Source: a virus (taxonomy: Duplodnaviria > Heunggongvirae > Uroviricota > Caudoviricetes). Taken from it: a stretch of 64,000 nucleotides of DNA. Below the pieces are notes generated by a model. It saw only the letters and a list, made by a program, of their open reading frames with translations, was not told the DNA's origin and made no database searches. The DNA is taken from IMG/VR virus record IMGVR_UViG_3300045911_000760. The stretch is one strand, 5' to 3'. Every line of letters begins with the position of its first letter. The first letter of the stretch is position 1. The position numbers and the translations under genes were made by a program. This document shows, piece after piece, positions 1 to 64,000 of the stretch.

Positions 1-184
1 CCGGAAGACGCTCTGGGTGGAGGTCTGGTGGCGGGACCCGAAGCTTCCGGCGGCGCGCCGGGAGTATGCCCTTGGGGCCGCCCAGGCAGGGGTCGAGGAG
101 TGGCGGCACCTGCCCGCGGGGTACCGGGTGCGGATCGTGCCGTCGAGGCGCCCGGTGGTGCAGGGGCCGGTCAGAGGCTGACCA

Positions 185-802
185 TCAGGGGACTCGAGAT
201 TCGAGCACCGGCCACTCGTCGTCAGGGGCGTCAGGAATGCGATCGCAGTACAGCAACGTGTCACCGGCGCCCGTGCGAGCCTTGATTTCAGCGAGCCGAG
301 CAGGCGTCAAGCTGCGTGCCCCGAGGCACGAGCCCGGGACGACATCAAGGCAGTTGAAGATCACGTAGGTGCCACGCTGCACGCAGATGTTCGGCGTCTC
401 TCGCGGGAGGTGCTCCGGAACGTTGCTCAGTGGAGGTGGGGCCGGGAGGATGGTGCTGGGGTCGGGCGATGGATTCGGATCCGGATCGCCATTCTGATCA
501 CCCCTCAACCCCTCGTCCTTTGGAGCAGGGGATGGCTCCGGCATTGGCAGGAGTTTTGTATCCTCACCGCCGTTGCCAACCATGTTGAGGCGACCCTTGA
601 TGGAACGCATGTCCTCTTCCAGGTGCCCCACCCGGATGGCCAACTCTCGGATGTTTCCGTGAACCCAGAAGACCGCACCGACGATCGCGATTAGCGGAAC
701 ACCGCTCGGCTCGACGATGCGTTGCCACAGCGGAAGTTGTGGCACGACGCGGACAGGATCGTTTTCCTGCCTCACCACGCCAGGCGGGTCCTGGGTATTC
801 AT
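185..802 (-). CDS. hypothetical membrane protein (one predicted TM helix, Cys-containing C-terminal domain)
   Basis: ORF 185..850 minus; internal Met (MNTQDPPG) is a more plausible start. Hydrophobic segment VPLIAIVGAVFWV. It lies beyond a strong minus-strand terminator, so it is a separate transcription unit. Confidence 0.3.
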   Translation of the reverse strand: MNTQDPPGVVRQENDPVRVVPQLPLWQRIVEPSGVPLIAIVGAVFWVHGNIRELAIRVGHLEEDMRSIKGRLNMVGNGGEDTKLLPMPEPSPAPKDEGLRGDQNGDPDPNPSPDPSTILPAPPPLSNVPEHLPRETPNICVQRGTYVIFNCLDVVPGSCLGARSLTPARLAEIKARTGAGDTLLYCDRIPDAPDDEWPVLESRVP

Positions 803-949
803 CAAGTGCCAAGCTAACACCGGGTCACCTCTTCCTGTCCAGGGTGCCACAACGGCTCGTGGTTGAGGTTCCGTAAGCGAAGCGCTCCCGATTGACGATC
901 ATCAACTGACCGCGCGGAACTTCCCGGAAGCACAGGCTTCTTCCCAGAC

Positions 950-1010
950 GAGAACAAAACGAAAAAAGGCCCCCGACCCCCGCCGGTGAGGGCGGAGAGC
1001 CGGGGGCGTA
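950..1010 (-). terminator. rho-independent terminator for the minus-strand unit ending at 1035
   Basis: GC-rich hairpin ggcccccgacccccgccggtgagggcggagagccgggggc (about 968-1008). On the minus strand it is followed by a U-run (plus-strand aacaaaacgaaaaaa 952-967). Confidence 0.55.
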
Positions 1011-1034
1011 GGGAGGCCTAGGCGGGTAGGGCGC

Positions 1035-1832
1035 TCAGCGGAGCCGCGCGTAGCGCTCCGGACGCTCCGGGAACACGGTGACGACGCGCGGGCGCCGGTC
1101 CGCGGTGCCCGCGGGTGGCAGCGCCGTAGCAATCGCGCTCTTGGGAAGAGAGTCGTGGAGCACGATTGGCAGTTGCACGTAGCTCATCAGAGACGCCAGG
1201 TAGTCGTTCTGGGCGAACGCGACCTGAATCGCCGCCCGGTCATCGTCGCGCCCCTGGTCGAACCGCTTGCTCGCATCGCTGACAAGCTTTTCCATTGCCG
1301 TGCGATCCTCGCTCACCCGCGCTGCGTCCTTCCGCACGGCGTCGACGACGCCATCCAGGCGAGCAACAGCTCGCGCCAGCTCCCGGGCCATGTCAGGTTG
1401 GCGCCAGGCCACGATCATCGCCGTAGCCTGCTCCCCGGCCGCGGTCAGAGCTGGCGGCGAGACGTACAGCACCGCAGCCAAGGCGAGCATCAGGATCGTG
1501 GCCCGCCCAGCACTGCCCGCGCGGCTCAGAAGATCGACGATGCTCACCGCGGCTCGCGCGAAGGTGCTGTGCCGCCCGGAGTCTGGCCCGGTTCCTCGCT
1601 CCACGGGCACCGGAGCCGGACGGGGCGCTGGCGCCGCCTGTGGCTCACTCGGCGGCTCTGGGGGCGTCGCCGGGCGCGGAGCAGGGGCAGCGGGCCCCGC
1701 TTGCGGGAGCTCTGGCGGGCGCTCCACGTGGCGCGGCGGGTGCACCGGGCCGACCTCGCGCGCGGGCGGGGGGAGCGGAACGTTGCGCGCGCCCGGCACA
1801 CCGGGGCGGCGGGGCTGGTCAGGCGGGGGCAT
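1035..1832 (-). CDS. hypothetical protein; Pro/Arg-rich N-terminus, one TM segment, C-terminal soluble domain
   Basis: ORF in the six-frame track. TM-like ILMLALAAVLYVSPPALTAAG followed by a non-biased domain (KLVSDASKRFDQGRDDDRAAIQVAFAQNDY). The N-terminal third is low complexity, so the start is uncertain. Confidence 0.3.
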   Translation of the reverse strand: MPPPDQPRRPGVPGARNVPLPPPAREVGPVHPPRHVERPPELPQAGPAAPAPRPATPPEPPSEPQAAPAPRPAPVPVERGTGPDSGRHSTFARAAVSIVDLLSRAGSAGRATILMLALAAVLYVSPPALTAAGEQATAMIVAWRQPDMARELARAVARLDGVVDAVRKDAARVSEDRTAMEKLVSDASKRFDQGRDDDRAAIQVAFAQNDYLASLMSYVQLPIVLHDSLPKSAIATALPPAGTADRRPRVVTVFPERPERYARLR

Positions 1833-2361
1833 CGGCTTCTCCGTTTGGCTCCGCGCCGGGCGGCTCGGGCGCGTTCCCGCGGGCGGCCTTCAGCGCTGCG
1901 ATCTCCGCCTCGATTGCGGCGTGCCGCTTCTCGCACGCGGCCTTGTCGGCCTCGAGTGCGCTCAGCCGTCCGTCGTGCTCCTCGAAGAGGTCGTCATGCT
2001 GTTCGAAGCGGTCGTCGCCTTCCGCGAGACGATCGTCGATCCCGTTGAGACGCGTCCGGAAGGTCCGGAACTGCCTGAGCAGCAGCGTCCCGTTCTCCCG
2101 GTTCAGGCGGGTCTCCCTCGCCAGCGCTCCGAAGGCACCGTTCTCGCTGAAGAACTCGGACATCCCGTCGGCGAGCTCCCGTTGCATCGCTCGTGTTTCG
2201 TCTCGTTCTGCCCGGATTTCCCCGAGCAACTCGATGAGCAGCGGCGGCGCTTCGATCGTACGCGGGTCGAGTTCTCGCGGCTCCGAGGGCACCTTGTGAT
2301 CGCGGCTCGTGGGTTCTTCAGGCGGCGGGGGAAGCATGCTGGTCTCGTGCTCGTCGCTCAT
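1819..2361 (-). CDS. hypothetical coiled-coil protein
   Basis: 180-aa ORF starting 5 nt after the stop of the large fibre gene. Acidic, heptad-like C-terminus (AACEKRHAAIEAEIAALKAARG). Confidence 0.4.
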   Translation of the reverse strand: MSDEHETSMLPPPPEEPTSRDHKVPSEPRELDPRTIEAPPLLIELLGEIRAERDETRAMQRELADGMSEFFSENGAFGALARETRLNRENGTLLLRQFRTFRTRLNGIDDRLAEGDDRFEQHDDLFEEHDGRLSALEADKAACEKRHAAIEAEIAALKAARGNAPEPPGAEPNGEADAPA

Positions 2362-2365
2362 CGGG

Positions 2366-5300
2366 TTACCTGTCCATCACGGAAACGAAGAAGGACCGCT
2401 CGTCGGTCCTCGGTGGCGTGTTGTCGGTCGTGACGCGATTGGTCACGCGGTACTTCTGTCCAGCGACGCCGCCGCTCAGCCAGACGGTGGTCCGACTTCC
2501 GTCGGTCTGCGGCGCGAAGGCTCCGCTACCGATCTCGAGTTCGTCGCCGTCCGCAGTCCACGAGCTTTCGGCGATCTCCTCGTCGGCCTGCAGCCAGCTC
2601 GACCAGTTGAAGCCGTAGTCCAGAGTGGCGTCGGGGTCTTTGACGATCGTCTTCTGATGCATCGTGGAACTCGCGGAGAAGGTGCGGAGCTCGGGCTCGA
2701 TCGAGACGAAGCGGGTGGGCGGGGGAGGGGTGAACGCGCCGGCGGCCGCGGCGATCACGGCGGCTCCGAGTTCGCGAGCCACCAGAGTCGCGGCGCGGAG
2801 CGAGAGCGCGTCCGTGCCCAGCTGGAGACCCACGAGAGCGGCGAACTCGAAGCCCAGGCGGATGAGTTCCGCTTCCCCGAGCGAGAGCGCGACCAGCTCC
2901 GCCGGGGTGAGCACGAGCGTGGACGGACCGAATGGGCGCGCGGCCGCAGTGGTGGCAAGGAGCGGTGCCGAGGCGGGGCCGTGATGCAGGGCAGAGAGCG
3001 ACGTCGCCCCGAGGGGCAGCGTCGGACTTCGGAGCGCATGGGGCTCGAGCGCGGCCGGCGCGGCGACGACGACCGCGGGCCCACCGTGCACCGCAGCGCT
3101 CTGCCCCGTCGCGACCCGCAGGACGTCCGTGCCGAGGCCCAGGGCGAGCAGTGCGTCGACGGTCAGGGCGCCGCTGTCGATGAGCGCCAGGCCGAGCTCC
3201 AGGGCGACCTGAGCCGTCGTGCTGACCCCGGCCGAAGCTGGGCCCAAGAGGGGGGCGGCTGCGGCCTGCACGCTTGCCCCAACCGCTCCGCTACCGAGGA
3301 GCAGCCCGCTGGCGCTGAGCGCCGCAAGCTGCAGGGCCGCGGCGCCGTGCTCTCGTCCCGCAACGTCCGTAGACGCGACCGCCACCGCAGGAGTCCCCCA
3401 AAGCGGCGCGGAGAGCGACAGAGGCGACACGACCAGAGACGCGGTACCGAACTCGACGGCCTCGAGTTCGTCGACAGCGACCCAGCTGCTGGCAGGCGGC
3501 GGGTACCAGACCTCGGCGTCCTCCTCGAGATCGCCCGAGAAGTACATGGCCGTCGACGTGCCGCCGAGCAGCGACGCCATGGCCGAGCGGTCCATCGCGC
3601 GCTCTGGGTCACCTTGGCCGTGGCCCGGCGAAGCGTCGTAGACGTCGGCGTACAGGTCGACGAAGTCGACGAGTTCTTGCTGCGCGTCCGTGGCCGTGAA
3701 CTGCGGCCCGAGGTGGGGGGCATCGCCGAAGGTGGCGAGGAGCGTCTCCCACGCGACTTGCTGCAGGCTCTCGGCCTGCTCTCCGGTGACCGTGGACGGG
3801 TAGATCGCACCCCGCGGGTCTCGCCGGTAGAGCGTCCCGTAGATCACGAGGGCGGCGAAGTACTTGCCGAGGTCCGTCAGGTGGACGTTGTTCGTGCCGT
3901 GGTCGCTGAAGATGAGCGCGAGCGTGTCGTCGACCGTCGCGCCCGTGATTCCGGCGAGCGTGCCCGTCGTGGCCTGCTCGACCAGCTCGGCCAGGGCGCC
4001 CGACACCGGGAGGATCTGCAGACGATCGCTGCGGCCCTCAAGCGCGAGGGAGGCGTTGACGCGCGAGCACACTGCGGCATGCGCGAGGTCCTTGGCGCGC
4101 GCGTAGGCGATCCACGTCGAGAGCCCCGCCACCGTGTACGGGAGCCACGTCGTGTAGAAGTAGCCGACGCAATCCGGAGACCCCTCCCGTACGAGCTCGT
4201 AAATGTGTCGCGCGAGCGGGACGGTGTCGTGACTCGCGATGGCCTGCAGCAGGTCATGCCCTTCGCAGAAGGCGAGCGCGTCGTAGGGGCGAGCGGTCTC
4301 GCGTCCAGCGACGGCCTGCACGTTGCGGAAGTGCTCGACCAGATCGAGGTTCTCCCCCGCGCGATTGTGCCCATGCCGGTACCCCGGCCACGTCACGTAA
4401 TCGGGAGCTGGAGCGATAGGGGGGCCGCCAGCCGTTCGGTACTCCAGCGACGCTCCGATGACGTAGCGACGCCCGTAGTCCACCTCCAACCCTTCGCCGA
4501 TCGCGATGTCCCTTACGTCACCAGGGATCCGCTCGTCGGTAAGCGAGTGGCCGTCGATCTGGAAAGCGACGATGGTGCGCGACGGCCCCAGGTCGTCAGG
4601 CTCAGGTAGAGACCCGCTCGGGTCCACTGGGCCACCCTCGCCGACGGCGAGTTCGGAGGCGATCAGGAGCGGTCCCTGCCAGCTGGACCCCGTCTGGTCG
4701 AAGGTGGGCGACGTCGTGACGCCCCACCCGTGCACGACGGGGAATCGGTTTCCGAGGCGCACGCGGGAGCGCCCGGTTTCGGTGAGCGGCGACGCGGGGG
4801 CAAGGTCGAGCGTCTCTGGCCCGAACGCTGCCGCGGTGGCCGAAACCCGGTGCGCCGCGTCTCCGAGTGCGCTGAGCGTGGTGGTCAGCGCTCCGCGCAC
4901 GATCGAAGTCTGGACGTAGGCGGCAGCGCCGTTCGCCGAACTGTCGTCGTAGCCGGTGATGGCCCGCGCCTGGAACGCGAGGCGGGTCACCCCGTCGTAC
5001 GCAAAGGCGATCTTCCCGCGCGTGATGGTCGGGTCGGACTCGGAGCTTGCCGGCACGACGCCGCGCCAACGCTGGGCGAACTCTCCCCCGGAACCGCCGG
5101 AGGCAACCTGCACCCAGGTGACGCCCAGCCCGCTGGGCGTGACGTCGTCCGAGCCGAACGTGAAGATGTCGAGCTCGAGCAGTTCCCCTTCGTAGACCGT
5201 GAGCCAGCCCGTCTTCGGCTCCGGGTAGTCGTCGGTGCTGTACTCGTACCCTCCGAGGCTGCGGATCTCGAGCGAGCGCGCGGGTGGCGCTTCGGCCGCC

Positions 5301-6307
5301 GTGGTGAAGTTCCACTCGGCGGGGTCGTCGATCCCGCCCCACGGCTCGCCATCGTCCAGGGACTCGATTGCGCCGTCATCGACCAGGACGTGATAGGCGG
5401 TCTCGTGGTCGAGTGGCGCCGATAGCTCAAGCGTGACGGTCGACCCATCGAAGGTCGCGTCGGTCTCGACGTCCCACGCCTCGACCAAGCCCACGCCGGT
5501 CTCGTGGAGCTCGACGAAGCCCGCGCCCGCGGCGACGGACTGGTCGAACGTGAGCACCAGCTCCGCGTCGACCGAGACACCCGTGGCGTTGTCGGCCGGC
5601 GAGATCCCGGTGAGCACCGGGGGCTCGGGGTCTCCGCCGCCGCCCCCGGGCCCCCCGTCGCCTTCGACGAGCTCGCCGACGATGAACATCGGCCCGAGCC
5701 AGTTCGATCCGTCCTGCGTGAACCCGGGCGTCGTGGTGTCGCCGTACGCAGCTACGGCAACGTGGGGGTTGTCCTCCGGATCTGCCGGGTCAGGGACGCG
5801 CCCAACCTCGACAAGCGGGGAATCCCCTGTGAGGTCGAGACCGGGTGGCCCGAAGGCTCCGGCGAACGCTGTGGCGCGGTTCTCGGCGGCGCCGAACGTC
5901 GCCATCGTCGTGGTGAGCACACGGCGCAGGACGTCGGACTGCCCGTCTCGGTACGCGGCCGCGCCGTTGGGGAGGCTATCGTCGTAGCCGGACCACGCCT
6001 TGGCCACCCAGGCGACGCTTTCGAGTCCCGCGCCATACGCGATCGAAATCTGACCCGTGGCGTCGGACGTCGCCACGCCGCGGTAGCGCATCGCGTACTC
6101 CGCAAAGGAGCCGCCGTTCACCTCCAGTTCCCACTCGATGCCCAGCCCGGTCGGGGTGACCGTCGGCTCCGTCTCGCCGCCGAAGACGAGCAGGTCGAGC
6201 TCGATGAGCTCGCCAGCCACGACGGAGATCGACGCGGTCTGGACGGGGCTGGGCGTGTCCCAGCTCGCCGCCCTTCCGGCGGTGAGAAAGCGTACTGAAA
6301 GCGGCAT
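2366..6307 (-). CDS. large tail fibre / receptor-binding protein (1313 aa) with a tandemly duplicated N-terminal module
   Basis: Long ORF at the distal end of the tail/fibre cluster. It contains two copies of a roughly 250-aa module (WSGYDDSLPNGAAAYRDGQSDVLRRVLTTTMATFGAA / ITGYDDSSANGAAAYVQTSIVRGALTTTLSALGDAA) that includes an Ig-like SbsA-type segment (SPADNATGVSVDAELVLTFDQSV). The central region has an alkaline-phosphatase/sulfatase-like SDHG signature (LIFSDHGTNNVHLTDLG). A distinct about 100-aa C-terminal domain is present (DYGFNWSSW...RVTNRVTTDNTP). Confidence 0.6.
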   Translation of the reverse strand: MPLSVRFLTAGRAASWDTPSPVQTASISVVAGELIELDLLVFGGETEPTVTPTGLGIEWELEVNGGSFAEYAMRYRGVATSDATGQISIAYGAGLESVAWVAKAWSGYDDSLPNGAAAYRDGQSDVLRRVLTTTMATFGAAENRATAFAGAFGPPGLDLTGDSPLVEVGRVPDPADPEDNPHVAVAAYGDTTTPGFTQDGSNWLGPMFIVGELVEGDGGPGGGGGDPEPPVLTGISPADNATGVSVDAELVLTFDQSVAAGAGFVELHETGVGLVEAWDVETDATFDGSTVTLELSAPLDHETAYHVLVDDGAIESLDDGEPWGGIDDPAEWNFTTAAEAPPARSLEIRSLGGYEYSTDDYPEPKTGWLTVYEGELLELDIFTFGSDDVTPSGLGVTWVQVASGGSGGEFAQRWRGVVPASSESDPTITRGKIAFAYDGVTRLAFQARAITGYDDSSANGAAAYVQTSIVRGALTTTLSALGDAAHRVSATAAAFGPETLDLAPASPLTETGRSRVRLGNRFPVVHGWGVTTSPTFDQTGSSWQGPLLIASELAVGEGGPVDPSGSLPEPDDLGPSRTIVAFQIDGHSLTDERIPGDVRDIAIGEGLEVDYGRRYVIGASLEYRTAGGPPIAPAPDYVTWPGYRHGHNRAGENLDLVEHFRNVQAVAGRETARPYDALAFCEGHDLLQAIASHDTVPLARHIYELVREGSPDCVGYFYTTWLPYTVAGLSTWIAYARAKDLAHAAVCSRVNASLALEGRSDRLQILPVSGALAELVEQATTGTLAGITGATVDDTLALIFSDHGTNNVHLTDLGKYFAALVIYGTLYRRDPRGAIYPSTVTGEQAESLQQVAWETLLATFGDAPHLGPQFTATDAQQELVDFVDLYADVYDASPGHGQGDPERAMDRSAMASLLGGTSTAMYFSGDLEEDAEVWYPPPASSWVAVDELEAVEFGTASLVVSPLSLSAPLWGTPAVAVASTDVAGREHGAAALQLAALSASGLLLGSGAVGASVQAAAAPLLGPASAGVSTTAQVALELGLALIDSGALTVDALLALGLGTDVLRVATGQSAAVHGGPAVVVAAPAALEPHALRSPTLPLGATSLSALHHGPASAPLLATTAAARPFGPSTLVLTPAELVALSLGEAELIRLGFEFAALVGLQLGTDALSLRAATLVARELGAAVIAAAAGAFTPPPPTRFVSIEPELRTFSASSTMHQKTIVKDPDATLDYGFNWSSWLQADEEIAESSWTADGDELEIGSGAFAPQTDGSRTTVWLSGGVAGQKYRVTNRVTTDNTPPRTDERSFFVSVMDR

Positions 6308-6363
6308 GGGCTACCGGGCGGAAGCGGGGAGTGGTCGCGCGCGGAGGAACGGGCGAAGCGGGC

Positions 6364-7221
6364 TCACGCGCTGACAGCGCCGAGGCGGAACACACCGAGG
6401 GAGCTGTTCCAGCGGACCTCCTGGTCCGCCGTGGTCGTCAGCCCGCCACCGGGGAGCCCCTGCGCCTGTCGCTTGATCGCCACGAGTCGGCTCGTCCCAG
6501 CGCTGCCGGTGTCCAGGTAGAGCACCATCGCGACTCCGCCCGTGACCCCCGGGTCTCCCGGGAACGTGACGTCGTCGCCGTCGACCACGCCATCCACGAA
6601 GGTGAGGTTGTCGATTTCCTGCGGCGTGCCCGTGCGCTGCCCGGAGGGGACGTCGTCGAGGAAGTCGTGCCCCGCGGCGTACGTGTACGCGGCGGTGACG
6701 AAGAGCACCATCAGCGGCAAGGACGAGATGTCCGAGTTGGCCGGGCGCGAGAGCAGCGCTTCGGCGAACGCCGGATAGAGGTGGTTTTGCCCGCTCGTGA
6801 TGGCGATCGGGATCGCCGGGATCGTGACCGCCTGGTCCTCGGCGTCACCCGTGGGGGTTTCCGGGTCGGACTCGAGGAACTCGAGCGGGAGGTTCGGCGC
6901 GGAGTCGAAGTGCGCCACGAGCCGGCTCGTCCCAGCGCTGCCGGTGTCGATGTACAGGATCGCCTGCGTTGCCGTGTCGCCCGCGAGCCCCGCGCCCGAA
7001 TAGTCGGGCACCGTGAAGCCGAACGCTCCGCCCGTGTAGTCCTTGCTCGTGACCTCGACGGCGGTGCCGAGCACGCCCGTGACGTCGGACAGGAACTCGT
7101 GCGCGTCAGAGTAGCTGTAGGCGCTGGTCAGGAACGCGAACCGAACGGTGCCGCTGAGGGCGCTGTTTGCGGCGCGCGTGAGGGTCGCTTCGAGAAACTT
7201 CGGATACCACTTGTTCGACAT
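6364..7221 (-). CDS. hypothetical phage protein with internal tandem domain duplication
   Basis: 285-aa ORF with two related halves (SYSDAHEFLSDV...ILYIDTGSAGTSRLVAHFDSAPNLP versus YTYAAGHDFLDDV...VLYLDTGSAGTSRLVAIKRQAQGLP). It sits between the lysis genes and the large fibre. Confidence 0.45.
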   Translation of the reverse strand: MSNKWYPKFLEATLTRAANSALSGTVRFAFLTSAYSYSDAHEFLSDVTGVLGTAVEVTSKDYTGGAFGFTVPDYSGAGLAGDTATQAILYIDTGSAGTSRLVAHFDSAPNLPLEFLESDPETPTGDAEDQAVTIPAIPIAITSGQNHLYPAFAEALLSRPANSDISSLPLMVLFVTAAYTYAAGHDFLDDVPSGQRTGTPQEIDNLTFVDGVVDGDDVTFPGDPGVTGGVAMVLYLDTGSAGTSRLVAIKRQAQGLPGGGLTTTADQEVRWNSSLGVFRLGAVSA

Positions 7222-7347
7222 GGGAGGACCTCAGAGCCCGCGGCGACACGCACCGGGGCCGACGCGCACGCGGCGCGGGTTGATGGGGAGTTGTGGGTGG
7301 CCGGCGCGATGGGGCGTCGGCGCGTGGGGTTGGGAGGAGGCTTCGTC

Positions 7348-7674
7348 CTACCGCTGGGGCCGACCACGGCCTGGACCGCGATCGGGGGCAGGATTGGGCG
7401 GCTGGGCGAGCAGCTGCCTGCGGCGCCGTCGGTGCGTGCTGAGCACCTCGATGCGCCCGCGCACATCTTCGGGGAGAGCGGACGGGAGCTCGTCAGCGTC
7501 GCCCTCCATGTACCCGGCGACTTGGTCCACCGTCGGGGCGAGGCGAGCGATCACGGCCGCGAGGGCTGCGGCGCTCACGTCGCCGGCGGGGAGCTCCGTC
7601 TCCACGAGCGGGGCCAGGGTGTCGAGTGCGAGGGTGTAGCGTCGGACGACGGCGGTGCGTTCGTTTTCTGGCAT
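7348..7674 (-). CDS. hypothetical protein
   Basis: 108-aa ORF immediately downstream of the endolysin; non-biased composition over the first 80 aa. Confidence 0.35.
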   Translation of the reverse strand: MPENERTAVVRRYTLALDTLAPLVETELPAGDVSAAALAAVIARLAPTVDQVAGYMEGDADELPSALPEDVRGRIEVLSTHRRRRRQLLAQPPNPAPDRGPGRGRPQR

Positions 7675-7690
7675 GGGGGTCTCCGTTCAA

Positions 7691-8308
7691 CTACGTCGCG
7701 AGCAGTTCGCGCCCGGCGATCGCGGACGCGATGGCGCGAACGTGTGACATCGGCATGAGCGGTCCGGGATCCACCTTGCCGTTCGTCGCCACGGCGCTGT
7801 GGCCGACGATGCGCCGCACGGACGGATAGGCGGCGGCGATGGACCCGCAGAGCTGGCCGAGGGTGTCAATCTCCTCGTCCGTGTAGATGGCCCACCACTT
7901 CCACGGGGTGCCAGGCATGGTTGCCTGGGCCGCTTCAGATCGAAGCCATTTGCGCCCGTACGTGGTGAACAGCTCGCCGTCACGCTCCACCAGCGGGCCC
8001 GGGTTCACGACCGTCACGCCGAAGGCTCGGTCGTTCCAGCCGGCGGCATGGGCGCCCTTGAACTCCAGCGGCACGTACTGGTGAATTTGGGCAACGGAAT
8101 GCCGCTCCGAATCCATCCAGCCGTCGATGGCGAGGTGGTAGTCGAGTTTGCTCGAGAACACGGCCCGCCTGTTCATGGGCAGGTCATGGCAGACGTCGTA
8201 GTGCACCACGATCGCGTCCGGTCTCCGCAGCGGGAACAGGCGCGACGCTTCCCGCGTGGGGATGTAGTCGCAACGCTCGTCGATGAGCATGTGGTCGACG
8301 ACCTTCAT
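7691..8308 (-). CDS. endolysin, N-acetylmuramoyl-L-alanine amidase (Amidase_2/PGRP fold)
   Basis: Amidase_2-like motifs: IVVHYDVCH, WNDRAFGVTVVNPG, RIVGHSAV. Start taken at the internal ATG (MKVVDHML), which has an ATGA overlap with a 33-aa upstream mini-ORF. Confidence 0.7.
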   Translation of the reverse strand: MKVVDHMLIDERCDYIPTREASRLFPLRRPDAIVVHYDVCHDLPMNRRAVFSSKLDYHLAIDGWMDSERHSVAQIHQYVPLEFKGAHAAGWNDRAFGVTVVNPGPLVERDGELFTTYGRKWLRSEAAQATMPGTPWKWWAIYTDEEIDTLGQLCGSIAAAYPSVRRIVGHSAVATNGKVDPGPLMPMSHVRAIASAIAGRELLAT

Positions 8309-8528
8309 ACGGGAACCACCAGTCTTCGCTTTCGCTCCGCAAACTCGCGGCTCCACGCCTCGGCTTCGCGCTTGCGTCGCTTGTGGTTGGCCATCGGGGT
8401 GGACATCAATTGCCCGTCACGTGGGGCAAGCGATTGAGTTCGCATGTGTTTTTCGGACACGCCGCGTGACACGTGGGCGGACAATCACGTGCTGTCCCAC
8501 TCCGCGCTGCGGTCGTAGACCCAGGCCG

Positions 8529-8700
8529 TCACCCCTTGGTCGGCCCCCGACGCTTCATCCGCTCGAGCCTGAGCGGGCTCTTCAGGGACTCGGGCATCTC
8601 CGGCGGCAGGTCGTCCCGCTTGCCGTCGACGTAGTCGATCGCCGCCTGAATCAGCGGCCCGAAGAGCGTCACGATCTTGAGCACCTCGACGGCGGTCACG
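8529..8700 (-). CDS. small hypothetical protein (about 56 aa)
   Basis: Unlisted short ORF (VTAVEVLKIVTLFGPLIQAAIDYVDGKRDDLPPEMPESLKSPLRLERMKRRGPTKG). Its GTG start overlaps the stop of the upstream gene as GTGA. Coordinates +/-1. Confidence 0.2.
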
Positions 8701-9238
8701 AGTCACCTGCCCCTCCGAGGCCAAGCCACGCCTCGGCCATAGCGAGCGCTTGCAGCGCCTCAGCAGGGACGGTGATTGCTGGGTCCGCTGCGAGTTGCCG
8801 CACGATCCGCACCGCGTCGAGCAGGGCTGTCCGCACGTCCTCCACCTTCCCCACGACGAGGTGTCCATGCGCAGCCGAGAGCGCGGCGTGGGCGAGTTGG
8901 AGTCGCTGGCTCCGGACTTCGGCCGCACGGAGGTCCTTCGCCGAGTAGCCGACGTGCTCGAGTTCCGCCAATCGTTGGTCCTCGACGGTATCGATCGCCG
9001 CGAGGGCCAGGCGAGCCGCGTCGTACGCAACGCGTGCTGGGCTGCCGACGCTCGCCGCAGGCGCGGTCGCTGGCCCGGGCGGGGTACACCCGACGGGCAC
9101 CACGAGCAGCAGGGCAACGGCGGTCACCAGGAGACCCACCAGCGCCCGCACGTAGTAGGCGAACCGCGGCCAGAGCGTGACGCGCCACAGTGCGCGAGAG
9201 AGCCGGCGCTTGCGGCCGACGGGGGCGGCTTGCGTCAT
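8696..9238 (-). CDS. spanin-like / membrane-anchored periplasmic coiled-coil protein (i-spanin candidate)
   Basis: N-terminal TM anchor (ALVGLLVTAVALLLVVPVGC) followed by an alpha-helical domain. It lies in the lysis cassette upstream of the amidase endolysin. No separate lipoprotein o-spanin was identified. Confidence 0.4.
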   Translation of the reverse strand: MTQAAPVGRKRRLSRALWRVTLWPRFAYYVRALVGLLVTAVALLLVVPVGCTPPGPATAPAASVGSPARVAYDAARLALAAIDTVEDQRLAELEHVGYSAKDLRAAEVRSQRLQLAHAALSAAHGHLVVGKVEDVRTALLDAVRIVRQLAADPAITVPAEALQALAMAEAWLGLGGAGDS

Positions 9239-9639
9239 CGGAGCAACCCCTCGTTCTTCGCCCTGACCAGGGCAGCCTCGACGTGGAGACGGAGCAGGGC
9301 GTCGGCGTCCTGCGACACGCGCTGAAGCTCCGCGAGACCGGCGGAGCCGAGCTCGACCTTCGCCGCGCTCACCGCGAATTTCAGCGCCTCGGCGGCGTCG
9401 AGCGGGTCGAGGGTGCCGTCTTCGCTCTTTTCCTTGAGCTTCTCGACGAAGGTCTGATGGGTCGTGAGCACTGCGGTCGCAGCGGCTCGCTCCACGCGCT
9501 CCAGGATCGCGCGCTGGCGGTCGGTGCCGAACCGCTGTGAGAGGAAGTGCCCGGCGCGGGTGATGCCCACGAACAGAATGGTGCTCAGGAGCACGCCGAG
9601 CGCCTCCAGCACCTCGGGGGTGAGGATCTCTTTCAACAT
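9235..9639 (-). CDS. membrane protein, possible holin
   Basis: Internal Met start (MLKEILTPEVLEALGVLLSTILFVGITRAG) gives a 134-aa protein with one N-terminal TM helix. ATGA overlap with the spanin-like gene. It is adjacent to the lysis genes. Confidence 0.3.
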   Translation of the reverse strand: MLKEILTPEVLEALGVLLSTILFVGITRAGHFLSQRFGTDRQRAILERVERAAATAVLTTHQTFVEKLKEKSEDGTLDPLDAAEALKFAVSAAKVELGSAGLAELQRVSQDADALLRLHVEAALVRAKNEGLLR

Positions 9640-9694
9640 GGGGGTCTCCAAGTGGAGGTAGGGCTCCGCGCGAAGGGGCGCAGGGCGGGTGAGT

Positions 9695-10075
9695 TCAGCG
9701 GACGCGTGGATTGGCGCCGTTCGGGTTGCCGTTTCCGGGCGCTCCGTCGGGCGGTCCGCCGCCGGGCGGGATCGTCGCCGGGCCTCGCTCGATGGCGGCA
9801 CGCGCTGCGGCGCGGGCCCGTGCCGTCCCGCGGGTCTCGAGGAGGTCTGCGTGCTCGCGCTCGAGCAGGTAGGTCCCGTCCGCCTCCGGCTCGCGGTAGG
9901 TCCGAGTGCCGCCTTCGACGCGCACGAACTCGCCGCCGGACCCCGGCTGGAGCCAGGCGTCATCGACCGGTGTGCCGTCGGGGCGCTCGCCGTGGAGGTG
10001 CGGGAGCCCGAGCGCCACGTCCACGGCAGCGCGGACGTACTCGGCATCCTCGGAGGTGACACGCCCGCGGCTCAC
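9695..10075 (-). CDS. hypothetical protein (possible fibre-assembly/accessory protein)
   Basis: GTG start overlapping the stop of the LamG-repeat fibre gene (GTGA). About 126 aa with a Gly/Pro/Asn-rich C-terminus. Confidence 0.3.
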   Translation of the reverse strand: MSRGRVTSEDAEYVRAAVDVALGLPHLHGERPDGTPVDDAWLQPGSGGEFVRVEGGTRTYREPEADGTYLLEREHADLLETRGTARARAAARAAIERGPATIPPGGGPPDGAPGNGNPNGANPRVR

Positions 10076-12243
10076 GCTGCCTGCCTCAGGAAGAAGTCGC
10101 GCATGGCTGCGGCCTCGCCGCGATTCGTCGCGCGATTCACTGTCACGAGCCACGAGTGCTTCATGGAGTCGCCGCTCGTGTTCCTGCCGATCTGGAAAGT
10201 ATTGAACGTCGTTGGGTTACCGACCGAGTCGGACTGCACGTTGATCGTGGAGTCCACCTGCGTGAAATTGAACGTGCTCGAGGCGGCGCGGAACGTGGTT
10301 CCTAGGAAGCGTTGCGCAGAGCTGGCAGCGAGGAAACCAGACGATGTGCCCAGGGAGTTGGCGTCGTTGTACCTCCACACGGCCCAGTTATTCGCCGTCG
10401 AAACGAACAACGTGTGCTTGGCGTCGCCCCCCGAGTTCTGCAGGCGGAACGCCCAGATCGCGTCCGCGCGCGCCACGTACTCGACCCACTGAAACACCGA
10501 GAACGCCTTGTCCGTACCGCTCGCGAAGTCGGAGTACCCTGCGCCGTTGGACAGAATCGCGCCGTCCAGGAGCACTGCCGTTTGGGTTCCGATCGTGTCG
10601 GGTGTGGCTGTTCCGGTCGTCGTTCCGAGGTGGCGTCCATTGCCAGACGTGTCGTCCCAGCCGAGCACGCTGCCACCGGACACGGTGATCGACGCGGGTA
10701 TATGCAGTGCCCAGAGATCCGTGCCGAAAAGTTCCTGGGGAGTCGCCTCCAGTGAGTGGCGCGCCATGCGCGCGGCGACGGCTTCGCGCTCGGATTGGGA
10801 AAGAGCTGCCCCGAACCCTACCGCCTCGGAGATGAAGCCGAGCATGGTCGAGCTGTTCTGCGCGAGTTGAAGCGTGGCCTGAGGCGTCGATGACGACGGA
10901 CTGGCGATTGTGCCGGTCTGGGCAGGGGTCGCCATGTCGTTCACGTAGATCTCGACGTCCGCTCCGCTCTTTCGTACGGCGATCAGGTAGGTAGTGTGCG
11001 TTGTGATTGTCCCAGCCGCTGTGCTGATCGTCGTGTTCGCGGAGCCGTTCCCGAAAAAGCAGCTCACCTGGCCCGACGGATTGATCCACCAGTACGTACC
11101 TACATTGGCCGCCGCTGAGTTGTACGTGCGTGTGAGCACGAAACCGTTCGTCAGATCATAGACGCGCACTAGGTAGAAGTCCGTGACCGAGCTCGTTCCG
11201 TCGTGCCGCGGCGTGAAACTCGACGCCGCCAATGACGAGAGCAGATTCGCCGCCGCAAAGTAGCAGGCGTTCCCGGCACCAAACGTCGTCAGGTACGGGC
11301 GACTCGCGGCCGTCGCTTGCGTGAGCGTTCCGCCAAGCGACCCTGGGTTCTGTACTGTCTGCAGGCGCCTAACGTCAGAACTGGTACCCGATTCGAGCGT
11401 GGCGTCGGAGCGGTCGAAACTCGCACCCCACGCAAGCGACAGCGGAACCGCGAGCGCAGACATGTCCCAGCGCTCCGCAAGGTACCCCTCCGCTGCGGCG
11501 CGGTCGGGAAGGTTCGTGCCAGCTGGACCGCCGAATACATGAAGCTCCGGCAGCCAGCCAACGACAGGCGTGGCTCCATTGTTCGCGTTCCCAACGACCG
11601 CGACATGAGCTGAGTTGCCTGTGTTGGGCGAGGAGATCGTTCCCGAGGCGACCTCGGACCCGTTCAGGAACACGGTCACCGTGGTTCCGACTACGCGCAC
11701 CGATACCGTGTAGTCGGTATTGGTCGTGATCGCCGCCGCCACCGAGAGCGATAGTGCGGCACTCCCCGAGCCGTTGCCCCAGCGCACCACGAGAGCGCCT
11801 GTGCTTGCGGCGCGCACCTGCATGCCAACAGTGTTCGCGTTGCCGTCGTACGTTGAGAACAGGTCGTTGTTCGCGGCGAGGCTCGTCGTCCGGAACCGGA
11901 GCGTGAGCAGGTAATCGCCCGTGCCGTCGTGTATGAAGCGCTGGTCGCTGAGCGAGAGAGAGGACAGCGCGAGCCGCCGCGTCCCACGAAAGAACGCGGC
12001 GCCGGTTTCGCGGTCGCGCATCGGCTGAGCGCTCGCGGTCGTCTGCGTCCACGCGGTGCCGAGGGAGCCTGTGTTCGGGCTGCTCGCGACGTAGTCCTCC
12101 AAGAACCCGGGCTCGATCGTCGCACCCGCGCCGGTGCCAATGGTCGAATCCCAAACGATCGCCTGGTCGTAGACGGAGGGGTCGAAAGGTGCGGGCGACG
12201 CACCGACGATAAACGCGCTGGTCAGGACCGCTAGCTGCCTCAC
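10072..12243 (-). CDS. tail fibre / receptor-binding protein with three LamG-like (concanavalin A-like lectin) domains
   Basis: Three repeats of the Laminin_G_3-type pattern: DYTVSVRVVGTTVTVFLNGSEVASG; HTTYLIAVRKSGADVEIYVNDMATPAQTG; HTLFVSTANNWAVWRYNDANSLG. The probable GTG start (VRQLAVLTSAFIVGASPA) overlaps the upstream stop as GTGA. The N-terminus is hydrophobic and signal-peptide-like. Confidence 0.5.
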   Translation of the reverse strand: MRQLAVLTSAFIVGASPAPFDPSVYDQAIVWDSTIGTGAGATIEPGFLEDYVASSPNTGSLGTAWTQTTASAQPMRDRETGAAFFRGTRRLALSSLSLSDQRFIHDGTGDYLLTLRFRTTSLAANNDLFSTYDGNANTVGMQVRAASTGALVVRWGNGSGSAALSLSVAAAITTNTDYTVSVRVVGTTVTVFLNGSEVASGTISSPNTGNSAHVAVVGNANNGATPVVGWLPELHVFGGPAGTNLPDRAAAEGYLAERWDMSALAVPLSLAWGASFDRSDATLESGTSSDVRRLQTVQNPGSLGGTLTQATAASRPYLTTFGAGNACYFAAANLLSSLAASSFTPRHDGTSSVTDFYLVRVYDLTNGFVLTRTYNSAAANVGTYWWINPSGQVSCFFGNGSANTTISTAAGTITTHTTYLIAVRKSGADVEIYVNDMATPAQTGTIASPSSSTPQATLQLAQNSSTMLGFISEAVGFGAALSQSEREAVAARMARHSLEATPQELFGTDLWALHIPASITVSGGSVLGWDDTSGNGRHLGTTTGTATPDTIGTQTAVLLDGAILSNGAGYSDFASGTDKAFSVFQWVEYVARADAIWAFRLQNSGGDAKHTLFVSTANNWAVWRYNDANSLGTSSGFLAASSAQRFLGTTFRAASSTFNFTQVDSTINVQSDSVGNPTTFNTFQIGRNTSGDSMKHSWLVTVNRATNRGEAAAMRDFFLRQAA

Positions 12244-13556
12244 GGAGCCTCCGGCTGCGCAGGCGGAACGTACGACTCGACACGAGCCGTCACGCATAGC
12301 GCAATGTTGTGCTCGCTGATGTTCGACGGCTGCAAACGCAGCACCGGCACGTTGTCCACGTGAGTCGTCATGATTCCCACGTTCATTTCGACCAGCTCTG
12401 CCGCGAACAGATCGTTCTCGGAGTCGAAGTCGTTGACAACCGTCTCACTCACCCCGAGGCTCTCGAACGACTCGCGCGCCGTGGCCCCGGTACGGCAGAA
12501 ATAGCGCCGTTGCTCGTGGAACGTGGTGCCGTTCGACGCGGTTCCCGAGACAAGCACCGTGATCCGACATTTGCGCGACGGCGGCAGGACCACGTCGACG
12601 TTCGCCGACGCGGCCGGGGCGATCGTCGTGCTCGTGTCGTGCTGCGGGACCACGCCGTCTCGGTACTGCGCGCCGCCCGAGTTGGTGTACTCGCGGCTGG
12701 CGTCGTAAACCGTCAGGCTCCACTCGTCGACAGCCACGCTGTGCAGCTGCCAACGCATGCCCGGAGCGATCGGCCGATTCCCGTGCACCGTCACGCCCTC
12801 ATCCGGGACGATCGTCAGCGCCGCACCGCCCGCGTGGTAGCCGTTGAGGATCGGGCGCACGCTGCCCGTCGTCCAGCCGAAGCTGGAGTCGGTTCCGAGC
12901 TGCAGAGCGACCGCGCCCGCATTCGTAGTCACGATCAGCGCACGAAGTACCGTCGGCGTGAGCAAGCTCGACGTGCCGGTGATCGTCTGCGGCGCAAGTG
13001 CGTGCGTCGCGTACGGCGACACCTCCCCGCGCCCGACGCTCGCCGTGTAGCGAGACGACGTGCGGACCCAGGCTCCCGTGTCTGAGTCGACGCAGCGGAG
13101 GGTAATCGCCCCCTTCCCGCCCGTCTGCAGGGGCGAGGCGCCGACGAACGACGTATCCCCGTCGATCGTCTGTCCGCCACCGGTGTGCGCGACGGCGACG
13201 CCCGCGTTCCCATCGATGAGGATCTCGATCTCCGCCCCGAGGACCCGACTCGCATCGTCCTGGAGATAGATCACCTGCTGGAAGAAGGCGGCCTCCGCGA
13301 CGATCGTCAGCCGCGTCTGGGCAGGATCGCGGCCGCCGTAGACGCTGGCGTCGACCTGGTACTCGTTGGCGATCGGCTCCTCTTCTTCGTCGAGGCGAGG
13401 GGGGAGGTCGGTGACGAGGACGATGATCTCCGTTGCGCCACGAGGCAGGTTCGCCACCTGCGCCTTCTGGTTCTGGCCGCCAGAGACCACAGGAACGAAA
13501 GCGTTCTCGGGAACTGTCTCGAGCTCCGGGAGCTCAGAAATCTTCACTTGGCCCAT
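12240..13556 (-). CDS. tail fibre protein
   Basis: 438-aa ORF downstream of the DUF2313 tail protein. N-terminus MGQVKISELPELETVPENAFVPVVSGG resembles tail fibre N-termini. Ser/Thr/Gly-rich beta-type composition. Confidence 0.45.
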   Translation of the reverse strand: MGQVKISELPELETVPENAFVPVVSGGQNQKAQVANLPRGATEIIVLVTDLPPRLDEEEEPIANEYQVDASVYGGRDPAQTRLTIVAEAAFFQQVIYLQDDASRVLGAEIEILIDGNAGVAVAHTGGGQTIDGDTSFVGASPLQTGGKGAITLRCVDSDTGAWVRTSSRYTASVGRGEVSPYATHALAPQTITGTSSLLTPTVLRALIVTTNAGAVALQLGTDSSFGWTTGSVRPILNGYHAGGAALTIVPDEGVTVHGNRPIAPGMRWQLHSVAVDEWSLTVYDASREYTNSGGAQYRDGVVPQHDTSTTIAPAASANVDVVLPPSRKCRITVLVSGTASNGTTFHEQRRYFCRTGATARESFESLGVSETVVNDFDSENDLFAAELVEMNVGIMTTHVDNVPVLRLQPSNISEHNIALCVTARVESYVPPAQPEAP

Positions 13557-13559
13557 GGG

Positions 13560-14648
13560 CTATGCCTCCACCATGATCAGGTCGTCGTCCTCGGTGACCA
13601 GGTCGTCACCGTCTTCGGTGGCGAGGACCGCGACGTACTCCACGCGCGTCACCACCCACTGCTGCGAGGGCTTCAGCTTCTGGATGAACCACTCGAACTC
13701 AGCGCGGCGCGCCGCAGGGATTTGGGCGCGTTCCGGGAAGTTCTCTCCGCCGATGTAGAGGAAGTACCTCCACGCGTCCGGGTCGGCAGGGATCGGAGGG
13801 GGGGCTCTCCGCGTCAGGTCGAGGTTGACGATGTAGCCCGGGTCGTTGACGAGGAAGTCGTTGCAGTACGGCGCCTCGGGTCCGTCGTAGGCTTCCGGAC
13901 AATCCGGATCGGTGTCGTCCTCGCACTGGAAGAGGCCGGTGAGCGGCTGGTCCGCATAGTGCAGCGGGTTGCGGGGAACGCGCGGTAGTTCCGGGAGAAG
14001 CGAGGGCTCCCAGAGGTTGTCGTCGGTGTATTCGACATTCAGAGGGAGCGTCAGAAAAGCGCCGGGCGCTCCAGGGACTTCGACCTCCCACGGCTCCCCG
14101 AACCAGTTCTGAGAGAGCGGGGCGGACCACGTGGCGCCACCGTCGACCGAAGTCTCGATCGTCAGCAGCGGGCCGCCCGGGTCGGTCGGCGCGATGTACT
14201 CGACGACGCGGACACCAAGCCCGGTGAGCTGGAGGTAGATGCCCGATACCGTGATCGTGGGCGGGAGTGTTCCGCTCCCCGAGAGTTCGCTCTCAATGAT
14301 CGGGACGTTCCACCACCACTCGTGGACGTATACGTCGAACCCGGCCGCTTGGAGGACATCCTGGATGTACCGCGGCGACTGCCCGCCGGTGGCCTTCCAC
14401 GACGCATCCAGCGCACGCCTCCTGCGCGAATCGCTCGGCGAAGGCCAGACCCCGAACTGCTCGCACCAGAGTCCGAGCTGTCGGGTAGTCGGAGGGAACA
14501 GGTCGAGGAAGACCTGGTCGACGTAGCCCTTCGTTTCCTGGGGCTGCTCCGCGAGCCCTTCGAAGAAGCGGCGCAGCGTCTTGTCCACGACGATGCGCCA
14601 GGCCTTCCCAGTGGGGAGGAGGGCTTTGATGGTTTCGAAGAGGCTCAT
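13560..14648 (-). CDS. phage tail protein, YmfQ/DUF2313 family (Mu gp48-like)
   Basis: N-terminus MSLFETIKALLPTGKAWR is characteristic of DUF2313 tail proteins, which are encoded next to baseplate J in Mu/P2-like tails. Confidence 0.55.
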   Translation of the reverse strand: MSLFETIKALLPTGKAWRIVVDKTLRRFFEGLAEQPQETKGYVDQVFLDLFPPTTRQLGLWCEQFGVWPSPSDSRRRRALDASWKATGGQSPRYIQDVLQAAGFDVYVHEWWWNVPIIESELSGSGTLPPTITVSGIYLQLTGLGVRVVEYIAPTDPGGPLLTIETSVDGGATWSAPLSQNWFGEPWEVEVPGAPGAFLTLPLNVEYTDDNLWEPSLLPELPRVPRNPLHYADQPLTGLFQCEDDTDPDCPEAYDGPEAPYCNDFLVNDPGYIVNLDLTRRAPPPIPADPDAWRYFLYIGGENFPERAQIPAARRAEFEWFIQKLKPSQQWVVTRVEYVAVLATEDGDDLVTEDDDLIMVEA

Positions 14649-14716
14649 TGGAGCTTGGCCATGGGGCCGGCGTGGGCGTCAGTTGACGCCACCTTGCTGA
14701 GGTTCTCAGCTTGCTG

Positions 14717-15143
14717 GATGACCAATCACTTGCAGCAGCACCTGTTGCCCGGGGAGCGCGTCCAGCACGTTGGTCGCCTTCACTGGGCGATGTACCTACC
14801 GGGGGCCATCTTCGTGCCGATTCTGATCGGGATCCCGATCGTGCTGCTCCTGTGGATCCGCAGAGTCACGACCGAGATGGTCGTCACCGACCGGAGGGTG
14901 CTCGTGAAGACGGGGCTACTCGCTCGCGAGATCGACGAGCTGCGCCTCGAGAAGGTCGAGTCCGTGCAGGCCACGACGTTTCTCGGGCTCAGCTTCGGAA
15001 GCCTGAAGATCGTTGGTAGCGGCGGAACGTTCCGCGAAATGCACTGGGTCGAGGAGCCAATGGCGTTCCGGAATGCCGTCCAGAACCAGGCAGACCGTCT
15101 GCGAACTCTCAGCAGTGCCGGGCAGTTGCGGGATAGCGCTTGA
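14717..15143 (+). CDS. bPH_2 (bacterial PH, DUF304/YdbS-like) membrane protein
   Basis: Plus-strand ORF. After the internal Met there are two hydrophobic helices (LPGAIFVPILIGIPIVLLLWI) and then a bPH_2-like segment (VVTDRRVLVKTGLLAREIDELRLEKVESVQATTFLGLSFGSLKIVGSGG). The N-terminal part of the listed ORF overlaps the minus-strand tail gene and is unlikely to be coding. Confidence 0.5.
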
Positions 15144-15241
15144 CCACTAGGGCTAGTGCCAGCACGCTAGCGAAGATGCCCCCGCGTCGGTGCTAGCGAC
15201 CGGGGGCGTGGTCCGAATCCAGCTTGAAGGAGAATTCGAAC

Positions 15242-15922
15242 ATGAGAACAGTGGCCTGGAAGGCGCTCCTTGCCAAGGTGGCCTTGGTCGCCGTCGGATG
15301 CGGCGGGGGCTCAGGCTCAACCATCTTGGATGACTGTGCAGAGTGCGGCCAGGAGCACCAGGATGTGGCAGGCGAGTCGGAAGGGGAGACTCACGACCAC
15401 TTCGATCGATATGCACTCTTGGTCCCGGCGGACCAGTTGCAGGCGATAGAGGTGGACCCCGAGTTCGTCTCCGCTGGTGAATGGGAGGCGGTCGACGCCG
15501 CGACCCAGGCCTGGTTCTACGCCGTCCCCTTGCTCCAGATGCCTGTCGTGGTCGGGTTCTCGGAACCGGATCCGGAGCGGCCTGTTATGCGCATCCGGCG
15601 ACTCTCCGGTCCCAGACCGGACAGCAAGTGGGGAGTTCTGAACGGGGCAGCATACGCGGACAGCTCGATCGCTATATGGCCTGACGACATCCAAACCGGC
15701 GAGATCGCGAACACCGTGGCGCACGAGATCGGGCACATCTTCGGCGCAACGCATCACCCAGACGATGCACTCTCCGAGGTTCCCGCGTCGGCCGTGATGC
15801 GGACCCCGATACGGCTCGACCTGAGTTGCATCACTCGGCAGGACCTCGCGCTGCTCTGCTCTCGCCTGGAGGGCTGCGGGGAGACGAAGGCGGTCTGTCT
15901 GAAGATCCCGGGCGTGCGATAG
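15242..15922 (+). CDS. secreted lipoprotein zinc metalloprotease (metzincin-type HExxHxxGxxH)
   Basis: ATG preceded by GAAGGAG. Signal peptide with lipobox (LVAVGC). Extended zinc-binding motif HEIGHIFGATHH with a downstream Met-turn-like AVM. Plus strand, convergent with the tail genes. Confidence 0.6.
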   Translation: MRTVAWKALLAKVALVAVGCGGGSGSTILDDCAECGQEHQDVAGESEGETHDHFDRYALLVPADQLQAIEVDPEFVSAGEWEAVDAATQAWFYAVPLLQMPVVVGFSEPDPERPVMRIRRLSGPRPDSKWGVLNGAAYADSSIAIWPDDIQTGEIANTVAHEIGHIFGATHHPDDALSEVPASAVMRTPIRLDLSCITRQDLALLCSRLEGCGETKAVCLKIPGVR

Positions 15923-15924
15923 AC

Positions 15925-16683
15925 TCAAGGGACAATCGGGTCGATGCGCCGCAGTGAGACTCTCGTGCCCCACACTCCTCCGACCACATCGACGTCTCCT
16001 CCTGAGTTTTGGCTGGCCCTCACCTCGATATAGTCGGCGGCGGTGAGTGGAAACTCCATGCACCCAGAGAGCAGGGCGGTGGTCGTGGTGGCGACCCGGG
16101 TCGAATCTAGCGTCCCAACCGACGAACCGTTGAGGTACAGAGCGAGATTCCGGAAGCCGGCAGCCCCCGAGCCGAATGGAACGCGCCAGGACAGGAGGTA
16201 GTACCCTGTTGCCGGAGCGACGAGGCGTTGGGTATTCGAGGAGGTGCTGTGATAGTCGCCGACGTCCCAACTCTCCGAGTTGAAAGTGATCGCTGACTCG
16301 ACCTCGCTCGAGAGCGTCTGATTAGCCGACTTGTAAAGGGAGCAACCGCTGAACTGGTTCTCAATTGCTGCCGTGATAGCAGCATTGCGCGCTGTAACCT
16401 CGTTCGCGAGGAGAGTATCTACCTGGCCGCGCCGGTAGAAGATGGCCAGAAGCGCACCCAGGTACTGGGATACGTTGGCCGTGTCCGGGACTTCGCTCGG
16501 CGCGATGTCCGCGTCGACGAGCAGCGCCTGCAGGAAGCCCTGCAGGTCGTTGACCCAATCGCGCTCGAGCGGGAACCCGGTTCCGTCACCGACGGCGGTT
16601 GCGTTGCGCGCCTTGCCGTAGGGGTAGGCGGGGTCCGTGGTGTCGACGCGGATCCCGTAACGCTCTCTCAGGTCGAGTGCCAT
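15925..16683 (-). CDS. tail/baseplate-associated protein
   Basis: 252-aa ORF immediately downstream of baseplate J with a beta-rich C-terminal domain (GYYLLSWRVPFGSGAAGFRNLALYLNGSSVG). Function not recognised. Confidence 0.4.
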   Translation of the reverse strand: MALDLRERYGIRVDTTDPAYPYGKARNATAVGDGTGFPLERDWVNDLQGFLQALLVDADIAPSEVPDTANVSQYLGALLAIFYRRGQVDTLLANEVTARNAAITAAIENQFSGCSLYKSANQTLSSEVESAITFNSESWDVGDYHSTSSNTQRLVAPATGYYLLSWRVPFGSGAAGFRNLALYLNGSSVGTLDSTRVATTTTALLSGCMEFPLTAADYIEVRASQNSGGDVDVVGGVWGTRVSLRRIDPIVP

Positions 16684-16687
16684 AGGT

Positions 16688-17872
16688 TCAGCTCAGGGTT
16701 CCCAGCCGGGCCTTCTGGCCCGGCGGCAGGGTGTACTCGGTGATCGGGTTTCCGTTCAGCTGCAGCTCCACCGTCGCTGCGGTTGCCCCCTCCGCCTCCG
16801 CCACGCCCATCACGATCCCCGCGACCGCGCCCTGCGTGATGCGGTCCAAACGAGGCAGAGGCGCTAGCCCCACGATGTAGGGTTCACGCGCTCGAAGGTA
16901 GTCGTCGACGCCCTCGGCGATGGCCTGGAGGACCGCATCCTCGTCTGCAGCCTCGAGCCCACCGAGCAGCACATCGAACGGCTGCCGAGTGATCGGGTAG
17001 ACGTTCACCGCAGCGTTCGCGGGCCGGCGGCTCGCGAGCCCGTTCAGGTCCGCCTCGATCGCGGCTCGGACCTCTTCGAGCTGTGGCTCGGTCGGGATCC
17101 CGTCTTCGCTTCCGGAGCTCGCCACCGTCGCCTCGACGTAGACGTCGACCTCGCCCGGAGCTCCCGTGTAGGGGTACACGTTCAGGATGCCTGCGAGTTC
17201 CTCGCCCCAGGACTGGTAGTCGGCGTAGGCCCCGCCCTGGGGGCGGCGCTGGAAGCGTCGGAAGACCCGGGCGCGATAGGTGTCGGGGTCCTCTGCGTCG
17301 GCCCCGTCGACGGTCCTCGAGACCACCGTCGCGCGGCGCTCGATGTTCGCGAGCGGGTTGGCAAACTCCAGGATGTCTCCGGGGAGCAGATTGCCGATTG
17401 ATCCGGATCCGTCTCCTCCCTGACCGTCGCCCGATGCTCGCACCGTGACCTGCACGACCGGGGCGTCCAGCGCGACGGTTCCTACCACCTGGTAGATCAC
17501 CTGGCTGGCAGGGGAGACGAGCTGTGTCCCTGCCCGGAGGTCGTCGATCTGATTGCGGACAGTGACGTCGACGACGTGCTCGGCCTGCGTCGCCTCCACC
17601 GGGTCTCCGACGCCGACGAGTCGCCCCCACTCCACAAGCGGACGGATCCGCCGGCCGAGGATGACCGTCTCCTCCATCGAGGCATGCGCGACGAAGAGTT
17701 GGAGGAGGATCCAGCCAGCGTACTTGAAGAGCAGAACGGTGACCGCCGCGAGCACCTTCGCGAGCACGTGGACGAAAGCCTTCGGGAGTAGAGGGAGGTC
17801 CTCTGAGAGCTTCGCCTCGAGCTGTGCGACGATGTTCGTCGTGAGCTCTTGGACTGTGGGCTGCTGGATCAT
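16688..17872 (-). CDS. baseplate J-like protein (Mu gp47 / P2 gpJ family)
   Basis: 394-aa ORF between a gp46-like and a DUF2313-like gene, which is the conserved Mu-type order. Sequence features are consistent with the Baseplate_J family. Confidence 0.6.
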   Translation of the reverse strand: MIQQPTVQELTTNIVAQLEAKLSEDLPLLPKAFVHVLAKVLAAVTVLLFKYAGWILLQLFVAHASMEETVILGRRIRPLVEWGRLVGVGDPVEATQAEHVVDVTVRNQIDDLRAGTQLVSPASQVIYQVVGTVALDAPVVQVTVRASGDGQGGDGSGSIGNLLPGDILEFANPLANIERRATVVSRTVDGADAEDPDTYRARVFRRFQRRPQGGAYADYQSWGEELAGILNVYPYTGAPGEVDVYVEATVASSGSEDGIPTEPQLEEVRAAIEADLNGLASRRPANAAVNVYPITRQPFDVLLGGLEAADEDAVLQAIAEGVDDYLRAREPYIVGLAPLPRLDRITQGAVAGIVMGVAEAEGATAATVELQLNGNPITEYTLPPGQKARLGTLS

Positions 17873-17876
17873 GGGC

Positions 17877-18317
17877 CTAAGAGCCTTCCTGTCCGCGCGT
17901 GAACTCGAACGTCATGGGGACGCGCCTGCCGTCCTGAAGGACGATCTCGATCTCAATGCGCACCCAGTTCAGGCGGGGAATGGTCGCGACCACCGAGATT
18001 CCCGATGCGACCGACTCCGCCATCCACGCCAAGTCGCGCCCGGCGGCGTCCTCGATGCGGCGGAGGTTCGCCGGAATTGCTGGCAGCGATCGGAGAACGT
18101 ACTGCGTTTCGCTCCGGTACTTGCGCGCGGGCGAAGTCTCGAGCTTGTTCGCCCACCACTCTTTGGGGTCATCCCCCTGGATCCCGGAGTCGTCCTCGTT
18201 GCCTCCGAAGAGGCTCAGGTAGGCGGCCGTCTCAATGCCGTCGGTCATCTCGACGCGCCCCGCCTCAATGCGGATCTCGCCCCCGTCCGGGGTGTGGAAG
18301 AGAAGGACGTCCGCCAT
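17877..18317 (-). CDS. baseplate protein, Mu gp46 / gp25-like family
   Basis: 146 aa; N-terminus MADVLLFHTPDGGEIRIEAGRVEMTDG resembles the GP46 family. Position upstream of baseplate J. Confidence 0.5.
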   Translation of the reverse strand: MADVLLFHTPDGGEIRIEAGRVEMTDGIETAAYLSLFGGNEDDSGIQGDDPKEWWANKLETSPARKYRSETQYVLRSLPAIPANLRRIEDAAGRDLAWMAESVASGISVVATIPRLNWVRIEIEIVLQDGRRVPMTFEFTRGQEGS

Positions 18318-18324
18318 GGGGCGC

Positions 18325-19443
18325 TCAGGACGTTTTGAAAATGCTACCGAATGCGTCCCACGCCTGCGGAGACGCAGAGGCGAGCACGATGCCGTAGGTC
18401 GAGCCGTTGGGGCCGCCCGTCGTCCCAGGCAGGCCGCCAGCGATCTCAGGGGCGAAGTCGGCGCCCAAGGCGCCCGCGGGTCCGGAGTAGGACCACATCG
18501 TCAGGCCGCCGCCCGAGAGCGAGACCTCGATGTCGTTGATGAGCTCGAGGACGTTGTCGATCTTCACCGCGACGCCGTCGATCTGGGCGTCGTAGTTGAC
18601 GTTCACGCCGAGCATGGCCTCGAGCATGTCGGGCAGTCGCTCAGTCACCCATCCGTCGATGCTCAAGCCACCGAGCGCCGCGCTGATGGCGGGTTCGACG
18701 TCGGGGATGACGACGCCGCTCAGGATCTGAAGGGTGCTCGTGATGCGGTTCCGCGTCCCCTCGAGCGTGCTGAGCGTGATGTCCAGGGGCTTCAGCACCC
18801 GGTCGAGTCCCACGCTCCAGGAGCCGGCTCCGCGCACGCCGTGGAAGGCCAGTCTCTCTTGCTTCGTGGAGGTCCCGAGGTTCGTGTTCGCCGAGCCCCC
18901 TGTGTCGATGCCCTCGGAGAAGCTCTGCCAGCTCGCGAAGTTGTTGGTGGCAACGATGACCGCGCTCACCGGCTGGTTCGGCGGGACGCCACCGAAGCCG
19001 GACTGGGTCCCTGATGCGAGCTTCGCGCCGAACCCGGCAGCGCGCCCGGAGTAGGTCCAGCCGGCGATGCCAGGGGTGTCGAGCCCCGTCCGCAGCCCGC
19101 CCACGAGCGGCGAGAGCACCGCGAGCTGAGCCTCGGCAGCGCCGAGCTCCACGGTCATCGCTGGGAGCACTGACGGTGCGACGATGAGCCCGAGCTTCGA
19201 TGGGTCGAAGTTCATTACCAGCGACGCCGGGTTCAGGGCCACCTGCGCCGCGAGTCCGTACTTCGCTGGATCTGGCGGGTTCGTGGCGAGGATCCCGGCG
19301 AGCTGGATTTGCGTCGCCCCAGCCAGAGTGAGCTTGACGATCGCCTCCTGTAGCCTGGCGACCTCCACCGCCAACCCCGCCGGCGCCGCAGCGAGGCCCA
19401 CGTTCACCGACGACGCCGGGAACGTCCCAAGATGCTGGATCAT
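18325..19443 (-). CDS. hypothetical baseplate/tail protein
   Basis: 372-aa ORF embedded between the spike (V-like) and gp46-like genes; Gly/Ala/Ser-rich. Confidence 0.35.
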   Translation of the reverse strand: MIQHLGTFPASSVNVGLAAAPAGLAVEVARLQEAIVKLTLAGATQIQLAGILATNPPDPAKYGLAAQVALNPASLVMNFDPSKLGLIVAPSVLPAMTVELGAAEAQLAVLSPLVGGLRTGLDTPGIAGWTYSGRAAGFGAKLASGTQSGFGGVPPNQPVSAVIVATNNFASWQSFSEGIDTGGSANTNLGTSTKQERLAFHGVRGAGSWSVGLDRVLKPLDITLSTLEGTRNRITSTLQILSGVVIPDVEPAISAALGGLSIDGWVTERLPDMLEAMLGVNVNYDAQIDGVAVKIDNVLELINDIEVSLSGGGLTMWSYSGPAGALGADFAPEIAGGLPGTTGGPNGSTYGIVLASASPQAWDAFGSIFKTS

Positions 19444-19979
19444 AACTCCGTCTTGGTGACGTTCGAGCCGCCCACGATGACTCCGACGAAGTCGACCATC
19501 CCCGTGATGGGGTCGAGCATCCCGGTTCCGGTGACCGTGGCGCCCTCGTAGGCGACGCCGGTCCCAGCCGTTCTCCCGAGCTTGATCTCGGAGGCGTCGA
19601 CGATCACCGCGCCGGTGGTCTTGAGCTCGAGCGGTGCCCCCGTCTTGCTCTCGACCAGGAACGACCCATCCCGCTTCAGGTAGACCTCAAGGACGACGCC
19701 CCCCTGCGGGTTGCGGGCGTAGAGCAGGCGCTCGCCGGGAAGCGCCTTGCCGGCATTCTTGGGGTCCTGGTAGCCAACCGCGGTGGTGGACCCGCTTCCG
19801 GCAGCCCCCTCGACGCAGACAGAGACGTCGTCAGGGAGCGGCGGCGAGTCGTCGCCAGCGGGACCGAAATGCCCAGCGGTCGAGTTCCTCCCGGAGCCCC
19901 GGTCGACGGTGGTCACCGGAACGGAGACCCCGTTGATCACCTCCCGCGCGAAAGCGATGACGTCTGCGAGGAAAGCCAT
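19440..19979 (-). CDS. baseplate assembly protein V / central spike (Mu gp45-like)
   Basis: 179 aa with a beta-rich C-terminus (GTGVAYEGATVTGTGMLDPITGMVDFVGVIVGG). Position after the Mu P-like gene. Confidence 0.5.
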   Translation of the reverse strand: MAFLADVIAFAREVINGVSVPVTTVDRGSGRNSTAGHFGPAGDDSPPLPDDVSVCVEGAAGSGSTTAVGYQDPKNAGKALPGERLLYARNPQGGVVLEVYLKRDGSFLVESKTGAPLELKTTGAVIVDASEIKLGRTAGTGVAYEGATVTGTGMLDPITGMVDFVGVIVGGSNVTKTEL

Positions 19980-21101
19980 TCAGCCCTCCCAGGGCATCCG
20001 CTCGGGGATCTCCGCGGGGGTCGCGGAGAACGCGCCCGGCAGACAGAGCCCGAGGCTCGCGCTGAACGATGCTTCGTTCACCCGCAGCGCGACGTTGCGC
20101 ACCAGGAGCTCGCTGTAGTTGTAGACCATGGCCTCCGGTGCCCGGAGCATCAGCGTCGTGTTCGGGTGCCAGAGGTAGTTCTCTGGGTCCGTCCACGTTG
20201 GCAGGTTGTCCACCACGTAGCTGACGATCTCACCGTGCATGCGCCCGAGGCGCGCACGGACCGCGTAGGGGACGTCGCCGCTCTCGGTGTCGTCCAAAAT
20301 GAAGCTGAGTGGGCGGAGGTTCGTGCCGAGGTAGCGCTTGTTCTCCTCCGTCCATTTTGCCGTGCCCTTGCCGGACCGCTTCGAGCCGAACCCGGTGAGC
20401 TCGCTGTAGTAGGACTCCGGCGAGAACGCCGGCGTGACGCGCGTCAGGGGCTGCCCTTCGAGCACCGCCACGGGGTTTCCCGGGGCTACCGATTGTTGGA
20501 AGACCAGGTTCCCTTGCGGGTCATCCGTGATGACGAGACCGCGCTGCTGGGCGAGGTCGACCAGGAATTCCTGGATCTTCTTGTCCGGGTCGCACTGGGC
20601 GCGGTCGAACTTGTCGCCCACCGGGGTTACCCGGGGGGCGCCCCTCCTCCGTCGCTGCTGCTTTAGCTTCGAGCTGCGGACCGCAGCGTCGATGGGCGCG
20701 TCTGCACGGACGCCGATGCCGAAGGGCTCGGCCAGCTTCTGCGCGATCTGCACCAGCGTCATCCCGTTGAACTCGAGCGGGAGGAGCGTTGGCGGGGGAG
20801 TGACCTGGAAGAGCTCGTTCGGCTTCGAATACGCGGTGACCTGGATAGACGCGCTCTCCGCCGTAACCTCCGGGACGATGTCCACGAGGCGCCCCGTGAA
20901 CATCAGGTTGTCGTCGATGAAGACCTGGCACTCCTTGAACGAGAACGGCCGGAAGAGCTCCCGGAACTCCTCTCGGTCCGGCTCGAAGGGCGCCGTGAAG
21001 CCGGCGGCCGAGTAGGAGTCCAGGCCCAGGCTCAGTTCGAACTCGGTCCAGTTGGTGAACTCGACCCCCTCGATGAGGATCGAGACGTCGGGTGCCGTCA
21101 C
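19980..21101 (-). CDS. tail protein, Mu gpP / P2 gpD-like (baseplate hub)
   Basis: 373-aa ORF directly after the DNA-circulation protein, as in Mu (N then P). Confidence 0.5.
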   Translation of the reverse strand: MTAPDVSILIEGVEFTNWTEFELSLGLDSYSAAGFTAPFEPDREEFRELFRPFSFKECQVFIDDNLMFTGRLVDIVPEVTAESASIQVTAYSKPNELFQVTPPPTLLPLEFNGMTLVQIAQKLAEPFGIGVRADAPIDAAVRSSKLKQQRRRRGAPRVTPVGDKFDRAQCDPDKKIQEFLVDLAQQRGLVITDDPQGNLVFQQSVAPGNPVAVLEGQPLTRVTPAFSPESYYSELTGFGSKRSGKGTAKWTEENKRYLGTNLRPLSFILDDTESGDVPYAVRARLGRMHGEIVSYVVDNLPTWTDPENYLWHPNTTLMLRAPEAMVYNYSELLVRNVALRVNEASFSASLGLCLPGAFSATPAEIPERMPWEG

Positions 21102-21108
21102 GAGGCGC

Positions 21109-22431
21109 CTAGGCTGCCGTCGGGTAGTAGACGATCCTGCGACCCCGAGGGATCAAGAGGATCTCCGAGCCCGTCAGGTTGTTGCTGCTGATGAAGAAGT
21201 CCTCGCGGTCATCGACCGTGCCGTAGAGCTCCGCGCACAGGTCGATGACCGTGCGGGGCCGGTCGAGCACGATGGCGCGCTCCGGGACGAGGTTGAACGA
21301 CACCTGGACGAGGAAGCCCGCAGCGAGCGCCACGGCTTCCTGCAGCGCCTGGTAGGACTCGCCGGTGTCGACGATGTCGAGCTCCGCGAAGCGCTCCTGG
21401 CGCCAGGCCACGACCGCATCGAGCTGAGAGAGGATCTCCTCGGCAGCCGCCAATGCCTCGGGCTTCGTCGTGAACTCGTGGTTCAGGACGGCCCGGACGC
21501 TCCCAGCGACTGCCGCCTGGGCGCCAAGGTCAGCGAGACGGAAGTCGTTCTGCGCCTGGAGCCGCAGGTTCGCCGAGATCGCTCTGTCCGCGGAACTCGC
21601 ACGCGACGTCCCGAAGATGTCCTCGGCCATGGCGCGGTACCCCGCCAGGCGATCGAAGATCCCCGTCAGCGCCCGGGATGGCGCAGAAATCAAATTCACG
21701 ATCTGCCGAGCCAGGGACAGCGGCTGACCGACCAGCACGTCGAGACCGAAGTTCACCGTACTCTGCAGATCGCGAAACTCTCTGGTGATCGAGGACACGC
21801 CGCCCGAGACCCTGCTCAGGGCGCGGCTCACCGTCTGGAGGAGCCCCCGGACGGAGCTCTTCATGCCAGAGCGGCGGAGCCCGCTGCGGAGGTTCGCCCC
21901 GTTCGCGAACTGCTGCGCAGCCGCGATGTCGTAGGCCTCGGCCGCGGTGAGGATCTCGCTTCGCGGATTCCCTTCCGTCGAGGGGTAGACCGCGCCGGTG
22001 GTCGTCCAGAAGGTGACCTCGACGATGCTCTGGTTTGCGCCTTCGACGAGGTCATCGCGCTGCGTGATGGTGCCGAACGGAACGACGTTGAACGTCCCGT
22101 AGCGCGGGTGCTCGAGCTTCCCCTGGCCAGGCTCCAGCAGGCCAGCGAAGAAGGCGTCGGCGAGCTTGTCGCAGGAGCTCCCCGTGAAGTAGCAGAGCAG
22201 CGGGTACTTCCTCGACCCGTGGCCGTTGTCCTGGACGTAGTCGTCTCGGACCTTGATGAACGGGAAAGCGGTCGTTCGCTTGTCGACTTCGCGCCCGACG
22301 CCCTCGAACTTGAACGGGATCCGCGTGCCGCCCGGAGACGTGTATGCCCCCTCGCGGAGTCGGCTTTCCCAGCCCCCAGGACGATTGGCCCCGACGAGCG
22401 CTCCTGCGGCTGTAGTCGGCTGGAACGACAT
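21109..22431 (-). CDS. DNA circulation protein (Mu gpN-like)
   Basis: 440-aa ORF immediately downstream of the tape measure, in the conserved Mu-type tail order. N-terminal domain resembles DNA_circ_N. Confidence 0.55.
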   Translation of the reverse strand: MSFQPTTAAGALVGANRPGGWESRLREGAYTSPGGTRIPFKFEGVGREVDKRTTAFPFIKVRDDYVQDNGHGSRKYPLLCYFTGSSCDKLADAFFAGLLEPGQGKLEHPRYGTFNVVPFGTITQRDDLVEGANQSIVEVTFWTTTGAVYPSTEGNPRSEILTAAEAYDIAAAQQFANGANLRSGLRRSGMKSSVRGLLQTVSRALSRVSGGVSSITREFRDLQSTVNFGLDVLVGQPLSLARQIVNLISAPSRALTGIFDRLAGYRAMAEDIFGTSRASSADRAISANLRLQAQNDFRLADLGAQAAVAGSVRAVLNHEFTTKPEALAAAEEILSQLDAVVAWRQERFAELDIVDTGESYQALQEAVALAAGFLVQVSFNLVPERAIVLDRPRTVIDLCAELYGTVDDREDFFISSNNLTGSEILLIPRGRRIVYYPTAA

Positions 22432-24542
22432 CAGAAGCCTCCCGATGGGGCCGGACGCTGAAGCCTGATGCCAGAGCCCTTGGGCGCGTCGAGTTTGGCG
22501 CGTCCGGTGCGGTCATCGATCGTGAGCTCAGCCTTCGAGGTGTTGGTCGTCTCGGAGATCGTGCGAGCTGTCCGCTCCTGCGGGCTTACCATCTGCCCAC
22601 CCGCACTGGGCGCGGAGGCATCGTCGCCTCCACCCAACGCTGCGCGGCCCACCTCCCGCACCGCGTTGACGGCCCAGCTGATCTTGTCGACCACCTTGCC
22701 GAAGATGGACATGAACGCATCGGAGACCGCCGTCCAAAGCCCCGAGAAGAAGTCGAGGATGGGGGTCCAGATGCTGACCATCAGCTCGTAGTAGAACTTC
22801 ACCCGGCCAACGATGTACTCCCACATCCCAACGAAGGCGGCTCCGATGCCATCCCAGATCGCCAGGAAGAAGCCTTTGATCGGCTCCCAGTGCTCCATCA
22901 CCCAGCCGGCAGCCTGCTTCACCACTCCGAAGAGCAGCTTGAACATCTGGATCTGCGGCCAGAACAGGATCGAGAGGATGCCGACGACGAACTCGAACAT
23001 CCCCACCAGGAAGCTCTTTACTGGCTCCCAAATGGCCATGACGAAGCCGCTCACCGCCTCAGCGACCCGAGAGGCCATGTTCTTGATGCCCTCCCAAAGG
23101 TCGGAGAAGAACGCCGTGATCTCGGGCCAGAACGCGATGATGAGGCCGATCGCGGCCACGATCGCAATCCCGATGAGGACGTAGGGGTTGGCCGCAGCAA
23201 CGGCGTTGAAGATGGCTGCCGCAGTTGTCGCGATCTTGATCGCAGCCGCCACGGAACCGAAGACGGCCGCAACGATCGCGATCTTTTCGCCCCAGTAGAT
23301 GATGTCCGGGAGGATGTCTCGGACGTCCTGGATGAACTCCTTTACCCCGGAAACGATGAGGTCCTGGTTCGCGGTGACCCAGGCCGTGACGCCCTGAACC
23401 ACACCGCGAAGGGGGCCACTCTCCAGATCGAACAGCGCGATCTTCACGCCATCCACTGCTGACCCGAGCAGCGTCAGGTCGCCGTGCAGGTTGTTCATGC
23501 GGAGTTCAGCCATCTTTTCGGCTGATCCTTCCGCGCTCCGGAGCGCCTCGGTGAGTTGCTGACCCTTTTCGGAGGTGAAGAGGTCCTGGAGGTTGAGCGC
23601 CGCCTTCTGCCCGCGCAGGCCAACGAGGTCAGCGAAGAACGCGACCTTGTCCATGTTCCCGCCGAGCTTTCCAGCGGCCTTCTGCATGTTCGCGAAGACC
23701 TCCAGCGGCGGAAGCATGTTGCCCTTCGCGTCTTTGAACGCGACGCCGAGCTTCTTCATCGTCTTGGCGACGTCGTCCGACGGCTTGCTCAGTTTGGTGA
23801 GCATCGTCGCCGTGGCCGTTCCCGCCTCCGACGCGTCCAGGCCCACGTCCTGGAGCATGGCCACCATGCCGACGGCGTCCTCAAGCCCAATCCCGAACTG
23901 CTTCGCGACAGGGGAGAGGTTCTTCATCGACTCGCCGAGCGAGCCGATAGAGCTGTTCGTTCTCGAGCTCGCCAGCGTCAGTACGTCAGCGATCCGACCG
24001 GCCTCTGAGGCCTGAAGCCCCATGCCCTTCATCACGTTCGAGACATGATTGGCGACCTCCGCCATCTCCATCCCGGAGGCGGCGGCAGCGCTCAGCACGC
24101 CGCCCACGCCCGAGAGGATCTCCTGATTGGAGAAGCCGGCGCGGGCCATGATCTCCATGGCGTTCGCGGCCTCGGTCGCCGTGAACTTGGTCGTCGCGCC
24201 TAGCTTCTTGGCCTCGGCCTCCAGATCAGCGATCTGGTCGCGAGTCTGAAGTCCGACGGCGCCGACGGCGGTGATGGCCTGTTCGAAGTCGGCCCCTGCA
24301 GAGCCGATCTTGTAGAGGACGCCACCGAGCGCTGCGCCCACAACGAGCCCGACCTTGCCCGCTTCTGTCGCGAACGACTTGAGCCCCTTGTAGGCCTTGT
24401 TGATGACCTTGTCGGCATCCTTGAAGGTCGATTCGAGCTTCTTCCCCCAGCTCCCGACCCGGCTCTGCATCTTGGCGACGGGCGCACTGATCCTATCGAC
24501 GGCGCGGAAGATCGCCTCGATTGAGAACCGGCTGCTGGCCAA
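22431..24542 (-). CDS. tail tape measure protein (TP901-family core)
   Basis: 703 aa. Ala/Gly-rich helical N-terminal two-thirds with TMP-like repeats (GMVAMLQDVGLDASEAGTATATMLTKL). The hydrophobic C-terminal third carries W-rich repeats (FWPEITAFFSDLWEGIKNM...). TTG start 10 nt after the stop of the frameshift extension. Confidence 0.8.
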   Translation of the reverse strand: MASSRFSIEAIFRAVDRISAPVAKMQSRVGSWGKKLESTFKDADKVINKAYKGLKSFATEAGKVGLVVGAALGGVLYKIGSAGADFEQAITAVGAVGLQTRDQIADLEAEAKKLGATTKFTATEAANAMEIMARAGFSNQEILSGVGGVLSAAAASGMEMAEVANHVSNVMKGMGLQASEAGRIADVLTLASSRTNSSIGSLGESMKNLSPVAKQFGIGLEDAVGMVAMLQDVGLDASEAGTATATMLTKLSKPSDDVAKTMKKLGVAFKDAKGNMLPPLEVFANMQKAAGKLGGNMDKVAFFADLVGLRGQKAALNLQDLFTSEKGQQLTEALRSAEGSAEKMAELRMNNLHGDLTLLGSAVDGVKIALFDLESGPLRGVVQGVTAWVTANQDLIVSGVKEFIQDVRDILPDIIYWGEKIAIVAAVFGSVAAAIKIATTAAAIFNAVAAANPYVLIGIAIVAAIGLIIAFWPEITAFFSDLWEGIKNMASRVAEAVSGFVMAIWEPVKSFLVGMFEFVVGILSILFWPQIQMFKLLFGVVKQAAGWVMEHWEPIKGFFLAIWDGIGAAFVGMWEYIVGRVKFYYELMVSIWTPILDFFSGLWTAVSDAFMSIFGKVVDKISWAVNAVREVGRAALGGGDDASAPSAGGQMVSPQERTARTISETTNTSKAELTIDDRTGRAKLDAPKGSGIRLQRPAPSGGF

Positions 24543-24548
24543 GCGTGC

Positions 24549-24842
24549 CTACCCGCGCCGGGAGCGGCGCGAGAAACGCGGGATGCGCGGAGCCGAAGTG
24601 GCCGGCTTTTCAGCCGTCGCCTTCTTCAGCTCCTCGCGCAGCCCGTTGTAGAAGAATACGATTTCGTGGTCTTTGAGAGTCCGCGGATCCGGTAGCCCCG
24701 AGTAGTCGCGGCAAATCTGCTGCAGCATCTCACCGAAGACTCTTGGAGCGGTGTGTCTGCACGCCCCTGAGTTTCTGTCTGGCTCGAGCCGCGCGTCGTC
24801 GCCTTTCCGAACGATTCGGTCGACTACTGGGGCGAGAAAAAA
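24549..24842 (-). CDS. -1 programmed frameshift extension of the tail assembly chaperone (G-T type fusion product)
   Basis: The slippery heptamer T_TTT_TTC (plus-strand 24836-24842) sits in the zero frame 4 codons before the chaperone stop. The -1 frame is then open for 95 codons (LAPVVDRIVRKGDD...HEIVFFYNGLREELKKATAEKP...) and ends at TAG 24549-24551, just before the tape measure start. The other two frames are closed. Confidence 0.55.
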   Translation of the reverse strand, partial: FFLAPVVDRIVRKGDDARLEPDRNSGACRHTAPRVFGEMLQQICRDYSGLPDPRTLKDHEIVFFYNGLREELKKATAEKPATSAPRIPRFSRRSRRG

Positions 24843-25258
24843 AGCGACGCGAGTACCGAGAGGGCTTTCACGTCAGCAATTTCCTCGAGTGCGGTGAACT
24901 TCTTCGACGCCACACCTGACATGTCGGCGAGCGCTTCGAAGAGGTTCGCAATCTTTTGCTTCGGGTCGTGCGTTTCGAGCGCGAGGAACGTCGCCCCCCC
25001 GGCCTTCTTGAAGGTGAAGCTCTGACCGTCGAAGCAGCGGTACGTGACGAGGACTCCGTCCTCGTGGACCTCGAGTCGCCCTTCCCGGATGAGGCGAACG
25101 ATCTCTGCGCGCATCGCGCTGAAGTCCTTCTTCTCCTTCGGCGTCATCGAGTCGACGTCTGTGTCGACGCGCCGCCCACGACACAGCCGCTCGAACTCCT
25201 GAGCGGCGGTCTCTTCATCCACCTTGTACTGTTTGCTGGTCATTGTGCTGGTCTCCAA
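24824..25258 (-). CDS. tail assembly chaperone (G/E-like)
   Basis: 144-aa acidic protein located between the tail tube/cargo genes and the tape measure. It ends with a slippery run followed by an open -1 frame. Confidence 0.55.
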   Translation of the reverse strand: METSTMTSKQYKVDEETAAQEFERLCRGRRVDTDVDSMTPKEKKDFSAMRAEIVRLIREGRLEVHEDGVLVTYRCFDGQSFTFKKAGGATFLALETHDPKQKIANLFEALADMSGVASKKFTALEEIADVKALSVLASLFFSPQ

Positions 25259-25790
25259 ACGAAGCGGGGTCGCCCCCGCGGAAAAGCATCAGCATCCGCT
25301 TCCGGTGCTCTGGCCTCTTCACCAGGAGGCGACGCACGGGGGTCGCTCCCGCGGTCCACTCACGAATGCGTGAGACCCCGATCCCGGCGTGGGTCTTGTT
25401 CGTGCGGGTCCACCTGAAGGGGAACGAGATGAGGACGTGGCCGGATGGGCCTGCGACGCGCGCGGCCTCGAGGAACGCCGCCTCCTGTCGCCCCTCGAAG
25501 TGCTCCCAGCACTGCAGGGCGAGAACGAGGTCGTACGACGCTGAGGCTACGGGCCACGGGGTGGCGCCGGCGTCGTGGAGGTACGTGGGCGAGAAGTCCG
25601 CGGAGATGTCGAGGGTGTCGGAGCCGGGGACGAAGGGGTGCGGTCCGGGGCCGACCTCGAGGACCCGCGACGGGCTCAGCGTTGCCACCAGCCGCGCCAC
25701 GTGACGCAGGTAGACCCAGCGGCCGCGGAGGTACGGATGCACGTGCTCCGCGGCGCGGAAGTCCTCCTCCGAGATGGGTTCAAGCGGCAT
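25215..25790 (-). CDS. class I SAM-dependent methyltransferase
   Basis: Motif I VLEVGPGPHPF and post-I acidic residue. LVLALQCWEH resembles the motif II/III region. Start taken at the internal Met (MPLEPISEE). Overlaps the GT2 stop. Confidence 0.55.
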   Translation of the reverse strand: MPLEPISEEDFRAAEHVHPYLRGRWVYLRHVARLVATLSPSRVLEVGPGPHPFVPGSDTLDISADFSPTYLHDAGATPWPVASASYDLVLALQCWEHFEGRQEAAFLEAARVAGPSGHVLISFPFRWTRTNKTHAGIGVSRIREWTAGATPVRRLLVKRPEHRKRMLMLFRGGDPASFGDQHNDQQTVQGG

Positions 25791-26667
25791 GGGCGGAAAC
25801 CGCGGCGCGCACTCGCGCCACCTGCTCACGCCACCAGGGGGCCCCTGCGTGGGCCTCCTCCTGCATGCAGGCGAACATGGCGGTGTTCCGCGCCCGGAGC
25901 TCTTCGTCGAAGTGCAGCGGGTCCCGCTCGTGGGGCTGGTGGAGGAAGAGGACGCTGGTCAGCAGGTGCACCTCGACGAGCTGCTCGAGCACGTCGAGGA
26001 ACCGAAGCCGCCGGCAGAGGTCGATCTTGTTCGCTCCCCATCCGAGGTAGCGCTCATCGAACCCGCCCAGCGCCTCCCAGAGCCAGCGCGGCATCGAGGG
26101 AAACCCCTCGGGGAGCGTGAAGAGGTGCGTGGTCGCTGGAGCTCCGGGGCGGTAGCAGTGGTGTAGCCCGCTCGCCGTCTTCCGGTGCCGCGGGAGCGCC
26201 CACGGATCGCCCGCGTAGGAGGCCCATTCGGTGGGCGTCACGTCGGGCTCCGCGAAGCAGGGGGACACACAGACGGGCCGCTGACTCGCGCTGGCGACGG
26301 CCTTCAGGTGCTCCACGGCGCCGGGGTCGGCGAGCATGTCCGCGTCGAGCACCCAGAGGTGCTGTCCGACGGCTTCTCGGCACCCGGCGTTCCGGGCGTG
26401 GTTCCTGTGCGGGAGGTGCCCAGCGTGCGCCGTGCGCGGCGAGGGGACCACGGCAAGCCGCTTGCCCACCTGGGGCAGGTCGAGCGCGTCGATGCACGCC
26501 CAGGGGAAGTCGGCGGACGCTGCGTCGACCGCCACCACCACTTCGAAGTCCTGGTCGGTCTGGTGCTCGAGCGCCGCGACAGACCGGCGCAGGAGCGGCA
26601 ACCCCTCCTGGTGCACCGGGAAGACGAAGCTGACGAAAGGGTCAGCATTCATAGAGCTGCCAGCCAT
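25780..26667 (-). CDS. glycosyltransferase family 2 (GT-A fold)
   Basis: VSFVFPVHQEG...DFEVVVAVDAAS near the N-terminus, DXD motif WVLDADM. No TM segments, so it is soluble. Confidence 0.65.
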   Translation of the reverse strand: MAGSSMNADPFVSFVFPVHQEGLPLLRRSVAALEHQTDQDFEVVVAVDAASADFPWACIDALDLPQVGKRLAVVPSPRTAHAGHLPHRNHARNAGCREAVGQHLWVLDADMLADPGAVEHLKAVASASQRPVCVSPCFAEPDVTPTEWASYAGDPWALPRHRKTASGLHHCYRPGAPATTHLFTLPEGFPSMPRWLWEALGGFDERYLGWGANKIDLCRRLRFLDVLEQLVEVHLLTSVLFLHQPHERDPLHFDEELRARNTAMFACMQEEAHAGAPWWREQVARVRAAVSAHAA

Positions 26668-27352
26668 GGGTCGCGGCGTGCTGTCGGATCAACCGATTCC
26701 GGCGCTCGTGCCCTTCAGCTTGCGAGGACCGGAAGATCCCCGCTGGGTCGAGGGAGGCCAGAGACTTCAGCCAGTGGGCTTCGTGCGGAATCAGCCAGAT
26801 CGGCACCTGGTTCAGCTGGGCCCAGACCGACAGCTGCATGTCAGCGAGGTTCCGCTCCGGGAAGCTCGTCGGAACCGCGAGCTTCGAAGCGTCCCAGGCC
26901 ATCACCCCGGTTCCGCCGTGGTTCACCCAGCGCCCGTTGCCAACGCGCTTGTGGATGATCCCGACGCTCCCCGGCACCACGTCGAAGACGTTCCGCGCCT
27001 GCGGGCGGTACGTCCGACCGTGCGCTGTGACGATGGCGCGACCGTCCCAACGCAGAACGGCGTCCACCATCGTGGCGACGTAGCCTTCGGCATAGACGAA
27101 GTCGTCGTCGCACGTCAGGTAGACGCCGGCGTGGGCTTGGGCCCAGTGGAACTTGCGCTCCGCTCCATGGTTTTCGGGTGAGAGGACGTACTTGTCGGCC
27201 AGGTCCTGCACGCAACAGGGGACCGCCTCGTACCCATTGAGGTACACGTGGAGGCGGTCCACCTGCGGGCGCAGAGATTCGAGCGCCTGGACGAGCAGGT
27301 GCTCGCGCTCCGGGACCGACGCGAGCGAGGCGAGGGTGAGCGGGCGTGTCAC
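26642..27352 (-). CDS. putative glycosyltransferase (GT-A-like, DDD motif)
   Basis: 236 aa with YLTCDDDFVY acidic motif and N-terminal LVQALESLRPQVDRLHVYLNG. The GTG start overlaps the tail tube stop as GTGA, so it is translationally coupled to the tube gene. Confidence 0.45.
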   Translation of the reverse strand: MTRPLTLASLASVPEREHLLVQALESLRPQVDRLHVYLNGYEAVPCCVQDLADKYVLSPENHGAERKFHWAQAHAGVYLTCDDDFVYAEGYVATMVDAVLRWDGRAIVTAHGRTYRPQARNVFDVVPGSVGIIHKRVGNGRWVNHGGTGVMAWDASKLAVPTSFPERNLADMQLSVWAQLNQVPIWLIPHEAHWLKSLASLDPAGIFRSSQAEGHERRNRLIRQHAATHGWQLYEC

Positions 27353-27732
27353 TGCTGCTGCAGCTTGCCGCCGCCGCTCATCTCGATCGTCGCGGTGGTG
27401 TTCTGGGAGTTGTAGACGACCTCACCCGTGATCGTGCCTACGGCCTCGTAGGTCACGCCGCTCGCGTAGGTCACCGAGATGTCGACGGGGTCATTCGAAT
27501 CGGCGATCCCTTGCAGGAACTCCTGGTCGCCGCGCACGTCTTTGACCTCGACCACCAGGCCGCCAAGCATCCACGGCACGCGAGTCTTCACGTAGCGAAC
27601 GGAGCCGTCCCCGTTCGGTTGGGCTTCCTTCTCCCATCCGCCGAGCTTCCGCGTGGTGTCCGCGTCGGACGCCACGACGAACCGTCGTCCCCGGATGGAG
27701 ATCTCTTGAATCGAACCGCCTGTTGCGCTCAT
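27349..27732 (-). CDS. tail tube protein (contractile tail, Mu gpM / P2 FII-like)
   Basis: About 127 aa from the internal Met (MSATGGSIQEISIRG). It directly follows the sheath gene. Size and beta-rich composition are typical of tube proteins. Confidence 0.55.
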   Translation of the reverse strand: MSATGGSIQEISIRGRRFVVASDADTTRKLGGWEKEAQPNGDGSVRYVKTRVPWMLGGLVVEVKDVRGDQEFLQGIADSNDPVDISVTYASGVTYEAVGTITGEVVYNSQNTTATIEMSGGGKLQQQ

Positions 27733-27833
27733 TGCGTGAGTCCTTTGGTGCGGGCGCACGTCAGCCCGCCCGGATGCGCAGCGAGGCGCCCAGGCAGGCT
27801 TGGTGCGGGTAGTTGCTGGTTAGGCGAGAGCGA

Positions 27834-29342
27834 TCAGGCGGCTGGCGCCGATCCGAAGTCGAAGCCCCACTCGAGAGTGATCGCCTTCTGGTTCACGTTC
27901 CCGGACAGCTGAACAGGGATGCGAAGGTTCAGCCGCTTCGGTCCGCCGATCCACGCCTGGGTGTTGGCCTTGGCCTGCTCGCGATTGGTGAGGATCGCAG
28001 CGTTGGCGAGGTTCTCGATGATCTGAGAGGCGCGCGACTTCGCATTCTTCGGCTTCTTCGCCGTGGGCTCGGTCACCGGCTCGTCATCGCCGACCAGGGG
28101 AGCGCCGTCCCATTCCGGTCGTTTGAACTCCAGCGCGATGTTGAACAGGATGTTCTGCAGCTTCACGATGTCGACCACGTGCCGGTAGGGAGGGGGCTCC
28201 TCGCCCTCCGGCCGGTAGCAGGTCACCACGTCGCTGATCCGAAGGACGTCGTCGTCCCCCTTCTCGACGGTGGAACTTCCGGACTTCACCGCGAAGTCGC
28301 GCTGGGCGTAGTCCCACTGCTCCGCGTCGGTGCCGGGGATGATGCGGTCCAGCAGCTGGCTGCCGTAGTCGTGCGCGGGGATGTTGTTTGCCAGGCGTGC
28401 GATGCGCGCCACGGCCCGAGCCGCAACGACGGCGGGAAGGTTGGGCGAGCCGGGCGCCGGCATCTGGACATTGACGGCGTCGCCTCGGCGCGCGGAGGTC
28501 TCCGTGGTGGCTGCCGCCACGTTGGCCTTCGTGTTCCCGGTGAACACGACCAGGGGCTTCTGCACGAGCGGATCCCAGCGACCCGACCCGGGCGTCGTTT
28601 CCGTGCCCGGCGTCCCGCCGAACTCCTGGTAGGCGTCGAGCGCGTCCGTGTCCTCGATGTTGAGGCCGTTGATGCCCATCGTGACCCACTGGCTACCGAT
28701 CTGCTCGAGCGCCTCGGTGACGTCGGGGTTGATCAGGCCGCCGGATGGCTGGGTGATGCCGAACGTCATGCCGCTCAACTCTCCGAGGAGCTCGACCACG
28801 ACATCGTTCCCGCTTTCGCCGGACCACTTCACCTGAAGCGTGACGCTGGTCGGGCCCGCCGTCGCAGTGACCGGCATGCGCAGTGTGCCGTTGATCGCGT
28901 TGGCGATCTTCGTGCAAATGTTCGCGATGGACTCACCCTGGAGGATGACGAACGGCGCCGAGAGCCGTCCGGCGGCGCGCACTCTGTAGCGCTTGCTCTC
29001 CGTCTGGCTGCCCGTGGGCGTGATCGCTCCGGTTGCGGCGACCCCTTCGTACCCGGGCTGGAGCGGGAACACCGTGACCCGCACGGTGCCCACACCATCG
29101 CCGCTCAGGGGCAGGAGTTCGTCGACGATCAGGTCCGCCAGGGAGCCCCATCCGAGGCGCCTCCCGACTTCTGCGGACCCACCGGTCACGACGAACTTCT
29201 CGGAGCTGTACACGGCCGAGTCGGACCCGGGCGCGAACACCGCGATGTGCTGCGGCAGGTTCAGGGCAGACCCTTGCCGCATGTCCTTGTACTGGGTCTT
29301 GATGCCGGTCACTCGGGCGACGGCTGTTGCATCGACGGGCAT
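27834..29342 (-). CDS. tail sheath protein (contractile tail)
   Basis: About 500 aa from the internal Met (MPVDATAVARVTGIKTQYKD). Sheath-like N-terminus and size. It is followed by the tube gene, in Myoviridae-type order. Confidence 0.65.
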   Translation of the reverse strand: MPVDATAVARVTGIKTQYKDMRQGSALNLPQHIAVFAPGSDSAVYSSEKFVVTGGSAEVGRRLGWGSLADLIVDELLPLSGDGVGTVRVTVFPLQPGYEGVAATGAITPTGSQTESKRYRVRAAGRLSAPFVILQGESIANICTKIANAINGTLRMPVTATAGPTSVTLQVKWSGESGNDVVVELLGELSGMTFGITQPSGGLINPDVTEALEQIGSQWVTMGINGLNIEDTDALDAYQEFGGTPGTETTPGSGRWDPLVQKPLVVFTGNTKANVAAATTETSARRGDAVNVQMPAPGSPNLPAVVAARAVARIARLANNIPAHDYGSQLLDRIIPGTDAEQWDYAQRDFAVKSGSSTVEKGDDDVLRISDVVTCYRPEGEEPPPYRHVVDIVKLQNILFNIALEFKRPEWDGAPLVGDDEPVTEPTAKKPKNAKSRASQIIENLANAAILTNREQAKANTQAWIGGPKRLNLRIPVQLSGNVNQKAITLEWGFDFGSAPAA

Positions 29343-29430
29343 GTGAGCTTCTCCTGGAAAGTGGGCGCACGAACGCATCCCCGGCCTGCGCAGCGCGGCG
29401 CCCAGGGAGCGAGAGAGGTTGGTTTGGCTG

Positions 29431-30126
29431 CTACGGAGCCGGCGTCGCCGGGAACTCGGCGAGCAAGAACTCGCCGTTCAGGCGATTGATGCGCACAGAA
29501 ACGCCTTCGAGCGTCTCCGGGACCGTCTCGAGCGACTCCTCGTTGAAGTCGACGTGAAAGGCGATCCTTCCAGCGTGCACGTTCTGCAGATTCCGGTTGT
29601 CGATCTGCGGCTGGAACATCGTGATCGTCTCTGCGTGACGACCCCAGACGAACTGGTTCTCGCGCCGAGGCGTGCCGAGGTACATGTACGTCCCGGCCAT
29701 CAGGATCCCGCGCACGAGCTCCGCGGTTTCATCCGCGATGCGAGCTGCAACGAGGTCGCCGGGCTCGTGGCCGTCCTCCGTCTCGCTGCTGACGCCGCAC
29801 GCGTAGCAATCGATCTGGTAGACGCCGGTGACTTTGTCGCGGGAGATCGGGTTGCTCGCCGCCTTCGTCGTGCTCCGGTTGTCGAACCAGACGTTCACGA
29901 TGGGGCGCAGGTCCCCTTCGTCCTGGGCCCCAGGAAGCCTGAACTCGTCCCAGGGATTCGTCCGCTCACGGAAGACCCGGATGTCGTAGGGGGAGGGGTC
30001 GTCGCTCTCCTCGACCGCGAGGACCCGCTGGTTCTTGGACTCGACCAGCAGGATCTTGGCGAGCAGGTCACCGATGATCCACCGGCGACTACGCACATCG
30101 ATCCTCTGCGTGATGCGCGCCGTCAC
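29431..30126 (-). CDS. hypothetical virion protein (neck / tail-completion candidate)
   Basis: 231-aa ORF between the head-completion genes and the sheath; function not recognised. Confidence 0.35.
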   Translation of the reverse strand: MTARITQRIDVRSRRWIIGDLLAKILLVESKNQRVLAVEESDDPSPYDIRVFRERTNPWDEFRLPGAQDEGDLRPIVNVWFDNRSTTKAASNPISRDKVTGVYQIDCYACGVSSETEDGHEPGDLVAARIADETAELVRGILMAGTYMYLGTPRRENQFVWGRHAETITMFQPQIDNRNLQNVHAGRIAFHVDFNEESLETVPETLEGVSVRINRLNGEFLLAEFPATPAP

Positions 30127-30506
30127 CGGTAGTAGGCCTCGAGGTGACAGGTCACGATGCCGAGATCCCGATCCGGGAAGGCCTCGATGACCTTGAAGGT
30201 GTGGGGAACCCCGTCGATGTCGTTGAACACGACCACCCAGGGCTTACGCCCCGAGTCAGCTTCGCCGCGCGGGTAGGGGAGCTGGGCGGCGGCGAGCGTC
30301 TTGGTCGAGAAGGCCACAGACGCCCGGCGACCGGCTACGGCGACCCCGGTCTCAGGGTCGATGGTCTGGTGGATGTCGTTCGAGTACCCCCGAAGAGCCA
30401 CTGGGGCGCGTTCGGGGGCCTCGAGCGAGACCTCCCACGCAAAGCCGGCGTCGACGTCCTCGAGAAAACTCTGGGCGTCGGACGCCGCCAATTCGCGGAG
30501 GTTCAC
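30123..30506 (-). CDS. hypothetical head-tail connector candidate
   Basis: 127-aa ORF with ATGA overlap to the downstream gene, in the head-tail joining region. Confidence 0.35.
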   Translation of the reverse strand: MNLRELAASDAQSFLEDVDAGFAWEVSLEAPERAPVALRGYSNDIHQTIDPETGVAVAGRRASVAFSTKTLAAAQLPYPRGEADSGRKPWVVVFNDIDGVPHTFKVIEAFPDRDLGIVTCHLEAYYR

Positions 30507-30513
30507 GGGGCGG

Positions 30514-30981
30514 TCAGTCCTTCACCAAGAAGCCCTTCTCGAAGAGCTCCCGCATGGTGTTCTCGCCGTCACCGAACTCTCTCGGGCTGACCACGGTCCC
30601 GGCCGGGCGAACGCCCTTGAACGTGACCAGGTCCTTCCCAGGAGCAACCTTGAAGACGCCCGCCTTCGAGGTTGGGGGAGCCGGTGGCGCATCCGGCGGC
30701 TGGCTCGAACCCTCGGGCGGGCCATCCGGAGAGGCCTCTCCCGGCGTTCCAGGAGCTGGGTCGTCCGTTGGCACTGAGGGGACCTGGGGAGCACGCGGCT
30801 CCGACGGGACCGCTTCAGGTTCCACGCGACGAGCCCCACCGTGCATCCCGACGGCTTTGACGCGCAGCTGCGCGAGCAGGTCGGACAGCTTCGCGTTGTT
30901 GAGCCCGTCGGTCGATACGTCCTCCCCAAGCTGAGCGCTCAGGGAGGCGATCTCGTCTCGCAACTCGCGGTTGGTGGCCAT
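30514..30981 (-). CDS. hypothetical protein downstream of the major capsid gene
   Basis: Internal Met start (MATNRELRDEIASLSAQLG) overlaps the capsid gene stop. Pro-rich linker and a conserved-looking C-terminus (FKVAPGKDLVTFKGVRPAGT). Confidence 0.35.
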   Translation of the reverse strand: MATNRELRDEIASLSAQLGEDVSTDGLNNAKLSDLLAQLRVKAVGMHGGARRVEPEAVPSEPRAPQVPSVPTDDPAPGTPGEASPDGPPEGSSQPPDAPPAPPTSKAGVFKVAPGKDLVTFKGVRPAGTVVSPREFGDGENTMRELFEKGFLVKD

Positions 30982-32057
30982 CAGGAGTTGACGGTCAGAC
31001 GCCCGAAGGTGTCGATGCCGGTGGGGATGGTGAGGGGACGGGCAGCTGCGCCCACCACGAGCCGCTTGCCGTCCGGCGAGATGTAGGCGTTCGTGGTGAG
31101 GTCCAGGCTCGTCTTGGGGTCGGAGATCCTTCCGGGGAGGAAGCGCGCAGCGAGGTTCTCCGGCCTGCGGAACAGAGGGACTCCGCCGAAGGTGAGGTCG
31201 AGCCGGCCATTGCTGGACAGCATCAACACCTCGTTGTGGGCCACGTAGGGCGTGTCCTGCTTCGTCACCGGGTGGGTGTAGGACTCGCTGTAGCTCCACA
31301 TTTCGAACTGGTAGTGGCCCACGAAGACCCAGCCCTGGAACGTGGCACCCTGACCGCGCGGTTCCGGAGCGACCCGGCCGAGGCCCATCGAGCGGTTGTC
31401 GAGCCTGGACTTGACTTCCTCGTCGGAGAGCCAGAGGTCCAAGGCCTCCTCGCCGAAGATCAGCTTGGCGGGGGAACTCTTCCCGTCGCGACGGATCACT
31501 TCTGCGAGGCCCGCAACGTCACGCATTGGCTGGGCGCCTGTGGTTCCCCAGGGGGTGCCCACGGTGACGAAGTGGCTGGACTTGGGCTGGAAGTTCAGCG
31601 CGTAGTTCGTGCCGTCATTGCCGGCCAGTTCGAGTTCCCCACTACGGAGAACTTGGCTCGCCATGACCTCGGTGGTGCGCCGGATCATGGCGTCGAGCTT
31701 GCGAAAGACGGAGAACGCGTCGTCCATCGCCTTGTCGACGAACTCGAAGTCCTGGAAGGGATCCTGCCCGGCCAGGCGATCGAACTGGTTCCAAGCCAGG
31801 ACCAGTCCTTCCTCGTCGAGGATGGGCGGCGTGAACTCCTTGCTCGTGAACTTGTTGCTCTCGTTCTGGTTGGGACCCAGCGAGAGGTCCTTGACCACGA
31901 CGGCGATGTCTCGACCGTCACGCTGGACGTCGAGCTTCACCTTCTCGCTGTTGTGGTAGTTCCTGGGCGGGCTCTGGAAGTGCCCCGCCAGGAACATCGG
32001 CGCCGGTGCCTCTTCCTGGTACCGGGCGATCATGCGCAAAGTAGTTGCGTCGGGCAT
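30981..32057 (-). CDS. major capsid protein, lambda gpE family
   Basis: 358 aa positioned after the protease/scaffold and decoration genes. Sequence resembles Phage_cap_E proteins. Confidence 0.75.
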   Translation of the reverse strand: MPDATTLRMIARYQEEAPAPMFLAGHFQSPPRNYHNSEKVKLDVQRDGRDIAVVVKDLSLGPNQNESNKFTSKEFTPPILDEEGLVLAWNQFDRLAGQDPFQDFEFVDKAMDDAFSVFRKLDAMIRRTTEVMASQVLRSGELELAGNDGTNYALNFQPKSSHFVTVGTPWGTTGAQPMRDVAGLAEVIRRDGKSSPAKLIFGEEALDLWLSDEEVKSRLDNRSMGLGRVAPEPRGQGATFQGWVFVGHYQFEMWSYSESYTHPVTKQDTPYVAHNEVLMLSSNGRLDLTFGGVPLFRRPENLAARFLPGRISDPKTSLDLTTNAYISPDGKRLVVGAAARPLTIPTGIDTFGRLTVNS

Positions 32058-32223
32058 TGCTTTTCTCCTGGTTGAGGACGCACCTCCGCATCCCCGTAGG
32101 CGCAGCGGGGCGCCCAGGGACGTTCGGTGACCCTCGAATGGTCTTGGTTCGGTGAGCCGCAGCGCCCGTCCCTTTCGGGGCGCGCTGCGGCTACATCACT
32201 GGCTCAGGTGGATCGTTTGTCGA

Positions 32224-32646
32224 TCAGGAGTCCAGGTCGTCAGGTTGCGGGTTGTCGACCTGTGCGAGTTGACGGACGCTCTTGGTCCGGATGCTGACCG
32301 CTCGGAGGAGGTCCAGAACGACAGCGTCGACGTTCTCGTTGTCGCCATCGGCGTGGATCACGAGCCGGCTCTCGTTCACGATTCCCGCGGTGAGAACCTG
32401 AGCTGGAACATTGCCCGCCCCAGTCGCCTCGAGCTCGTAGGTCAGGATCGCCTTGGGTACACCATTCCCATTCGAGCTTCCGCCCTTGACGTAGGGAATG
32501 AAGAGACCGGTCCCGGTGTGGCGAGCCAGAATCGTTCCCTCGAGAAGCTTGTCTGCTCCAGCGAAGGCGATCTCGTTCTGCTCGCGGGACTCGGTCTCGA
32601 TGACGACGGACCCGCGGTCGTTGTTGTAGATGTCGATGTTAGACAC
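32224..32646 (-). CDS. head decoration protein (lambda gpD-like)
   Basis: 140-aa protein between the protease/scaffold and major capsid genes, which is the lambda order C-Nu3-D-E. Composition is gpD-like. Confidence 0.5.
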   Translation of the reverse strand: MSNIDIYNNDRGSVVIETESREQNEIAFAGADKLLEGTILARHTGTGLFIPYVKGGSSNGNGVPKAILTYELEATGAGNVPAQVLTAGIVNESRLVIHADGDNENVDAVVLDLLRAVSIRTKSVRQLAQVDNPQPDDLDS

Positions 32647-34063
32647 CGGGCACCTCGTTCTTCTTCTTGTCGTGGTGGTCGAGCGCTTGCTCGATCACGC
32701 TCGTGCCTTTGCCACCTGGCTCCGGGCTTGCGCCAGCGCCCTTCTCAGAATGGCTCTGGGCCCCGCCGGTGACCTCGGCTGCCTGCTGGGTCTCTTGCCC
32801 CCGCGCCGAATGGTCGGCAGCGTTGCGCCCGGCGGAGAAGTAGTCCGCCAAGACCTTCTGATTGTTGAGCGTGACGCCCGAGTCGATGGCCTTGAAGGCC
32901 ACGTCGAGAGCATTGTGGGACTTCCCCATCGTCAGATGGGCGGTGACCCGCTCGCGCTCCTGATCCACACCCACCTGCACCACCGCCTGATAGAGTTCGG
33001 GGTGCTCCTTCTCGAGAGTCTTGATGTCCATGGGACGCCTTTCCTGTTGAGCACCGCCATCAGCGGCGGGTGCTGAGTCTTCTGGGTGGCCCTCGGCCGT
33101 TGGCACGTCCGAACTCGCGCCGGACGGAGCCGGGGCGGGATCGGGAGGGGATTCACTCGAACTCGCCTGCGTCTCCGCGGTGAGCTCGGGAGTGGTTGGT
33201 GGGGCCTGCTCCTCGGCAGCTGGGGCAGGCTGGGGCTCGGTCTCCGTGTTGGGCGCCGGAGCGATCGAGCCGGAGATGCCGCCGCCGCGGGCCACGGGCT
33301 TGGCGTTGAGTACCGCGTCGATCATTCCGCGCCGCTTGGCCTCCTTCGCCAGTACGACGGCGCCGCGTCCGAAGTCCTGGTTCACCGTGTCGACGGTGAT
33401 GGTTTTCCCGGTTGCGAACGACCGCCCTCGAGCGATGGCGTCCACGAAAAGCTCGTGGATCGCGTCGAGGTGCTTCCGGATGACCGCTTGCCCCTCCTCC
33501 GTCGTTGGGTCGGGGCGCTTGTCCGGGGCCTCGGTGCTCGTGATGTCGATGATCCCCTCTTCGACCCAGTAGGACGCCACGACGCCGACGCTGCCGACGG
33601 TGACCGCTGGGTTGACCGCCTCGATCTTGCCGGCCATCGCAGGGATGGCATAGGCCGCCGAGCACGCATACGCGCACCGAGAGACCATCGGCTTTGGGAA
33701 AGCCTCGATGGCAGCGAGCGTGTCGAATAGGCCGTGCACCTGCCCGCCAGGGCTGTCGACGTAGAAGACGACTCGCTTGATACTGTCGTCGGTCCGCGCC
33801 ATGGCCAGCGCGGCCTGGATGTCCGCGTACGTCGTGTTTCCGCCGCCAAAAAGCCAGGCGAGGAAGTCGAACTTCGGCGTGAGAACACCCTCGATACGGA
33901 TCTCTGCCACGTCGCCGGCGATACGCAGGTTTCGCGGACCCTCCGCGCTCCGTGCCTCGATGACGAAGGCATTGAATCGCGCTCGCTCGTCAGCCGTCGG
34001 CTGATACCCGTTCGTCCGCGCTCGCTCGATTTGCTCGGCGAGCCGCTTTTCCATGAGCCACAT
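32639..34063 (-). CDS. head maturation protease (S49/ClpP-like, lambda gpC family) fused to a scaffold-like C-terminal domain
   Basis: S49 signature region VVFYVDSPGGQVHG and catalytic-region context. Long Ala/Pro/Glu-rich C-terminal half typical of scaffold (Nu3-like). Immediately downstream of the portal. Confidence 0.75.
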   Translation of the reverse strand: MWLMEKRLAEQIERARTNGYQPTADERARFNAFVIEARSAEGPRNLRIAGDVAEIRIEGVLTPKFDFLAWLFGGGNTTYADIQAALAMARTDDSIKRVVFYVDSPGGQVHGLFDTLAAIEAFPKPMVSRCAYACSAAYAIPAMAGKIEAVNPAVTVGSVGVVASYWVEEGIIDITSTEAPDKRPDPTTEEGQAVIRKHLDAIHELFVDAIARGRSFATGKTITVDTVNQDFGRGAVVLAKEAKRRGMIDAVLNAKPVARGGGISGSIAPAPNTETEPQPAPAAEEQAPPTTPELTAETQASSSESPPDPAPAPSGASSDVPTAEGHPEDSAPAADGGAQQERRPMDIKTLEKEHPELYQAVVQVGVDQERERVTAHLTMGKSHNALDVAFKAIDSGVTLNNQKVLADYFSAGRNAADHSARGQETQQAAEVTGGAQSHSEKGAGASPEPGGKGTSVIEQALDHHDKKKNEVPGV

Positions 34064-35788
34064 TCAGGCTGCCCTTTCTGTTTGGAGGGTGTCCTCGAGC
34101 CGGTCGACGTACTCCGACAGGTACGAGACGACCGTCCGAAGGTCGGACGCGCTTGCGCCCCCCTTCTGGGGAACCGTCCCCTGGACTTCCTCGCCCGGGA
34201 TTTGCCCGGCTGCGTGCATCTCCGCGAGAAGCTTCCGCTCTCGCATCTGGCGCTTCACAACTCGGGACCACTTCTGGCCCGTGACCTGCCGCGCCGCGGT
34301 GTCAAAGGTGATGAGCCCGCAGTTCAGCTGCATAATCACAGCGCGCATCTGCTTCACGCCGTCGGTTGTCGGCTTGATCTGACCGAACCACTCGGCACCG
34401 ATCCAGGCCCCGAACGTGTCGTACTGCTGGGGGTCTCTCCAGGCTTCGAGGAAGCCTCGAGCTTCGATCCGACGGGTGAGCGCCTGCGAAATGAGCCAGT
34501 CAACGTAGATCGGCTGGCAGAAGCTGTTGCCGAACTTCGTGCGCGCGACGTCGAGGTAGATCTTGAACTCGTTGATGGCGGCCTGGCTCGCGCTGTAGTT
34601 GTTCCTGAAAGACAGCGTCAGCACCTCAGGTGGCACCTCGAGCGCCCAGGCGATGGCGTACACGATGGCTGCCTCGAAGTCGCTGAACTTCTCGTCCGTT
34701 CCCGCCGAGTTGAACCCGTGGATCTTCTCGCCGTGGTTCAGTTCCTCAACGACCCATCCGGGCACCCTTTCGTGCACGAGCCGCCGCGTCTGCTTCCCGT
34801 CGGAGGTGGCCGGGTCCGGCACGACGCGCTTCTTCGCGCCAGAGCTGAAGGCCAGGGAGCCTAGGACGTCCTCGGCCTTCTCGATCCACATGGCCAGCAT
34901 CGAGTTGATGGTGGCCTTGCGCTGCGCCGATTCGCGGTAGCGATCGATCTCACGAAGGGACTGGAGAACCAGGCCGAGCAAAGGCTGCCCGCGAACGTCG
35001 CAGTGCCGCTTGTCTGACCCATAGACGAGCCAAGCGAGGCGTCTCCCGGTCTTGCCGTAGGCGGGGAGCCGCTTGGTTTTCCCGTCCTCCTGCAAGACGT
35101 GGAACGCGACGTGGCGTCCATTCTTGTCGAGCTCGACCCCGTGGACGATCCGGTTCTCTCCCTGCTTGGGCTGCTGGCCCATAGGGGTCTGGACCTCGGA
35201 TCCTGGGACGAGGTGAACCCGCGGGAGGCCAGTCTTGGGGTCCTGAATCAGCGTGACCAGGACGTCGCCACACACCAAGGCCTCGATCAGAGCAGCCTTC
35301 TGGATCTCCCCGAACGTGCCAAGCTCGGCTTGGTCGCAGAGCTGCGGGTTCTTGTCCCAAATCTCGAACCTCCGCTCGACGTTCTCCGTCCAGGGCTCGA
35401 GCTCTTCCGCCTTGAAGCCGAGGATGTCCTCCTCCGGCACCGACTCGAGGCTTAGCCCGGTGGCGATGATGTTCGTGACAAAGCGTCTGACGATTCCGCG
35501 AGCGTACAGGTTCGTTTCGAAGAGCTGCGCAGACCGGGCTCGGAGCGTCCAGTAGTCGACGATCAGGAGCTGTGTGGGACCGAAGCCCCCCGCGAAGCTC
35601 TCACCGTCGTGCCAACGGTACTCGAACTGCGCGTTCGGCAGGTCGGAGACCTGGATGACCGGGACGTGCTTGCCATCGATCACGTGCGCGTTGTGGCTTG
35701 CGAGTGGCGTCGCGGCCACGCCGTGCGCAAGGATTCCGCCCTTCCCATAGAGAGCGTCGAAGGCATCCTTCTTCCCGAAGCCGAACAT
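34064..35788 (-). CDS. portal protein (lambda gpB family)
   Basis: 574 aa following the gpW-like gene and the large terminase. Lambda-type portal features. Confidence 0.8.
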   Translation of the reverse strand: MFGFGKKDAFDALYGKGGILAHGVAATPLASHNAHVIDGKHVPVIQVSDLPNAQFEYRWHDGESFAGGFGPTQLLIVDYWTLRARSAQLFETNLYARGIVRRFVTNIIATGLSLESVPEEDILGFKAEELEPWTENVERRFEIWDKNPQLCDQAELGTFGEIQKAALIEALVCGDVLVTLIQDPKTGLPRVHLVPGSEVQTPMGQQPKQGENRIVHGVELDKNGRHVAFHVLQEDGKTKRLPAYGKTGRRLAWLVYGSDKRHCDVRGQPLLGLVLQSLREIDRYRESAQRKATINSMLAMWIEKAEDVLGSLAFSSGAKKRVVPDPATSDGKQTRRLVHERVPGWVVEELNHGEKIHGFNSAGTDEKFSDFEAAIVYAIAWALEVPPEVLTLSFRNNYSASQAAINEFKIYLDVARTKFGNSFCQPIYVDWLISQALTRRIEARGFLEAWRDPQQYDTFGAWIGAEWFGQIKPTTDGVKQMRAVIMQLNCGLITFDTAARQVTGQKWSRVVKRQMRERKLLAEMHAAGQIPGEEVQGTVPQKGGASASDLRTVVSYLSEYVDRLEDTLQTERAA

Positions 35789-35791
35789 GGG

Positions 35792-36055
35792 TTACCAGCC
35801 CGGCGTCATCTGCTTGCTGCCTCCGCAGCCCAGGCGGGACCGCAGCGCCGCGCGCCGGTTTTCTAGGTTGGAAAGGAGGTTTTTCAACTGCCCAAGCGAC
35901 TGCTTGGTGACGGATTGCCGGGATTGTCCCGTGTCCAAACTGTACGAAAGCGTCGCGCCCGTGGAGAGCTGCAGGATCGCGTCCTCAACCTGCTCGATCA
36001 TAGCTTCGGTCCTCGCCAGGCGCCGCTTCAGCCAGGTCGAGTCGTCGCAAGTCAT
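35792..36055 (-). CDS. head-tail joining protein gpW-like
   Basis: 87-aa ORF between the GpA-type terminase and the portal, exactly where lambda W lies. Confidence 0.45.
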   Translation of the reverse strand: MTCDDSTWLKRRLARTEAMIEQVEDAILQLSTGATLSYSLDTGQSRQSVTKQSLGQLKNLLSNLENRRAALRSRLGCGGSKQMTPGW

Positions 36056-36073
36056 GATCGAGTGGTGGTGAGG

Positions 36074-38035
36074 TCACCGGTTGAGGTGTTGCTGCCGGAT
36101 GTCCCAGTAGATTTGCCAGTCGACGTGAGCGCTCTTCAGTCGCTCCGTGAAGAACGCGAAAGCGAGGATCTCGAGACCAGCAAGCCCGTAGACGAGGCAG
36201 TCCCAGAGCTCGTTCCGCGCGCCGGAGGGCCGTCTCCACTCGTAGAGACCGTTGCCGAGCGGGACTTTGGTCTCGACGGTGAGTTCGTCGATCTGCTCCT
36301 GCGTGATGTCGACCGGGGCATTGAAGTGCCCCTCGCGCTGCATCCCCTGGCCGGACCACTCGTGTCGAAGTGCGGAGCTCCAGCGGTCCTTGTAGACGTC
36401 GACCTGGATGCCGAAGATCGCGATGCCGAGCGGCGAGTTCAGCTTCCGGAAGTGCTTCACCGCCGTCGCGTTTTGCGAGATCCCGGCTAGCCCCTTCACC
36501 GGGTAAACACCGGACATGTAGGTCCGGCAAAACCGGTACACCGTGTCGGCGCGGTAACCCGAGTCGATGAGGGTGATGTCGATCTGGTACTGCGTCCCGT
36601 CGTCAGCGACGTAGTTCACATCACGATCGAGCAGTTCCCCGAGGCGTCCCCAGGTTCCCGAGTCTTCGAGGTCCTCTGTGTTCCCCTCGAAGCGCCAGTA
36701 GTCGAGCAGAACGCACCGCGCCCCGCGGCACCACCCGAACACGGCCACCGCCAGGTTGTTCGCGTGCACGTCGACAGCGCACGTCACGGCCAGGATCGGA
36801 GACCCACAGGCATCGTCGGCCCATTTGTTCGGCACCTCACCGAAGCGGTACTCGGGGCGACGGTGCTTCGAAACGGCTGTATTCGTGACCTTCTCGCCGT
36901 GGTGCTTGAAGGGCTCCCCGAGCACGTTGTTGTAGAAGACCTGCAACTTCCCAGGGTCCTTCATCTGGCCACGCTGCGTATCCCAGGCCAAGAGCCAGTC
37001 CTTCACCGCTTCGGCCCAGCTGTACATGCCGGGGGGCGAGTAGAGGCCGCTCAGGTGATAGCTGCGGATCTCCCGCGACCTAGGTTGCGCCGTCGGGACC
37101 CACTTCGCCCCGTTGATGTCCAGGTCGAAGAGACGCGTCTTGTCGCCGTTGAAGTGCGGGTTCTGGCAGTTCTGGCAGAGGTACCGAACCGACTCCTCGA
37201 CGAGGAACCCGTTCTCCGTCTCCCAATGCATCCCCGAGACGACGCCGGTCTCGTTGTTCTCGTGACGGAACCGGAGCTCCTGTGGAAACCCGCATTTCAA
37301 GCACCGAACGTGGTACTTGCGCTGATCCCCCTGCTTGTAGAGCGCGTGGATCTTCGAGGCGCCCTCGATGAGGGGCGTCGACCCGTTGAAGATCTTCCGG
37401 CTTACCGCGTACGCCTTGGTCCGGCTCTTTGCGAGTTCGTAGGGGTCGCCGTCGTTGCTGACGGTCAGCGGCCACCCATCGATCTCGTCATTGAAGAGGT
37501 ACTGAACAGAGAACGTGCGGAGCTTGGCAGCGTTCCTGGCGCCGAAGGGGATTAGCGAGCCGCCTCCGACCCACTCGATCTTCTCCTTCGTCTGACCGGT
37601 CTTGCGGTTGTTGCCTTCGTCCGAACTCTTGATGAGATGCGACAGCCCGGAGAGCTGAAGCATCGGGATGATGTACCCGCTGACACGGAGGTTCGCGAGG
37701 CCGTCGTCGGCCGTCACGAGCATCATCGGAGCCGACTTCAGGTGGTCGATGCCGTACCCGATGCCGTTCTCGATGATCCCAGCCGTGTACCCGACCTGGG
37801 CCCCCTTCATCAGGGAGACCTCGCGGACCGGTGACTCCGGCGAGAGGCAGTCGATAATCTCTCGCAGGTACGGCGTGACCGCGAAACGGTAGGGGCCAGG
37901 AAGCGCGGTATGCTGGGGAGGGAGGTATCGGCTCCGTTCAGCCCATTCTGAGGGCTTCAGGACCTCCATCTGGGTGGTCCAGGAAGCGAGCCCATCCGCC
38001 AGCCACTCGAGCTGAGCGGCTTCGAAGTTTTGCAT
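36074..38035 (-). CDS. terminase large subunit, GpA family
   Basis: 653 aa with Terminase_GpA-like architecture. It includes a Cys cluster (CLKCGFPQ...CQNCQNPHF) and Walker-type segments, and overlaps the small-subunit stop. Confidence 0.85.
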   Translation of the reverse strand: MQNFEAAQLEWLADGLASWTTQMEVLKPSEWAERSRYLPPQHTALPGPYRFAVTPYLREIIDCLSPESPVREVSLMKGAQVGYTAGIIENGIGYGIDHLKSAPMMLVTADDGLANLRVSGYIIPMLQLSGLSHLIKSSDEGNNRKTGQTKEKIEWVGGGSLIPFGARNAAKLRTFSVQYLFNDEIDGWPLTVSNDGDPYELAKSRTKAYAVSRKIFNGSTPLIEGASKIHALYKQGDQRKYHVRCLKCGFPQELRFRHENNETGVVSGMHWETENGFLVEESVRYLCQNCQNPHFNGDKTRLFDLDINGAKWVPTAQPRSREIRSYHLSGLYSPPGMYSWAEAVKDWLLAWDTQRGQMKDPGKLQVFYNNVLGEPFKHHGEKVTNTAVSKHRRPEYRFGEVPNKWADDACGSPILAVTCAVDVHANNLAVAVFGWCRGARCVLLDYWRFEGNTEDLEDSGTWGRLGELLDRDVNYVADDGTQYQIDITLIDSGYRADTVYRFCRTYMSGVYPVKGLAGISQNATAVKHFRKLNSPLGIAIFGIQVDVYKDRWSSALRHEWSGQGMQREGHFNAPVDITQEQIDELTVETKVPLGNGLYEWRRPSGARNELWDCLVYGLAGLEILAFAFFTERLKSAHVDWQIYWDIRQQHLNR

Positions 38036-38835
38036 CAGGTGCGCTTGCGCGAACCGGCCGAGGGCTTCTTCTTCGGACCGGGAGTCCGCGCGGACTTCAC
38101 AGGCGCCTTCTTCGCTGCAGCGGCCCGCTTCTTTTTCGGCGTTTCTTCGGGCGGCTCTCCATCACCGCCAGCACCGCTGCGTGCCCGTTGCGCCGCCTCC
38201 GCCGCCTTCTTCCGGAGCGAGGCTTCGATGCGACGCTGGGTTGGGACGAGGTGCGAACTCACGTCCGTCCGGATGATCCTCTCCACCTCCTCCGCAGATC
38301 CCCCTGCAGTGAAGAGTTCGAAGGCCTGGCGCGCAGTGGTCTTCGGGTGATCACGAAGGAGCCGTTGCGAGAGCTCCTCAAGCACCCCGAAGACGAACGT
38401 CTGGACGAAGCTCCGGTCGATGAGCTTGCCCGAGAGCTCCTCGTTCTTGAGGCGCTGCCCGATGACCTGCTCGTAGACCTTGTAGGCGTCGAGGTGGGCA
38501 GCGAAGCGCTCGAACGTGCCAAAGCGCTCGAAGAGCTCCCGGAACGTCAGGTCCGCGTAGATCTCGAAGTCGTCATCTTCGGACTCGACACCCGGGCCCC
38601 GCTGAGGGTCGACCGAACGGGTGAAGGCGTCGATCGCCGTGGCAGTGACGCCGTGGCGCTCCAAGTACTCCCGGACGACCGGGTGGCCCGCGTCGATGCG
38701 CCGACCCACCACGGCGGGCTGCAGCGTCGTCCTGGCGGCGTCGGAGACGGCCTGGCGGGTGATGTCTGCGAGCCGCGCCAGCTCCGCGAATGTCGTCAGA
38801 CGACGCACAGCAGCGCACCATTCCCGACTTGACAA
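38035..38835 (-). CDS. terminase small subunit candidate (HTH DNA-binding)
   Basis: N-terminal helix-turn-helix (FAELARLADITRQAVSDAAR) and a Lys-rich C-terminal tail. Immediately upstream of the large terminase. Confidence 0.45.
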   Translation of the reverse strand: MSSREWCAAVRRLTTFAELARLADITRQAVSDAARTTLQPAVVGRRIDAGHPVVREYLERHGVTATAIDAFTRSVDPQRGPGVESEDDDFEIYADLTFRELFERFGTFERFAAHLDAYKVYEQVIGQRLKNEELSGKLIDRSFVQTFVFGVLEELSQRLLRDHPKTTARQAFELFTAGGSAEEVERIIRTDVSSHLVPTQRRIEASLRKKAAEAAQRARSGAGGDGEPPEETPKKKRAAAAKKAPVKSARTPGPKKKPSAGSRKRT

Positions 38836-38954
38836 CTTGTCACTGTCGGAAGGTCAGAATGTCAGCGAGGGGCGGGGGCCCCATCAAGAACGGCGGAACG
38901 GGGGTACAGCCACACAGTACCTTTTCGCGCGATGACGGAAAAAGGTCGCACCTT

Positions 38955-39676
38955 TCAGAACCCAAGCACCTTGTGCCTTCGAAGCTGTTCGAGCAGCGAT
39001 TTGCTGTAGATGGCTGGAAAAGCGCGCAGCGTGCGCTTGTACGAGCGCTCCAGGGTGGGGTTGGCCTTCACCTTCACGCTGCGCCGCGAAAGATCCCAAA
39101 GCTTCCGGACCCTGGGACGCTTCTTCGTCCCCATGACCCGGTACAAGCCCTTCCTTCCGCCGTTCAGCTCGAGAAACGCAACCTTGCCCCCCGACCCAAA
39201 AGCCTGGGCGATTGCGCGAGCGTTCCTGGCGGTACGGGACCTAGACCCCCCCCTCTTCGTGCGGGGGAGAGCCGTGACCTTATTGGGGGCGCGAACGAGC
39301 TTGGTACGGGGCGAGCTCCCCATGGCCTGGCCGGCCGCCACCTCGGTGGGGATGGCCTTGGCGCCGCTCTTGCCGCGCACCGTGCCGCCGTCCTCCTGGG
39401 TCACCATGTAGTCGGCGATAGAGCCCGTGCGGGACTGCATGCGGTGCAGGGCGAGGCCTCGCTCCTGCTCCACTCGGATAGACCCTGCGGTGTACTTGTT
39501 CCGGAGGATCATCGTCCGCCGGATCTCCCCCTGCCAGTTCTCACGCAGGGCGAACGCCGAACGGTTCAGCGCGTTGCGCGCTGCGAAGGGGACTGCTCGG
39601 TGGGCGAACTTCTGGAGGTCGCGCTGGAAGCGCTCGACGTTCCGAACCTGGAGGTGGAAGTCGTCGCTCACGTGAC
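38955..39676 (-). CDS. hypothetical phage protein (basic, about 240 aa)
   Basis: The GTG start is preceded by GAGGG. The N-terminal extension in the listed ORF is low complexity and probably non-coding. Confidence 0.35.
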
Positions 39677-39852
39677 CCTCGGAGAGCGCCCGGGGCGCTG
39701 AGCGAAGAGGCGAGAGACCTCCTCGGGACGAACGCGAGAACGCCCCTCGAGCGCGCGGCGCGGCTGGACCTCGAAGGTTCCCTTGGGACTGGCCTTCTCG
39801 GGAGCGCGGCTCGCGGGGAGCTCGGAGGGGTGCTTGGGCGCGGACATGCGTC

Positions 39853-40056
39853 TCAGGCGTGGAGAGCGCGGAACCATCGGGCCGTGCCGATGCGGCGCGT
39901 GGCACGGACCACCCTGGGGTGAGCCATGCCGTGGCGGTCGAAGACGGGGACGAGTGCCGCGCGGGCCTCGGGCTCTTCGTCGAGTGCGGGAGCCGACTCG
40001 GCGCGGAGCTTCGGGGGCCGGGCGCTCTGGAGCGTGTACTGGCCGGTGACGAGCAT
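39853..40056 (-). CDS. small hypothetical protein (67 aa)
   Basis: ATG preceded by GGGTGA; it follows the 54-aa membrane ORF by 5 nt. Confidence 0.25.
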   Translation of the reverse strand: MLVTGQYTLQSARPPKLRAESAPALDEEPEARAALVPVFDRHGMAHPRVVRATRRIGTARWFRALHA

Positions 40057-40061
40057 CGGAA

Positions 40062-40226
40062 TCACCCGAGGAGGAGGCGGGCGAGCGCAAAGCCAAGAGC
40101 GCCGCCGGCGAGACCGGAGGCGAAGCAGGAGAGCCGCAGGAGCAGCGCCTTGCGGAAGGAGCGCTTGAAGGCGGGTGTCTCCTGAGCGTCGAGCTGCAGG
40201 GTGAAGACGTGGGGTTCGGTCGTCAT
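40062..40226 (-). CDS. small tail-anchored membrane protein (54 aa)
   Basis: Unlisted ORF MTTEPHVFTLQLDAQETPAFKRSFRKALLLRLSCFASGLAGGALGFALARLLLG. ATGA overlap with the upstream gene; C-terminal TM helix. Confidence 0.3.
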   Translation of the reverse strand: MTTEPHVFTLQLDAQETPAFKRSFRKALLLRLSCFASGLAGGALGFALARLLLG

Positions 40227-40411
40227 GACGCGGGGAGGCAGGGAACCAGCACCAAACAGGCTTCCACGAAGGAGCCGGAGTGCAGCTCACCTTCCGGAGA
40301 GAACCAGCGGCAGTGAACGTGCCCGTCCTTGTAGTGGTCCACGGTCATGCTCGGCCCGCCGCTCTTCAGCCGAACGACGTCACCTGTCCGGAATGCATGC
40401 TCTTGGGTCAT
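40223..40411 (-). CDS. small protein, DUF2158/YodC-like
   Basis: 62 aa with GDVVRLKSGGPSMTV...HCRWF pattern typical of the YodC-like family. Confidence 0.45.
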   Translation of the reverse strand: MTQEHAFRTGDVVRLKSGGPSMTVDHYKDGHVHCRWFSPEGELHSGSFVEACLVLVPCLPAS

Positions 40412-40626
40412 CGGGCCTTTCCAGTTCGCTTCACGCGGATGGTCCCCATGTGCCCCTCGATGGCGAAGTGGCCCGCCTTGCGGGCGGCCTTCTTGGCGTC
40501 GGGGTCACGGAGGAGCTTGGTCACGGCGACTTCGAAAGCGCCCTCGGGGAGCTCGTTGAGCCCGACCTTCAACGTGGGGAGCCCCATGTCTCCCTGGGGG
40601 AGCGGGGGCTTAGTGGCGGAGCGCAT
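40408..40626 (-). CDS. small hypothetical protein (72 aa)
   Basis: First gene after the large non-coding region; overlaps the downstream gene (ATGA). Confidence 0.35.
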   Translation of the reverse strand: MRSATKPPLPQGDMGLPTLKVGLNELPEGAFEVAVTKLLRDPDAKKAARKAGHFAIEGHMGTIRVKRTGKAR

Positions 40627-41170
40627 GCGAGTTCGGCGGCCTCACGCTCGAGTGCGTAGGCCTCAAAGTGAGGTGTTTGAAACGCTCGACGATGCTCGAC
40701 CGTGCTCGACGAAAAGCGCGGAGGGCCAGGTGGTAATCCGCATTACCACTGCTCTGGTAACGGCTAGGGGGGCGTTACCGAATCGTTGACCCCGTACCGC
40801 CGGAACATCGCGGTTCCGCCCGGGCTGCGCTGCGGCGGTAGCACCCCCGGGGGGGTCTACCGGGTCGCAGGTGCGCATCTCGGAAGCGTGGTACGGGGCG
40901 CCGACCCGCCCCCCGCCCAGTCCTCGCGGGCCCGGGGTGGCGAAACGCATCACGGAAACCGTGACTTGCTCTTTCGCCCAAAAGCGGTGGGGGGCAACCG
41001 ACCCCCCAGCGTGCGCGCTTCGCCAAAGTATGCTGCGCAGGTCGCAAGCGGTCGGTGGCGCCCCCGAAACTCGGCCCGCGAGTTTCGGCACAGGCGCCTC
41101 GGTCGCCCGGGCTGCTCGTCTTCGCCCCGCCTCCGAAACTCCTCGTAGGGAGTTTCCGACCAGTTCTGGC
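40627..41170. promoter_or_regulatory. 543-bp non-coding regulatory region with phased direct repeats and multiple palindromes
   Basis: No credible ORF in any frame. Three GCTCGAC repeats at exact 10-bp phasing (40684-40710). Palindromes GGTAAT-N4-ATTACC (40732-40747), GGTAACG-N10-CGTTACC (40756-40779), GGAAC-N6-GTTCC (about 40803-40818) and TCACGG-AAA-CCGTGA (40950-40964). Two related inverted repeats share CGAAACTC half-sites (41062-41088, 41131-41160). Confidence 0.5.
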
Positions 41171-41633
41171 CTAGTCTTCGTGGCAGTCCGCTGCGACGGC
41201 ACGGCGCAAGCTGTCGAGGCTCTTTGCGAAGTGCTCCTGGCCACGCATGGCGTCGGCCTGCGACTCCTCCAGGAAGCGGACCTTCCGCTCTAGCTTCCGG
41301 AGCATCTTCGCCGTGGTTCGCTTGTGGGACACGTGGGAGTCTCTGAGGCCTTCGAGCTTCCTCGCGTTCTCCATCACGTGCTCTCGGAGCTCCTCGAGCT
41401 GGTCGATGGTCAGGCGACTCTGCTTCATGAGCAGGAGTGCCGCGGGGTTGACCCACCACTTCCGGACCTTCCGCCTGCTCCCCTGGAAGCTCACGAGCAC
41501 GCCGTCGTAGTCCTCATGGAGCGCGAGGAGCCGGCGCTTCATCTTCCAGACCGAGGTGCCGGCCTTCTCGGCCGCTTCCCGGATCGTGAGGAGGTCGTCC
41601 TCGCAGGGTTGGGGCAGGGCGGTTCTCACGCCT
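41171..41633 (-). CDS. HTH DNA-binding protein with C-terminal coiled coil
   Basis: GTG start preceded by GGAG. HTH-like LTIREAAEKAGTSVWKMKRRL. The N-terminal part of the listed ORF is low complexity. Confidence 0.4.
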
Positions 41634-42228
41634 TCTCCTTGGCGCTTGGTGCGTCGCTGTCCTCCCCGTTGGCCCATGCGGCGTATTGGGCACGCAGAGC
41701 GATGCGCCACTCCTCGTGGGCGCGCTGGTTCGCCTTCTGGGCGCGTCTCAGGGCGCCTTCGATCACCGCCTTCGCCGCGGTGTCGCTCGCGTTCGAGCAC
41801 GCCTTGATGACCTTCGCGGCGTCGGGAGCGAGGAACAGGGCGAGGCCCGCGAGGGGACCGAACCACCCCTCCACACCAGCGGGCCAGTCGCTGCGGGTCG
41901 TGTAGCGGACCAGGAGGCGGTCCTGGGTGGTTGGGGAGATGCGTCGCCAGACCTTCTGCAGGCGTCGGGCCTTCTCGATCTCCCCGACGAAGTGCCGGCG
42001 CTCGCCGTCGGGTGTCTCGCCCCAGCCGAGCTGCTCGTCGGAGTACAAGTCGACGTTCGGGACGCCGGAGGGGCCGATCGAGCCTTGCTGGGCAATGTTG
42101 ATCACGGCGGCCATGGTGCCGCGCTCGCCAAGCGCCGACGCCGCGCGGTTCACCCACCACTCGACGTCTCTGTCGAGTTCGGCGGCTACCTGATGCTTCG
42201 TTTCTGTTGTTTGTCCGGGATCTGCCAT
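41626..42228 (-). CDS. hypothetical protein
   Basis: About 200 aa from the internal Met (MADPGQTTE); non-biased composition. Confidence 0.4.
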   Translation of the reverse strand: MADPGQTTETKHQVAAELDRDVEWWVNRAASALGERGTMAAVINIAQQGSIGPSGVPNVDLYSDEQLGWGETPDGERRHFVGEIEKARRLQKVWRRISPTTQDRLLVRYTTRSDWPAGVEGWFGPLAGLALFLAPDAAKVIKACSNASDTAAKAVIEGALRRAQKANQRAHEEWRIALRAQYAAWANGEDSDAPSAKEKA

Positions 42229-42329
42229 GTTACGCTCCTGCTCGGCTGCGAGCGGCATGGCTCGGGAAACCCTCACCGTTGGGATGCGGTGGGGGTTTTC
42301 GCTTTCGGGAGGACGTGCATCCCAGGGCC

Positions 42330-42791
42330 CTACCGTTTCGGTAGCTGCGGTGGTGGGGGAGACGCAGGAGTTTTGGGCTCCAGTTGCCGTAGACCCTTTG
42401 CCCCACTCAGCAGTGCTCCACGAAGAGACTGTCGCATCAGGAACTCAGTGCGATCCTGGGGCGTGAGACCTTCCAGATGCCTGGTCTGCAGTCGAGAACT
42501 CGCCTTGCTGGACCGCTTCGCCGCCCCGGTGATTCTGGAGTCGCGTAGGCGAACGATGTCGATCGTGTTCCTTGGATCCGAGAAGCGCACCCCGCTCCCA
42601 GGGAGGGGGAAGTACTCCCGGTTGCGTTTGCGCATCGCTCGCCGGAAGAGTTCGCGTCCCCGGGCGTTCATCTGCACACCGCTGAGTTGCTCGATCTCGA
42701 CCCAGGACACAGTGGTCCCGTCTCCTGTCTGATCGATAAAGCTCAGGAGCGCCTCGGTGTCTGCCTTACGTTCTTGGTTCGGTTCGAACAT
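42330..42791 (-). CDS. hypothetical protein
   Basis: 154 aa from the internal Met (MFEPNQERK). The upstream part of the listed ORF runs into the repeat region and is unlikely to be coding. Confidence 0.4.
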   Translation of the reverse strand: MFEPNQERKADTEALLSFIDQTGDGTTVSWVEIEQLSGVQMNARGRELFRRAMRKRNREYFPLPGSGVRFSDPRNTIDIVRLRDSRITGAAKRSSKASSRLQTRHLEGLTPQDRTEFLMRQSLRGALLSGAKGLRQLEPKTPASPPPPQLPKR

Positions 42792-42799
42792 CTGAGCCT

Positions 42800-43230
42800 C
42801 GCTTTGCTGTCGAAAGAGGAAACCTTGCCTTGTGTTGCCAAGCCCCGCCGTGACAAGCCGGGCAATGCCGTGCCGCGCTTGGGTGCCCCTCCGGGTTTTC
42901 ACACCTCGAAGGGGCGAGCTTCCTTGCCTTGTCTTGCCGTGCTCTGCCAAGCCACGCCGATACCTGCCTAGTCACGCCGAGTCGGAGTCGATGGGGCGGG
43001 AGTCGAACCCGCCTACACCGGTCCATCGAAAGAACCTTGCCTTGTGTTGCCGCGCCGAGCCGCGCCGTGCCGGGCCGCGCCTCGCCCAGCCTAGCTCTGC
43101 CTCATTCAGTGCCCCACCGAGCTTTCACACTCGTCGGGGCGTTCCTTGCCTTGTGTTGCCGCGCCATGCCGCGCCGCGCCGCGTCCTGCCTAGCCCTGAC
43201 CTGACATGTCGGGCCTATGAAATCCTAGCT
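42800..43230. repeat. non-coding repeat region: 4 copies of the 17-mer CCTTGCCTTGT(G/C)TTGCC arranged as two roughly 200-bp units
   Basis: 17-mer copies at 42823-42839, 42921-42937, 43035-43051 and 43144-43160, with spacing 98/114/109 bp. Each pair is embedded in related context (TTCACAC(C/T)CG..GGGGCG and GC-rich GCCGCGCC tracts). Local GC is lower than the genome. No ORF. Confidence 0.6.
42988..43029 (-). other. tRNA-like minihelix (acceptor stem + canonical T-arm, no D/anticodon arms)
   Basis: The minus strand reads TCGATGG-accggtgta-GGCGGG-TTCGACT-CCCGCC-CCATCGA. This is a 7-bp acceptor-like stem enclosing a T-stem and a canonical TTCGA T-loop. It lies between repeat copies 2 and 3. Confidence 0.45.
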
Positions 43231-43805
43231 CTCCAGCCATTCCAGTTTTGCAACAGTGAACCGGCCGTAGAAGCCGCAACTCTCGGGGCGAAACCTTCCG
43301 ATCCCGACGAGCTTCCCAGCGTATTCCAAGACTTCTTGGAACACCTTCACATCGATGAGCGGGTCGAGGATGTAGAAGTCCACGGTGCCGCCCCATGCGT
43401 CGATGCGGGGGAAGAGCTTCGTCACCCGCTTCCCGCTTCCACGAACCCCGTCGGACGGGACGAACAGTTCGTCTGCGGGCACGTCTTCAGCTCGGACATC
43501 GAGCACAAGGGGATCTATCACCATGACGCCCGCCTCGAAGCTCTTGGTGTAGGTCTTCTGCCCCTTTCCAGGAACTCGCAGCCCCAGCCGCTTCGCGGCT
43601 TGCTTGACGGCGTTCGCGAACACCATCGGCGGGATGAAGACCAGGCCGTCTTTGGTGACATGCATGCGATGTCGCCACGTTCTGCGTTCGTACGCGTCGT
43701 GGAGTTCACGCTCCTTGGGGGGAACCTCCTCCTTCGAGTAGTGCCTACTTTGCGAGTATGCCCCGTCACTGACGAGTGATGCGCGCGCGATGATCTGCTT
43801 CATGG
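43225..43805 (-). CDS. hypothetical protein (193 aa)
   Basis: ATG preceded by AAGGAAG on the minus strand; non-biased composition. Confidence 0.45.
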
Positions 43806-43966
43806 GGACTTCCTTTGCTCTTGCCTCGTTGTTACCTTGGTCACTCGAGAACGAACCCACGGCCCCCGAGCAATGGTGCTTCGGGGGCCACTTTCGTTTC
43901 AGACCGCTGTTGGCTCCTCGGGTTCCGTGAGGCCCACGTCGGCGGGGATCGGATCGCTCACCCGCT

Positions 43967-44290
43967 TCACGCCTTGCCCCCAGGCGCGTTGACGCCGCCG
44001 CCCTTGCCCATGTTGGCGAGACTCAACTCGGCGAGCTTCCGCCCCAACTCGTCCGCAGTGGACCCGCTCTGCTTCACGACCTGGGAGAGCCCCACGAGCC
44101 CCTCGATGGCCTTCTGCCGCGCCTCGGGGAGCTCGAGCGCGAACCGCTTGGCGACGTACAGGGTGAGCTCGGCACCAAACTCGCCCATCTCGTCCACCAG
44201 GGGCCGGACCTGCTCGTAGGGGAAGCCGTAGTGGACGGCGAGGCGGCTCGCGATGGCCCAGGCTCGGATGCGGGAGAGGAGCTTCTTCAT
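43967..44290 (-). CDS. hypothetical protein
   Basis: 107-aa ORF with ATGA-type overlap to the upstream gene. Confidence 0.35.
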   Translation of the reverse strand: MKKLLSRIRAWAIASRLAVHYGFPYEQVRPLVDEMGEFGAELTLYVAKRFALELPEARQKAIEGLVGLSQVVKQSGSTADELGRKLAELSLANMGKGGGVNAPGGKA

Positions 44291-44505
44291 CCGGACCTCC
44301 GCTCGGGCTTGAATGTCAGCGGCCCGGTGGGCAACGACGGCAGCGTGCCATTCCGGATGCAGCGCTCGGTGAAGTCGCGGATCTGCATCGACTGTTCGAG
44401 GTCCACCGCGGCTCGTTGAACCTTCAGCTCGGCTTCCCGGAGTTCGGCGCGCGCCTTCTCTAGGGTGAGCTGCTTGAACTCGCGTTCGACGGACGAGTCG
44501 TTCAC
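44287..44505 (-). CDS. small hypothetical coiled-coil protein
   Basis: 72-aa ORF overlapping its neighbours. Confidence 0.35.
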   Translation of the reverse strand: MNDSSVEREFKQLTLEKARAELREAELKVQRAAVDLEQSMQIRDFTERCIRNGTLPSLPTGPLTFKPERRSG

Positions 44506-45014
44506 CTCGGCATCCTCCTCACCCGGTCGATGTACTCCTCTTCGGACTCGCCCCGCTCACGCAGCGGAAGCAGTTGCGTCGCCACCTTGAGCAAGAGTTG
44601 CTCACCCGTGAACTCAATGGTCGGTCTCGGGATGAGGCCGGCGCGGACAAGGGCTTCCCGTGTGACGCCGGCGCGTTCGGCCCAGGCCCGAAGGGCACGG
44701 TCCTGTAGTTCGGTGCAGGCGCGACTCACCTCGTACCCGAAGTCCGACGCTGAGCCCGCGGGCACCCCAAGGCGGGTGACAAGCGAACCCGGTTCGGTGG
44801 CCTCGCCGAGAAGCTCTGGTGGCTTCTGCGCTTGCTCCCACATGCGCCTCGCCTCCACCGTGAGTCGCTCGATGTCCTCCGTGGTAAGTTCGAATTTTTC
44901 GCCAGGGCGCCAAACCGTGAGTAGGTATGAGGTGCCCAGGAGTACCGCAACGCCGATCTCTCCACGGTCCAGAGTGAGGTCGATGGTTGCTTCGATTTTG
45001 TGTGTGGTGCTCAT
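44502..45014 (-). CDS. hypothetical protein
   Basis: Internal Met start (MSTTHKIEATIDL); about 170 aa. Confidence 0.4.
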   Translation of the reverse strand: MSTTHKIEATIDLTLDRGEIGVAVLLGTSYLLTVWRPGEKFELTTEDIERLTVEARRMWEQAQKPPELLGEATEPGSLVTRLGVPAGSASDFGYEVSRACTELQDRALRAWAERAGVTREALVRAGLIPRPTIEFTGEQLLLKVATQLLPLRERGESEEEYIDRVRRMPR

Positions 45015-45457
45015 GAACGTCTCGTTGTCTTGGAGAGGGCTTCCAGGCACGCCTCGGCGACCATCGACTCAAACGTGGTCCGGTCGCCGATTCTGCGGAG
45101 GTGCATTCGGGAGCGGTGGCGCAAGCGGGATAGCCGGCGCTTCTTCACGCGGCGGGAGCGGTGCTCGCACTGGAGCAGAAGCGCCATCGCCGCGATCTGC
45201 GCCATCGCGCTCCGGGTCGTCTTGAGGCCCGCTTTCAACATCTGGAGGGCCGCTTGGAGCGACTGGGCCTCGTCATCCGTTGGCTGGAACTGCACCTCAC
45301 CCACGACCAGAGGTTCGTCCCTCAAGTCGCCCGCAACCGGGGGCTCTGCGGGCGCGCCAGCCGCCCGCAGCTCGACCGTCCCGATGCCCTTGGCCACCTC
45401 ACGCCCGCCGATCCGGATGCTCAGGTCGCGCGCTGCGTGTACCTCAGCCACAGTCGA
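45011..45457 (-). CDS. hypothetical protein (148 aa)
   Basis: GTG start 7 nt after a GAGGAGG SD on the minus strand; overlaps the sigma-like gene stop. Confidence 0.35.
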   Translation of the reverse strand, partial: STVAEVHAARDLSIRIGGREVAKGIGTVELRAAGAPAEPPVAGDLRDEPLVVGEVQFQPTDDEAQSLQAALQMLKAGLKTTRSAMAQIAAMALLLQCEHRSRRVKKRRLSRLRHRSRMHLRRIGDRTTFESMVAEACLEALSKTTRRS

Positions 45458-45863
45458 CCTCCTCGTCTGCAACCCCCAAGTCGAACTCCGCCGGGAGCGC
45501 CGGCCCGTCTCCCGCCATCTCCTCGAACACACCACCCAGGGGCTCGCCGTGGAGCGTGTTCAGCCGCTGCAGCGCTCGCCCCTCGAGCTGGCGGATCCTC
45601 TCCCGGGTCACTCCGAACAGTTCGCCCACCTCCAAGAGGGAGCGAGGGCCACGGTCCGCAACGTCGAGCGAACAGGTCTCCTTCAGTTCGTGGAGCTCCT
45701 TATCGGGGAAGGCGTACGCGATGCCGCCGGTGGCGGTCACCTCAATGAACAGGTGATGTCTGCAGCTCATGAACGGGCACGGTCGCACCCCGCCCACACA
45801 CTCGCCCCGCGTCTTCGGACGTCGATGCTGCTCGATCGGTCCCTCGAGCAGGACCAGCCGGCG
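45444..45863 (-). CDS. sigma-70 region-4-like HTH regulator (candidate late-gene activator)
   Basis: Internal Met start (MRRLVLLEG). Cys/His cluster CPFMSCRHH. The C-terminus, LEVGELFGVTRERIRQLEGRALQRL, matches sigma-70 region 4.2. Confidence 0.4.
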   Translation of the reverse strand, partial: RRLVLLEGPIEQHRRPKTRGECVGGVRPCPFMSCRHHLFIEVTATGGIAYAFPDKELHELKETCSLDVADRGPRSLLEVGELFGVTRERIRQLEGRALQRLNTLHGEPLGGVFEEMAGDGPALPAEFDLGVADEEVDCG

Positions 45864-45898
45864 CATGTCCCGGGCGGATTCGGTGCGCGCCCCCTTCT

Positions 45899-46456
45899 TC
45901 ACCGCTTCGCCCTCCGCTTCGCCTGAGCCTTGGCCGACTTCACCCGCGCCGCGGCGGCCACGAGCGCCGGGTGAGCTGGAACGGCGCCAGCCGCCACGCC
46001 AATGCAGACCGCGTCGCTGCGGTTCAGACCGATGCGCCCCTTCGGCCAACCCAGCACTCGGGTCATCGCTGCGGTCCGGCACTCCTCCTTCGAAGCCGTG
46101 GAGCGCCCGGTCATCGCCCTCCGCCAGGTCTGCCCCGTCACCCCGACAAAGGGGATCCTGCGGATCTTCGCGAAGAGCCGCGCCTGACCGACCGAGTCCA
46201 GGATGAGGCCCGACCCGTTGCCCCGCTTCACCTCCGGGTCCTTCGTGTGGAGCGACCAGTCCACCTCCTCGTAGGCGCACACATCCACGTGAATTCCCGA
46301 GTGGTGGATCTCGGCCAGCTCCGCCGCCAGGTCGTCCAACGAGTGCAGGACTGGCAAACGAAGAATGCTCCAGCGCTGACCTTCCTTTGCCTGGAGCGCA
46401 AGGGCTGGGCTGGAGAAACCGGGGTCGAGCGAGAGAACCACGAACATGCCGCTCAC
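45899..46456 (-). CDS. RuvC-like Holliday junction resolvase
   Basis: N-terminal VVLSLDPGFSSPALAL (catalytic Asp context) and C-terminal SDAVCIGVAAG, giving a RuvC-like pattern. Confidence 0.6.
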   Translation of the reverse strand: MSGMFVVLSLDPGFSSPALALQAKEGQRWSILRLPVLHSLDDLAAELAEIHHSGIHVDVCAYEEVDWSLHTKDPEVKRGNGSGLILDSVGQARLFAKIRRIPFVGVTGQTWRRAMTGRSTASKEECRTAAMTRVLGWPKGRIGLNRSDAVCIGVAAGAVPAHPALVAAAARVKSAKAQAKRRAKR

Positions 46457-47319
46457 TTCACCTGCAGCATCGGGATCGGCCCCGACCCGGTGTAGTGCGG
46501 AAGCTGGCCGTTCCAGCGCTCGGCGATGCGGAGCTGGATCAGGTTGGGGTTCGCCTCGAGCGCCTTCGATTCGCGGGCGATTGCCTCGGCTCGCGCCTTC
46601 GACTCGACCTCCGTCTTGAAGGCGATCGACTCGGCCGACAGCCGGCGCTCGGCGGCTTCCGCCTCCGCTTGGGTCACCCGCTTCTTCTTCTCGTTCTCCG
46701 CCTTCAAAGCCTCTTGCTCGGCCTTCACCTTCTGCTCGATGGCGTGGTTGAACTCTGGGGAGAACTCGAAGTCGGTCACCGCCACGTTGGCTAGGCGAAC
46801 GGCGCCCTGGATGTCCTTGTCACGCAAGGTCTTGTCGACGAATTCGGCAATTGCTCGCTCGATTCCACCCTTCACTTCGGCGCGGTGCGTGATGAGCCGC
46901 TCCGCGTTGTAGAGACTCGTGACGGACTTCACACTTTCCTGGATTGCTGGCTTCAGGAGCGCAGCCTCGGCCGCTTCCGAGAAGCCAAACCGCTGCGCCA
47001 TCCGCGGCGCGAACCCAGGCTGGATGCTGTACTGAACCGTCACCGCGGTTTCGACGACCTGCAGGTCCTTCGACGCCGCTTTCGCGTCCTGGCTGATCGC
47101 GCGCATCTTCACGTCGACCTTGTCGACGCTCGCCCATGGGCGGAGGAAGTGCATGCCCTCGGGGAGGGTGTACGGCTGCACGGCACCGAAGTGCTTCACG
47201 ACTCCGACGTGTCCGGAGTCGATGGTTGAGCAGCTTGTTACGAGGCAAACGAGGCTCACCAGCGCGAGTAGCGCGGCGAGGATGATGCCGGAGGGAACGT
47301 CGTCGTCGTGTCGTGACAT
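46453..47319 (-). CDS. SPFH / band-7 (prohibitin/HflC-like) membrane protein
   Basis: N-terminal TM segment. SPFH core (VVKHFGAVQPYTLPEGMHFLRPW...). Ala/Glu-rich coiled-coil C-terminus (KAEQEALKAENEKKKRVTQAEAEAAERR). Confidence 0.7.
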   Translation of the reverse strand: MSRHDDDVPSGIILAALLALVSLVCLVTSCSTIDSGHVGVVKHFGAVQPYTLPEGMHFLRPWASVDKVDVKMRAISQDAKAASKDLQVVETAVTVQYSIQPGFAPRMAQRFGFSEAAEAALLKPAIQESVKSVTSLYNAERLITHRAEVKGGIERAIAEFVDKTLRDKDIQGAVRLANVAVTDFEFSPEFNHAIEQKVKAEQEALKAENEKKKRVTQAEAEAAERRLSAESIAFKTEVESKARAEAIARESKALEANPNLIQLRIAERWNGQLPHYTGSGPIPMLQVK

Positions 47320-47365
47320 TGGTGTGCTGGTCCTTTCAAGTGCACAGAGATGCCATATGGCAGCA

Positions 47366-48112
47366 CTATCCGCGAGGGAAATCGTCTTTGGGGCCGTCTC
47401 GGTCGGGGTCGCCCGGATCGAACGCTTCGATGACTGCTGCCCCCTGAATCATCCGCCGGGCCACTGCGTCGCCGTAGACGCGCCGCAGTCTCCCCACGCC
47501 CCAGTTGCTTGTGATGATTGTGGGGTTCGGCAGGTCGTAGCGGGCGGCGAGCAGCCCGGCGATCAGCTTGTGGTCCCCCTCCCAGCCGACTTCGTCGAGG
47601 AACAGGAGCTTCGCGTAGACCGCGTCGCGGTACATGTCGCACTCGCCCTTGCCGAGCGGGTGGGCCCGCACCTCGCGCTCGAGCTGCTGGGCGCGGACCC
47701 ACCGCATGCCCTGGGCCCGAACCCACGGGTCGCCGCCACCGTACCAGGCGTCACGTAGCAAGCGCCGGAACAGGATGCCTGCGGCAGTGGACTTGCCTTT
47801 GCCGGTGGACCCGAGGAGCAGGAGGTTTCCACCTCCCCAGTTCCACTTCAGCGCGGCATCGAGGAGTTCCCGCGAGGTGACCCAGGAGGCGAGTTCCGAG
47901 GCCTTGGGTGCCACCAGGAAGCGCGGGAGTCGGTCCCGGATGACGGATGACTCCGACCAGCGGGCATGGCGTTCTGAGCGCCGCAGCGCCTCGGGATCGG
48001 GCCCGGGCGGCGGGTTGGCCATGGCGTCCCGGAGCCACGCTGGGAGGGCGTCCTCGAGCGGCGCAGGTGCGTCCTCCGGGGACATGTGCTGGGGCTTCGT
48101 CCCGTCCGTCAT
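47366..48112 (-). CDS. DnaC/IstB-like AAA+ helicase loader
   Basis: Walker A GSTGKGKS and Walker B LLFLDEVG. Internal Met start (MTDGTKPQH) has an ATGA overlap with the upstream replication gene. Confidence 0.7.
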   Translation of the reverse strand: MTDGTKPQHMSPEDAPAPLEDALPAWLRDAMANPPPGPDPEALRRSERHARWSESSVIRDRLPRFLVAPKASELASWVTSRELLDAALKWNWGGGNLLLLGSTGKGKSTAAGILFRRLLRDAWYGGGDPWVRAQGMRWVRAQQLEREVRAHPLGKGECDMYRDAVYAKLLFLDEVGWEGDHKLIAGLLAARYDLPNPTIITSNWGVGRLRRVYGDAVARRMIQGAAVIEAFDPGDPDRDGPKDDFPRG

Positions 48113-49002
48113 CGCTTCGCTCCGTGCCGGGCCAGGAAGTCGTCGGTGCTCACGGTCTGGTCGGTCGCTGGGAGCGGTGAGGCGCGCGCGTGCCGAGGCG
48201 GCGGAGCCTTCCCGAGCATCTCGTCGCGCTTCTTCGGGTCGTTCCACCAAGCCGTGAGGGTCGTGATGAGCGACCGCCTCCAGGCGCCGAGTGGCCTCTC
48301 GGCCTGGCTCGCAAATCGAGCCCGAGCCCAGGGCGTTGCGCGTTCGATGGCGTGCCTAGGAATCCCCGGGCTCTGCTCCAGTTGGGCGCACTCCGGGTCT
48401 GTCAGCACTAGGTCGGGGGGGCATGGGACCTTGCCCGTCGGCGGCTCGTCTGGGACTGGAGCCGTTGACGAGGTCCCCCCTGCACCCCCCTCAGAACAAA
48501 CATCTCCAGATCCAACACCAACACCATCACCAGAGTGACGCGGTGATGGTTGCGAGATGCCCAGTGATGCGTCACCTGGCGTCACCGGAGCTTGTGACGC
48601 GTCACGAGTCGGGTCGTGCGACTGGTCGGTAGTTTCCTCTTTCGCCCGAGAGTCCCTCCACTTGCGGGTACGTTTGGCTCCGGGCGACTCTGGATCGCCT
48701 TTACGCTCGCGGAAGCGCGGATGGTTCAGGATCGTCCAGCCGCCCTCGGTTGGCGCGATGCGTCGCCCTTCGTAGTCTCCGTTTCGCGAGTCGGGGTCCG
48801 GAGAGGAGAGCACTTGGAGTGCGCGGAGGCACTCCTCCCTGGAGCAGTTCGCGCGTCGTGCGAGCCCTGAGACGGAGGCGGAGACGATTCCCCGCTTGCC
48901 GCCCATCGCCAGCATCGTGATCCACACGATTCGTGTCGCGTGGTCCTCCAGCCAGATGCTGGAGTCGAGGATCTCCTCGTACAGCTTGACGTACCCGCTC
49001 AC
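48109..49002 (-). CDS. replication initiator / replisome organiser (N-terminal phage replisome-organiser HTH domain)
   Basis: N-terminus MSGYVKLYEEILDSSIWLEDHATRIVWITMLAMGGKRGIVSASVSGLARRANCSREECLRAL matches the Phage_rep_org_N pattern. Directly followed by the DnaC-like gene. Confidence 0.6.
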   Translation of the reverse strand: MSGYVKLYEEILDSSIWLEDHATRIVWITMLAMGGKRGIVSASVSGLARRANCSREECLRALQVLSSPDPDSRNGDYEGRRIAPTEGGWTILNHPRFRERKGDPESPGAKRTRKWRDSRAKEETTDQSHDPTRDASQAPVTPGDASLGISQPSPRHSGDGVGVGSGDVCSEGGAGGTSSTAPVPDEPPTGKVPCPPDLVLTDPECAQLEQSPGIPRHAIERATPWARARFASQAERPLGAWRRSLITTLTAWWNDPKKRDEMLGKAPPPRHARASPLPATDQTVSTDDFLARHGAKR

Positions 49003-49676
49003 GAGTTAGCCTCCTCGGTGCTGCCATTTGGCAGCGCCATAGACGCACGTGGGCCTTCGTAGAAGCGCGCCCGCCTCATCACGGGCCGGAGCTCCCCGCC
49101 TCCGAACGCCACCTGCAGCTTCTCCCAGTCGTCGTCCTTGCCGCCCCGGGCCATGACCTTCCTGCCCACGACGAGTTCGAACTCCCCGGTGGGGACCCTC
49201 TCTGGGTAGAGTGAGTGCCGGGTGCTCCGTCGCTGCCTGGCCTGTTCCTCGGGCGTAGGGCGCCCCTGGAGCGCTCCGGAGGTCTCATGCTCCGAAGCTG
49301 CGTCCGGCGCCGGCGGGCTGTCCCCTGGGCGCCTGGGAGGCCTGGGTATGTAGCGGGGCTTGCGCTGCTCCGGGGGGAGTTTGGGCCGACCGAGCTTCAT
49401 GCAGGCCTCGCAGGCCAGGGTGCACTCGATGCCACGGGCCGTGGTGCGTCGCACGAACTGCCGCATGTACTTCAGGGCGAGGTCACGGGTTCCCGTGCCG
49501 CACTTCGTGCAGGCGCAGTGCCAAACGACTCCCATGCCGGGCTCGATGCGGAGCGGGTAGCGTGGGGCAAGGAACCCGAACGTCTCTCCGGAGGCGTCTC
49601 GGACGTGGACCTTGGGGTTGTTGCCGGCAAGCTTGATGAGCTGGGCTCGGATGTCGAGTTCTGGGGCCGGTGTCAT
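48999..49676 (-). CDS. hypothetical protein with a Cys cluster (possible zinc-binding)
   Basis: 225 aa; CACTKCGTG...CTLACEAC. Confidence 0.4.
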   Translation of the reverse strand: MTPAPELDIRAQLIKLAGNNPKVHVRDASGETFGFLAPRYPLRIEPGMGVVWHCACTKCGTGTRDLALKYMRQFVRRTTARGIECTLACEACMKLGRPKLPPEQRKPRYIPRPPRRPGDSPPAPDAASEHETSGALQGRPTPEEQARQRRSTRHSLYPERVPTGEFELVVGRKVMARGGKDDDWEKLQVAFGGGELRPVMRRARFYEGPRASMALPNGSTEEANS

Positions 49677-51457
49677 AGCAGCGATTTCTGCACGAGTTCG
49701 GGGCGCTGAGGGGGTGGGGGAGCGGGCTTCGGGCGCGCGGGGGAGGCGCGCTCGCGCCCCTTCTTGAGGTAGGCGGCGGCGAGTTCGCGGATCTGGTCAC
49801 CGGACACGTCGAGCTTCTCGATGAGGTCCTGCGTCGGGTTCCGGAGGCCCTCAAGCTGCGAGCGCTTGACCTGCAAGAGGTCGGCGACAATCGGGTCGCT
49901 CCCTTCCGGCGACAGGAGGTAGTACGCGACGACGGAGTTCTTCTGGCCGTCGCGGTGGAGGCGCCCCACGCACTGGTCCATCACCCCAGTCGACCAGTCC
50001 AGCTCACCGAAGACGATCGTTCGGCATCGCTCCTGCAGCCCGTCGAGCCCGGCCCCGGCGCGGAGGGAGATGATCATCAGCGACGTCTCGCCCGAGAGGA
50101 AGCGCTCCTTGGCTGCGTTCTTCTGGGGCTCGGACTCGCTGCCCGTGTACATCGAAGGTGCGTACTCAGCGAGGCGCTCTTGCCATACCGAGTACACGTC
50201 CCTGTGCCACCCGAACAGGACGACGGGCTCGCCGCTCTCCAGGAGGATCCGTACGAAGTCCGCAACATATGGCGCCTTGGCCACGCCGGTAGCGTGCCGA
50301 ACGAGTGCGCTCAGCTCCTGAGCCGCCTGCATCTTCTCGCCACGGAACGACTGCCCCGACTCCAGGATCACGCGGGCCAAGTCGGTCGCCGCACTTTCGA
50401 TGTCCTTCAGGTGATGCTCGTCGACGTCGACCTCATGCGGGACCCGCACCACCTCGGGGAGCTCGCGACCAACTTCCTCGCGCGTTCGACGGAGCATGAC
50501 CGCGGTCTCGCGGAGGTAGGTGCCGAACGCCTTCGGGTTCTGGAGCTTCGCTCGTCCGTGCGCGTCGACCTCTCCGCACCACTCGGTGCGGAACTCCTCG
50601 AGCGTCCCGAGTGCGTTCGGCGCAACTGGGCGCAGGACGTTCCAGATCTCCCCGCCAAGGTTGTAGATCGGGGTGGCGGTCAAAGAGAGGCGGTACTCGC
50701 ACGCGTCCGCGATCGTCCGAGCGGCAGCGCCTTTCTTGGTGCCGTCGCCCGAGCGCAATTCTTGCCCTTCATCGAAGGTGACACTGCGCACAACGCCAGC
50801 AAGCGTTTCGCTCCAACCTCCGAGCTTGTGGTAATTGGTGATGATCACGTCCGGAGATGTTCCGGGCATGGCGAGCTGCCCGCGCCTGGCCCGCGGCGAG
50901 AGCGTCAGGTCGTAGGGCGTCCCCTTCTTGAGGATGTGCGTGCTCAGCTGGGGGGCGAACTTGCGGAGTTCGGCTTGCCACTGGCGCGTCAAGTGGGTGA
51001 GCGTCACCACAAGCGCCGGGCGCGCCCGCGGGTCGGAGATCATGCAGATCGCGGAAGCGGTCTTGCCTAGGCCAAGGTCATCGCAGAGGAGCAGCCCTCG
51101 ATTCGTGAGCACGAGCTCGGCTGCCACCTTCTGATAGTCCCGGGGCGGAATGGCGAGTTCGAAGGCACGGGGGGCAGCCTGCCCTGCCAGCAGCTTCGCC
51201 ACGAGGGTTTCCCGCTCGCGGTGCACGCTCGCGCTCTCGTGGAGGCGCGCCGCGTCCTCCTTTGTCATCTCGAGTGGGTACCGCTCCAAGAACCAAGCGA
51301 GGTCCCGGCTTGTGTCGATCGTGTCGGCGAGCGTCAGGTTGTCCCCCGTCTTGCGGGTCAGCTGCGGGAACAGCCGCTTGGCCCGGATGATGACGTGGGG
51401 CTCCGCCTCGAGCTTCCACTTGCCCTTCGAGAGCTTCAGCGTTCCGTACGTCTTCAT
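49673..51457 (-). CDS. SNF2-family helicase
   Basis: Motif I LLLCDDLGLGKTASAICMI, motif II TFDEGQELRS, motif VI QCVGRLHRDGQ. Confidence 0.8.
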   Translation of the reverse strand: MKTYGTLKLSKGKWKLEAEPHVIIRAKRLFPQLTRKTGDNLTLADTIDTSRDLAWFLERYPLEMTKEDAARLHESASVHRERETLVAKLLAGQAAPRAFELAIPPRDYQKVAAELVLTNRGLLLCDDLGLGKTASAICMISDPRARPALVVTLTHLTRQWQAELRKFAPQLSTHILKKGTPYDLTLSPRARRGQLAMPGTSPDVIITNYHKLGGWSETLAGVVRSVTFDEGQELRSGDGTKKGAAARTIADACEYRLSLTATPIYNLGGEIWNVLRPVAPNALGTLEEFRTEWCGEVDAHGRAKLQNPKAFGTYLRETAVMLRRTREEVGRELPEVVRVPHEVDVDEHHLKDIESAATDLARVILESGQSFRGEKMQAAQELSALVRHATGVAKAPYVADFVRILLESGEPVVLFGWHRDVYSVWQERLAEYAPSMYTGSESEPQKNAAKERFLSGETSLMIISLRAGAGLDGLQERCRTIVFGELDWSTGVMDQCVGRLHRDGQKNSVVAYYLLSPEGSDPIVADLLQVKRSQLEGLRNPTQDLIEKLDVSGDQIRELAAAYLKKGRERASPARPKPAPPPPQRPELVQKSLL

Positions 51458-51816
51458 AGTCCTCCCAAACAGATCGCAGCGACGCGCTTCTCGCGGAGGG
51501 CGCTCGGCAGCAGCAGGTGTTTCCGTCGCGTGCTCACCAGCACGAGCTCAGAGACGCGCTCGTGCTGGGCGTATCGGTCCAGCTGGCGGATGAGCTGCGC
51601 CAGGGACCCATCGACCTTCAGCTCCACCCCGACCGACCCCACCATGAAGTCGATGCGGTCCCGCGGAGAGAGCCGGACCTCCCGCTCGAAGGCCACGCCG
51701 GCCGCGTTGAGCAGCTGGGCTACGGCGTTGCCGAGCTCCTCCTCGTCCGTCGTGAGGACGGCGCGCCCGGAGAGGGCACGGCGGATCGTTTCGACGCTCA
51801 TCCGATCGGCCACCAC
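51454..51816 (-). CDS. VRR-NUC-like PD-(D/E)xK nuclease
   Basis: 120 aa with D...E.K arrangement (RIDFMVGSVGVELK). It is adjacent to the SNF2 helicase, a pairing common in phages. Confidence 0.45.
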   Translation of the reverse strand: MVADRMSVETIRRALSGRAVLTTDEEELGNAVAQLLNAAGVAFEREVRLSPRDRIDFMVGSVGVELKVDGSLAQLIRQLDRYAQHERVSELVLVSTRRKHLLLPSALREKRVAAICLGGL

Positions 51817-52424
51817 TCACTCCGTGGGTGGGCGAGGTCGAAGAGGAACCAAGCGAAGTCTCGGCTGCCCGAGCCTTCGCCGCCGAACTTGGGTCGGGTG
51901 CGGAAGGGGTGCTGGCAGCTCCGGTGCTTCGAGTGGATGTGCTTGCAGCGGTCGTCGCCCGTGGCGAAGGCCAGCGGCAGTAGCGTGGCAACGAACCCGT
52001 CCGGCTGGCAGAGTTCGATGGCCTTCTCCACGAACTCGCGCCCGATGGTCTCTCGCGGCTTCGAGTAGGGAGGGTTGAACAGCGCGAGCTTTCGGGCGCG
52101 ACTCTCCCGGCGGAAGCATTCGTGCAGCCGCTGCATCAGGAAGAAGTCGCCGTGGTGGAGACTCCACACTCGGTGCTTCGCCTCGAGCTCAGCGAACCGC
52201 CCGTCGTGGAGCTCCACCGCCCAGACGCCGGCAACGTCGAGGTGGGGTAGGGCAGCGTCGAGGATGGCCCCGTGCCCTGCAGCCGGCTCGAGGAGCGCCC
52301 ACCGCTCCCCCTGGGGGAGGAGCGGGAGCACGGCTTCCACGGCCCAGCGCGGGGTCGACCAGAAGTCGAGGTCGTCCCCCACCTGGGAGACGTCGATGCC
52401 TGGGAGCGCGAGGGTGCTAGGCAC
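51798..52424 (-). CDS. DNA methyltransferase (N6-adenine/N4-cytosine class, NPPY)
   Basis: Motif I ALLEPAAGHGAIL and motif IV LFNPPYS. Confidence 0.55.
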   Translation of the reverse strand: MPSTLALPGIDVSQVGDDLDFWSTPRWAVEAVLPLLPQGERWALLEPAAGHGAILDAALPHLDVAGVWAVELHDGRFAELEAKHRVWSLHHGDFFLMQRLHECFRRESRARKLALFNPPYSKPRETIGREFVEKAIELCQPDGFVATLLPLAFATGDDRCKHIHSKHRSCQHPFRTRPKFGGEGSGSRDFAWFLFDLAHPRSEWWPIG

Positions 52425-52704
52425 GTTCCCCCCTCAGAACCTCCTCGAGCCGGTCGAGGGACAGGTTCAGCGCGTCCCGCATGGTCGCGTAGCCCTCGCG
52501 CAGGGAGTACTGGACGACGAGCACCAAGACGTCCGCCATCTCCTTCGTGACCTTCGACCGGGGCACTCGCCCGCGCTCGTAGTCGGCGATGGCGGCGATG
52601 AGCTCCCCGCATTCACCCGTCGTCTGAAGCAACTGCTTCATGTCCTCGCGCTCGCGGACTGCCCGTTGGCAGACAGCGAGGAGGCGGCCGGTGATTTCGA
52701 TCAC
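52417..52704 (-). CDS. MazG-like nucleotide pyrophosphohydrolase domain protein
   Basis: 95 aa with E..E...E..D arrangement (ECGELIAAIADYERG...EMADVLVLV). Confidence 0.4.
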   Translation of the reverse strand: MIEITGRLLAVCQRAVREREDMKQLLQTTGECGELIAAIADYERGRVPRSKVTKEMADVLVLVVQYSLREGYATMRDALNLSLDRLEEVLRGERA

Positions 52705-53369
52705 GCGAGCACCCGATTGCCTTTCGCGAGCACAAGGGCATCAGCTGCCGCTCTGGCCTCCTCACGCGTTGGTGCCTCGCCCACGGCTCCGTCACCACTG
52801 TCCCCGTACCTGTACCAGCCCGGGGTATCGAAGGTCGCATGTGGCGCGCCGCCGATGTTCTTGGCGTTCCAAGCGTAGAACCCGGCCTTGTCCGCCCGAC
52901 ACTCCCGGTCGTCGCCATCGCTAAGCGAGTAGCGCGACCAGGCCGGAATAACCTGAGGGGCCATCTTCGCCAACGCGAGCCGGCGCTCCTCCGGAAGCGA
53001 TGCCCAGAACTGCTCCGGGGTGAGCTCGGTGTCGGTGCAGGCGGCGGTGGGCTCCTCCACGTGCTGCGCCGCAATCGCCGCCCTCACGTCCGCCGGCAGG
53101 TTCTCCAGGAACTCCTTCGGAGCAGAGCGGATCGCCTCCCATTGCCTCGGGTCTGCGGGGTACATGGCCGCCAGCCAGCCTTGGATCTGCACGGCGGCAA
53201 ACGCGCCGATCACCTTGTCGGACTCGTCGGAGCTGGTGGTGACGACCACGACCAGTCCCTTGGGGTTCATCTCGAGTTCGATGCGAATGCCCCGTTTGTC
53301 GAACCCGCGCTCCACCGCGGCGAGAAGTTCCTGGTACCTGCGCTTGCTGAATCGCTCGGTCTTCTTCAT
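52701..53369 (-). CDS. hypothetical protein
   Basis: 222-aa ORF with non-biased composition. Confidence 0.4.
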   Translation of the reverse strand: MKKTERFSKRRYQELLAAVERGFDKRGIRIELEMNPKGLVVVVTTSSDESDKVIGAFAAVQIQGWLAAMYPADPRQWEAIRSAPKEFLENLPADVRAAIAAQHVEEPTAACTDTELTPEQFWASLPEERRLALAKMAPQVIPAWSRYSLSDGDDRECRADKAGFYAWNAKNIGGAPHATFDTPGWYRYGDSGDGAVGEAPTREEARAAADALVLAKGNRVLA

Positions 53370-53635
53370 CGCCCCGTGACCTTCCCCTCAGCCACGCAGC
53401 TCGCAGCGAACAGCAGCTGCAGCGCAGCGTGGTGCAGCTTGAGCTCCCCGCTCGCCTCGTCGCGGCCCTCGTACATCGGGCCAGCGGCGCACATCGCCGT
53501 GTCCGCCTCGTGGAAGTGGAAGTCGGCGTCGAGGTGCCGCACTTCGACGACACCCTGAGAGACGATCCGCTCGAGCGCGTCGAGTTGGGCACCGAGCCCG
53601 ATGGCGTGGAGGTTGGGGTACTTGTCGTCCTTCAT
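53366..53635 (-). CDS. small hypothetical protein (89 aa)
   Basis: Internal ATG start has an ATGA overlap with the Dam-like gene stop. The upstream part of the listed ORF is Arg-rich. Confidence 0.3.
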   Translation of the reverse strand: MKDDKYPNLHAIGLGAQLDALERIVSQGVVEVRHLDADFHFHEADTAMCAAGPMYEGRDEASGELKLHHAALQLLFAASCVAEGKVTGR

Positions 53636-54819
53636 GAAGCCTCTCCGAACAGAGAAACCTGCCGGTTCTGCTCGAGCGGCAGGCAGTGGGGGCTGAACCA
53701 GATCCGCTCCTTTGAGCGGTTGTCGTTGCCCTCGGCGGCGTACCCGCGGGGCGCCTTCCAGGCGTACTCGCGCCACGTTGGTGGCATCTCGTGCTCACCC
53801 TCGTAGCCGCAGAGCGCGATCCGTAGGTCCGGGTCATCCCCGTGATCGAGCGCCCACTCGCGGACCCTGGAGGAGATCGCCGCCTCGTCCTCGGTGTAGA
53901 GGTACCGGCAGCGGAGGTCCAAGTCGTATGGCGGGTCGAGGAACACCGCGCATGGGCGGCGCCCCCCTACATTCTTGCCCTTGCCCAATACGCTGGGACC
54001 GAGCACCCGCGTCCAATCCCCGCAGGCAACACGAACCCGACGGAGACGCTCCTGCAGCCGGAGAAACCACTCCTCGCAAGGCGCGGCCGCAACCCCGTTC
54101 AGTCCGCGGTCGTTGCCCAGAGCAGTTAGGTGGACCCCCTGGCCCGCCTGTGAAAGAGCAGGGCGACGTCCAGGCGAGTAGGCGGCGCGCAAGGCCTCGT
54201 CCGAGTGGACTCCTCGGCCCGGGTTGTCCCCGGACATCACGGGGCGCTTCTGGTGGGTTCCGGAGTGGACTCCTCGCCCTGAGTGCATCCCGTTCCGCGT
54301 GGTGACGGCGAGGTCCGGGAGCTGGCGCTTCGGCTCGTAGCCCGCCTGGGAGTGCACACCCTTCCCGATTCCGTCCAGCTTGGGATGTTTCCTGTTCCGT
54401 GGCTCAGCGCACCAGCCGCCGCCGATCCACTGGCAGATGCCCCACACCCACCAGCCCGCAACCTTGGCGTCGTAGTAGTCCGGGTCGATGTGCATGCGCT
54501 CCCTGAACTCGTGCTGATTCACGAGCCAGAGGTGACGCGCGTGCATGTCCGCTTCGTTCACCGGGTAGTCGCACCACTCGGCCACCGCCCACGGGTCGTG
54601 CGTGATCGCACGCCAGAAGTTGGCGACGTAGCGGTCGATGTCGTTGACGGTCTCGATCTTCCCGGGGCCGCCCGGGCGAGCCAGGAGCACGGCGCCACTA
54701 CCAAAGAACGGTTCAACATAGTTGTTGATCGACGGTCCGAAGGCTTTCCAGACAACGTCTGCAACCCGCCTCTTCCCGCCGAACCAAGGAAAGGGCGCTC
54801 GTAGCGACTGCTCCGTCAC
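53632..54819 (-). CDS. DNA adenine methyltransferase, D12 (Dam-like) class, with an internal tandem-repeat insertion
   Basis: N-terminal FPWFGGKRR...EPFFGSGAV and catalytic FLDPPY. A central insertion carries 4x G(K/R/Q)GVHS repeats encoded by direct DNA repeats. Confidence 0.7.
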   Translation of the reverse strand: MTEQSLRAPFPWFGGKRRVADVVWKAFGPSINNYVEPFFGSGAVLLARPGGPGKIETVNDIDRYVANFWRAITHDPWAVAEWCDYPVNEADMHARHLWLVNQHEFRERMHIDPDYYDAKVAGWWVWGICQWIGGGWCAEPRNRKHPKLDGIGKGVHSQAGYEPKRQLPDLAVTTRNGMHSGRGVHSGTHQKRPVMSGDNPGRGVHSDEALRAAYSPGRRPALSQAGQGVHLTALGNDRGLNGVAAAPCEEWFLRLQERLRRVRVACGDWTRVLGPSVLGKGKNVGGRRPCAVFLDPPYDLDLRCRYLYTEDEAAISSRVREWALDHGDDPDLRIALCGYEGEHEMPPTWREYAWKAPRGYAAEGNDNRSKERIWFSPHCLPLEQNRQVSLFGEAS

Positions 54820-54884
54820 AGGACCCCTCCAGGTCGCTCGCTCCAGCGCTTGCCGTTGAAGTAGTTCGGGCTACATTCCTGCCA

Positions 54885-55400
54885 ATGCGCCGCGCGGATG
54901 GGACGTTTGCTCCTGGATTCCCAGCAGAGAATCACCTCCCGGTCGGCACGGTGCGCATCCGAACTAGGCACAAGCGGGGCGGCGTGAAACGCGCCTGGGT
55001 CAAGGTTGCCGAGCCCAACAAGTGGAAGCTGCGGGCTCAGGTAGTGTGGGAAGCCCAGCATGGACCGATGCCGCGTGGGACGGTCGTCCACCACAAGGAC
55101 GAGAACACGCTGAACGACGCCATTGATAACCTCGAACTGCTCACGAAGGCCGCCCACCTCGATGAACATCGGGGGATGTATCTCGGGACGACGGTGCCGA
55201 AGCTGATCGAGGCACGGCGGTCGCGTCGTTGGTCGACCAAGAGCGAAACGAAGCGTACCGGGGCTCCGCCGAAGTACGACGACGCTGCGCTTGAGGCGGC
55301 CAGAGTGGAAATCGCGAGAGGCATGAGCCCGAACGAGGCGGCCAAACGGTTCGGCGTGTCGCGCACGACCTGCTACCGATTGAAGAGCGGAGTGCGCTGA
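54885..55400 (+). CDS. HNH endonuclease with C-terminal HTH (free-standing, homing-endonuclease-like)
   Basis: HNH_3-type motif GTVVHHKDENTLNDAIDNLELLTKAAH. C-terminal HTH (AKRFGVSRTTCYRLK). Plus strand within a minus-strand gene block; lower local GC. Confidence 0.65.
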   Translation: MRRADGTFAPGFPAENHLPVGTVRIRTRHKRGGVKRAWVKVAEPNKWKLRAQVVWEAQHGPMPRGTVVHHKDENTLNDAIDNLELLTKAAHLDEHRGMYLGTTVPKLIEARRSRRWSTKSETKRTGAPPKYDDAALEAARVEIARGMSPNEAAKRFGVSRTTCYRLKSGVR

Positions 55401-55428
55401 CACGCACCACACCACGTCCCGGAGCACG

Positions 55429-55623
55429 TTAGCCATGGGAGTTCTCCAGAGATCCGACGTAGCAGAGGGCTTTGACGAACGCTCCGTTCGGCTCGCGCCG
55501 CTCCTCACCGCGCCCAAGCGGGCCGTTCTGCCATGAAATGCACAGGCCGTTCCCGCTGACGACTCCGCCTGCCGGATTGCCGTCGTTGTCGGTCCAGTTT
55601 TCGTGTTTGATGATCTGTGGCAC
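55429..55623 (-). CDS. small hypothetical protein (64 aa)
   Basis: ORF between the HNH gene and the C5 methyltransferase gene. Confidence 0.25.
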   Translation of the reverse strand: MPQIIKHENWTDNDGNPAGGVVSGNGLCISWQNGPLGRGEERREPNGAFVKALCYVGSLENSHG

Positions 55624-55669
55624 GTCTTTTCCTTGGTTGTCCGCCTGAGGCGGTTTGACTGATTAGGGG

Positions 55670-56596
55670 TCATGCAACCTCCGCGAGCCGCTCGATGAGC
55701 TTCCGAGCCGGCGGCGGGCACACCGCGTTCCCGAGCCCGACGATCTGCTCGCGTCGCTTCGAGGTAGCTGGCCAGGCGTAGGACTCCGGGAACCCCATGG
55801 CCCTGGCGGTCTCCCGCACCGTCAGCGGCCGGTACCGGTCGCCATCGACAACGACCCACTGGTCCTTCGTGGTGATCGTCCGGATCGGCTCGTGGAGGGG
55901 CACGCCGGGGTGCCCGGTGACGTGCTGGGAGAGGCACCGGGTGCCGTGGTTCCGGACGGCGCGCACCATGCGCTCTTGGGCGTCGGCACTCGCCACCGAC
56001 CGGGGGCGCCAATCGCCGTCTTCCCAGTCGATGCAGGGGCCGAAGGGGCGCTCCACGGCCCGCTCCGTTGCGAGGTCGTGGAACTCGTAGAAGGCGCGGG
56101 CCATGCGCTTGCGTGTCGCGGCGATGAACAGCCGGGTGCGGCGCTGCGGGGCGCCATGGCGGCTCGCCGTCACCAGGAGCTCGGCCAGGTGGTACCCAAG
56201 GGCATAAAGCGCCGCACGCCACTGCGGGTAGAGCCGCCAGCGCGTGAAGCGTGGAACGTTTTCGACCAGGATCCCGCGGGGCTCGGTCGCGTCCGCGCAG
56301 TCGACGACTGCCCAGGCCGTGGCGCGCATGGCGTCGTGGATGGGTCGCCGGTTGGGCTGGGAAGCTGAGGAGTGCCCTTGGCAGGCCGGAGACGCCAGGA
56401 GCAGGTCGTAGGGCGGGAGCGCTGTCCAGTCGGCCTGACGCAAGTCCTGGCAGACGTGCTCGGTGCGCGGGTGGTTCAGCGCATGCGCCTCTACGGCGAG
56501 CGGCCAGTGGTTTGCGGCCCATGCCACTTCGACGCCGGCTTGCTCGGCCGCGCAGGTGAAACCACCCCAACCGCTGAAGAGGTCGACCGCTCTCAC
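55670..56596 (-). CDS. DNA cytosine-5 methyltransferase
   Basis: Motif I DLFSGWGGF, motif IV ASPACQGHS (PCQ), ENVPRF, motif VIII QRRTRLFIAA, motif X GNAVCPP. Confidence 0.85.
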   Translation of the reverse strand: MRAVDLFSGWGGFTCAAEQAGVEVAWAANHWPLAVEAHALNHPRTEHVCQDLRQADWTALPPYDLLLASPACQGHSSASQPNRRPIHDAMRATAWAVVDCADATEPRGILVENVPRFTRWRLYPQWRAALYALGYHLAELLVTASRHGAPQRRTRLFIAATRKRMARAFYEFHDLATERAVERPFGPCIDWEDGDWRPRSVASADAQERMVRAVRNHGTRCLSQHVTGHPGVPLHEPIRTITTKDQWVVVDGDRYRPLTVRETARAMGFPESYAWPATSKRREQIVGLGNAVCPPPARKLIERLAEVA

Positions 56597-56853
56597 CGCT
56601 TCCTCCGCCGCGCCAGCTTGGCGGCCTTGCGGCGCTCGTGGCGGTTCATGGGAGGGAGGATGGCTGGTGCTTGGAGCTTCAGCTTCTGGAACTCATTGAG
56701 CGCCGGGCTGTAGCCAGCCGAGACCTGTCCGAAGCGCAGGCTGATCGCCTCCAACTGGGCGCGAACCTCCTCAACGCTCTTGCCGATCGCGTTCGCAAGT
56801 CGCTCGCAGAATTCCTCGATGCGGCGGTCGGAAGCGAAGGTGACCTCATCCAT
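56593..56853 (-). CDS. small hypothetical protein
   Basis: Internal Met start (MDEVTFASDRRIEEF); basic C-terminal tail. Confidence 0.3.
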   Translation of the reverse strand: MDEVTFASDRRIEEFCERLANAIGKSVEEVRAQLEAISLRFGQVSAGYSPALNEFQKLKLQAPAILPPMNRHERRKAAKLARRRKR

Positions 56854-57178
56854 GGTCGCCTCCGTCTCGCTCGAGCTCCTCGCGGAGCCAAGCTCGTGCC
56901 AGCGCGTAGCCGCGCGCGTTCCGAGGGGCACGCATGGCCAGAGACCACGCTTGGTCCTCCAGGAGTTGGAGCTGGATCCACTCGCCGTCATTGCCGCGGT
57001 ACCGCTCCAGCAGTCGAAGCGATGAACAGATAGCTCTGACGACGCACTCGTCCGGCCTTTTCCACCAGAACAGCCCTTGCGTCGGGAGGCCCTCGCCCGT
57101 CTCCAGAGCGTGAACGCAGCGGTCTATCCACCTCGTCAGCGCGTCAGGCACGGCGGCGCCGGTGGGCACTTCAGGCAT
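56846..57178 (-). CDS. hypothetical protein
   Basis: 110-aa ORF overlapping its neighbours by a few nt. Confidence 0.3.
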   Translation of the reverse strand: MPEVPTGAAVPDALTRWIDRCVHALETGEGLPTQGLFWWKRPDECVVRAICSSLRLLERYRGNDGEWIQLQLLEDQAWSLAMRAPRNARGYALARAWLREELERDGGDHG

Positions 57179-57560
57179 GGGCTACACCTCCCCGGAGCTC
57201 GGCTAGACGCGCCATGAGCGAGTCAAAGAGCGCGTTCTGCTGTCGACGCGTGAGCGCCACCGAGTCCCCACCGCGAGACGGCGTGACCCACACGACTCGG
57301 CCTGGGTCCCCGGAGAACACGAGCCCGCCGGCACCCGCCGTGTAGCCGACTCCGCGCTCCCGAGCGTCGCGCAACGCATCCAGCACGGAGGCGACCTGGC
57401 GAGGCCCGAGAGCCACCTCCTGCCTGCCGCAGAAGAACTTCGTCCAGCGCCCGTCGCTCTCCACACGAACGGCGCGCCTCTCCTTGAGGTAGGGGGCGAT
57501 CGAAATGACACGTCCAGCCATGAATTGGGGGCCTCGGGTGGGGGAGGTGAATGCTGCCAT
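57171..57560 (-). CDS. hypothetical protein
   Basis: 129-aa ORF. Confidence 0.35.
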   Translation of the reverse strand: MAAFTSPTRGPQFMAGRVISIAPYLKERRAVRVESDGRWTKFFCGRQEVALGPRQVASVLDALRDARERGVGYTAGAGGLVFSGDPGRVVWVTPSRGGDSVALTRRQQNALFDSLMARLAELRGGVAHA

Positions 57561-57569
57561 ATGGCAGCA

Positions 57570-58835
57570 CTACACAACAAGGCAATTCGAACGTGTGAGG
57601 CGCACGAGCACGGTCTCCACCATCGTCCCAGCATGGGCAAAGCTCCCCTTGGGATTCTTGGTGATCGTTCCGTCGTGCTGCTCGACGAGCGCGCGGAACT
57701 CGCGACCCATCTTGTCGTCTCGGTAGAGCACTCCCGCGCTCGCGATCGCAGCGAGCCGCCCGCCTGGGCGGAGGAAGCGCAGGGCGTGGGTGATGTGGAG
57801 GATGTCCTGGCGCTTCGAGAACGGCGGGTTCATGGCCACGCCATCGAACGGTGGCAGGAGATCGTGGGGAGCCTGGAGGAAGTCCCACTGCTGCCAGAGC
57901 TTGAACCCAGCGTCGAACAGGGCGTCGCGGTTCTCCCGGAACGCCTCCACGCAGGTCACGTCCACGTCCGGGCACACGCGGAGCAGCGCCCGCACGAGCG
58001 CTCCTTTCCCGGCGGACGGCTCCAGGAAGCGCTCGCCCGGCTTCGGGTCGAGCCACCTGGCAAGCTCGTCGGCGAGCTCCGAGCCCGTCTCGAAGAACTC
58101 CGCGGCACGCGCGTCGAGGATCTCCCCCGTCTCGAGCGCGAGCCTCACGAGCTCTTGGGCGTCCGCGTCGTCGGGGAAGGCGAACCCGCCCGGGCGCTTC
58201 TTCGTCTTGCGCTGCCAGGAGCCCCCGAGGGCCTGCATGATGGCCTTCAGGAGAGCCCAGTCCTCGATGAACTCCTCCGGGACGTAGACGGCGAAGTTGC
58301 TCTCGACGCGCAGGTTCCGCAGGAGTTCGCGCTCGCGGTCGGAGAGGCGGCGCTTGCCGATGTCCTCGGGAGACTCGACCTTTGCCTTCGTCACGCGGGC
58401 GCTCGCAGCCTTCGGCCGCCCCTGGCGGAGCTCTTCCTTGCGAGCAGCCTCTTCGGCGCGTTGCGCGGCCAGCTTCTCGTCGAGCTCGTCCAACGTGCAC
58501 CCCAGGAGCTTCGCGTGCATGGTCCGAAGTTTCAGGAGGTCCCGATCTGCGCCGAGGTTCATCTCCTCCAGCGCGTCGAACAGCCAGTCGCCCAGATCCC
58601 CATCGCGCACAGGGAGTACCAGGCAGCGCTCCGCATCCGTGCCGGGGTAGGCGGCGCAGAAGAGTTCCTCTGCCGCCCCTGCGTCCGCAGCCGGTACCGG
58701 TAGCGGGCCCGGGGTGTCGAGCTTCCCGGGCGCGGCGTAGTAGACCTGCCGGACACCAGGGACTTCGGCGCGCGGAGCGTAGACCTGCGGGTCTGCAGCG
58801 GGGCCACCACCGAAGAGGTCGAGCTGGTCACCCAC
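57570..58835 (-). CDS. N6-adenine DNA methyltransferase with an about 200-aa N-terminal extension
   Basis: C-terminal motif I FLEPSAGKGALV and motif IV VAMNPPF. N-terminal domain of unknown function. Confidence 0.7.
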   Translation of the reverse strand: MGDQLDLFGGGPAADPQVYAPRAEVPGVRQVYYAAPGKLDTPGPLPVPAADAGAAEELFCAAYPGTDAERCLVLPVRDGDLGDWLFDALEEMNLGADRDLLKLRTMHAKLLGCTLDELDEKLAAQRAEEAARKEELRQGRPKAASARVTKAKVESPEDIGKRRLSDRERELLRNLRVESNFAVYVPEEFIEDWALLKAIMQALGGSWQRKTKKRPGGFAFPDDADAQELVRLALETGEILDARAAEFFETGSELADELARWLDPKPGERFLEPSAGKGALVRALLRVCPDVDVTCVEAFRENRDALFDAGFKLWQQWDFLQAPHDLLPPFDGVAMNPPFSKRQDILHITHALRFLRPGGRLAAIASAGVLYRDDKMGREFRALVEQHDGTITKNPKGSFAHAGTMVETVLVRLTRSNCLVV

Positions 58836-59211
58836 GGGGCTCCTCCTTCACGTCGATGCCAGCGGCGCGAACCCGCTCCTCCAGCCAAGCGCGGGCGGAG
58901 GGGAGGTCGGGGAACAGTGGCGACCTCTCATCGCGCAGGCAGTCGTGCGCTTGGAACCCGGCGTAGTCGCCAGCGATCCACCCGAGCTGAAGGGCCCCAA
59001 CGCGCAGGTCGTCACACCGGCCCCAGTTCCTTTTTTGCCACTCCGCCACCGGTCGCGGGCGCATGAGGGCGTTCCAGGCGGCGATGGCCTCCGCGAGCGT
59101 CAGGCGCTCCACAAGGATACCGCAGAGACACCCGACCGCCTGGTGCCCTGCCGTGTGGAGCCCGTATCGGATCGGCCCCGCCCCACACTGGCACTTGACA
59201 AGCTCAGACAC
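58828..59211 (-). CDS. hypothetical Cys-rich protein
   Basis: 127 aa; CQCG...CLCG cluster. Confidence 0.35.
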   Translation of the reverse strand: MSELVKCQCGAGPIRYGLHTAGHQAVGCLCGILVERLTLAEAIAAWNALMRPRPVAEWQKRNWGRCDDLRVGALQLGWIAGDYAGFQAHDCLRDERSPLFPDLPSARAWLEERVRAAGIDVKEEPRG

Positions 59212-59851
59212 GCGGCACGTCCCTCCACACCCGAATGAGGTTTTGCGGCGAGAGCACCGCCGGATCGCGGTACTCCACGTCCGGGGGGCTCGGCATGGTG
59301 AGGTGCACGCAGCAGGGCATGGCCACGATCGCGACCCGGTCGGCCACGATTCCGCGCAGCGACTCCTCGAGCCGAGCGTGGGAGTGGACCGCGACCACGA
59401 CGACCTGCCGCGCGTTGAAGCGCGCCTTGTCCGCCCTGCGCTGGTAGAGCTCCAGGCGATCCACCATCGCGTAGATGGGGCGCTGACGAAGCCGCGGGTC
59501 GATGCTGTAGCACTGCCACTGGGTGCGGAGTGCGAAGGTTGCCGCGGTGCGCGGAGTCCCTCCGTCGCCGGGGAAGATGGCTACCGTTCCGCGATCGTTC
59601 AGGTCCCAGCCGTGCGGGACCAGGTGGTTCAGCACAGCGTGGTACGCGCCGAAGCTCTCGGTGAGTTCCTTCACGTTGGGAAACACCTGCAGCGCAAGGA
59701 GCATCGGCCCGCACTTCAGGCGCAGGAGCTCGTTGACGTAGCGCCGTTGCGGGGCGCCGCGCCCGCGGCTGAGGGGGTACTCAGCCGCAGCAGACGTTTC
59801 GAGGTTCGCGTTCAAGCACCTCTCCCCATCGCCGCGAGGACGCGTCTCCAC
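59204..59851 (-). CDS. putative Rossmann-fold methyltransferase
   Basis: GTVAIFPGDGGTPRTA glycine-rich segment and overall MTase-like layout; weak. Confidence 0.3.
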   Translation of the reverse strand: METRPRGDGERCLNANLETSAAAEYPLSRGRGAPQRRYVNELLRLKCGPMLLALQVFPNVKELTESFGAYHAVLNHLVPHGWDLNDRGTVAIFPGDGGTPRTAATFALRTQWQCYSIDPRLRQRPIYAMVDRLELYQRRADKARFNARQVVVVAVHSHARLEESLRGIVADRVAIVAMPCCVHLTMPSPPDVEYRDPAVLSPQNLIRVWRDVPRV

Positions 59852-60474
59852 GTCTGGACCCGCTCACCGGCGCCCTTCCACGAGCACATCTTGCCGCCAG
59901 TGGCGTAGCCGGAGATTGCCGCGCGCACGCCCGCGTCGGTTGTGAGGTCAGGGCGCTTACACCTCTTCGCCTGGTAGCGGAGGTGGGCGAGGGCCTTGGC
60001 GGCAGCCCAGGCCATGTCCTCGGTCCGCGTCGTTCCGTGGAGCTGCCACGGGGAGAACGCTCGGCCCGAATCGCACCATCCCTTGTGGCCTTCGGAGCAG
60101 CGGGGTAGGTCCAAGTGAACGAAGGCCGCCCACTGCGACTCGTGCGAGCCTTGGGTGTACAGCAGGGCGCGCTCGTGGAGGTGCGGAGTTGCCGCGTCGA
60201 TGGCTTCGGCAAGCTCCTCCATGCGCGCTGCGCGCACCGCATCGTCTTCGTCGAGGTCCGACACCTCACGCGGTGCCTGCTGGAGCAGGCGCAGAGTGAC
60301 ACTCGAGCCCGAGGCTCGGGCGATGCCGATTACCCCGAGGGCAGCGACGGCTTGGGCAAACACAAGAACTGCAACAGCTGCCCAGCAGCGAGGTGAGAGC
60401 ATCCCGTTCCTTTCGTAGTAGTCGTCGAGTTCCGAGCCCGACGGCTCGGAGGTGAGTCGGTCGAGGTCAGCCAC
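59812..60474 (-). CDS. membrane-anchored protein with a possible lytic transglycosylase-like domain
   Basis: TM helix AAVAVLVFAQAVAALGVIGIA. Periplasmic domain with ES motif (TQGSHESQWAAF) and AISGYATGG; weak. Confidence 0.3.
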   Translation of the reverse strand: MADLDRLTSEPSGSELDDYYERNGMLSPRCWAAVAVLVFAQAVAALGVIGIARASGSSVTLRLLQQAPREVSDLDEDDAVRAARMEELAEAIDAATPHLHERALLYTQGSHESQWAAFVHLDLPRCSEGHKGWCDSGRAFSPWQLHGTTRTEDMAWAAAKALAHLRYQAKRCKRPDLTTDAGVRAAISGYATGGKMCSWKGAGERVQTWRRVLAAMGRGA

Positions 60475-60741
60475 GGGCGCCCCCGTTGTGCTGACGCAGC
60501 CCCAGCCCCTTGCAGACGGCGAGGAAGAGCTCGTTTGCGCGGGTCTCTGTTCGCCGCTCCGGGTCCTCGGAGTGCCAGCGGCGCGCGAGATCGCTCCAGA
60601 GCTTCCGGTCCCGCCAGCGATCGAGCTCGTTGTCCTCGGCGCGGCTCATGAGCACGTAGAGCGCCTTGAGCGAGACGAGCGAACCGCCGCACTTGGACGC
60701 GAGCTCGGCGCGCGGGCTCGACGCGGGAAAGGCCTCGTGGG

Positions 60742-61290
60742 TCACGCGCGGTCTCCTCGCGAGCGGGCGGAGCGGCGGACGTGTGCCGGAAGTCGCCCGT
60801 CGGGGCCGCACGTGTAGTGCACGTCGCAACGCGGCTCGCCGGCAACGAGGACCGGTTTCGCCTTCCGTCCGCAATACGAGCAGGTGGACACGTCCATGTC
60901 GGGCGGGGGCGGCGGGAGCTTCGCGCGGCGAGGCCCAGCCGCTACGGACGTGCCGGTGGTCTCGAGACGGAGCTCGGTCGTGCAAGTCGGCCGTTCCAGG
61001 GCCACCGACCTGCCGGCGAATGGATTCAGCACCTCGCTCTTGCCGCGCTGTAGGCGCTTGCGAAGCCAACTCTCTGCGCGGTCGGAGAGGCAGACCACCG
61101 CGATGTCCTCGCCTCGGAGCTCGACCTGGAAGTGGTTCCGCGCGCCACTGCCGGTGCCCACGAAGTCCTCCTCGACAGCATCCGCGAGGCGCCTTGCCGC
61201 CTCGAAGCGGTCAAGCCCGGCGCTCGCAAGGCGCTTCGCGTAGGCGCGAAACGTCTCGTGGTTCCGCCGAAGCGTCGAACGGTCAGCCAC
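60742..61290 (-). CDS. hypothetical protein with a C-terminal zinc-ribbon-like motif
   Basis: 182 aa; CSYCGRK...CDVHYTC. Confidence 0.35.
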   Translation of the reverse strand: MADRSTLRRNHETFRAYAKRLASAGLDRFEAARRLADAVEEDFVGTGSGARNHFQVELRGEDIAVVCLSDRAESWLRKRLQRGKSEVLNPFAGRSVALERPTCTTELRLETTGTSVAAGPRRAKLPPPPPDMDVSTCSYCGRKAKPVLVAGEPRCDVHYTCGPDGRLPAHVRRSARSRGDRA

Positions 61291-61552
61291 GCGGCACCCC
61301 CATCGCGTCGAGGCCGGCGGCTAGGCGGGTGAGTTCGCGTTCGATTGCGCGGAGACAAGGGGCACGACGGGCCCTCGAGACGGTGAAGAACTTCTCGCCG
61401 TCGAAGTACCCGTATCCGTACCAGCGACCATCTTCAGGCTCGAGCTCGACCTCGACGACGCCATGACGCCAGTGCCAATGCCCCTCACGGAACCTGACAT
61501 CCGGACCGAGTAGCCTTCCCGCCTTCCCAAACAACAACGGCGCGTCAGCCAC
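61283..61552 (-). CDS. hypothetical protein (90 aa)
   Basis: GTG start 5 nt downstream of GGAGG on the minus strand, overlapping the upstream stop. Confidence 0.4.
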   Translation of the reverse strand: MADAPLLFGKAGRLLGPDVRFREGHWHWRHGVVEVELEPEDGRWYGYGYFDGEKFFTVSRARRAPCLRAIERELTRLAAGLDAMGVPRG

Positions 61553-61805
61553 GGTCGCCTCCAGCTCTGACGATCTCCTCGTCCTCGCACGGCTCGAAGT
61601 CGCTGATGAGCTTCTGAGCCCGCTGGGCCGTCTGAGCGATCTGGCCAAGCTCGTGGCGAACCTGCGCAAGTGAGCGAGTCAGGACAGCGTCCTCGTTGCT
61701 GCGTAGCTCCTCGGCAATGTCGTGGATGGTGTTGAGCTTCTCGTAGAGCAAGCTCATGAGCTCGTACCGGTGGAGCTGGGTTCCGGTTGTGCCAATGGTC
61801 TTCAT
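61545..61805 (-). CDS. hypothetical protein (86 aa)
   Basis: Non-biased composition, ATG start. Confidence 0.4.
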   Translation of the reverse strand: MKTIGTTGTQLHRYELMSLLYEKLNTIHDIAEELRSNEDAVLTRSLAQVRHELGQIAQTAQRAQKLISDFEPCEDEEIVRAGGDRG

Positions 61806-61989
61806 CGATCACCTCCGCCTGCAGCGACCGCGAGGCTAGCTCTCCGCTCTTCCGCCGTGCGAATCCACTTCGTCCGGACGAGTCCGCGGCCCTCGAGCTC
61901 AAGCAGGTCGACGTTCGAGACGCCCGCCGGGTAGGGCCCCGGGTTCTCGACGATCATGCGCAGAGCGCGACGTTGTTCGTCCGTCCAGC

Positions 61990-62409
61990 TCACTGGAGCC
62001 CTCGCTCGTTGGCGTGAGCCTCGCGCCAGGCGCGACGCTGTTCCTCGGTCATCACCTCGAAGCGCCGGAAGGTGGCCCAACGGCGTCCCTGCTGGGCCGC
62101 AATTCCGAGGTACATCAGACAGCCGAGACCGCATACGACGACCATGGCCAGTCGCTCATCGAGAACTGCGACGTAGGCCGATTGGGCGAAGTGGTTCGCC
62201 GCAAACAGCGCCAGGATGGCGGCCAAGCCCATGGAGTTGGCCGCGGCCCGGGTGACAGCTTCCTCGGTGCGGAAGTGGGCGTAGCAGAGCCGCTCCTTCG
62301 AAAGCCGCGGAAGGAATCGACGCCAGACGCGCTTCACATCGCCCCCGCTTTGGTGGCCCACGATTCGTCTCTGACGCTGCGGTAGTGGTACTGCCCCGCC
62401 GCGTCGCAC
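61990..62409 (-). CDS. small membrane protein (two TM helices)
   Basis: MGLAAILALFAANHFAQSAYVAV and AMVVVCGLGCLMYLGIAA; start uncertain. Confidence 0.3.
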   Translation of the reverse strand: MRRGGAVPLPQRQRRIVGHQSGGDVKRVWRRFLPRLSKERLCYAHFRTEEAVTRAAANSMGLAAILALFAANHFAQSAYVAVLDERLAMVVVCGLGCLMYLGIAAQQGRRWATFRRFEVMTEEQRRAWREAHANERGLQ

Positions 62410-62993
62410 GTGACCCGCGCCTTGACGTGCAACGTCGTTGCGCAGGGGAAGCAGTCCCTCTCCTCGAAGCTATTGTCGCGGCAGGCGAACGCGCCGGCAG
62501 AGGTGTCGACAACGCGCCAGGGGTTCGTGTCCGCGCACCCCGTCACCGCCAGAAGCGCGGTGCACACCCCCAGCGCCCGCAGCAGGAGCCACAGTCCCCC
62601 CATCGCGAGGGGGATGCCGAGGTGGACGAGGTAGGCGCCGATCTCGCCACGGGCGGGCAGCTGGCCCCACTCCATTGGAGGTTCGCTCGCCGACACCGCA
62701 GGCGGCCCCGGGTCGAGGGGTCCCGCCTCGAGGTCGTAGCCCAGCGCTCGCAGGTCCTCGTCAGCGAGGCGCTGCGCACCCCCGTCCCACGCGCTCGCCT
62801 CCCAGCTGATGTCCAGCTCCGAACCGGGCCCGGTCCAGTAGCCGTAGTCGCCGTCTTCCGTGAGGTAGACGCAGGCAACGACGTCGCCGTGCTCGTCGAC
62901 CCTGATGAGGTGTCCGTGGGGCGAGCGCCTCCATGCGAGTGCACGCTTGCGCTCAGCCACCGCGCGCCTCCGGATCTGTCCAGGTATCGGCAT
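62334..62993 (-). CDS. hypothetical protein whose C-terminal 88 aa form a candidate Cys-rich lipoprotein
   Basis: Internal MGGLWLLLRALGVCTALLAVTGC has signal peptide plus lipobox (LAVTG|C) features. It is followed by 6 Cys in 60 aa (CRDNSFEERDCFPCATTLHVKARVTCDAAGQYHY). Confidence 0.35.
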   Translation of the reverse strand: MPIPGQIRRRAVAERKRALAWRRSPHGHLIRVDEHGDVVACVYLTEDGDYGYWTGPGSELDISWEASAWDGGAQRLADEDLRALGYDLEAGPLDPGPPAVSASEPPMEWGQLPARGEIGAYLVHLGIPLAMGGLWLLLRALGVCTALLAVTGCADTNPWRVVDTSAGAFACRDNSFEERDCFPCATTLHVKARVTCDAAGQYHYRSVRDESWATKAGAM

Positions 62994-63213
62994 CGGCGAT
63001 GTCGGGCCGCGACGTCACCTTGCCGAGCAAGGCGTGAAGCATCGTGTTCTGCCGGGCGAGGCGCTGGGCCTCGGCGCGGAGCCGAAGGTATCGGCCCTCC
63101 CATTCGAGCTTCGCCTTCGCGCGCGCCTCTCGCTCCCCGAGGGCAGCTCCGATGACGAGCCCGACGAGGAACGCCGCGAAGCCGATTGACGCGAATTTGA
63201 CCCACTCAGGCAC
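62953..63213 (-). CDS. small membrane protein with coiled coil (about 86 aa)
   Basis: GTG start overlapping the antirepressor stop. TM FASIGFAAFLVGLVIGAALG, then a helical heptad region. Confidence 0.35.
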   Translation of the reverse strand: MPEWVKFASIGFAAFLVGLVIGAALGEREARAKAKLEWEGRYLRLRAEAQRLARQNTMLHALLGKVTSRPDIADADTWTDPEARGG

Positions 63214-64000
63214 GGGGTCCCTCCGGGGTGCGGGGAGGCAGCTGGGCGAGTGGCACCAGGATTGGCAGCTGAAGAGACTTCTTCCCGAAGGCGAGCTCCA
63301 TCTGGGACTTCCAGTGCTCGTAGCTCGATGCGACCCGCGCGAAGTCGGTTCCCGTCTGGACGACTCGCTTAACGGCGTCCGCGGCAACCTCGGAGAGCAT
63401 CGAGTGGTCCACCCGGGACCCCGAGGGCTTTGGGTTCCGCCTACGCCGAGCAACCTGCTGCCCTTCGACGTGGATCGCCCACTCGTAGACCATGCTCGCG
63501 AGCCTGCGCGCCCAGGGCGGGTTGCCGACCGAGCGGTCCCGGCGGAGCCGCACGAGCGCGGCGATCAGGTCCCGGAAGATGGGGGCTGACTTGCTTGGGA
63601 GGTTGGGGAAGCACTCGGCAAGGAGGCGCTCCGTTTGCTTCTCCTGTTCGACCCGGACGGCGTCGTAGAAGCCGTGCCGACGGATCGCGGGGAGGACCTC
63701 GGAGGTGACCCACTTCCGGAATGCTTTCGCCTCGGGCTTACGACTCCCAAGGATGAGAGCGAAAAGCCCCGACTCCGTGACGAAGGTCGTCTTGTAGAGG
63801 CGGGTTTGAATGCCTGTATGGCTATTTTTGGCTGGAACAGAGACGGCGTGGAGCTCGTCGCCGTCCAGACGCTCGCAGGCGTTGGAGACATCGGCGATCC
63901 CCAGCACGGCGCACACGTCCGCCGCGCAGAACAGCGGCGCGTCATGGGTACCGGCGGTGCGGACCCGCCGCCCCTGGAAATCGAAGGCTTGAAGCTTCAT
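63206..64000 (-). CDS. antirepressor, BRO-N domain plus KilAC-like C-terminal domain
   Basis: N-terminus MKLQAFDFQGRRVRTAGTHDAPLFCAADVCAVLGI matches BRO-N. C-terminal domain typical of phage antirepressors. The start codon is at the window edge. Confidence 0.65.
   Translation of the reverse strand: MKLQAFDFQGRRVRTAGTHDAPLFCAADVCAVLGIADVSNACERLDGDELHAVSVPAKNSHTGIQTRLYKTTFVTESGLFALILGSRKPEAKAFRKWVTSEVLPAIRRHGFYDAVRVEQEKQTERLLAECFPNLPSKSAPIFRDLIAALVRLRRDRSVGNPPWARRLASMVYEWAIHVEGQQVARRRRNPKPSGSRVDHSMLSEVAADAVKRVVQTGTDFARVASSYEHWKSQMELAFGKKSLQLPILVPLAQLPPRTPEGPRA

Follow-up and report, generated by a model that had tools for sequence, protein, structure and literature searches.

Two-Gene Accessory Cassette in the Tail Module

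The 64,000-nucleotide stretch of viral DNA analyzed here (IMG/VR record IMGVR_UViG_3300045911_000760, Caudoviricetes; the window) contains at positions 14649–15924 a horizontally acquired two-gene accessory cassette (moron; for the general concept see PMC3594210), which is oriented opposite to the tail module, and one of the two genes, ORF-B, encodes a zinc endopeptidase with a complete catalytic site and a matrixin-like metzincin fold, the activity of which is predicted. The element hosting the cassette is probably an integrated prophage of the myovirus type, as it resides on a large replicon (contigs up to 705 kb).

How is the cassette embedded in the tail module? It separates the 3′ end of a short tail-fibre gene from the start of a gp48-like baseplate gene, the latter being divergent from ORF-A and forming the left border of the insertion (Table 1). 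The first-pass annotation had described two plus-strand genes as the only credible ones on this strand in the structural region, and both ORFs are indeed there; a GC3 screen from position 1 to ~39 kb revealed no further credible plus-strand gene, and in the 20.7-kb locus L001 the remaining called genes are all on the minus strand. The shift in GC3 is small, with values of 0.82 for ORF-A, 0.78 for ORF-B, 0.76 for the fibre gene and 0.84–0.85 for the genes of J, gp48 and a 438-aa protein. Convincing flanking direct repeats, the mark of a transposition-type insertion, were not found, and neither a sigma-70-like promoter nor an intrinsic terminator was detected in 13400–17000, albeit the promoter type of the host may differ from the consensus. 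The window holds phage genes only and no tRNA. For known defence systems neither PADLOC nor NCBIfam gave a match to the cassette; the sole PADLOC match, capP with an E value of 0.049, is limited to the zinc motif and not significant.

With the Baseplate J protein as synteny anchor, 69 relatives were found in IMG/VR (43–59% identity), none of which carries the protease gene or the bPH_2 gene, and searches of GTDB and JGI with the J protein alone gave no relatives. In the relatives gp48 directly follows the fibre or J: of the six closest ones, five have a gap of 7–13 nt between fibre and gp48, such gaps being found in L021, L023, L024 and L032, and in L003 J and gp48 overlap. This comparison supports the insertion of an opposite-strand moron within the tail module, and the cassette is not a conserved structural component of related tails. 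The insertion had been thought to split the order J–gp48 (DUF2313); it actually separates the fibre from gp48, a 252-aa fibre between J and the cassette having been overlooked. Opposite-strand lipoprotein morons were also looked for beside the fibres of the 69 relatives, and no convincing case was found.

Table 1. Features of the cassette and of its flanks in the window.
Feature	Position	Strand	Basis
Mu gp48/P2 gpI-like baseplate wedge protein, 362 aa	13560–14648	minus	Pfam, PHROG
ORF-A, bPH_2 ("membrane-flanked domain", YdbS-like) inner-membrane protein	14661–15143	plus	Pfam, PHROG, hydropathy
Spacer/leader; candidate operator/promoter (ORF-B) or U-less terminator (ORF-A)	15144–15241	plus	Fold energy, CTAG count
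ORF-B, matrixin-like metzincin, 226 aa	15242–15922	plus	Zinc motif, Met-turn, fold
Short tail fibre, 252 aa	15925–16683	minus	PHROG tail-fibre families; tblastn to fibre/spike N-termini; Foldseek
Baseplate J-like protein, upstream of fibre	16688–17872	minus	Pfam Baseplate_J, E 5.5e-29

Baseplate and Fibre Genes at the Borders

The short tail fibre consists of an N-terminal anchor domain common to fibres of related phages, a helical shaft and a C-terminal C1q/TNF-like head (residues ~112–247) with a predicted role in receptor binding; in Foldseek searches it matches the phi812 spike knob with an E value of 2e-12 and C1q heads with ~1e-9. Proteins related to this head were also sought in IMG/VR, with no match. 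The gp48-like protein matches Phage_Mu_Gp48 with an E value of 1.8e-7, short of the gathering score, as well as PHROG 4920 (5e-37) and PHROG 203, and it contains an extra domain of ~100 residues (117–216), the versions of the relatives being 250–260 residues long. Lysis genes, namely an Amidase_2 endolysin gene (7691–8356) and its neighbours, are located on the minus (late) strand ~6–7 kb from the protease gene.

ORF-B Is a Divergent Relative of the Matrixins

ORF-B starts with a signal peptide (residues 1–20) that ends at a lipobox-like Cys20, followed by a disordered acidic linker containing His and Cys (residues 21–55) and by the catalytic domain (residues ~60–226) with H161, E162, H165 and H171, the Met-turn residue M186 and four C-terminal Cys; the C-terminal tail CGETKAVCLKIPGVR is strictly conserved. 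The zinc motif HEIGHIFGATH (residues 161–171; H161-E162-x-x-H165-x-x-G168-x-x-H171) corresponds to HExxHxxGxxH, M186 (SAVMRTP) aligns with the Met-turn of matrix metalloproteinases (ALMYP) in a profile alignment, and the fold comprises the five-strand sheet, active-site helix and C-terminal helix of the metzincins (MA(M)). A cysteine-switch prodomain (PRCGxPD) is absent from ORF-B, only a disordered linker of ~35 residues preceding the catalytic domain, and C32 and C35 of this linker are not conserved in P0002, the only close homologue (48% identity), or in other members of the family.

To which family does this protease belong? No Pfam gathering score is reached by ORF-B alone, the top match being Reprolysin_5 (26.3 vs. 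27 bits), and PF00413 (matrixin) does not match the window protein alone. Evidence at the level of the family and of the fold is therefore needed, and both are strong. More precisely, 17 of the 21 family members match PF00413 at E ≤ 0.01, and the family profile aligns with the catalytic domain of MMP-1 (E 6e-12), spanning helix A through Met-turn and helix C, as well as with karilysin (2e-7). Assignment to reprolysin/M12 was rejected, since the Pfam matches are confined to the motif and sub-threshold, and family profile and fold point to an M10-like protein. ORF-B is a divergent relative of M10/matrixin and no curated member of PF00413. Of the candidate families M10, M12 and M57 put forward originally, M10/matrixin is thus favored by the family profile, although the single protein stays below the Pfam thresholds.

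The first-pass annotation had also called ORF-B a metzincin lipoprotein. Zinc motif and Met-turn bear out the metzincin part; the lipobox is less clear-cut. The signal peptide of the window protein, MRTVAWKALLAKVALVAVGC, fails strict lipobox regular expressions, and with MRTVAWKALLAKVALVAVG-C the protein conforms to neither the PS51257-like nor the G+LPP pattern, on account of Lys12, which precedes the Cys by 8 residues, whereas P0002 passes both. At least 90% of the family members have a Cys at the lipobox position and the PS51257-like pattern is passed by 17 of 21 including the closest relative, making a lipoprotein anchor of ORF-B probable. Two other roles, as chaperone or maturation protease of the tail fibre and as virion-associated lysin, were rejected on account of the export signal, the disulfide-type Cys and the opposite-strand location of the gene.

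A Rare Protease Family and Its Link to the Fibre Head

The family of ORF-B is very small, rare and found in phage contexts. It comprises 21 clusters among 1.84 billion representatives, with members of ~140–230 residues, and phage hallmarks are present in seven of eight distinct contexts examined. In the alignment of the 21 members H, E and H of the zinc motif are invariant and G nearly so, 18 members have a Met no more than 35 residues from the motif, and three to four C-terminal Cys are conserved. The C-terminal 15 residues of P0001 and P0002 are identical despite synonymous changes in the DNA, indicating purifying selection. All 21 members lack a PHROG match, tblastn found no homologue in 50,697 phage records, and no further protease loci were found in IMG/VR, GTDB representative genomes or JGI metagenome contigs. 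A match of P0020 to "Acinetobacter phage MD-2021a" was discarded as irrelevant, this record being bacterial chromosomal DNA with dnaK, grpE and purK as neighbours.

The most informative context had been missed in the first-pass annotation: the protease gene is tail-to-tail with the C1q-headed fibre gene, the two stop codons being 2 nt apart. The gene of P0002 is likewise convergent with the gene of a homologue (48%) of the window fibre head (locus L002), where gp48 and fibre are in reverse order relative to the window and the pairing of protease and fibre is kept. P0006 and P0003 are encoded by lone opposite-strand genes that are convergent with fibre-type genes. The linkage between receptor-binding domain and protease is based on these two close loci and two looser cases. 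Counted against it are four phages in which remoter homologues of the head (31–44%) occur without the protease. Since the window fibre head is absent from all 69 J-relatives, head and protease look co-acquired. In other contexts the protease gene follows terminase and a GntR-like gene or is surrounded by small genes of early type, and it shares the strand of its neighbours.

ORF-A and the Spacer

ORF-A can start at ATG 14661, which is preceded by GGAG 7 nt upstream and yields 160 residues, or at ATG 14718, which yields 141 residues. Its match to Pfam bPH_2 (PF03703; 30.4 bits, E 4.8e-7) exceeds the gathering score (22 bits), which upholds the earlier description as a bPH_2-type inner-membrane protein, and PHROG 3707 ("membrane-flanked domain") matches the full-length protein with an E value of 6.7e-21. 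A single hydrophobic segment of 25–27 residues (within residues 40–66 of the 160-residue form) is followed by RR, and the PH-like domain is probably cytoplasmic. Homologues with 27–40% identity are found in 282 phage records; a search for relatives of ORF-A in IMG/VR found none. The proposal that protease and membrane protein form a functional pair is not supported, as a bPH_2 neighbour is missing from all other family members examined. ORF-A appears to be independent cargo, and its pairing with the protease is not conserved. In L002 the ORF that precedes the protease gene, of which only the last 43 residues are on the contig, was considered as a bPH_2 protein and rejected for lack of similarity.

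The spacer between the two genes contains two GCTAGCGA repeats 26 nt apart and a GC-rich hairpin, TTGACC is found at 15139–15144, and ORF-B has the Shine-Dalgarno sequence of its own that had been noted, GAAGGAG (15227–15233), 8 nt ahead of its ATG. The window as a whole avoids CTAG (34 sites observed vs. ~197 expected), yet four of the 34 sites are packed into 50 nt inside the spacer, in a CACTAGGGCTAGTG palindrome and two GCTAGC palindromes. Of the palindromic leader described before, the palindromes are present and the CTAG cluster is clearly non-random, but the structure is only modest, with −45.8 kcal/mol and a z score of −2.3, an equally stable fold being reached by 4 of 200 shuffles. 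No Rfam family of known RNA elements matches the spacer. This palindrome-rich region might be regulatory.

Possible Functions of the Protease

What could an exported protease encoded beside a tail fibre do? Among the possible functions gene context favours those at the envelope or the receptor. We tentatively propose, at somewhat less than an even chance and by analogy to known systems, that ORF-B is an envelope protease linked to the receptor-binding protein (RBP) and modifies the receptor of the fibre, leading to superinfection exclusion or protection of progeny. The protease would be exported, lipid-anchored in the envelope and disulfide-bonded, and its expression would be independent of the late tail operon because its gene is antisense to that operon. 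It could then cleave an envelope protein exposed at the surface or in the periplasm, the likeliest target being the receptor of the adjacent C1q-like head or a protein associated with it. The lysogen or infected cell would no longer adsorb phages with that head, which would constitute superinfection exclusion, and receptor cleavage would also shield released progeny from cell debris. Conceivably, the bPH_2 protein may supply a second layer at the inner membrane, which is pure conjecture. Known exclusion factors act by masking, channel blocking or glycan modification, and no protease was found among them in the literature. The proposed action would follow the same logic as T5 Llp or T1 Cor, with proteolysis replacing masking. 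In T5 the Llp gene adjoins pb5, and in small siphoviruses RBP and exclusion factors occupy one locus (PMC9586334, PMC11990801).

In a more far-reaching version, which is doubtful, the lipid-anchored mini-matrixin would be an enzymatic exclusion factor that forms one exchangeable unit with the C1q-like head and removes the receptor or clips incoming heads. If this were true, T5 Llp would have a counterpart that works by proteolysis, and the activity would be the founding one for a family of proteases restricted to phages. If the protease acted on the receptor used by its own phage, superinfection exclusion would gain a catalytic mechanism, and a receptor-binding domain together with the matching exclusion gene could move between phages as one module. 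With its catalytic domain of ~165 residues, no prodomain and probable envelope anchoring, the compact family could also serve as model of a minimal metzincin and as a tool for editing bacterial surfaces.

Alternatively, the anchored protease could be a helper of lysis and egress. By cutting envelope proteins, for instance lipoprotein-peptidoglycan tethers, it would make the cell more sensitive to the phage lysis proteins and promote the release of virions. Such a role was described for Mtz of Listeria and its partner Tim, Mtz being a prophage accessory metzincin that acts on the cell wall and enhances phage-mediated lysis (PMC8235301), and it would suit those family members that are found in lytic-looking contigs among small early-type genes, where lysogenic conversion would make no sense. 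However, the lysis genes of the window are distant and on the late strand, to the transcription of which the protease gene is antisense, four contexts place the protease beside fibre genes and not beside lysis genes, and a TIMP-like partner is not present, which renders this explanation unlikely.

Karilysin, fragilysin and serralysins are secreted bacterial metzincins and typically virulence or nutrition factors. The structural and profile similarity of ORF-B to such enzymes, the moron architecture and the location of the element on contigs of up to 705 kb are consistent with a lysogenic-conversion factor, that is a surface-anchored or released protease that degrades external proteins for the benefit of the lysogen without a role between phages; targets could be nutrients, toxins or pili of competitors, or factors of predators or hosts. 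This explanation is given the same low probability as the lysis helper, as the family is extremely rare and its contexts bear phage hallmarks, some of them being lytic-looking, as the adjacency to the fibre head is kept in the close homologue, and as a lipid anchor restricts the reach of the enzyme. Should ORF-B be an aid to lysis or of benefit to the lysogen, it would still be the first member with a defined context in a protease family that is phage-only and lacks a PHROG entry.

An obligate two-component module, in which the bPH_2 protein regulates, anchors or gives immunity to the protease and both act only together, would agree with two adjacent, co-oriented genes that are jointly absent from all relatives and separated by a structured, palindrome-rich spacer of 98 nt, and with the immunity or transport role to which bPH_2 proteins of bacteriocin loci have been linked (PMC8657885), but it is highly improbable given that none of the seven other distinct family contexts has a bPH_2 gene beside the protease, including, as far as it is on the contig, the ORF upstream of P0002, that bPH_2 genes stand without protease companion in other phages, and that a cytoplasmic location is predicted for the PH domain but export for the protease.

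Comparison With Known Systems

Matrixins (MEROPS M10A) and karilysin share with ORF-B the metzincin fold of five strands and three helices in ~165 residues, HExxHxxGxxH and the Met-turn. Identity is only 15–21%, however, and ORF-B differs by the missing PRCGxPD prodomain, by the N-terminal lipobox-like site and by a C-terminal module with four Cys and the conserved tail. Phage proteins annotated as matrixin/M10 (Maribacter phage Colly_1 and uncultured Caudovirales in BFVD) resemble ORF-B in size (160–200 residues) and metzincin fold, albeit with weak structural similarity (Foldseek E 6e-3 to 4e-2). ORF-A, like the YdbS-YdbT/PHROG 3707 proteins, combines the domain with an N-terminal membrane segment; the bPH_2 gene of Ackermannviridae sits among genes of nucleotide metabolism, whereas ORF-A sits beside a protease gene. 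In lambda the late-region morons lom and bor are extra genes for envelope proteins in or next to the tail-fibre region that are absent from relatives. The cassette resembles them in all these respects, but is opposite to the late operon, with no promoter or terminator detected around it.

Compared by description and not by sequence, Mtz of Listeria is, like ORF-B, an exported accessory metzincin of a phage with HExxHxxGxxH/D and Met-turn, and it acts on the envelope of its own producer (PMC8235301), as ORF-B putatively does. Mtz carries an SPI signal and its TIMP-like partner Tim is the lipoprotein, whereas in ORF-B the protease itself bears the lipobox-like Cys; the Mtz-Tim locus lies downstream of holin-lysin in a phage of a Gram-positive host, and ORF-B is encoded beside a tail fibre and without TIMP-like partner. 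T5 Llp and T1/phi80 Cor mask FhuA as short binders without enzymatic activity, and they have no sequence or fold relation to the 226-residue metzincin with its intact catalytic site, the exclusion role of which is only putative. They do share with ORF-B a lipoprotein-type signal, which is probable for ORF-B, a gene that adjoins the RBP gene (PMC9586334, PMC11990801), the nature of an accessory non-structural gene and the envelope as expected site of action.

The tail-module cassette and its insertion site

The locus is a predicted lipoprotein moron next to a putative receptor-binding protein (RBP) gene, and its protease is, judged by sequence, a divergent matrixin-like metzincin. Two plus-strand genes, ORF-A (bPH_2 protein) and ORF-B (metzincin), form an inserted antisense cassette, and the metzincin, exported in type and catalytically complete, has a conserved position beside a single type of fibre head. 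The first-pass annotation had placed two plus-strand genes at 14650-15925, which is borne out by ORF reading, by the gene calls of a locus identical to the window (L001) and by a GC3 screen; all other called genes are on the minus strand.

Features of the cassette and of other regions of the window
Feature	Coordinates	Strand	Description
ORF-A	14661 or 14718 to 15143	+	predicted bPH_2 inner-membrane protein
Spacer	98 nt between ORF-A and ORF-B		CTAG cluster, modest fold
ORF-B	15242-15922	+	226-aa protein, metzincin motif
Predicted short tail fibre	15925-16683	-	252 aa; tail-fibre N-terminus, C1q-like head
J	16688-17872	-	baseplate gene
gp48-like gene	13560-14648	-	baseplate gene
gp48 extra domain	14001-14300	-	aa 117-216, with Asp-box-like motif SVDGGATWS
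Other putative host-recognition genes	2366-6307 and 10072-13556	-	1313-aa Big_5/Gp77 protein; 741-aa protein with two Laminin_G_3 stretches; 438-aa protein without matches
Lysis-type cluster	7691-9700	-	includes a 56-aa ORF and a holin-like 134-aa ORF
Endolysin	7691-8356	-	Amidase_2
180-aa protein	8696-9238	-	N-terminal membrane segment, lipobox-like VPVGC, then Pro-rich stretch
Methyltransferase-like and Glycos_transf_2 genes	25215-26667	-	Methyltransf_23/11 match weak
Band_7/SPFH protein	46453-47319	-	early region
Early-region genes	49673-51457, 53632-54819, 57570-58835	-	SNF2-type helicase; two DNA methyltransferase-like proteins (D12 class N6-adenine; N6_Mtase/MTS)
Bro-N protein	63206-64000		right edge of the window

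ORF-A has two possible ATG starts, the upstream one with GGAG 7 nt before it and giving 160 aa, the downstream one giving 141 aa, a length that agrees with the PHROG profile. Its proposed bPH_2 membership holds, as the Pfam match of 30.4 bits exceeds the gathering score of 22, and PHROG 3707 ('membrane-flanked domain') matches it end to end (E 6.7e-21). RR follows its single hydrophobic stretch of 25-27 residues, and by the positive-inside rule this makes a cytoplasmic position of the PH-like domain most likely. The Shine-Dalgarno sequence ascribed to ORF-B, GAAGGAG, is present 8 nt upstream of its start. CTAG is strongly avoided across the window (34 copies against about 197 expected from base composition), and four of the 34 are packed into 50 nt at the ORF-A/ORF-B spacer (within 15139-15200), where they form one 14-nt palindrome, CACTAGGGCTAGTG, and a pair of GCTAGCGA repeats with a distance of 26 nt; this may be an operator. 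The spacer, described earlier as a palindromic leader, folds just moderately better than its shuffles (z -2.3); searches for an Rfam family, a consensus promoter and an intrinsic terminator in it came out negative, and palindrome and repeats are not conserved in L002, the locus of the closest protease relative.

Where does the cassette interrupt the tail module? An alignment of the J protein and its first relative retrieved 69 related IMG/VR loci (J identity 43-59%), throughout which tblastn found homologues of W, J and gp48 and of the fibre N-terminus; it detected protease, bPH_2 protein and C1q-like head in none of the 69. Most of these relatives have the order W-J-gp48-fibre, with J and gp48 overlapping in L003, and the six closest (J 56-59%) share the order W-J-fibre-gp48 with the window. 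In four of the six the fibre stop and gp48 start lie 7-13 nt apart on a single strand, in a fifth (L026) the gap is about 170-290 nt, and the contig of L022 stops before gp48. This spacing places the cassette, by comparison of the sequences, exactly between fibre and gp48; the proposal that it splits a J - DUF2313 order fails, as the intervening fibre gene had been overlooked. By the same comparison the distal half of the window fibre is foreign to this phage group as well. GC3 is 0.76-0.78 for fibre and protease against 0.84-0.85 for J, gp48 and the neighbouring 438-aa gene, and no flanking repeats were seen around the cassette. At 362 aa the gp48-like protein exceeds those of all relatives (250-260 aa) by about 100 aa, and its extra domain shares 47% identity with part of the 440-aa gp48-like protein of L002 (1444-2766).

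A divergent matrixin-like metzincin

The ORF-B protein (P0001) begins with MRTVAWKALLAKVALVAVG-C20-GGGSGS and an acidic linker with His and Cys, after which follows a domain with H161-E-I-G-H165-I-F-G168-A-T-H171 and M186. Taken alone it gives motif-level, sub-threshold matches (Reprolysin_5, 26.3 bits against a gathering score of 27; ADAM33, E 0.026), and a single relative, P0002 (48% identity), was found among 5.8 billion clustered proteins. An exhaustive HMMER search with the two-sequence profile yielded 21 clusters at E<=1e-3 among 1.84 billion representatives, which align coherently (142-226 aa): a signal, a variable linker, a first helix with an invariant Trp, HExxHxxGxxH, a Met-turn and a C-terminal C-I-T..D...C....C......C module. 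The third zinc His comes one residue later (HExxHxxGxxxH) in P0008, P0009, P0010, P0013 and P0014, and P0012 and P0017 have no clear third His at either position (alignment A3). Peptidase_M10 is matched by 17/21 members at E<=0.01, and the family profile matches MMP-1 catalytic domains (E 6e-12, spanning helix A, zinc motif, Met-turn and helix C) and bacterial karilysin (2e-7). The peptidase assignment therefore holds at the level of the family, though not for ORF-B alone, and makes ORF-B a predicted divergent matrixin-like metzincin with all catalytic elements intact. A cysteine-switch prodomain is absent from ORF-B; several family linkers are His- or acid-rich (HHHHYE in P0004, for example) and could inhibit the enzyme in the manner of a switch.

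The claim that ORF-B is a lipoprotein needs the same shift of ground. The window protein fails strict lipobox patterns because Lys12 shortens the uncharged stretch, so the prediction rests on family conservation: the signal ends in Cys in at least 90% of members, and 17/21 pass a PS51257-like pattern. P0001 and P0002 agree in all of their last 15 residues (CGETKAVCLKIPGVR) despite synonymous differences in the DNA, which indicates purifying selection on the protein.

Distribution of the family and linkage to the fibre head

Eight distinct neighbourhoods were retrieved, the window included. The protease adjoins a large terminase in L011 (PHROG 38, 2.6e-56); a phage RNA ligase, a tail-fibre-like gene and a Band_7 gene mark the contexts of L004, L006 and L007, a PHROG 20667 gene that of L008, tail-type genes that of L013 (PHROG 5417 and 356, faint Big_5 match, precomputed annotation), tail genes those of L002 and the window, and neighbours without matches that of L005. 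No member matches a PHROG, and the family was not found in IMG/VR, GTDB representatives or phage GenBank records. From the few clusters, their contexts and these negatives, the family is rare and occurs here almost exclusively alongside phage genes. A BFVD structure search returned small proteins annotated as 'matrixin' in a few phages, with weak similarity. The record CAKLQH020000026.1 ('Acinetobacter phage MD-2021a', L020) was rejected as a phage since the stretch is bacterial chromosome, with two chromosomal 'Matrixin' genes besides dnaK, grpE, purK, purE and mltB. The Band_7 genes of L004 (3176-4192) and L006 (3394-4407), unrelated phage-like contigs, lie 2-2.5 kb from the protease homologues P0020 and P0022, and the window has a Band_7/SPFH gene of its own.

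The gene ending 2 nt from the ORF-B stop codon encodes a predicted short tail fibre whose receptor-binding head is C1q-like. Over its N-terminal 80-140 residues it matches tail fibre or spike N-termini of Vibrio, Pseudoalteromonas, Edwardsiella and Acinetobacter phages. In the model a helical shaft is joined by a C-terminal jelly-roll (pLDDT above 90), a domain with matches to the phi812 spike knob (E 2e-12), C1q/C1QL/TNF-family heads (about 1e-9) and a cyanophage short-tail-fibre domain. It is an additional adhesin rather than the sole one, because the window carries several other putative host-recognition proteins. The L002 protease homologue, too, converges with a fibre gene; the head of that fibre shares 48% identity with the head in the window and its N-terminus is unrelated. 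This contig shares protease, fibre head and gp48 extra domain with the window. Since the gp48-like protein there precedes the fibre, opposite to the window, the head-protease adjacency persists through a different gene arrangement. P0006 (L013) and P0003 (L005) are likewise lone opposite-strand genes, each convergent with the gene that closes a fibre-type cluster: in L013 a Gly_rich_2 minor-tail-like gene, in L005 a 274-aa gene, fibre-like by eye and without family match. Against strict coupling count four phages with more distant head homologues (31-44%), in which a holin/endolysin-type run and no protease follows the fibre, and other family members that are not near fibres.

The phage element and its host

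The window encodes a lambda-type terminase gpA, portal, ClpP/S49 protease, capsid E protein, tape-measure protein, methyltransferases, an SNF2 helicase and a Mu/P2-type baseplate, which suggests a contractile tail; no tRNA was found in it. P0001 is present on contigs of as much as 705,807 bp, which makes an integrated prophage in a high-GC host the probable form of the element. Phages of Gram-negative hosts have the nearest terminases (44-49%) and fibre anchors, and the host is perhaps a diderm, as would follow if the 180-aa lipobox protein of the lysis region, which could be a spanin, is one. The Glycos_transf_2 and methyltransferase-like genes, which precomputed Pfam matches for L001 place within the tail module close to the tape-measure gene, might serve virion or cell-surface glycosylation.

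Possible function

What might the protease do? Expression of ORF-B would be uncoupled from the late operon, whose transcription would have to cross the cassette in antisense before it arrives at gp48. The ORF-B protein would be lipid-anchored and disulfide-bonded in the envelope and would cleave an envelope protein, for which the receptor of the co-acquired fibre head is, by analogy, the best-supported target class; such cleavage would bring superinfection exclusion and protect progeny from debris. By another analogy ORF-B could be a lysis or egress helper like Listeria Mtz-Tim (PMC8235301), or else a conversion protease acting outward. An obligate pair of ORF-B and bPH_2 protein, the membrane partnership envisaged at first, is not borne out: no bPH_2 gene was found beside other family members in the contexts examined, a partial ORF overlapping the P0002 start by 4 nt has no bPH_2 similarity, and bPH_2 homologues (27-40% identity, 282 records) are common in Ackermannviridae and relatives, lying among nucleotide-metabolism genes in Klebsiella phage Menlow, the single record inspected. 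ORF-A is therefore read as independent cargo; that the two proteins act on the envelope in two layers is possible but has no support. The first-pass observation is thus confirmed and its interpretation supported in part.

Our literature search found no report of an exclusion factor working by proteolysis, and proteolytic exclusion, if demonstrated, would clearly raise the significance of the locus. Its setting has known counterparts in Llp and Cor, exclusion lipoproteins encoded at the RBP locus, since the predicted lipoprotein gene ORF-B likewise lies beside an RBP gene (PMC9586334, PMC11990801).

Follow-up and report, generated by a model that had tools for sequence, protein, structure and literature searches.

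To our knowledge, a few actinobacteriophages are the only phages for which virion glycosylation by their own enzymes has been demonstrated, and there it alters antibody recognition. The closest described systems are those of mycobacteriophages Che8 (cluster F), Corndog (cluster O) and Myrna (cluster C), which, like the locus analysed here, encode soluble glycosyltransferases and an O-methyltransferase in the structural operon; in Corndog, the O-methyltransferase gp35 and glycosyltransferases gp36-38 lie between the genes for portal and protease (PMC4351075). The enzymes are not virion components, which is a shared feature, and, according to Freeman 2023 as cited in PMC12619734, the mycobacteriophage glycans decorate capsid and tail tube subunits at their C-termini, the position also predicted for the tag described below. 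Whereas those systems belong to actinobacterial siphoviruses, the window, by which we mean the whole 64,000-nucleotide stretch of DNA analysed (IMGVR_UViG_3300045911_000760), belongs to a contractile-tailed, Mu-like myovirus with a probable myxobacterial (Gram-negative) host. Mycobacteriophage acceptors are the capsid and tail tube, whereas the window system is predicted to act on a gpD-type decoration protein and a neck protein and, unlike the mycobacteriophage systems, to recognize a defined terminal [DE]-Ser tag. The two glycosyltransferases of the window, GT1 and GT2, have no homologue in 50,697 GenBank phage records (tblastn, E<=1e-3), and hence no sequence relationship to the glycosyltransferases of Che8, Corndog or Myrna in that search.

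Two other types of system invite comparison. The pilin of Pseudomonas aeruginosa 1244 is O-glycosylated on its C-terminal serine by TfpO/PilO, and the predicted site in the window phage is likewise a serine at the extreme C-terminus; however, TfpO/PilO is a periplasmic, membrane-bound oligosaccharyltransferase using a lipid-linked O-unit, whereas the window enzymes are soluble, nucleotide-sugar-dependent GT-A proteins. Gtr-type (GtrABV) prophage modules for O-antigen conversion also consist of prophage-borne glycosyltransferases of variable presence, but they comprise a GtrA flippase, a GtrB bactoprenol glycosyltransferase and a transmembrane glycosyltransferase, none of which was found in the window cassette by Pfam or hydropathy, and only the window genes are translationally embedded in a late operon.

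A cassette embedded in the late structural operon

All genes of the region lie on the minus strand. The tail sheath (27834..29342, 502 amino acids per public gene calls, with the longest open reading frame starting at 29378; phrog_165, E 6e-74) and tail tube (27349..27732; phrog_4699, E 3e-37) are followed by GT1 (26642..27352, 236 amino acids), GT2 (25780..26652, 290 amino acids) and a methyltransferase (MTase; 25215..25790, 191 amino acids), and then by a tail assembly chaperone (24824..25243, 139 amino acids; phrog_4648, E 6e-14) with a -1 frame extension (24549..24843) and the tape measure protein (22431..24542; PF10145, E 9e-49; phrog_28, E 2e-91). Ahead of the sheath are g231 (29431..30126; phrog_4671, function unknown), encoded directly before it, the major capsid protein (30981..32057; phrog_29, with PF03864 in homologues) and a head decoration protein of the HDPD or lambda gpD type (32224..32646; phrog_49, with PF02924 in homologues). 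These assignments bear out the sheath-to-tape-measure order given in a preliminary description of this DNA. Its account of the junctions also agrees with our direct reading: the tube TGA stop and the GT1 start share a GTGA, and GT1/GT2 and GT2/MTase each overlap by 11 nt. MTase and chaperone overlap by 29 nt. The tube-GT1 overlap (GTGA or ATGA) is kept in five relatives, close overlaps among cassette and flanking genes are kept across relatives, and gene calls on public contigs bearing the same phage give identical boundaries. Third-position GC is 0.85-0.89 in the three cassette open reading frames. A search of 22-33 kb detected no sigma-70-like promoter site with an E. coli-type consensus, which may not apply to myxobacteria, and terminator-like sites in the same interval were at chance level, with no excess.

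Other parts of the preliminary description held up as well. The chaperone frameshift is plausible: a T7 slippery run lies at 24843..24837, no stop codon interrupts the -1 frame between 24872 and 24549, and the extension, which ends just ahead of the tape measure start, is conserved in relatives at 42-83% identity. The chaperone homologue in one relative (L006) matches PF10109. No transmembrane helix was predicted in GT1, GT2 or MTase (maximum 19-residue Kyte-Doolittle value 1.45), and the proposed high-GC, Gram-negative host and Mu-like tail are supported by the baseplate, which is Mu-like, and by a host that is probably myxobacterial. As a prophage, the element is found on 528-706 kb contigs. 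Three DNA methyltransferase genes are present elsewhere in the window (53.6-58.8 kb).

Identity of the cassette enzymes

GT1 had been expected to match glycosyltransferase families in profile searches. It has no match in Pfam or PHROG, yet it is a GT-A glycosyltransferase with true homology to KfiA and PmHS2, alpha-GlcNAc transferases of family GT45, on the combined evidence of an invariant motif, a predicted structure and a profile match to solved structures. Residues D82-D83-D84 (DDD) are invariant in 32 homologues and likewise in distant ones. The AF2 model (pLDDT 93.8) matches 8viw in Foldseek (E 5e-19, TM 0.81) and has 143 PDB matches at E<=1e-3, with GT-A enzymes throughout among the matches listed. 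Searched against PDB sequences, the family profile finds PmHS2 residues 304-528 (E 1.6e-32) and KfiA (E 2.4e-22), at 22-25% identity to GT1. Fold, profile homology and a DxD-type motif are common to GT1, KfiA of E. coli K5 and the GlcNAc-transferase domain of the Pasteurella heparosan synthase PmHS2 (CAZy GT45); in BFVD, a Gordonia phage glycosyltransferase matches GT1 only as a generic GT-A enzyme. The GT1 family comprises 162 homologue clusters, all unnamed and without a Pfam domain. Close homologues (>=49% identity) lie inside phage structural modules in all of the ~25 contexts examined, and in bacteria, distantly related GT1-like domains occur in large fusion proteins that also contain GT2 and FkbM methyltransferase domains and resemble polysaccharide enzymes. 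In the reactions characterised for KfiA and PmHS2, GlcNAc passes from UDP-GlcNAc to a sugar (GlcA) rather than to protein. Both enzymes extend a GlcA-terminated capsule polysaccharide, whereas GT1 stands alone as a phage protein, and the one partner conserved with it is a peptide tail on virion proteins. The comparison among relatives points to the peptide tail over GlcA as the GT1 acceptor, and action on serine would be a new acceptor type for GT45.

The assignments of the other two enzymes in the preliminary description were confirmed. By its sequence signatures GT2 is a member of glycosyltransferase family 2, with a PF00535 (Glycos_transf_2) score of 44.4 bits (cut-off 23.3) and a weak Glyco_transf_7C match; it has 56 homologues, and D103 and D105 of its DxD motif are invariant in 23. 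Foldseek matched the AF2 model (pLDDT 89.6) to ppGalNAc-T2 (E 5e-12) and K4CP (E 5e-11). The predicted fold thus fits both polypeptide GalNAc transferases (GT27) and K4CP at E ~1e-11, and their signature combination of Glycos_transf_2 and Glyco_transf_7C recurs in GT2, although identity is 15-18%, TM is ~0.6 and GT2 has no lectin domain. GT2 is about equally like polypeptide GalNAc transferases and polysaccharide polymerases, and its best NCBIfam match, the exopolysaccharide glycosyltransferase EpsD, scores far under the cut-off. The third gene is assignable to the class I SAM-dependent methyltransferases, narrowly passing the cut-offs for Methyltransf_23 (27.6 versus 27.0) and Methyltransf_11 (25.2 versus 21.2). 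Motif I (VLEVGPGP) is conserved, with E45, G47 and G49 nearly invariant, matches are confined to generic small-molecule class I families, and the profile matches PDB entries weakly. MTase has only 12 homologue clusters, which share their contigs with GT1 and GT2.

Cassette variation and C-terminal tails among relatives

The tube-chaperone junction had been singled out for comparison with related prophages. In relatives drawn from Polyangiales MAGs and metagenomes, the cassette is either present or absent, occupies any of three structural-operon slots (tube|chaperone, capsid|connector or tape measure|baseplate hub) and has swapped content. A third phage type (L102) carries it between portal and protease, the slot used in Corndog. 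It is absent from L002, L003, L024, L025/L026 and ~20 metagenome relatives, and is not a fixed component of the tail module. Four content variants were counted, with GT1 as the sole gene common to all; four phages carry GT1 only. The partners of GT1 are GT2 and MTase (the window phage and L022), GT2 and a kinase (the sister phage L020, which has an RfaP/Kdo-kinase-like gene where the window has MTase), or 4-6 kb of extra glycosyltransferases, methyltransferases and a sugar dehydrogenase. These large variants have only GT1 in common with the window cassette and contain many methyltransferases; in L011 and L104 an NDP-sugar dehydrogenase (NDP-HexNAc type) adjoins GT1. The cassette is therefore modular and mobile, with patchy presence, variable position and swapped content. 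The earlier view of it as co-expressed with late genes rather than a moron stands as regards its tight packing in the late operon, but in evolution the cassette is moron-like. The WbdD protein of the E. coli O8/O9a O-antigen terminates chains via a methyltransferase, or a kinase plus a methyltransferase, and here too the last cassette enzyme varies, being a methyltransferase in the window and L022 but kinase-like in L020, an alternation that would fit capping of a non-reducing end.

Cassette content tracks the C-termini of virion proteins. The window decoration protein ends in '...DNPQPDDLDS' (codons 32256..32227), an extension with no counterpart in cassette-less relatives; the family, whose members range over GC 37-68%, has '...LDNQ' as its canonical C-terminus, and in GenBank isolates the alignment stops at residue 132. 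A 'PQPxxx[DEG]S' extension is present on the decoration protein in 12 of 12 readable multi-gene-cassette lineages and absent from ~20 GT1-less lineages with enough coverage, a contrast that overstates the number of independent events because the window-family multi-gene-cassette lineages share one region of the phage tree. Multi-gene cassettes always co-occur with virion proteins ending in [DE]-Ser. Across GT1-positive loci, 21 of 266 predicted proteins end in 'DS' (1.0 expected), compared with 0-4 in shifted-position controls and 0/72 in GT1-less high-GC relatives. The tail bearers belong to different families, namely the decoration protein, g231, g127, the L022 capsid protein, a phrog_563 head protein and the PF23961 neck terminator; hhalign did not relate g231 to the neck terminator. 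In most multi-gene-cassette relatives g231 has a [DE]DS end, but the window g231 ends in 'PATPAP', and the decoration protein is the only tag bearer in the window. The major capsid protein ends in '...LTVNS' in the window and 'LTVA' in most others, with an extra 'YPDGDS' in L022. The tube and sheath C-termini of the window resemble those of cassette-less relatives.

The association has both an exception and a replicate. The rule fails in the four GT1-only phages, where the decoration proteins end in 'DNPQS', 'DNQS', 'DNPQA' and the canonical 'LDNQ'. L025/L026 have neither cassette nor tails, yet are nested in the cassette-bearing clade in four gene trees. In an unrelated myovirus lineage (major capsid protein family PF09950), phages with a GT1-like gene have neck terminators ending in 'WVPDPPPDS' or 'WIPDPPPPES', whereas that of L120, a relative in the same lineage that lacks the glycosyltransferase, ends in 'WIPNPPPP'; head-protein tails in this lineage are 'ATADS' or 'AADS' versus 'ATNDV'. 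Judged by these termini, the PF09950 lineage is an independent replicate of the GT1-tail pattern.

Predicted virion glycosylation and competing explanations

Late cytoplasmic O-glycosylation of C-terminal serine tags on the phage's own virion proteins is the probable, though by no means assured, role of the cassette. This retains the virion-protein target of the preliminary description, which the comparison favours over host polysaccharide, but the predicted acceptors are not the tube, sheath or fibre proposed there. GT1, GT2 and MTase would be translated from the structural mRNA along with the tube and chaperone. GT1, as a GT45-type retaining alpha-HexNAc transferase, would read a short tag, exposed at the C-terminus and with [Asp/Glu]-Ser as its last residues, and probably add the first sugar to its serine; the candidate tag is '...PQPDDLDS' on the decoration protein in the window phage, and g231, encoded just before the sheath, is also a predicted acceptor in relatives. 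GT2 may then lengthen the sugar chain, and the methyltransferase may O-methylate the terminal sugar and so cap the chain. The kinase swap in the sister phage and the 4-6 kb of extra genes in others suggest a glycan that diversifies while the GT1/tag pair stays constant. The virion might gain shielding, stability or adhesion. More tentatively, GT1 may represent a phage-specific GT45 branch switched to protein acceptors, with a minimal tag (Pro-rich spacer plus [Asp/Glu]-Ser-COOH) convergently acquired by unrelated virion proteins in two or more lineages of myxobacterial myoviruses, and with swapped extension and capping enzymes (glycosyltransferases, methyltransferases, kinase and sugar dehydrogenase) diversifying a capsid and neck glycan coat.

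If correct, virion glycosylation by the cassette would extend the phenomenon to contractile-tailed phages of a Gram-negative phylum and would give an unnamed protein family of 162 clusters a function. On the more tentative reading, it would also be the first such system in phages of Gram-negative bacteria and a genetically encoded, portable means of tagging proteins for glycosylation. Swapping of capping enzymes would offer a compact example from nature of glycan diversification under selection. For the lambda-gpD-like decoration protein, the terminal [DE]-Ser tag is a bench-testable prediction, and a short C-terminal tag paired with a small soluble glycosyltransferase would be attractive for engineered glycosylated phage-display or vaccine scaffolds.

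Three other explanations were weighed against virion glycosylation. That the enzymes glycosylate and methylate phage DNA as a protection from restriction is very improbable. DNA hypermodification is common among phage glycosyltransferases according to the review PMC12619734, and this phage invests in DNA protection through its three DNA methyltransferase genes, but the cassette sits in the structural rather than the replication module, no hydroxymethylase-type gene was found among the part of the window protein set that was scanned, GT1 and GT2 are like polysaccharide or protein GT-A enzymes and unlike known DNA glucosyltransferases, and MTase lacks matches beyond small-molecule families. It is also quite unlikely that the cassette makes a heparosan-like polymer, free or lipid-primed, built by GT1 (KfiA-like) and GT2 (KfiC/K4CP-like) in alternation and ended by the methyltransferase or kinase, the polysaccharide being released at lysis or coating virions non-covalently rather than linked to protein. 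The homology of GT1 to heparosan synthase and KfiA, the structural likeness of GT2 to the chondroitin polymerase K4CP and the dehydrogenase beside GT1 in L011 and L104 fit such a polymer; the K5 cluster has a counterpart to this dehydrogenase in KfiD. However, genes for primer synthesis and export are absent, a disaccharide repeat is beyond GT1-only cassettes, large variants sharing only GT1 and rich in methyltransferases are ill-suited to a simple repeating glycosaminoglycan, and the co-varying protein tails are left unexplained.

Modification of the host envelope, with the cassette as a moron, is rather unlikely. The soluble glycosyltransferases would act on cytoplasmic lipid-linked exopolysaccharide or O-antigen intermediates, and the resulting alpha-HexNAc branch and methyl cap would change the cell surface so as to exclude superinfecting phages or mask receptors, either in the lysogen or in the course of infection. 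The cassette lacks any GtrA/GtrB-like gene or other transmembrane component, flippase or polymerase, it overlaps late structural genes with no promoter or terminator of its own detected (by the E. coli-type consensus), close GT1 homologues were found only within phage structural modules in the contexts examined, and [DE]-Ser tails that track the glycosyltransferase in two unrelated phage lineages would go unexplained. In favour of an envelope target are the sugar acceptors of GT45 relatives in capsule synthesis, the sub-threshold EpsD match of GT2, the polysaccharide-enzyme-like fusions of distant bacterial GT1-like domains, the prophage state on 528-706 kb contigs, the variability and mobility of the cassette, as for morons, and the lack of Ser tails in GT1-only phages. 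The GT1s of these GT1-only phages form a separate subclade.

Identity of the three enzymes and their place in the tail operon

Three minus-strand ORFs encoding two glycosyltransferases (GT1, 27352..26642; GT2, 26652..25780) and a methyltransferase (MTase, 25790..25215) form a cassette inside the contractile-tail operon, as the preliminary description proposed. The flanking minus-strand genes were named by PHROG and Pfam as sheath (phrog_165, E 6e-74) and tube (phrog_4699, E 3e-37) on one side and chaperone (phrog_4648, start ATG 25243) and tape measure (PF10145, E 9e-49) on the other. Direct reading of the sequence confirmed the described junctions: the GTG start of GT1 overlaps the tube stop (GTGA, 27352..27349), a 4-nt overlap kept in relatives as GTGA or ATGA, and GT1/GT2 and GT2/MTase each overlap by 11 nt, with GT2 starting at ATG 26652 and MTase at ATG 25790. 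The MTase/chaperone overlap is 29 nt, and gene calls on public contigs carrying the same phage have exactly the same boundaries. Third-position GC is 0.85-0.89 in all three ORFs, and none encodes a hydrophobic segment of the length needed for a transmembrane helix, in agreement with the earlier reading. The frameshift proposed for the chaperone gene is plausible because, around a T7 run at 24843..24837, the -1 frame is open until 24549, directly ahead of the tape measure start. No promoter-like sites were found in 22-33 kb, and terminator-like sites occurred at chance rate; the scan used an E. coli-type consensus and is therefore weak evidence for this host.

The expectation that profile searches would recognize the three proteins held for GT2 and, narrowly, for MTase, but not for GT1. 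GT2 matches Pfam Glycos_transf_2 at 44.4 bits (cut-off 23.3), with a weak match to Glyco_transf_7C, and D103 and D105 are invariant among its homologues. Its structure model (pLDDT 89.6) scores much the same (E ~1e-11) against polypeptide GalNAc-T2, the K4CP chondroitin polymerase and LARGE1, which identifies GT2 as a GT-A enzyme whose predicted fold fits protein-type and polysaccharide-type acceptors alike. MTase narrowly passes the cut-offs of both Methyltransf_23 and Methyltransf_11 and has a conserved glycine-rich motif I; its family is tiny, with 12 clusters, on contigs shared with GT1 and GT2. GT1 had no matches in Pfam, PHROG and NCBIfam scans and was identified through a structure model together with a profile search. 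All 162 GT1 homologues are unnamed, and their DDD motif is invariant. The GT1 model (pLDDT 93.8) matches the GlcNAc-transferase domain of the PmHS2 heparosan synthase and KfiA (E 5e-19, TM 0.81), and the family profile recovers PmHS2 (E 1.6e-32) and KfiA (E 2.4e-22) by sequence. GT1 is thus a genuine GT45-type enzyme, most likely a retaining alpha-HexNAc transferase.

The phage, its host and the mobility of the cassette

The window consists almost entirely of phage genes on one strand, including those for a lambda-gpA-type terminase, a portal, an S49 protease, a gpD-type decoration protein, a Phage_cap_E capsid protein and a Mu-like baseplate. Metagenome contigs of 528 kb and 706 kb carry identical copies of GT2 and MTase, so the element is a prophage. 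Its host is probably a myxobacterium; the genome records in which close relatives occur come from Polyangiales and Polyangiaceae MAGs. When GenBank phages were searched with DNA and protein queries, the structural genes had only distant relatives, from Vibrio, Shewanella and Aeromonas and without the cassette, and GT1 and GT2 had no homologues. A myxophage survey preprint names glycosyltransferases only in passing. The phage appears to protect its own DNA by methylation: three minus-strand genes in the early region (53632-58835) encode a D12-class N6-adenine DNA methyltransferase (53632..54819), a C5-cytosine DNA methyltransferase (55670..56596) and an N6_Mtase/MTS-like protein (57570..58835). 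An SPFH/Band-7 protein (46453-47319, minus strand) and an SNF2-family helicase (49673-51457, minus strand) are encoded in the non-structural region. A probable tail fibre or receptor-binding protein of 1313 aa (2366-6307, minus strand) contains a Big_5 Ig-like domain and, at its C-terminus, a 'Gp77 fibre-tail adaptor' domain (PF23148).

Homologues of GT1 with at least 49% identity were all, in the ~25 contexts examined, in the structural module of the window's phage family (the main family). Cassette content has four variants among these relatives (L-numbered loci from MAGs and metagenomes): GT1 stands alone in L103, L105, L106 and L114; GT1, GT2 and a methyltransferase occur in the window and L022; and large cassettes of 4-6 kb encode a methyltransferase fused to a TOD1/MUCI70-like glycosyltransferase, a Glyco_trans_1_2 protein and several more methyltransferases. 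The closest sister phage, L020 (Logan SRR18680875 contig; GT1 87% identical), encodes GT1, GT2 and, where the window has MTase, a 378-aa kinase-like protein (9570-10706) of the APH / RfaP / Kdo-kinase type, with matches to the APH fold and phrog_3297 'kinase' and weak matches to RfaP and Kdo-kinase. Across all variants examined, GT1 is the sole constant gene and the first glycosyltransferase gene. Only two genes were found upstream of it within cassettes, both between tube and GT1: a nucleotide-sugar dehydrogenase in the large cassette of L011 (GCA_040384045.1, 8706-9989; TIGR03026, E 4e-117), closest to UDP-ManNAc and UDP-GlcNAc-6 dehydrogenases, and an additional ~1-kb gene at the matching position in L104.

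The main family has three insertion slots, namely tube|chaperone, capsid|connector (L007/L008) and tape measure|baseplate hub (L010, L013, L115), and the cassette is wholly absent from many relatives (L002, L003, L024, L025/26 and ~20 metagenome loci). The preliminary description had held that the cassette is not an independently regulated moron. It is indeed translationally embedded, but it evolves like one, being present or absent, placed in three slots and swapped in content; the module is mobile and not a fixed part of the tail. In the cassette-less high-GC L025, the sheath gene (1143-2915) has ~590 codons versus ~500 elsewhere, which suggests an inserted domain.

C-terminal tails that accompany the cassette

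The lambda-gpD-type decoration protein (32224..32646, minus strand, in the window) normally ends '...LDNQ' across a very broad phage family ranging from 37% to 68% GC, and also in GenBank isolates. In 12/12 multi-gene-cassette lineages with a readable C-terminus it is extended to 'DNPQPxxx[D/E/G]S', although cassette-bearing lineages cluster in the phylogeny, so that independent events are few, about two in the main family, to which the second lineage described below is added. The window's protein ends '...DNPQPDDLDS'. In most multi-gene-cassette phages g231, the protein encoded directly before the sheath gene, also ends in [DE]DS, as occasionally does g127 or the capsid protein. Overall, 21 of the 266 predicted proteins in GT1-bearing loci end in Asp-Ser (expected 1.0), compared with 0-4 occurrences of Asp-Ser at positions shifted 1-39 residues upstream and 0/72 proteins in GT1-less high-GC relatives. 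The phage L025/L026 has neither cassette nor tails, yet trees of capsid, tube, g231 and hub all nest it within the clade that bears the cassette. Ser/Thr-rich C-terminal tails, initially expected on tube or sheath, were not seen in the C-terminus comparison.

None of the four GT1-only phages has the [DE]-Ser tag: in two the terminal residues are Gln-Ser, and the other two have no terminal Ser. Their GT1s form a distinct subclade and may use another acceptor. One of them, L114 (GCA_046128375.1), encodes between its decoration and capsid genes a 339-aa protein (1093-2112) that ends '...SQLAQLDNQ', identical to the end of its decoration protein, and that could be a duplicate or an extended version of the latter. 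In the window, a 180-aa ORF (8696..9238, minus strand) ends '...GLGGAGDS' and, if a real gene, would encode a second Asp-Ser-ending protein; it has no family match and an ambiguous coding signal, with an overlapping plus-strand ORF, and was not counted as an acceptor.

A GT1-like gene with 29% identity and the same invariant residues is present in a second, unrelated myovirus lineage with a MuF protein, DUF2213, a PF09950 capsid and a DUF3383 sheath, which includes a Kofleriaceae MAG. Its neck terminator (PF23961), whose gene directly precedes that of the sheath, ends 'WVPDPPPDS' (L092) or 'WIPDPPPPES' (L111) in phages with the GT1-like gene. In the GT-less L120 the ending is 'WIPNPPPP', the same proline tail minus the last two residues, and the GT-less L121, L122 and L124 likewise have no [DE]S end. 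The phrog_563 head protein ends 'AADS', 'ATADS' or 'AVADS' with the GT1-like gene and 'ATNDV' in L120. No homology between g231 and the neck terminator was found by hhalign; the two were treated as analogous rather than as the same protein, so unrelated proteins acquired the tag. A third phage type, L102, encodes a 60%-identical GT1 and another glycosyltransferase between portal and protease, and its pre-sheath protein ends 'DINPPES'. Its relatives (sheath identity 26-45%, one pre-sheath homologue found) are too distant to serve as controls for the tails. The C-terminal region of the L102 portal (2036-4369) matches RNA ligase PHROGs (phrog_14859, E 4e-18).

Predicted acceptors and alternative functions

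The simplest account of these sequence patterns pairs GT1 as enzyme with the terminal [DE]-Ser tag as its acceptor and has the variable cassette genes extending and capping the glycan. In the window phage, lengthening of the chain would fall to GT2 and capping to the methyltransferase. Terminators of the WbdD type add methyl or phosphate caps, and the kinase in place of the methyltransferase in L020 fits a capping role. GT2, rather than GT1, could be the initiating enzyme. Characterized GT45 enzymes act on sugar acceptors, not proteins. The cassette could possibly serve to modify a host polysaccharide, to make a free heparosan-like polymer or to modify DNA, but each of these functions leaves the co-variation of the tails with the cassette unexplained. 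The proposal of virion-protein glycosylation is partly supported and made more specific, with the head decoration protein as the likely target, joined in relatives by a neck protein, instead of tube or sheath.

Virion glycosylation in mycobacteriophages is a precedent, although the window's enzymes have no sequence relationship to the enzymes of those phages. Corndog encodes an O-methyltransferase and three glycosyltransferases between portal and protease (PMC4351075), and a summary (PMC12619734) of Freeman 2023 places mycobacteriophage glycans on capsid and tail tube, at their C-termini. Among distant GT1-like loci, L015 (Paracoccaceae) and L093 (a low-GC phage) were set aside for their non-structural contexts, and L014 and L018 for being bacterial, with multidomain GT/FkbM fusions and no phage genes. 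The 966-aa protein of L018 (Pyrinomonadaceae MAG, 7796-10696) joins GT1-like, GT2 and FkbM-methyltransferase domains, and the 740-aa protein of L014 (Kribbella, 9236-11458) joins GT1-like and FkbM-methyltransferase domains; the association of this type of glycosyltransferase with a methyltransferase is thus older than the phage cassettes.

Follow-up and report, generated by a model that had tools for sequence, protein, structure and literature searches.

The Ltr regulators of Gram-positive phages (RinA, ArpU and LtrA/B/C) have repeat regions located upstream of terS; for ArpU, three repeats were shown to be essential, and experiments have located a terminator downstream of the activator gene, ahead of the late promoter (Quiles-Puchalt et al. 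2013, PMC3753634). The junction between early and late genes at positions 40627-41170 of the 64-kb window studied here (the whole stretch of phage DNA that was analysed) holds a system that, judged by analogy, resembles these RinA/ArpU/LtrC late activators in logic, without sequence homology. The likeness begins with a small basic protein (152 aa, pI 9.6) encoded by the last gene of the early cluster. It extends to direct repeats that lie immediately distal to the regulator gene and upstream of the packaging/late operon (as far as the contigs reach) in all ten loci that we compared (in the window at 460 nt from the regulator stop codon, owing to an insert), to a repeat sequence that is specific to each regulator, and to a predicted terminator that would separate the regulator gene from the late promoter. 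In contrast to the Ltr systems, the regulator has no sequence relationship with the RinA, ArpU or LtrC families (no Pfam or PHROG match at permissive thresholds), its modelled fold combines a winged helix with a single long helix, its repeats abut a -10-like hexamer in strict 10-nt phase, and the phages have a GC content of ~67% and are probably phages of Myxococcota, their sole genome match being a Polyangiaceae MAG.

A further parallel, one of architecture alone, is offered by PhoB at pho boxes and by OmpR, where activation takes place at direct repeats that replace the -35 element. Here, too, repeats of about one helical turn would occupy the -35 region of a putative promoter that has no -35 hexamer; unlike PhoB and OmpR, however, the regulator is phage-encoded and carries neither a receiver nor an OmpR/PhoB-type domain.

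The gap between the regulator gene and the first late gene (Table 1) measures 544 nt, rather than the 543 bp given in a preliminary description of this DNA. Its placement at an early/late boundary, as proposed there, is borne out by the gene content on both sides: on the upstream side, the regulator-like gene is joined by early genes for an SNF2 helicase, methylases and a Sigma70_r4 protein, and the downstream side holds a gene for a 72-aa protein, a DUF2158 gene, a minor-tail-like gene, cos, and the genes for TerS, a lambda-type TerL, portal, protease and capsid. Every motif that had been listed is present in the sequence, and two gene ends were revised, with the upstream gene ending at 41629 instead of 41633 (152 aa) and the sigma-like gene spanning 45444-45902 instead of 45444-45863. 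We take it as reasonably probable that the gap is a composite junction, made up of a promoter-proximal part (~40627-40713) and a hairpin-rich part (~40714-41170). No frame of the gap shows a coding signal (codon-position GC 0.65-0.74 in every frame, compared with a GC3 of 0.85-0.90 in the adjoining genes), which rules out a coding or pseudogene origin of the insert. Comparison of the region 40400-41700 with 50,697 phage records gave no match at the DNA level, and ARAGORN found no tRNA or tmRNA in the region. The folding energy of the whole gap has z scores of -3.8 and -4.7 against shuffled sequences and lies just -2.2 sd from other 544-nt windows of the same GC-rich genome; it is thus not an outlier within the genome, and we do not use it as an argument.

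Table 1. Positions of the features of the junction and its flanking genes in the 64-kb window
Feature	Position	Strand	Remarks
First late gene, conserved 72-aa protein	40408-40626	-	homologues at matching position
Short predicted late-operon leader	40627-40661	-	imperfect GC-rich hairpin at ~40638-40673
Weak -10-like hexamer TTTGAG	40662-40667	-	13 nt past the third repeat unit; read by eye
Three direct repeats	40683-40710	-	gene strand reads GTCGAGCA, GTCGAGCA, GTCGAGCG; exact 10-nt phase
Non-coding segment from regulator stop to repeats	40714-41170		~440 nt looks inserted relative to L033/L040
Two palindromes with shared GGTAA/TTACC half-sites	40730-40779		GGTAAT-N4-ATTACC, extending to an 8-bp stem, at 40730-40749; GGTAACG-N10-CGTTACC at 40756-40779
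Second multi-helix domain	40788-40900		9-bp closing helix 40790-40798 / 40890-40898
Multi-helix domain	40936-41027		11-bp closing helix 40938-40948 / 41015-41025; three hairpins inside (minus strand)
Hairpin H2, CCGAAACTCG-N5-CGAGTTTCGG	41064-41088		perfect 10-bp stem; -15.7 kcal/mol; related to H1
Hairpin H1, TCCGAAACTCC-N6-GGAGTTTCCGA	41132-41159		one mismatch; -13.9 kcal/mol (RNA)
Regulator gene, 152-aa basic protein, candidate binder of the triple repeat	41171-41629	-	open reading frame and Logan gene call agree

The promoter-proximal part is marked by three direct repeats, whose plus-strand copies (GCTCGAC) start at 40684, 40694 and 40704, at a spacing of exactly 10 nt, and whose consensus on the gene (minus) strand is GTCGAGC(A/G). 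When we searched for any exact 7-mer occurring three times at any period from 7 to 14, this triple was unique in the 64-kb window, and the shuffle control gave a mean of 0.0 over 200 shuffles. The third repeat ends 57 nt before the first late gene. Other viral contigs with GTCGAGC tandem arrays in 10-nt phase (L023-L027, L029, L030) were set aside as unrelated; theirs are long arrays of 10-mers with at least five units (three in L026), and by tblastn none of them holds a homologue of the window regulator.

The comparison set consisted of the window and nine further loci with homologues of the 152-aa regulator. A search over periods 7-14, with no period preset, chose a period of 10 in all ten loci, and each locus shows the same order, which runs from the regulator homologue to three 10-nt-phased repeats and, in contigs that are long enough, on to a -10-like hexamer and the late/terminase genes. 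Repeats of the window type are kept beside regulator homologues in L022/L033/L040, L039 and L028, and different 10-nt-phased triples are found in L041, L032, L042, L043 and L045, whose homologues have diverged recognition helices. Specifically, the predicted recognition helices SVWKMKRRL and SHWKMLRRL pair with GTCGAGCA (window, L033/L040, L039, L028), GHRTMRRRL pairs with GTCGnnC repeats (L041), SERTMLYRL with TCCGCAA repeats (L032), and SERTLRRRL, PERTLRRRL and PPRTLRRRL with GCGGCCA or TCGGCCA (L042, L043, L045), the L042 unit being TGCGGCCA. Repeat sequence and predicted recognition helix thus change together, a covariation that is based on about five specificity groups, with several loci being close relatives of one another. 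The earlier suggestion that the repeats are a binding array gains support from this comparison, since position and 10-nt phase are kept in every locus and the sequence co-varies with the candidate regulator. At the equivalent position in two other phages (L015, L017) we found a second, unrelated small regulator family with GAATCACCA repeats, also in 10-nt phase; members of this second family carry tRNAs in or just downstream of the early/late junction (L015, L018).

Terminases identified downstream of the repeats in three of the loci belong to different families, the window having GpA and both L028 and L041 having Terminase_6, so the repeats accompany the regulator gene in these sequences and not the packaging genes. 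Eight relatives have their first repeat 5-28 nt past the regulator stop codon. In L039 the distance is 268 nt, and a reverse-strand DUF2158-like ORF fills the slot; the insert shows no similarity to this ORF by tblastn. The slot between the regulator gene and its repeats is a hotspot for accessory DNA, taken up by the hairpin block in the window and by the reverse DUF2158 gene in L039.

Sequence searches place the regulator outside the described families. Pfam returned nothing at E <= 10 beyond chance-level matches, a PDB sequence search returned generic coiled coils alone, and the regulator matches no PHROG family, with a weak PHROG match in two of 32 family members; a profile search returned 29 database proteins. 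The regulators are thus an undescribed protein family (median pI 10.3), absent from Pfam and PHROGs, in a familiar kind of switch. A single-sequence AlphaFold model was too poor (pLDDT 59.5), and we used an AlphaFold2 model built on a 27-sequence alignment (pLDDT 92.9). In this model a strand, two helices and a beta-hairpin form an N-terminal winged helix-turn-helix, followed by a long C-terminal helix (residues 62-149). Foldseek matches to the model are weak (E >= 0.029), and all of them are winged-helix DNA-binding proteins. From these predictions and the covariation described above, the 152-aa winged-helix/coiled-coil protein is the most likely binder of the three repeats.

We infer a promoter at the triple repeat from the position of the hexamer that follows it. 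Relatives carry TAGTAG, TATAGG, TTAGTG, TAATAG, TATACG, TATACA or TATTAC (likewise read by eye) at a matching distance, ~12-17 nt past the third 10-nt unit, a distance that depends on the register of the weaker units (L041). In total, a TA-rich hexamer lies at near-constant distance in nine of the ten loci, and the L039 contig ends before it. All of these -10-like hexamers are weak, most of them without the final T that is usual at this site, and a scan of 40300-41500 found no consensus sigma-70 promoter (-35/-10 with 16-18 nt spacing), an absence that is consistent with, and no proof of, an activator-dependent promoter. The hairpin in the predicted leader (-18.3 kcal/mol, z = -2.2) has GC-rich counterparts in the relatives. 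The ATG of the 72-aa gene is not preceded by a Shine-Dalgarno sequence, and homologues of its product are 63-77% identical (L015, L017-L021, L022, L033, L040). Further downstream lies a lambda-type packaging/head module (Nu1-like TerS, GpA TerL, W-like protein, lambda-type portal, S49 protease, gpE capsid), with cos at ~38891, just upstream of terS and ~1.7 kb from the gap; the termini of four related contigs (L003, L006, L007, L008), which begin GTT...CCCGCC...CTCGC, match the window sequence from 38891.

The hairpin-rich part appears in our comparisons as a segment specific to this phage lineage, as the palindrome block of about 440-460 nt is missing from all nine other regulator loci. The gap holds nine perfect hairpins (stem of at least 6, loop of 3-10) against a window mean of 2.1 per 544 nt (sd 1.5); this count is reached only by windows that overlap the gap, which makes it the densest cluster in the 64-kb window. 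Four of its palindromes had been called unrelated, but two of them share GGTAA/TTACC half-sites, with four of the 21 copies in the 64-kb window falling within the 48 nt of 40732-40779, and an alternative pairing between these two is available at 40743-40760. The remaining two are (C)GGAAC-N6-GTTCC(G) at 40801-40818 and TCACGG-AAA-CCGTGA at 40950-40964. Exact-pattern scans of viral contigs for pieces of the insert gave nothing or a single contig, L037, from a related phage, and in 308 kb of related loci blastn with the insert likewise hit the L037 hairpins alone. A repeat or mobile-element origin was ruled out, as the 64-kb window has no further copy of the insert and inspection of its borders by eye showed no terminal inverted repeats.

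Two hairpins at the regulator end of the block, H1 and H2, share the CGAAACTC arm sequence. The near end of H1 lies 11 nt beyond the regulator stop codon (41171-41173), and H2 follows 69 nt from H1. H2 is 88% identical over 34 nt to positions 6287-6320 of L037, which carries two CGAAACTC hairpins, each just past the stop codon of one of two convergent genes that both show a coding signature (GC3 0.81 and 0.83). Hairpins of this type thus lie within about 5-30 nt of stop codons in both the window phage and L037. Like intrinsic terminators, H1 and H2 are stable GC-containing hairpins 3' of a gene; unlike them, they are not followed by a U-tract in a scan for terminator-like sites, and their arms are conserved across phages that share only about 32-55% protein identity, while the loops vary. 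This conservation of the arms suggests a sequence-specific recognition for which a plain terminator would have no need. The preliminary description had read the CGAAACTC hairpins as operators and not terminators; because their sole other occurrence, in L037, lies directly after gene ends, and hence in a terminator-like position, they are probably terminators or insulators instead.

An alternative view, put forward in the preliminary description, is that the whole 544 nt are a multi-operator switch, in which the HTH protein, the sigma-region-4 protein or both would bind the palindromes (the CGAAACTC pair among them) as operators. The number of perfect palindromes far above background, the clustered GGTAA/TTACC half-sites, the lack of U-tracts and the conserved arms with variable loops (which would also fit a dyad-symmetric protein site) speak for it. 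Yet the nine relatives that have the regulator family and the repeats (which mostly start 5-28 nt past the regulator stop) lack the palindrome block, so the block cannot belong to the core of the switch; moreover, no palindrome recurs elsewhere in the 64-kb window, the L037 copies lie at gene 3' ends and not at promoters, and the spacing of the half-sites varies (7 or 8 nt). The proposed role of the sigma-region-4 protein is not supported either, as its homologues do not follow the repeats: a 47%-identical homologue occurs in L017, whose repeats are GAATCACCA, and none was detected in the fetched flanks of L028 (copies L028, L031, L034), whose repeats are identical to those of the window. We consider the multi-operator reading quite unlikely. 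A structured non-coding RNA or functional RNA leader (an sRNA, a put-like antitermination element or an RNA-stability element arising from early read-through) is possible but doubtful. The segment is non-coding, relatives carry tRNAs at the equivalent junction, and the two multi-helix junction domains fold far better than shuffled sequences. The domain at 40936-41027 reaches -49.4 kcal/mol on the minus strand (z = -4.35) and -42.9 on the plus strand (z = -3.1), one closing helix being complete on the minus strand only, via a G-U pair. The domain at 40788-40900, which encloses the hairpins 40836-40862 and 40801-40818, shows no strand preference (z = -3.2 minus, -3.9 plus). This inconsistency between the domains, together with the modest standing of the overall folding energy within the GC-rich genome and the lack of a promoter or U-tract terminator that would bound an RNA, argues against this possibility. 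Rfam 15 gave no match at E <= 1 over 39500-42500, and at E <= 10 with relaxed filters over 40600-41200 (601 nt) the best hits had E = 2.3-7.3, far below gathering scores. No homologue of the folded domains was found for a covariation test, and the Logan contigs with this region (L009-L014) show 100% identity wherever they cover it.

It is also conceivable, if unlikely, that the regulator acts at the repeats as something other than an activator, namely as a Q-like antiterminator that loads at the promoter, or as a Cox/Xis-like architectural protein or a repressor coating the phased repeats. The arrangement recalls lambda Q and pR' in that the regulator's gene immediately precedes its site and a single (predicted) late promoter, from which late transcription would cross cos into a lambda-type packaging/head module, and the short leader contains a GC-rich hairpin. 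In contrast to lambda, however, the regulator has no Q-family domain, the site would consist of three direct repeats that span the -35 position and the DNA upstream of it, and on the minus strand no U-tract terminator or terminator-like site lies past the repeats or downstream of the putative promoter, whose leader would measure only about 30 nt (30-60 nt at most) instead of being long. P2 Cox, a winged-helix protein that binds phased direct repeats, is among the weak fold matches (4lhf, phage P2 DNA-binding protein; TM 0.56 on target, probability 0.96, E-value 0.15), and the two systems share a small winged-helix protein and tandem sites in helical phase; against this, every fold match has E >= 0.029, and our regulator differs from Cox/Xis-like proteins in its extra 90-residue helix, in a site at a putative late promoter and in the absence of an integrase or att context near the repeats in any locus. 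Were the promoter repressed, one would expect good -35 and -10 elements, which are absent here. Highly improbable, finally, is a function of the gap at the DNA level, as a cos/pac site, an iteron origin or a single-strand initiation signal. Direct repeats and many hairpins upstream of packaging genes, along with a large terminase of the cos-cutting lambda GpA type, might point this way, but the related contig termini align to ~38891, which rules out the gap as the cos site, the repeats follow the regulator gene across different terminase families, and the hairpin block, which close relatives lack, cannot serve as an essential origin.

On balance, we favor, with moderate confidence, the two-part explanation of an activator-bound late promoter joined by a lineage-specific insertion of hairpins. 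According to this explanation, the regulator would occupy the three GTCGAGC(A/G) units in oligomeric form, along one face of the DNA; the units, one helical turn apart, would cover roughly -54 to -27 relative to the weak -10-like hexamer, at a promoter with no -35 hexamer, and the bound regulator would recruit or stabilise RNA polymerase and thereby switch the late genes on. Late transcription would then cross the small genes and cos before reaching terS, terL, the portal gene and beyond. H1 and H2 would most likely serve as U-tract-less, orientation-independent terminator or insulator hairpins that stop early transcripts from reading into the late operon; in most relatives, however, the regulator gene and the repeats lie too close together to accommodate a terminator, so insulation cannot be essential to the system. 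The explanation leaves the seven other hairpins unaccounted for, and the folding energies favor neither strand consistently.

A doubtful but more far-reaching possibility is that the hairpin block is a new structured element that can be exchanged, be it a multi-hairpin transcriptional insulator or a non-coding RNA with two multi-helix junction domains, with the CGAAACTC hairpins as a sequence-specific signal that otherwise diverged phages share, and that, jointly, the regulators and repeats represent an undescribed activator family with a readable helix-repeat code. In this joint reading, held with the same reserve, the block would have entered the DNA that separates the gene of a late activator from the site that this activator binds.

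If the two-part explanation is confirmed, a late-gene switch would be defined for high-GC, probably myxobacterial phages in which regulation has not been characterised, and a new protein family would join the phage late regulators that adjoin their own direct-repeat sites, as the first candidate in such high-GC phages for a counterpart to the Ltr systems of Gram-positive phages. The regulator/repeat pairs (GTCGAGCA, GTCGnnC, GCGGCCA and TCCGCAA) could possibly provide an orthogonal set of activators and promoters, and this natural series of pairs would be a test bed for the recognition code of winged-helix proteins.

The three 10-nt-phased units in the gap are conserved beside homologues of the upstream regulator in all 10 loci compared, so that the preliminary description was correct in reading them as phased repeats. 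Profile, pattern and locus searches yielded nine regulator loci with readable context in addition to the window. When the sequence downstream of each regulator gene was scanned without bias for its best 8-mer triple at periods 7-14, the period came out as exactly 10 in 10/10 loci. Eight of them have the triple 5-28 nt beyond the stop codon; the offset is 460 nt in the window and 268 nt in L039. Within the window, the GCTCGAC copies are the sole exact 7-mer triple at any of these periods; 200 shuffles gave none. A single-sequence search with the regulator returned one near-identical database match, and a profile built from flanking-search homologues gathered 29 proteins, the near-identical copy among them; the 72-aa downstream protein has homologues at 63-77% identity. 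Contigs L009-L014, from the identical phage, are comparatively uninformative because they are 100% identical to the window region over the stretches covered. L022, L033 and L040 are mutual close relatives, and the latter two entered the period comparison.

Repeat units and predicted recognition helices (read from an alignment of regulator homologues) at the ten loci
Locus	Units	Helix
Window	GTCGAGCA / GTCGAGCA / GTCGAGCG	SVWKMKRRL
L033, L040	GTCGAGCA x3	SVWKMKRRL
L039	GTCGAGCA / ATCGAGCA / GTCGAGCA	SVWKMKRRL
L028	GTCGAGCA x3	SHWKMLRRL
L041	GTCGCCC / GTCGAAC / GTCGGTC	GHRTMRRRL
L032	GTCGGAAT / GTCCGCAA / TTCCGCAA	SERTMLYRL
L042	TGCGGCCA x3	SERTLRRRL
L043	(T/C)GCGGCCA x3	PERTLRRRL
L045	GTGGGCCA / GTCGGCCA / ATCGGCCG	PPRTLRRRL

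Across the ten loci, the repeat sequence is kept where the predicted helix is kept and changes where the helix changes, while the terminases identified downstream differ in family (GpA in the window, Terminase_6 in L028 and L041). Because the repeats track the helix and the terminase families differ, the sequences indicate that the repeats belong to the neighbouring regulator gene rather than to the packaging module. In L015 and L017-L021, a second, unrelated family of small regulators stands in the same place, followed by GAATCACCA repeats in 10-nt phase. The proposed link to the sigma-like (Sigma70_r4) protein is not supported: its 47% homologue lies in L017, where the repeats differ, and no homologue was detected in the flanking sequence retrieved for L028, though the L028 repeats are identical. 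Separately, the unrelated viral contigs L023-L027, L029 and L030 have tandem arrays whose 10-nt units share a GGTCGAGC core, with 5-12 copies in most and three in L026, alongside further repeats in 10-nt phase. No homologue of the window regulator turned up in these contigs by tblastn, and the arrays may be iterons or centromere-like sites.

The regulator matched no Pfam or PHROG family, its PDB sequence matches were generic coiled coils only, and its family is basic (pI 9.2-11.7). An AlphaFold2 model based on 27 aligned sequences has high confidence (pLDDT 92.9) and consists, in order, of a strand, helices 16-23 and 27-40, a beta-hairpin wing and a single long helix (62-149). Foldseek matches to this model are weak (E values of at least 0.029), and every one is a winged-helix DNA-binding protein (among them PefI, MarR, LysR and IclR types and the P2 DNA-binding protein 4lhf). 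Together, model and matches bear out the earlier label “HTH protein” at the level of fold class.

The window is a phage or prophage of ~67% GC, and almost all its genes are encoded on the minus strand. The gap had been placed at the early/late boundary, and gene order agrees, since in minus-strand order early genes precede it and packaging and structural genes come after; its length needed a minor correction from 543 nt, as did the upstream gene end from 41633. No frame of the gap shows a coding signal (GC by codon position is 0.65-0.74, vs 0.85-0.90 for GC3 of the genes on either side). The 72-aa first late gene has an ATG without a preceding Shine-Dalgarno sequence; its homologue appears in one source, in a 59-aa version, under the seemingly spurious name “translation elongation factor EF-Ts.”

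Features of the window in minus-strand order
Feature	Coordinates	Remark
Bro-N, two DNA methylases, MazG-like, SNF2 helicase, Band_7, Sigma70_r4 protein (152 aa)		early genes
200-aa ORF
Regulator gene (152 aa)	41171-41629	minus strand
Gap	40627-41170	544 nt
Insert	~40714-41170	~440-460 nt
H1	41132-41159	begins 11 nt past regulator gene stop
H2	41064-41088	related to H1
Multi-helix domain	40936-41027	z = -4.35, minus strand
Multi-helix domain	40788-40900	z = -3.2 minus strand, -3.9 plus strand
Clustered GGTAA/TTACC half-sites	40732-40779	48 nt
GCTCGAC copies	40684, 40694, 40704
Putative promoter	~40660
Conserved 72-aa gene	40408-40626	first after gap
DUF2158 gene	40223-40411	forward
Two small ORFs, 238-aa minor-tail-like gene
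Probable cos site	~38865-38891	minus strand, GTTCTTGATGGGGCCCCCGCCCCTCGC from 38891
Small-terminase-like gene
Lambda-type GpA large terminase	36074-38035
W-like gene, lambda-type portal, S49 protease, HDPD, gpE-type capsid gene		beyond large terminase

Read by eye, a TA-rich hexamer (TTTGAG, TAGTAG, TATAGG, TTAGTG, TAATAG, TATACG, TATACA or TATTAC) lies ~12-17 nt past the third unit, the L039 contig ending before this position. A short GC-rich leader follows. Next comes the 72-aa gene or, alternatively, a small zinc-finger-like ORF, followed by the terminase genes. The three units span about -54 to -27 relative to this -10-like hexamer, and a promoter scan found neither a -35 hexamer nor a consensus promoter, an arrangement typical of an activator-dependent promoter. 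The regulator would act at the three units, upstream of the hexamer, to activate the late promoter; we infer activation rather than repression or antitermination. In L042 (~2990-3060) and L043 (~2935-3005), the leaders past the TGCGGCCA-type candidate promoters share the block GCCAACCC.CCGCGAGCCCCCAC...GGCGGGAAC.ACGAGCCCGGGCGAG, which may represent either a small ORF missed in gene calling or a conserved leader RNA.

Among described systems, the Ltr superfamily (RinA, ArpU, LtrC) of Gram-positive phages comes closest. Its proteins bind direct repeats located just beyond the gene that encodes them, and they activate the terS promoter; three repeats are essential for ArpU, and a terminator lies between activator gene and promoter (PMC3753634). 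The regulator family resembles these proteins in its workings on paper but fails the test of Ltr membership by sequence, and we therefore file it as an analogue, not a member. Four related contigs (L003, L006, L007, L008) begin GTT...CCCGCC...CTCGC, and the window matches these starts just upstream of terS, a probable cos site that late transcripts from the putative promoter would cross, as in lambda. For the gap itself, ALTERNATIVES was excluded, with the probable cos at ~38891 and an essential origin unlikely because close relatives lack the hairpin block.

All the motifs listed in the preliminary description were found in their places. The gap holds nine perfect hairpins (stem of at least 6, loop 3-10) vs a window mean of 2.1 per 544 nt (sd 1.5), a maximum attained solely by stretches that overlap it. 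Whole-gap folding gives z = -3.8 and -4.7 vs shuffles; being just -2.2 sd vs other stretches of the same genome, it is not used as an argument. The palindromes called unrelated are present, but two share GGTAA/TTACC half-sites: four of the window's 21 copies cluster there and make up two palindromes, and pairing between the inner arms of the two is possible as well. Either alternative hairpins or a protein-binding site could account for this layout.

The insert is confined to the window's lineage and resembles nothing in the rest of the window, no Rfam family and not the insert of L039. There, the slot between regulator gene and repeats holds a reverse-strand DUF2158-like ORF (L039 2896-3201, minus), 49% identical to the window's DUF2158 gene; the same small gene therefore stands in two places and two orientations. 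H2, which matches L037 at 88% identity over 34 nt, is the insert's one comparative foothold; L037 is a phage whose late module shares ~32-55% protein identity with the window. L037 holds two H2-type copies, each with the tail GAGTTTCGGCAC. One starts 27 nt past the stop of a plus-strand gene; the other ends a few nt past the stop codon of a minus-strand gene that converges on it, and coding signatures are seen in both genes. The reading of the palindromes as operators is not supported. These copies and H1 in the window lie close to gene stops, a placement that speaks for terminator or insulator hairpins over operators, although recognition of a specific sequence would still fit hairpins that lack a U-tract and whose arms are conserved. 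The 258-nt non-coding gap between the convergent genes (L037 6264-6521), edged by the two CGAAACTC hairpins, also holds the perfect palindromes GCAAATCT...AGATTTGC and GTGACATT...AATGTCAC, so that this related phage too has a gap dense in hairpins. The remaining hairpins of the insert make two multi-helix domains with conflicting strand preferences.

Where relatives have the second regulator family, a tRNA gene (anticodon CAT, as judged by eye) is found within this early/late junction or shortly downstream of it (L018 9909-9983, likewise L019-L021; L015 1696-1768); a 68-nt difference leaves L017 without one. The early/late junction is a hotspot of small accessory genes, and the gap is best read as a late switch of a kind already known from phages, together with a hairpin-rich accessory insert.
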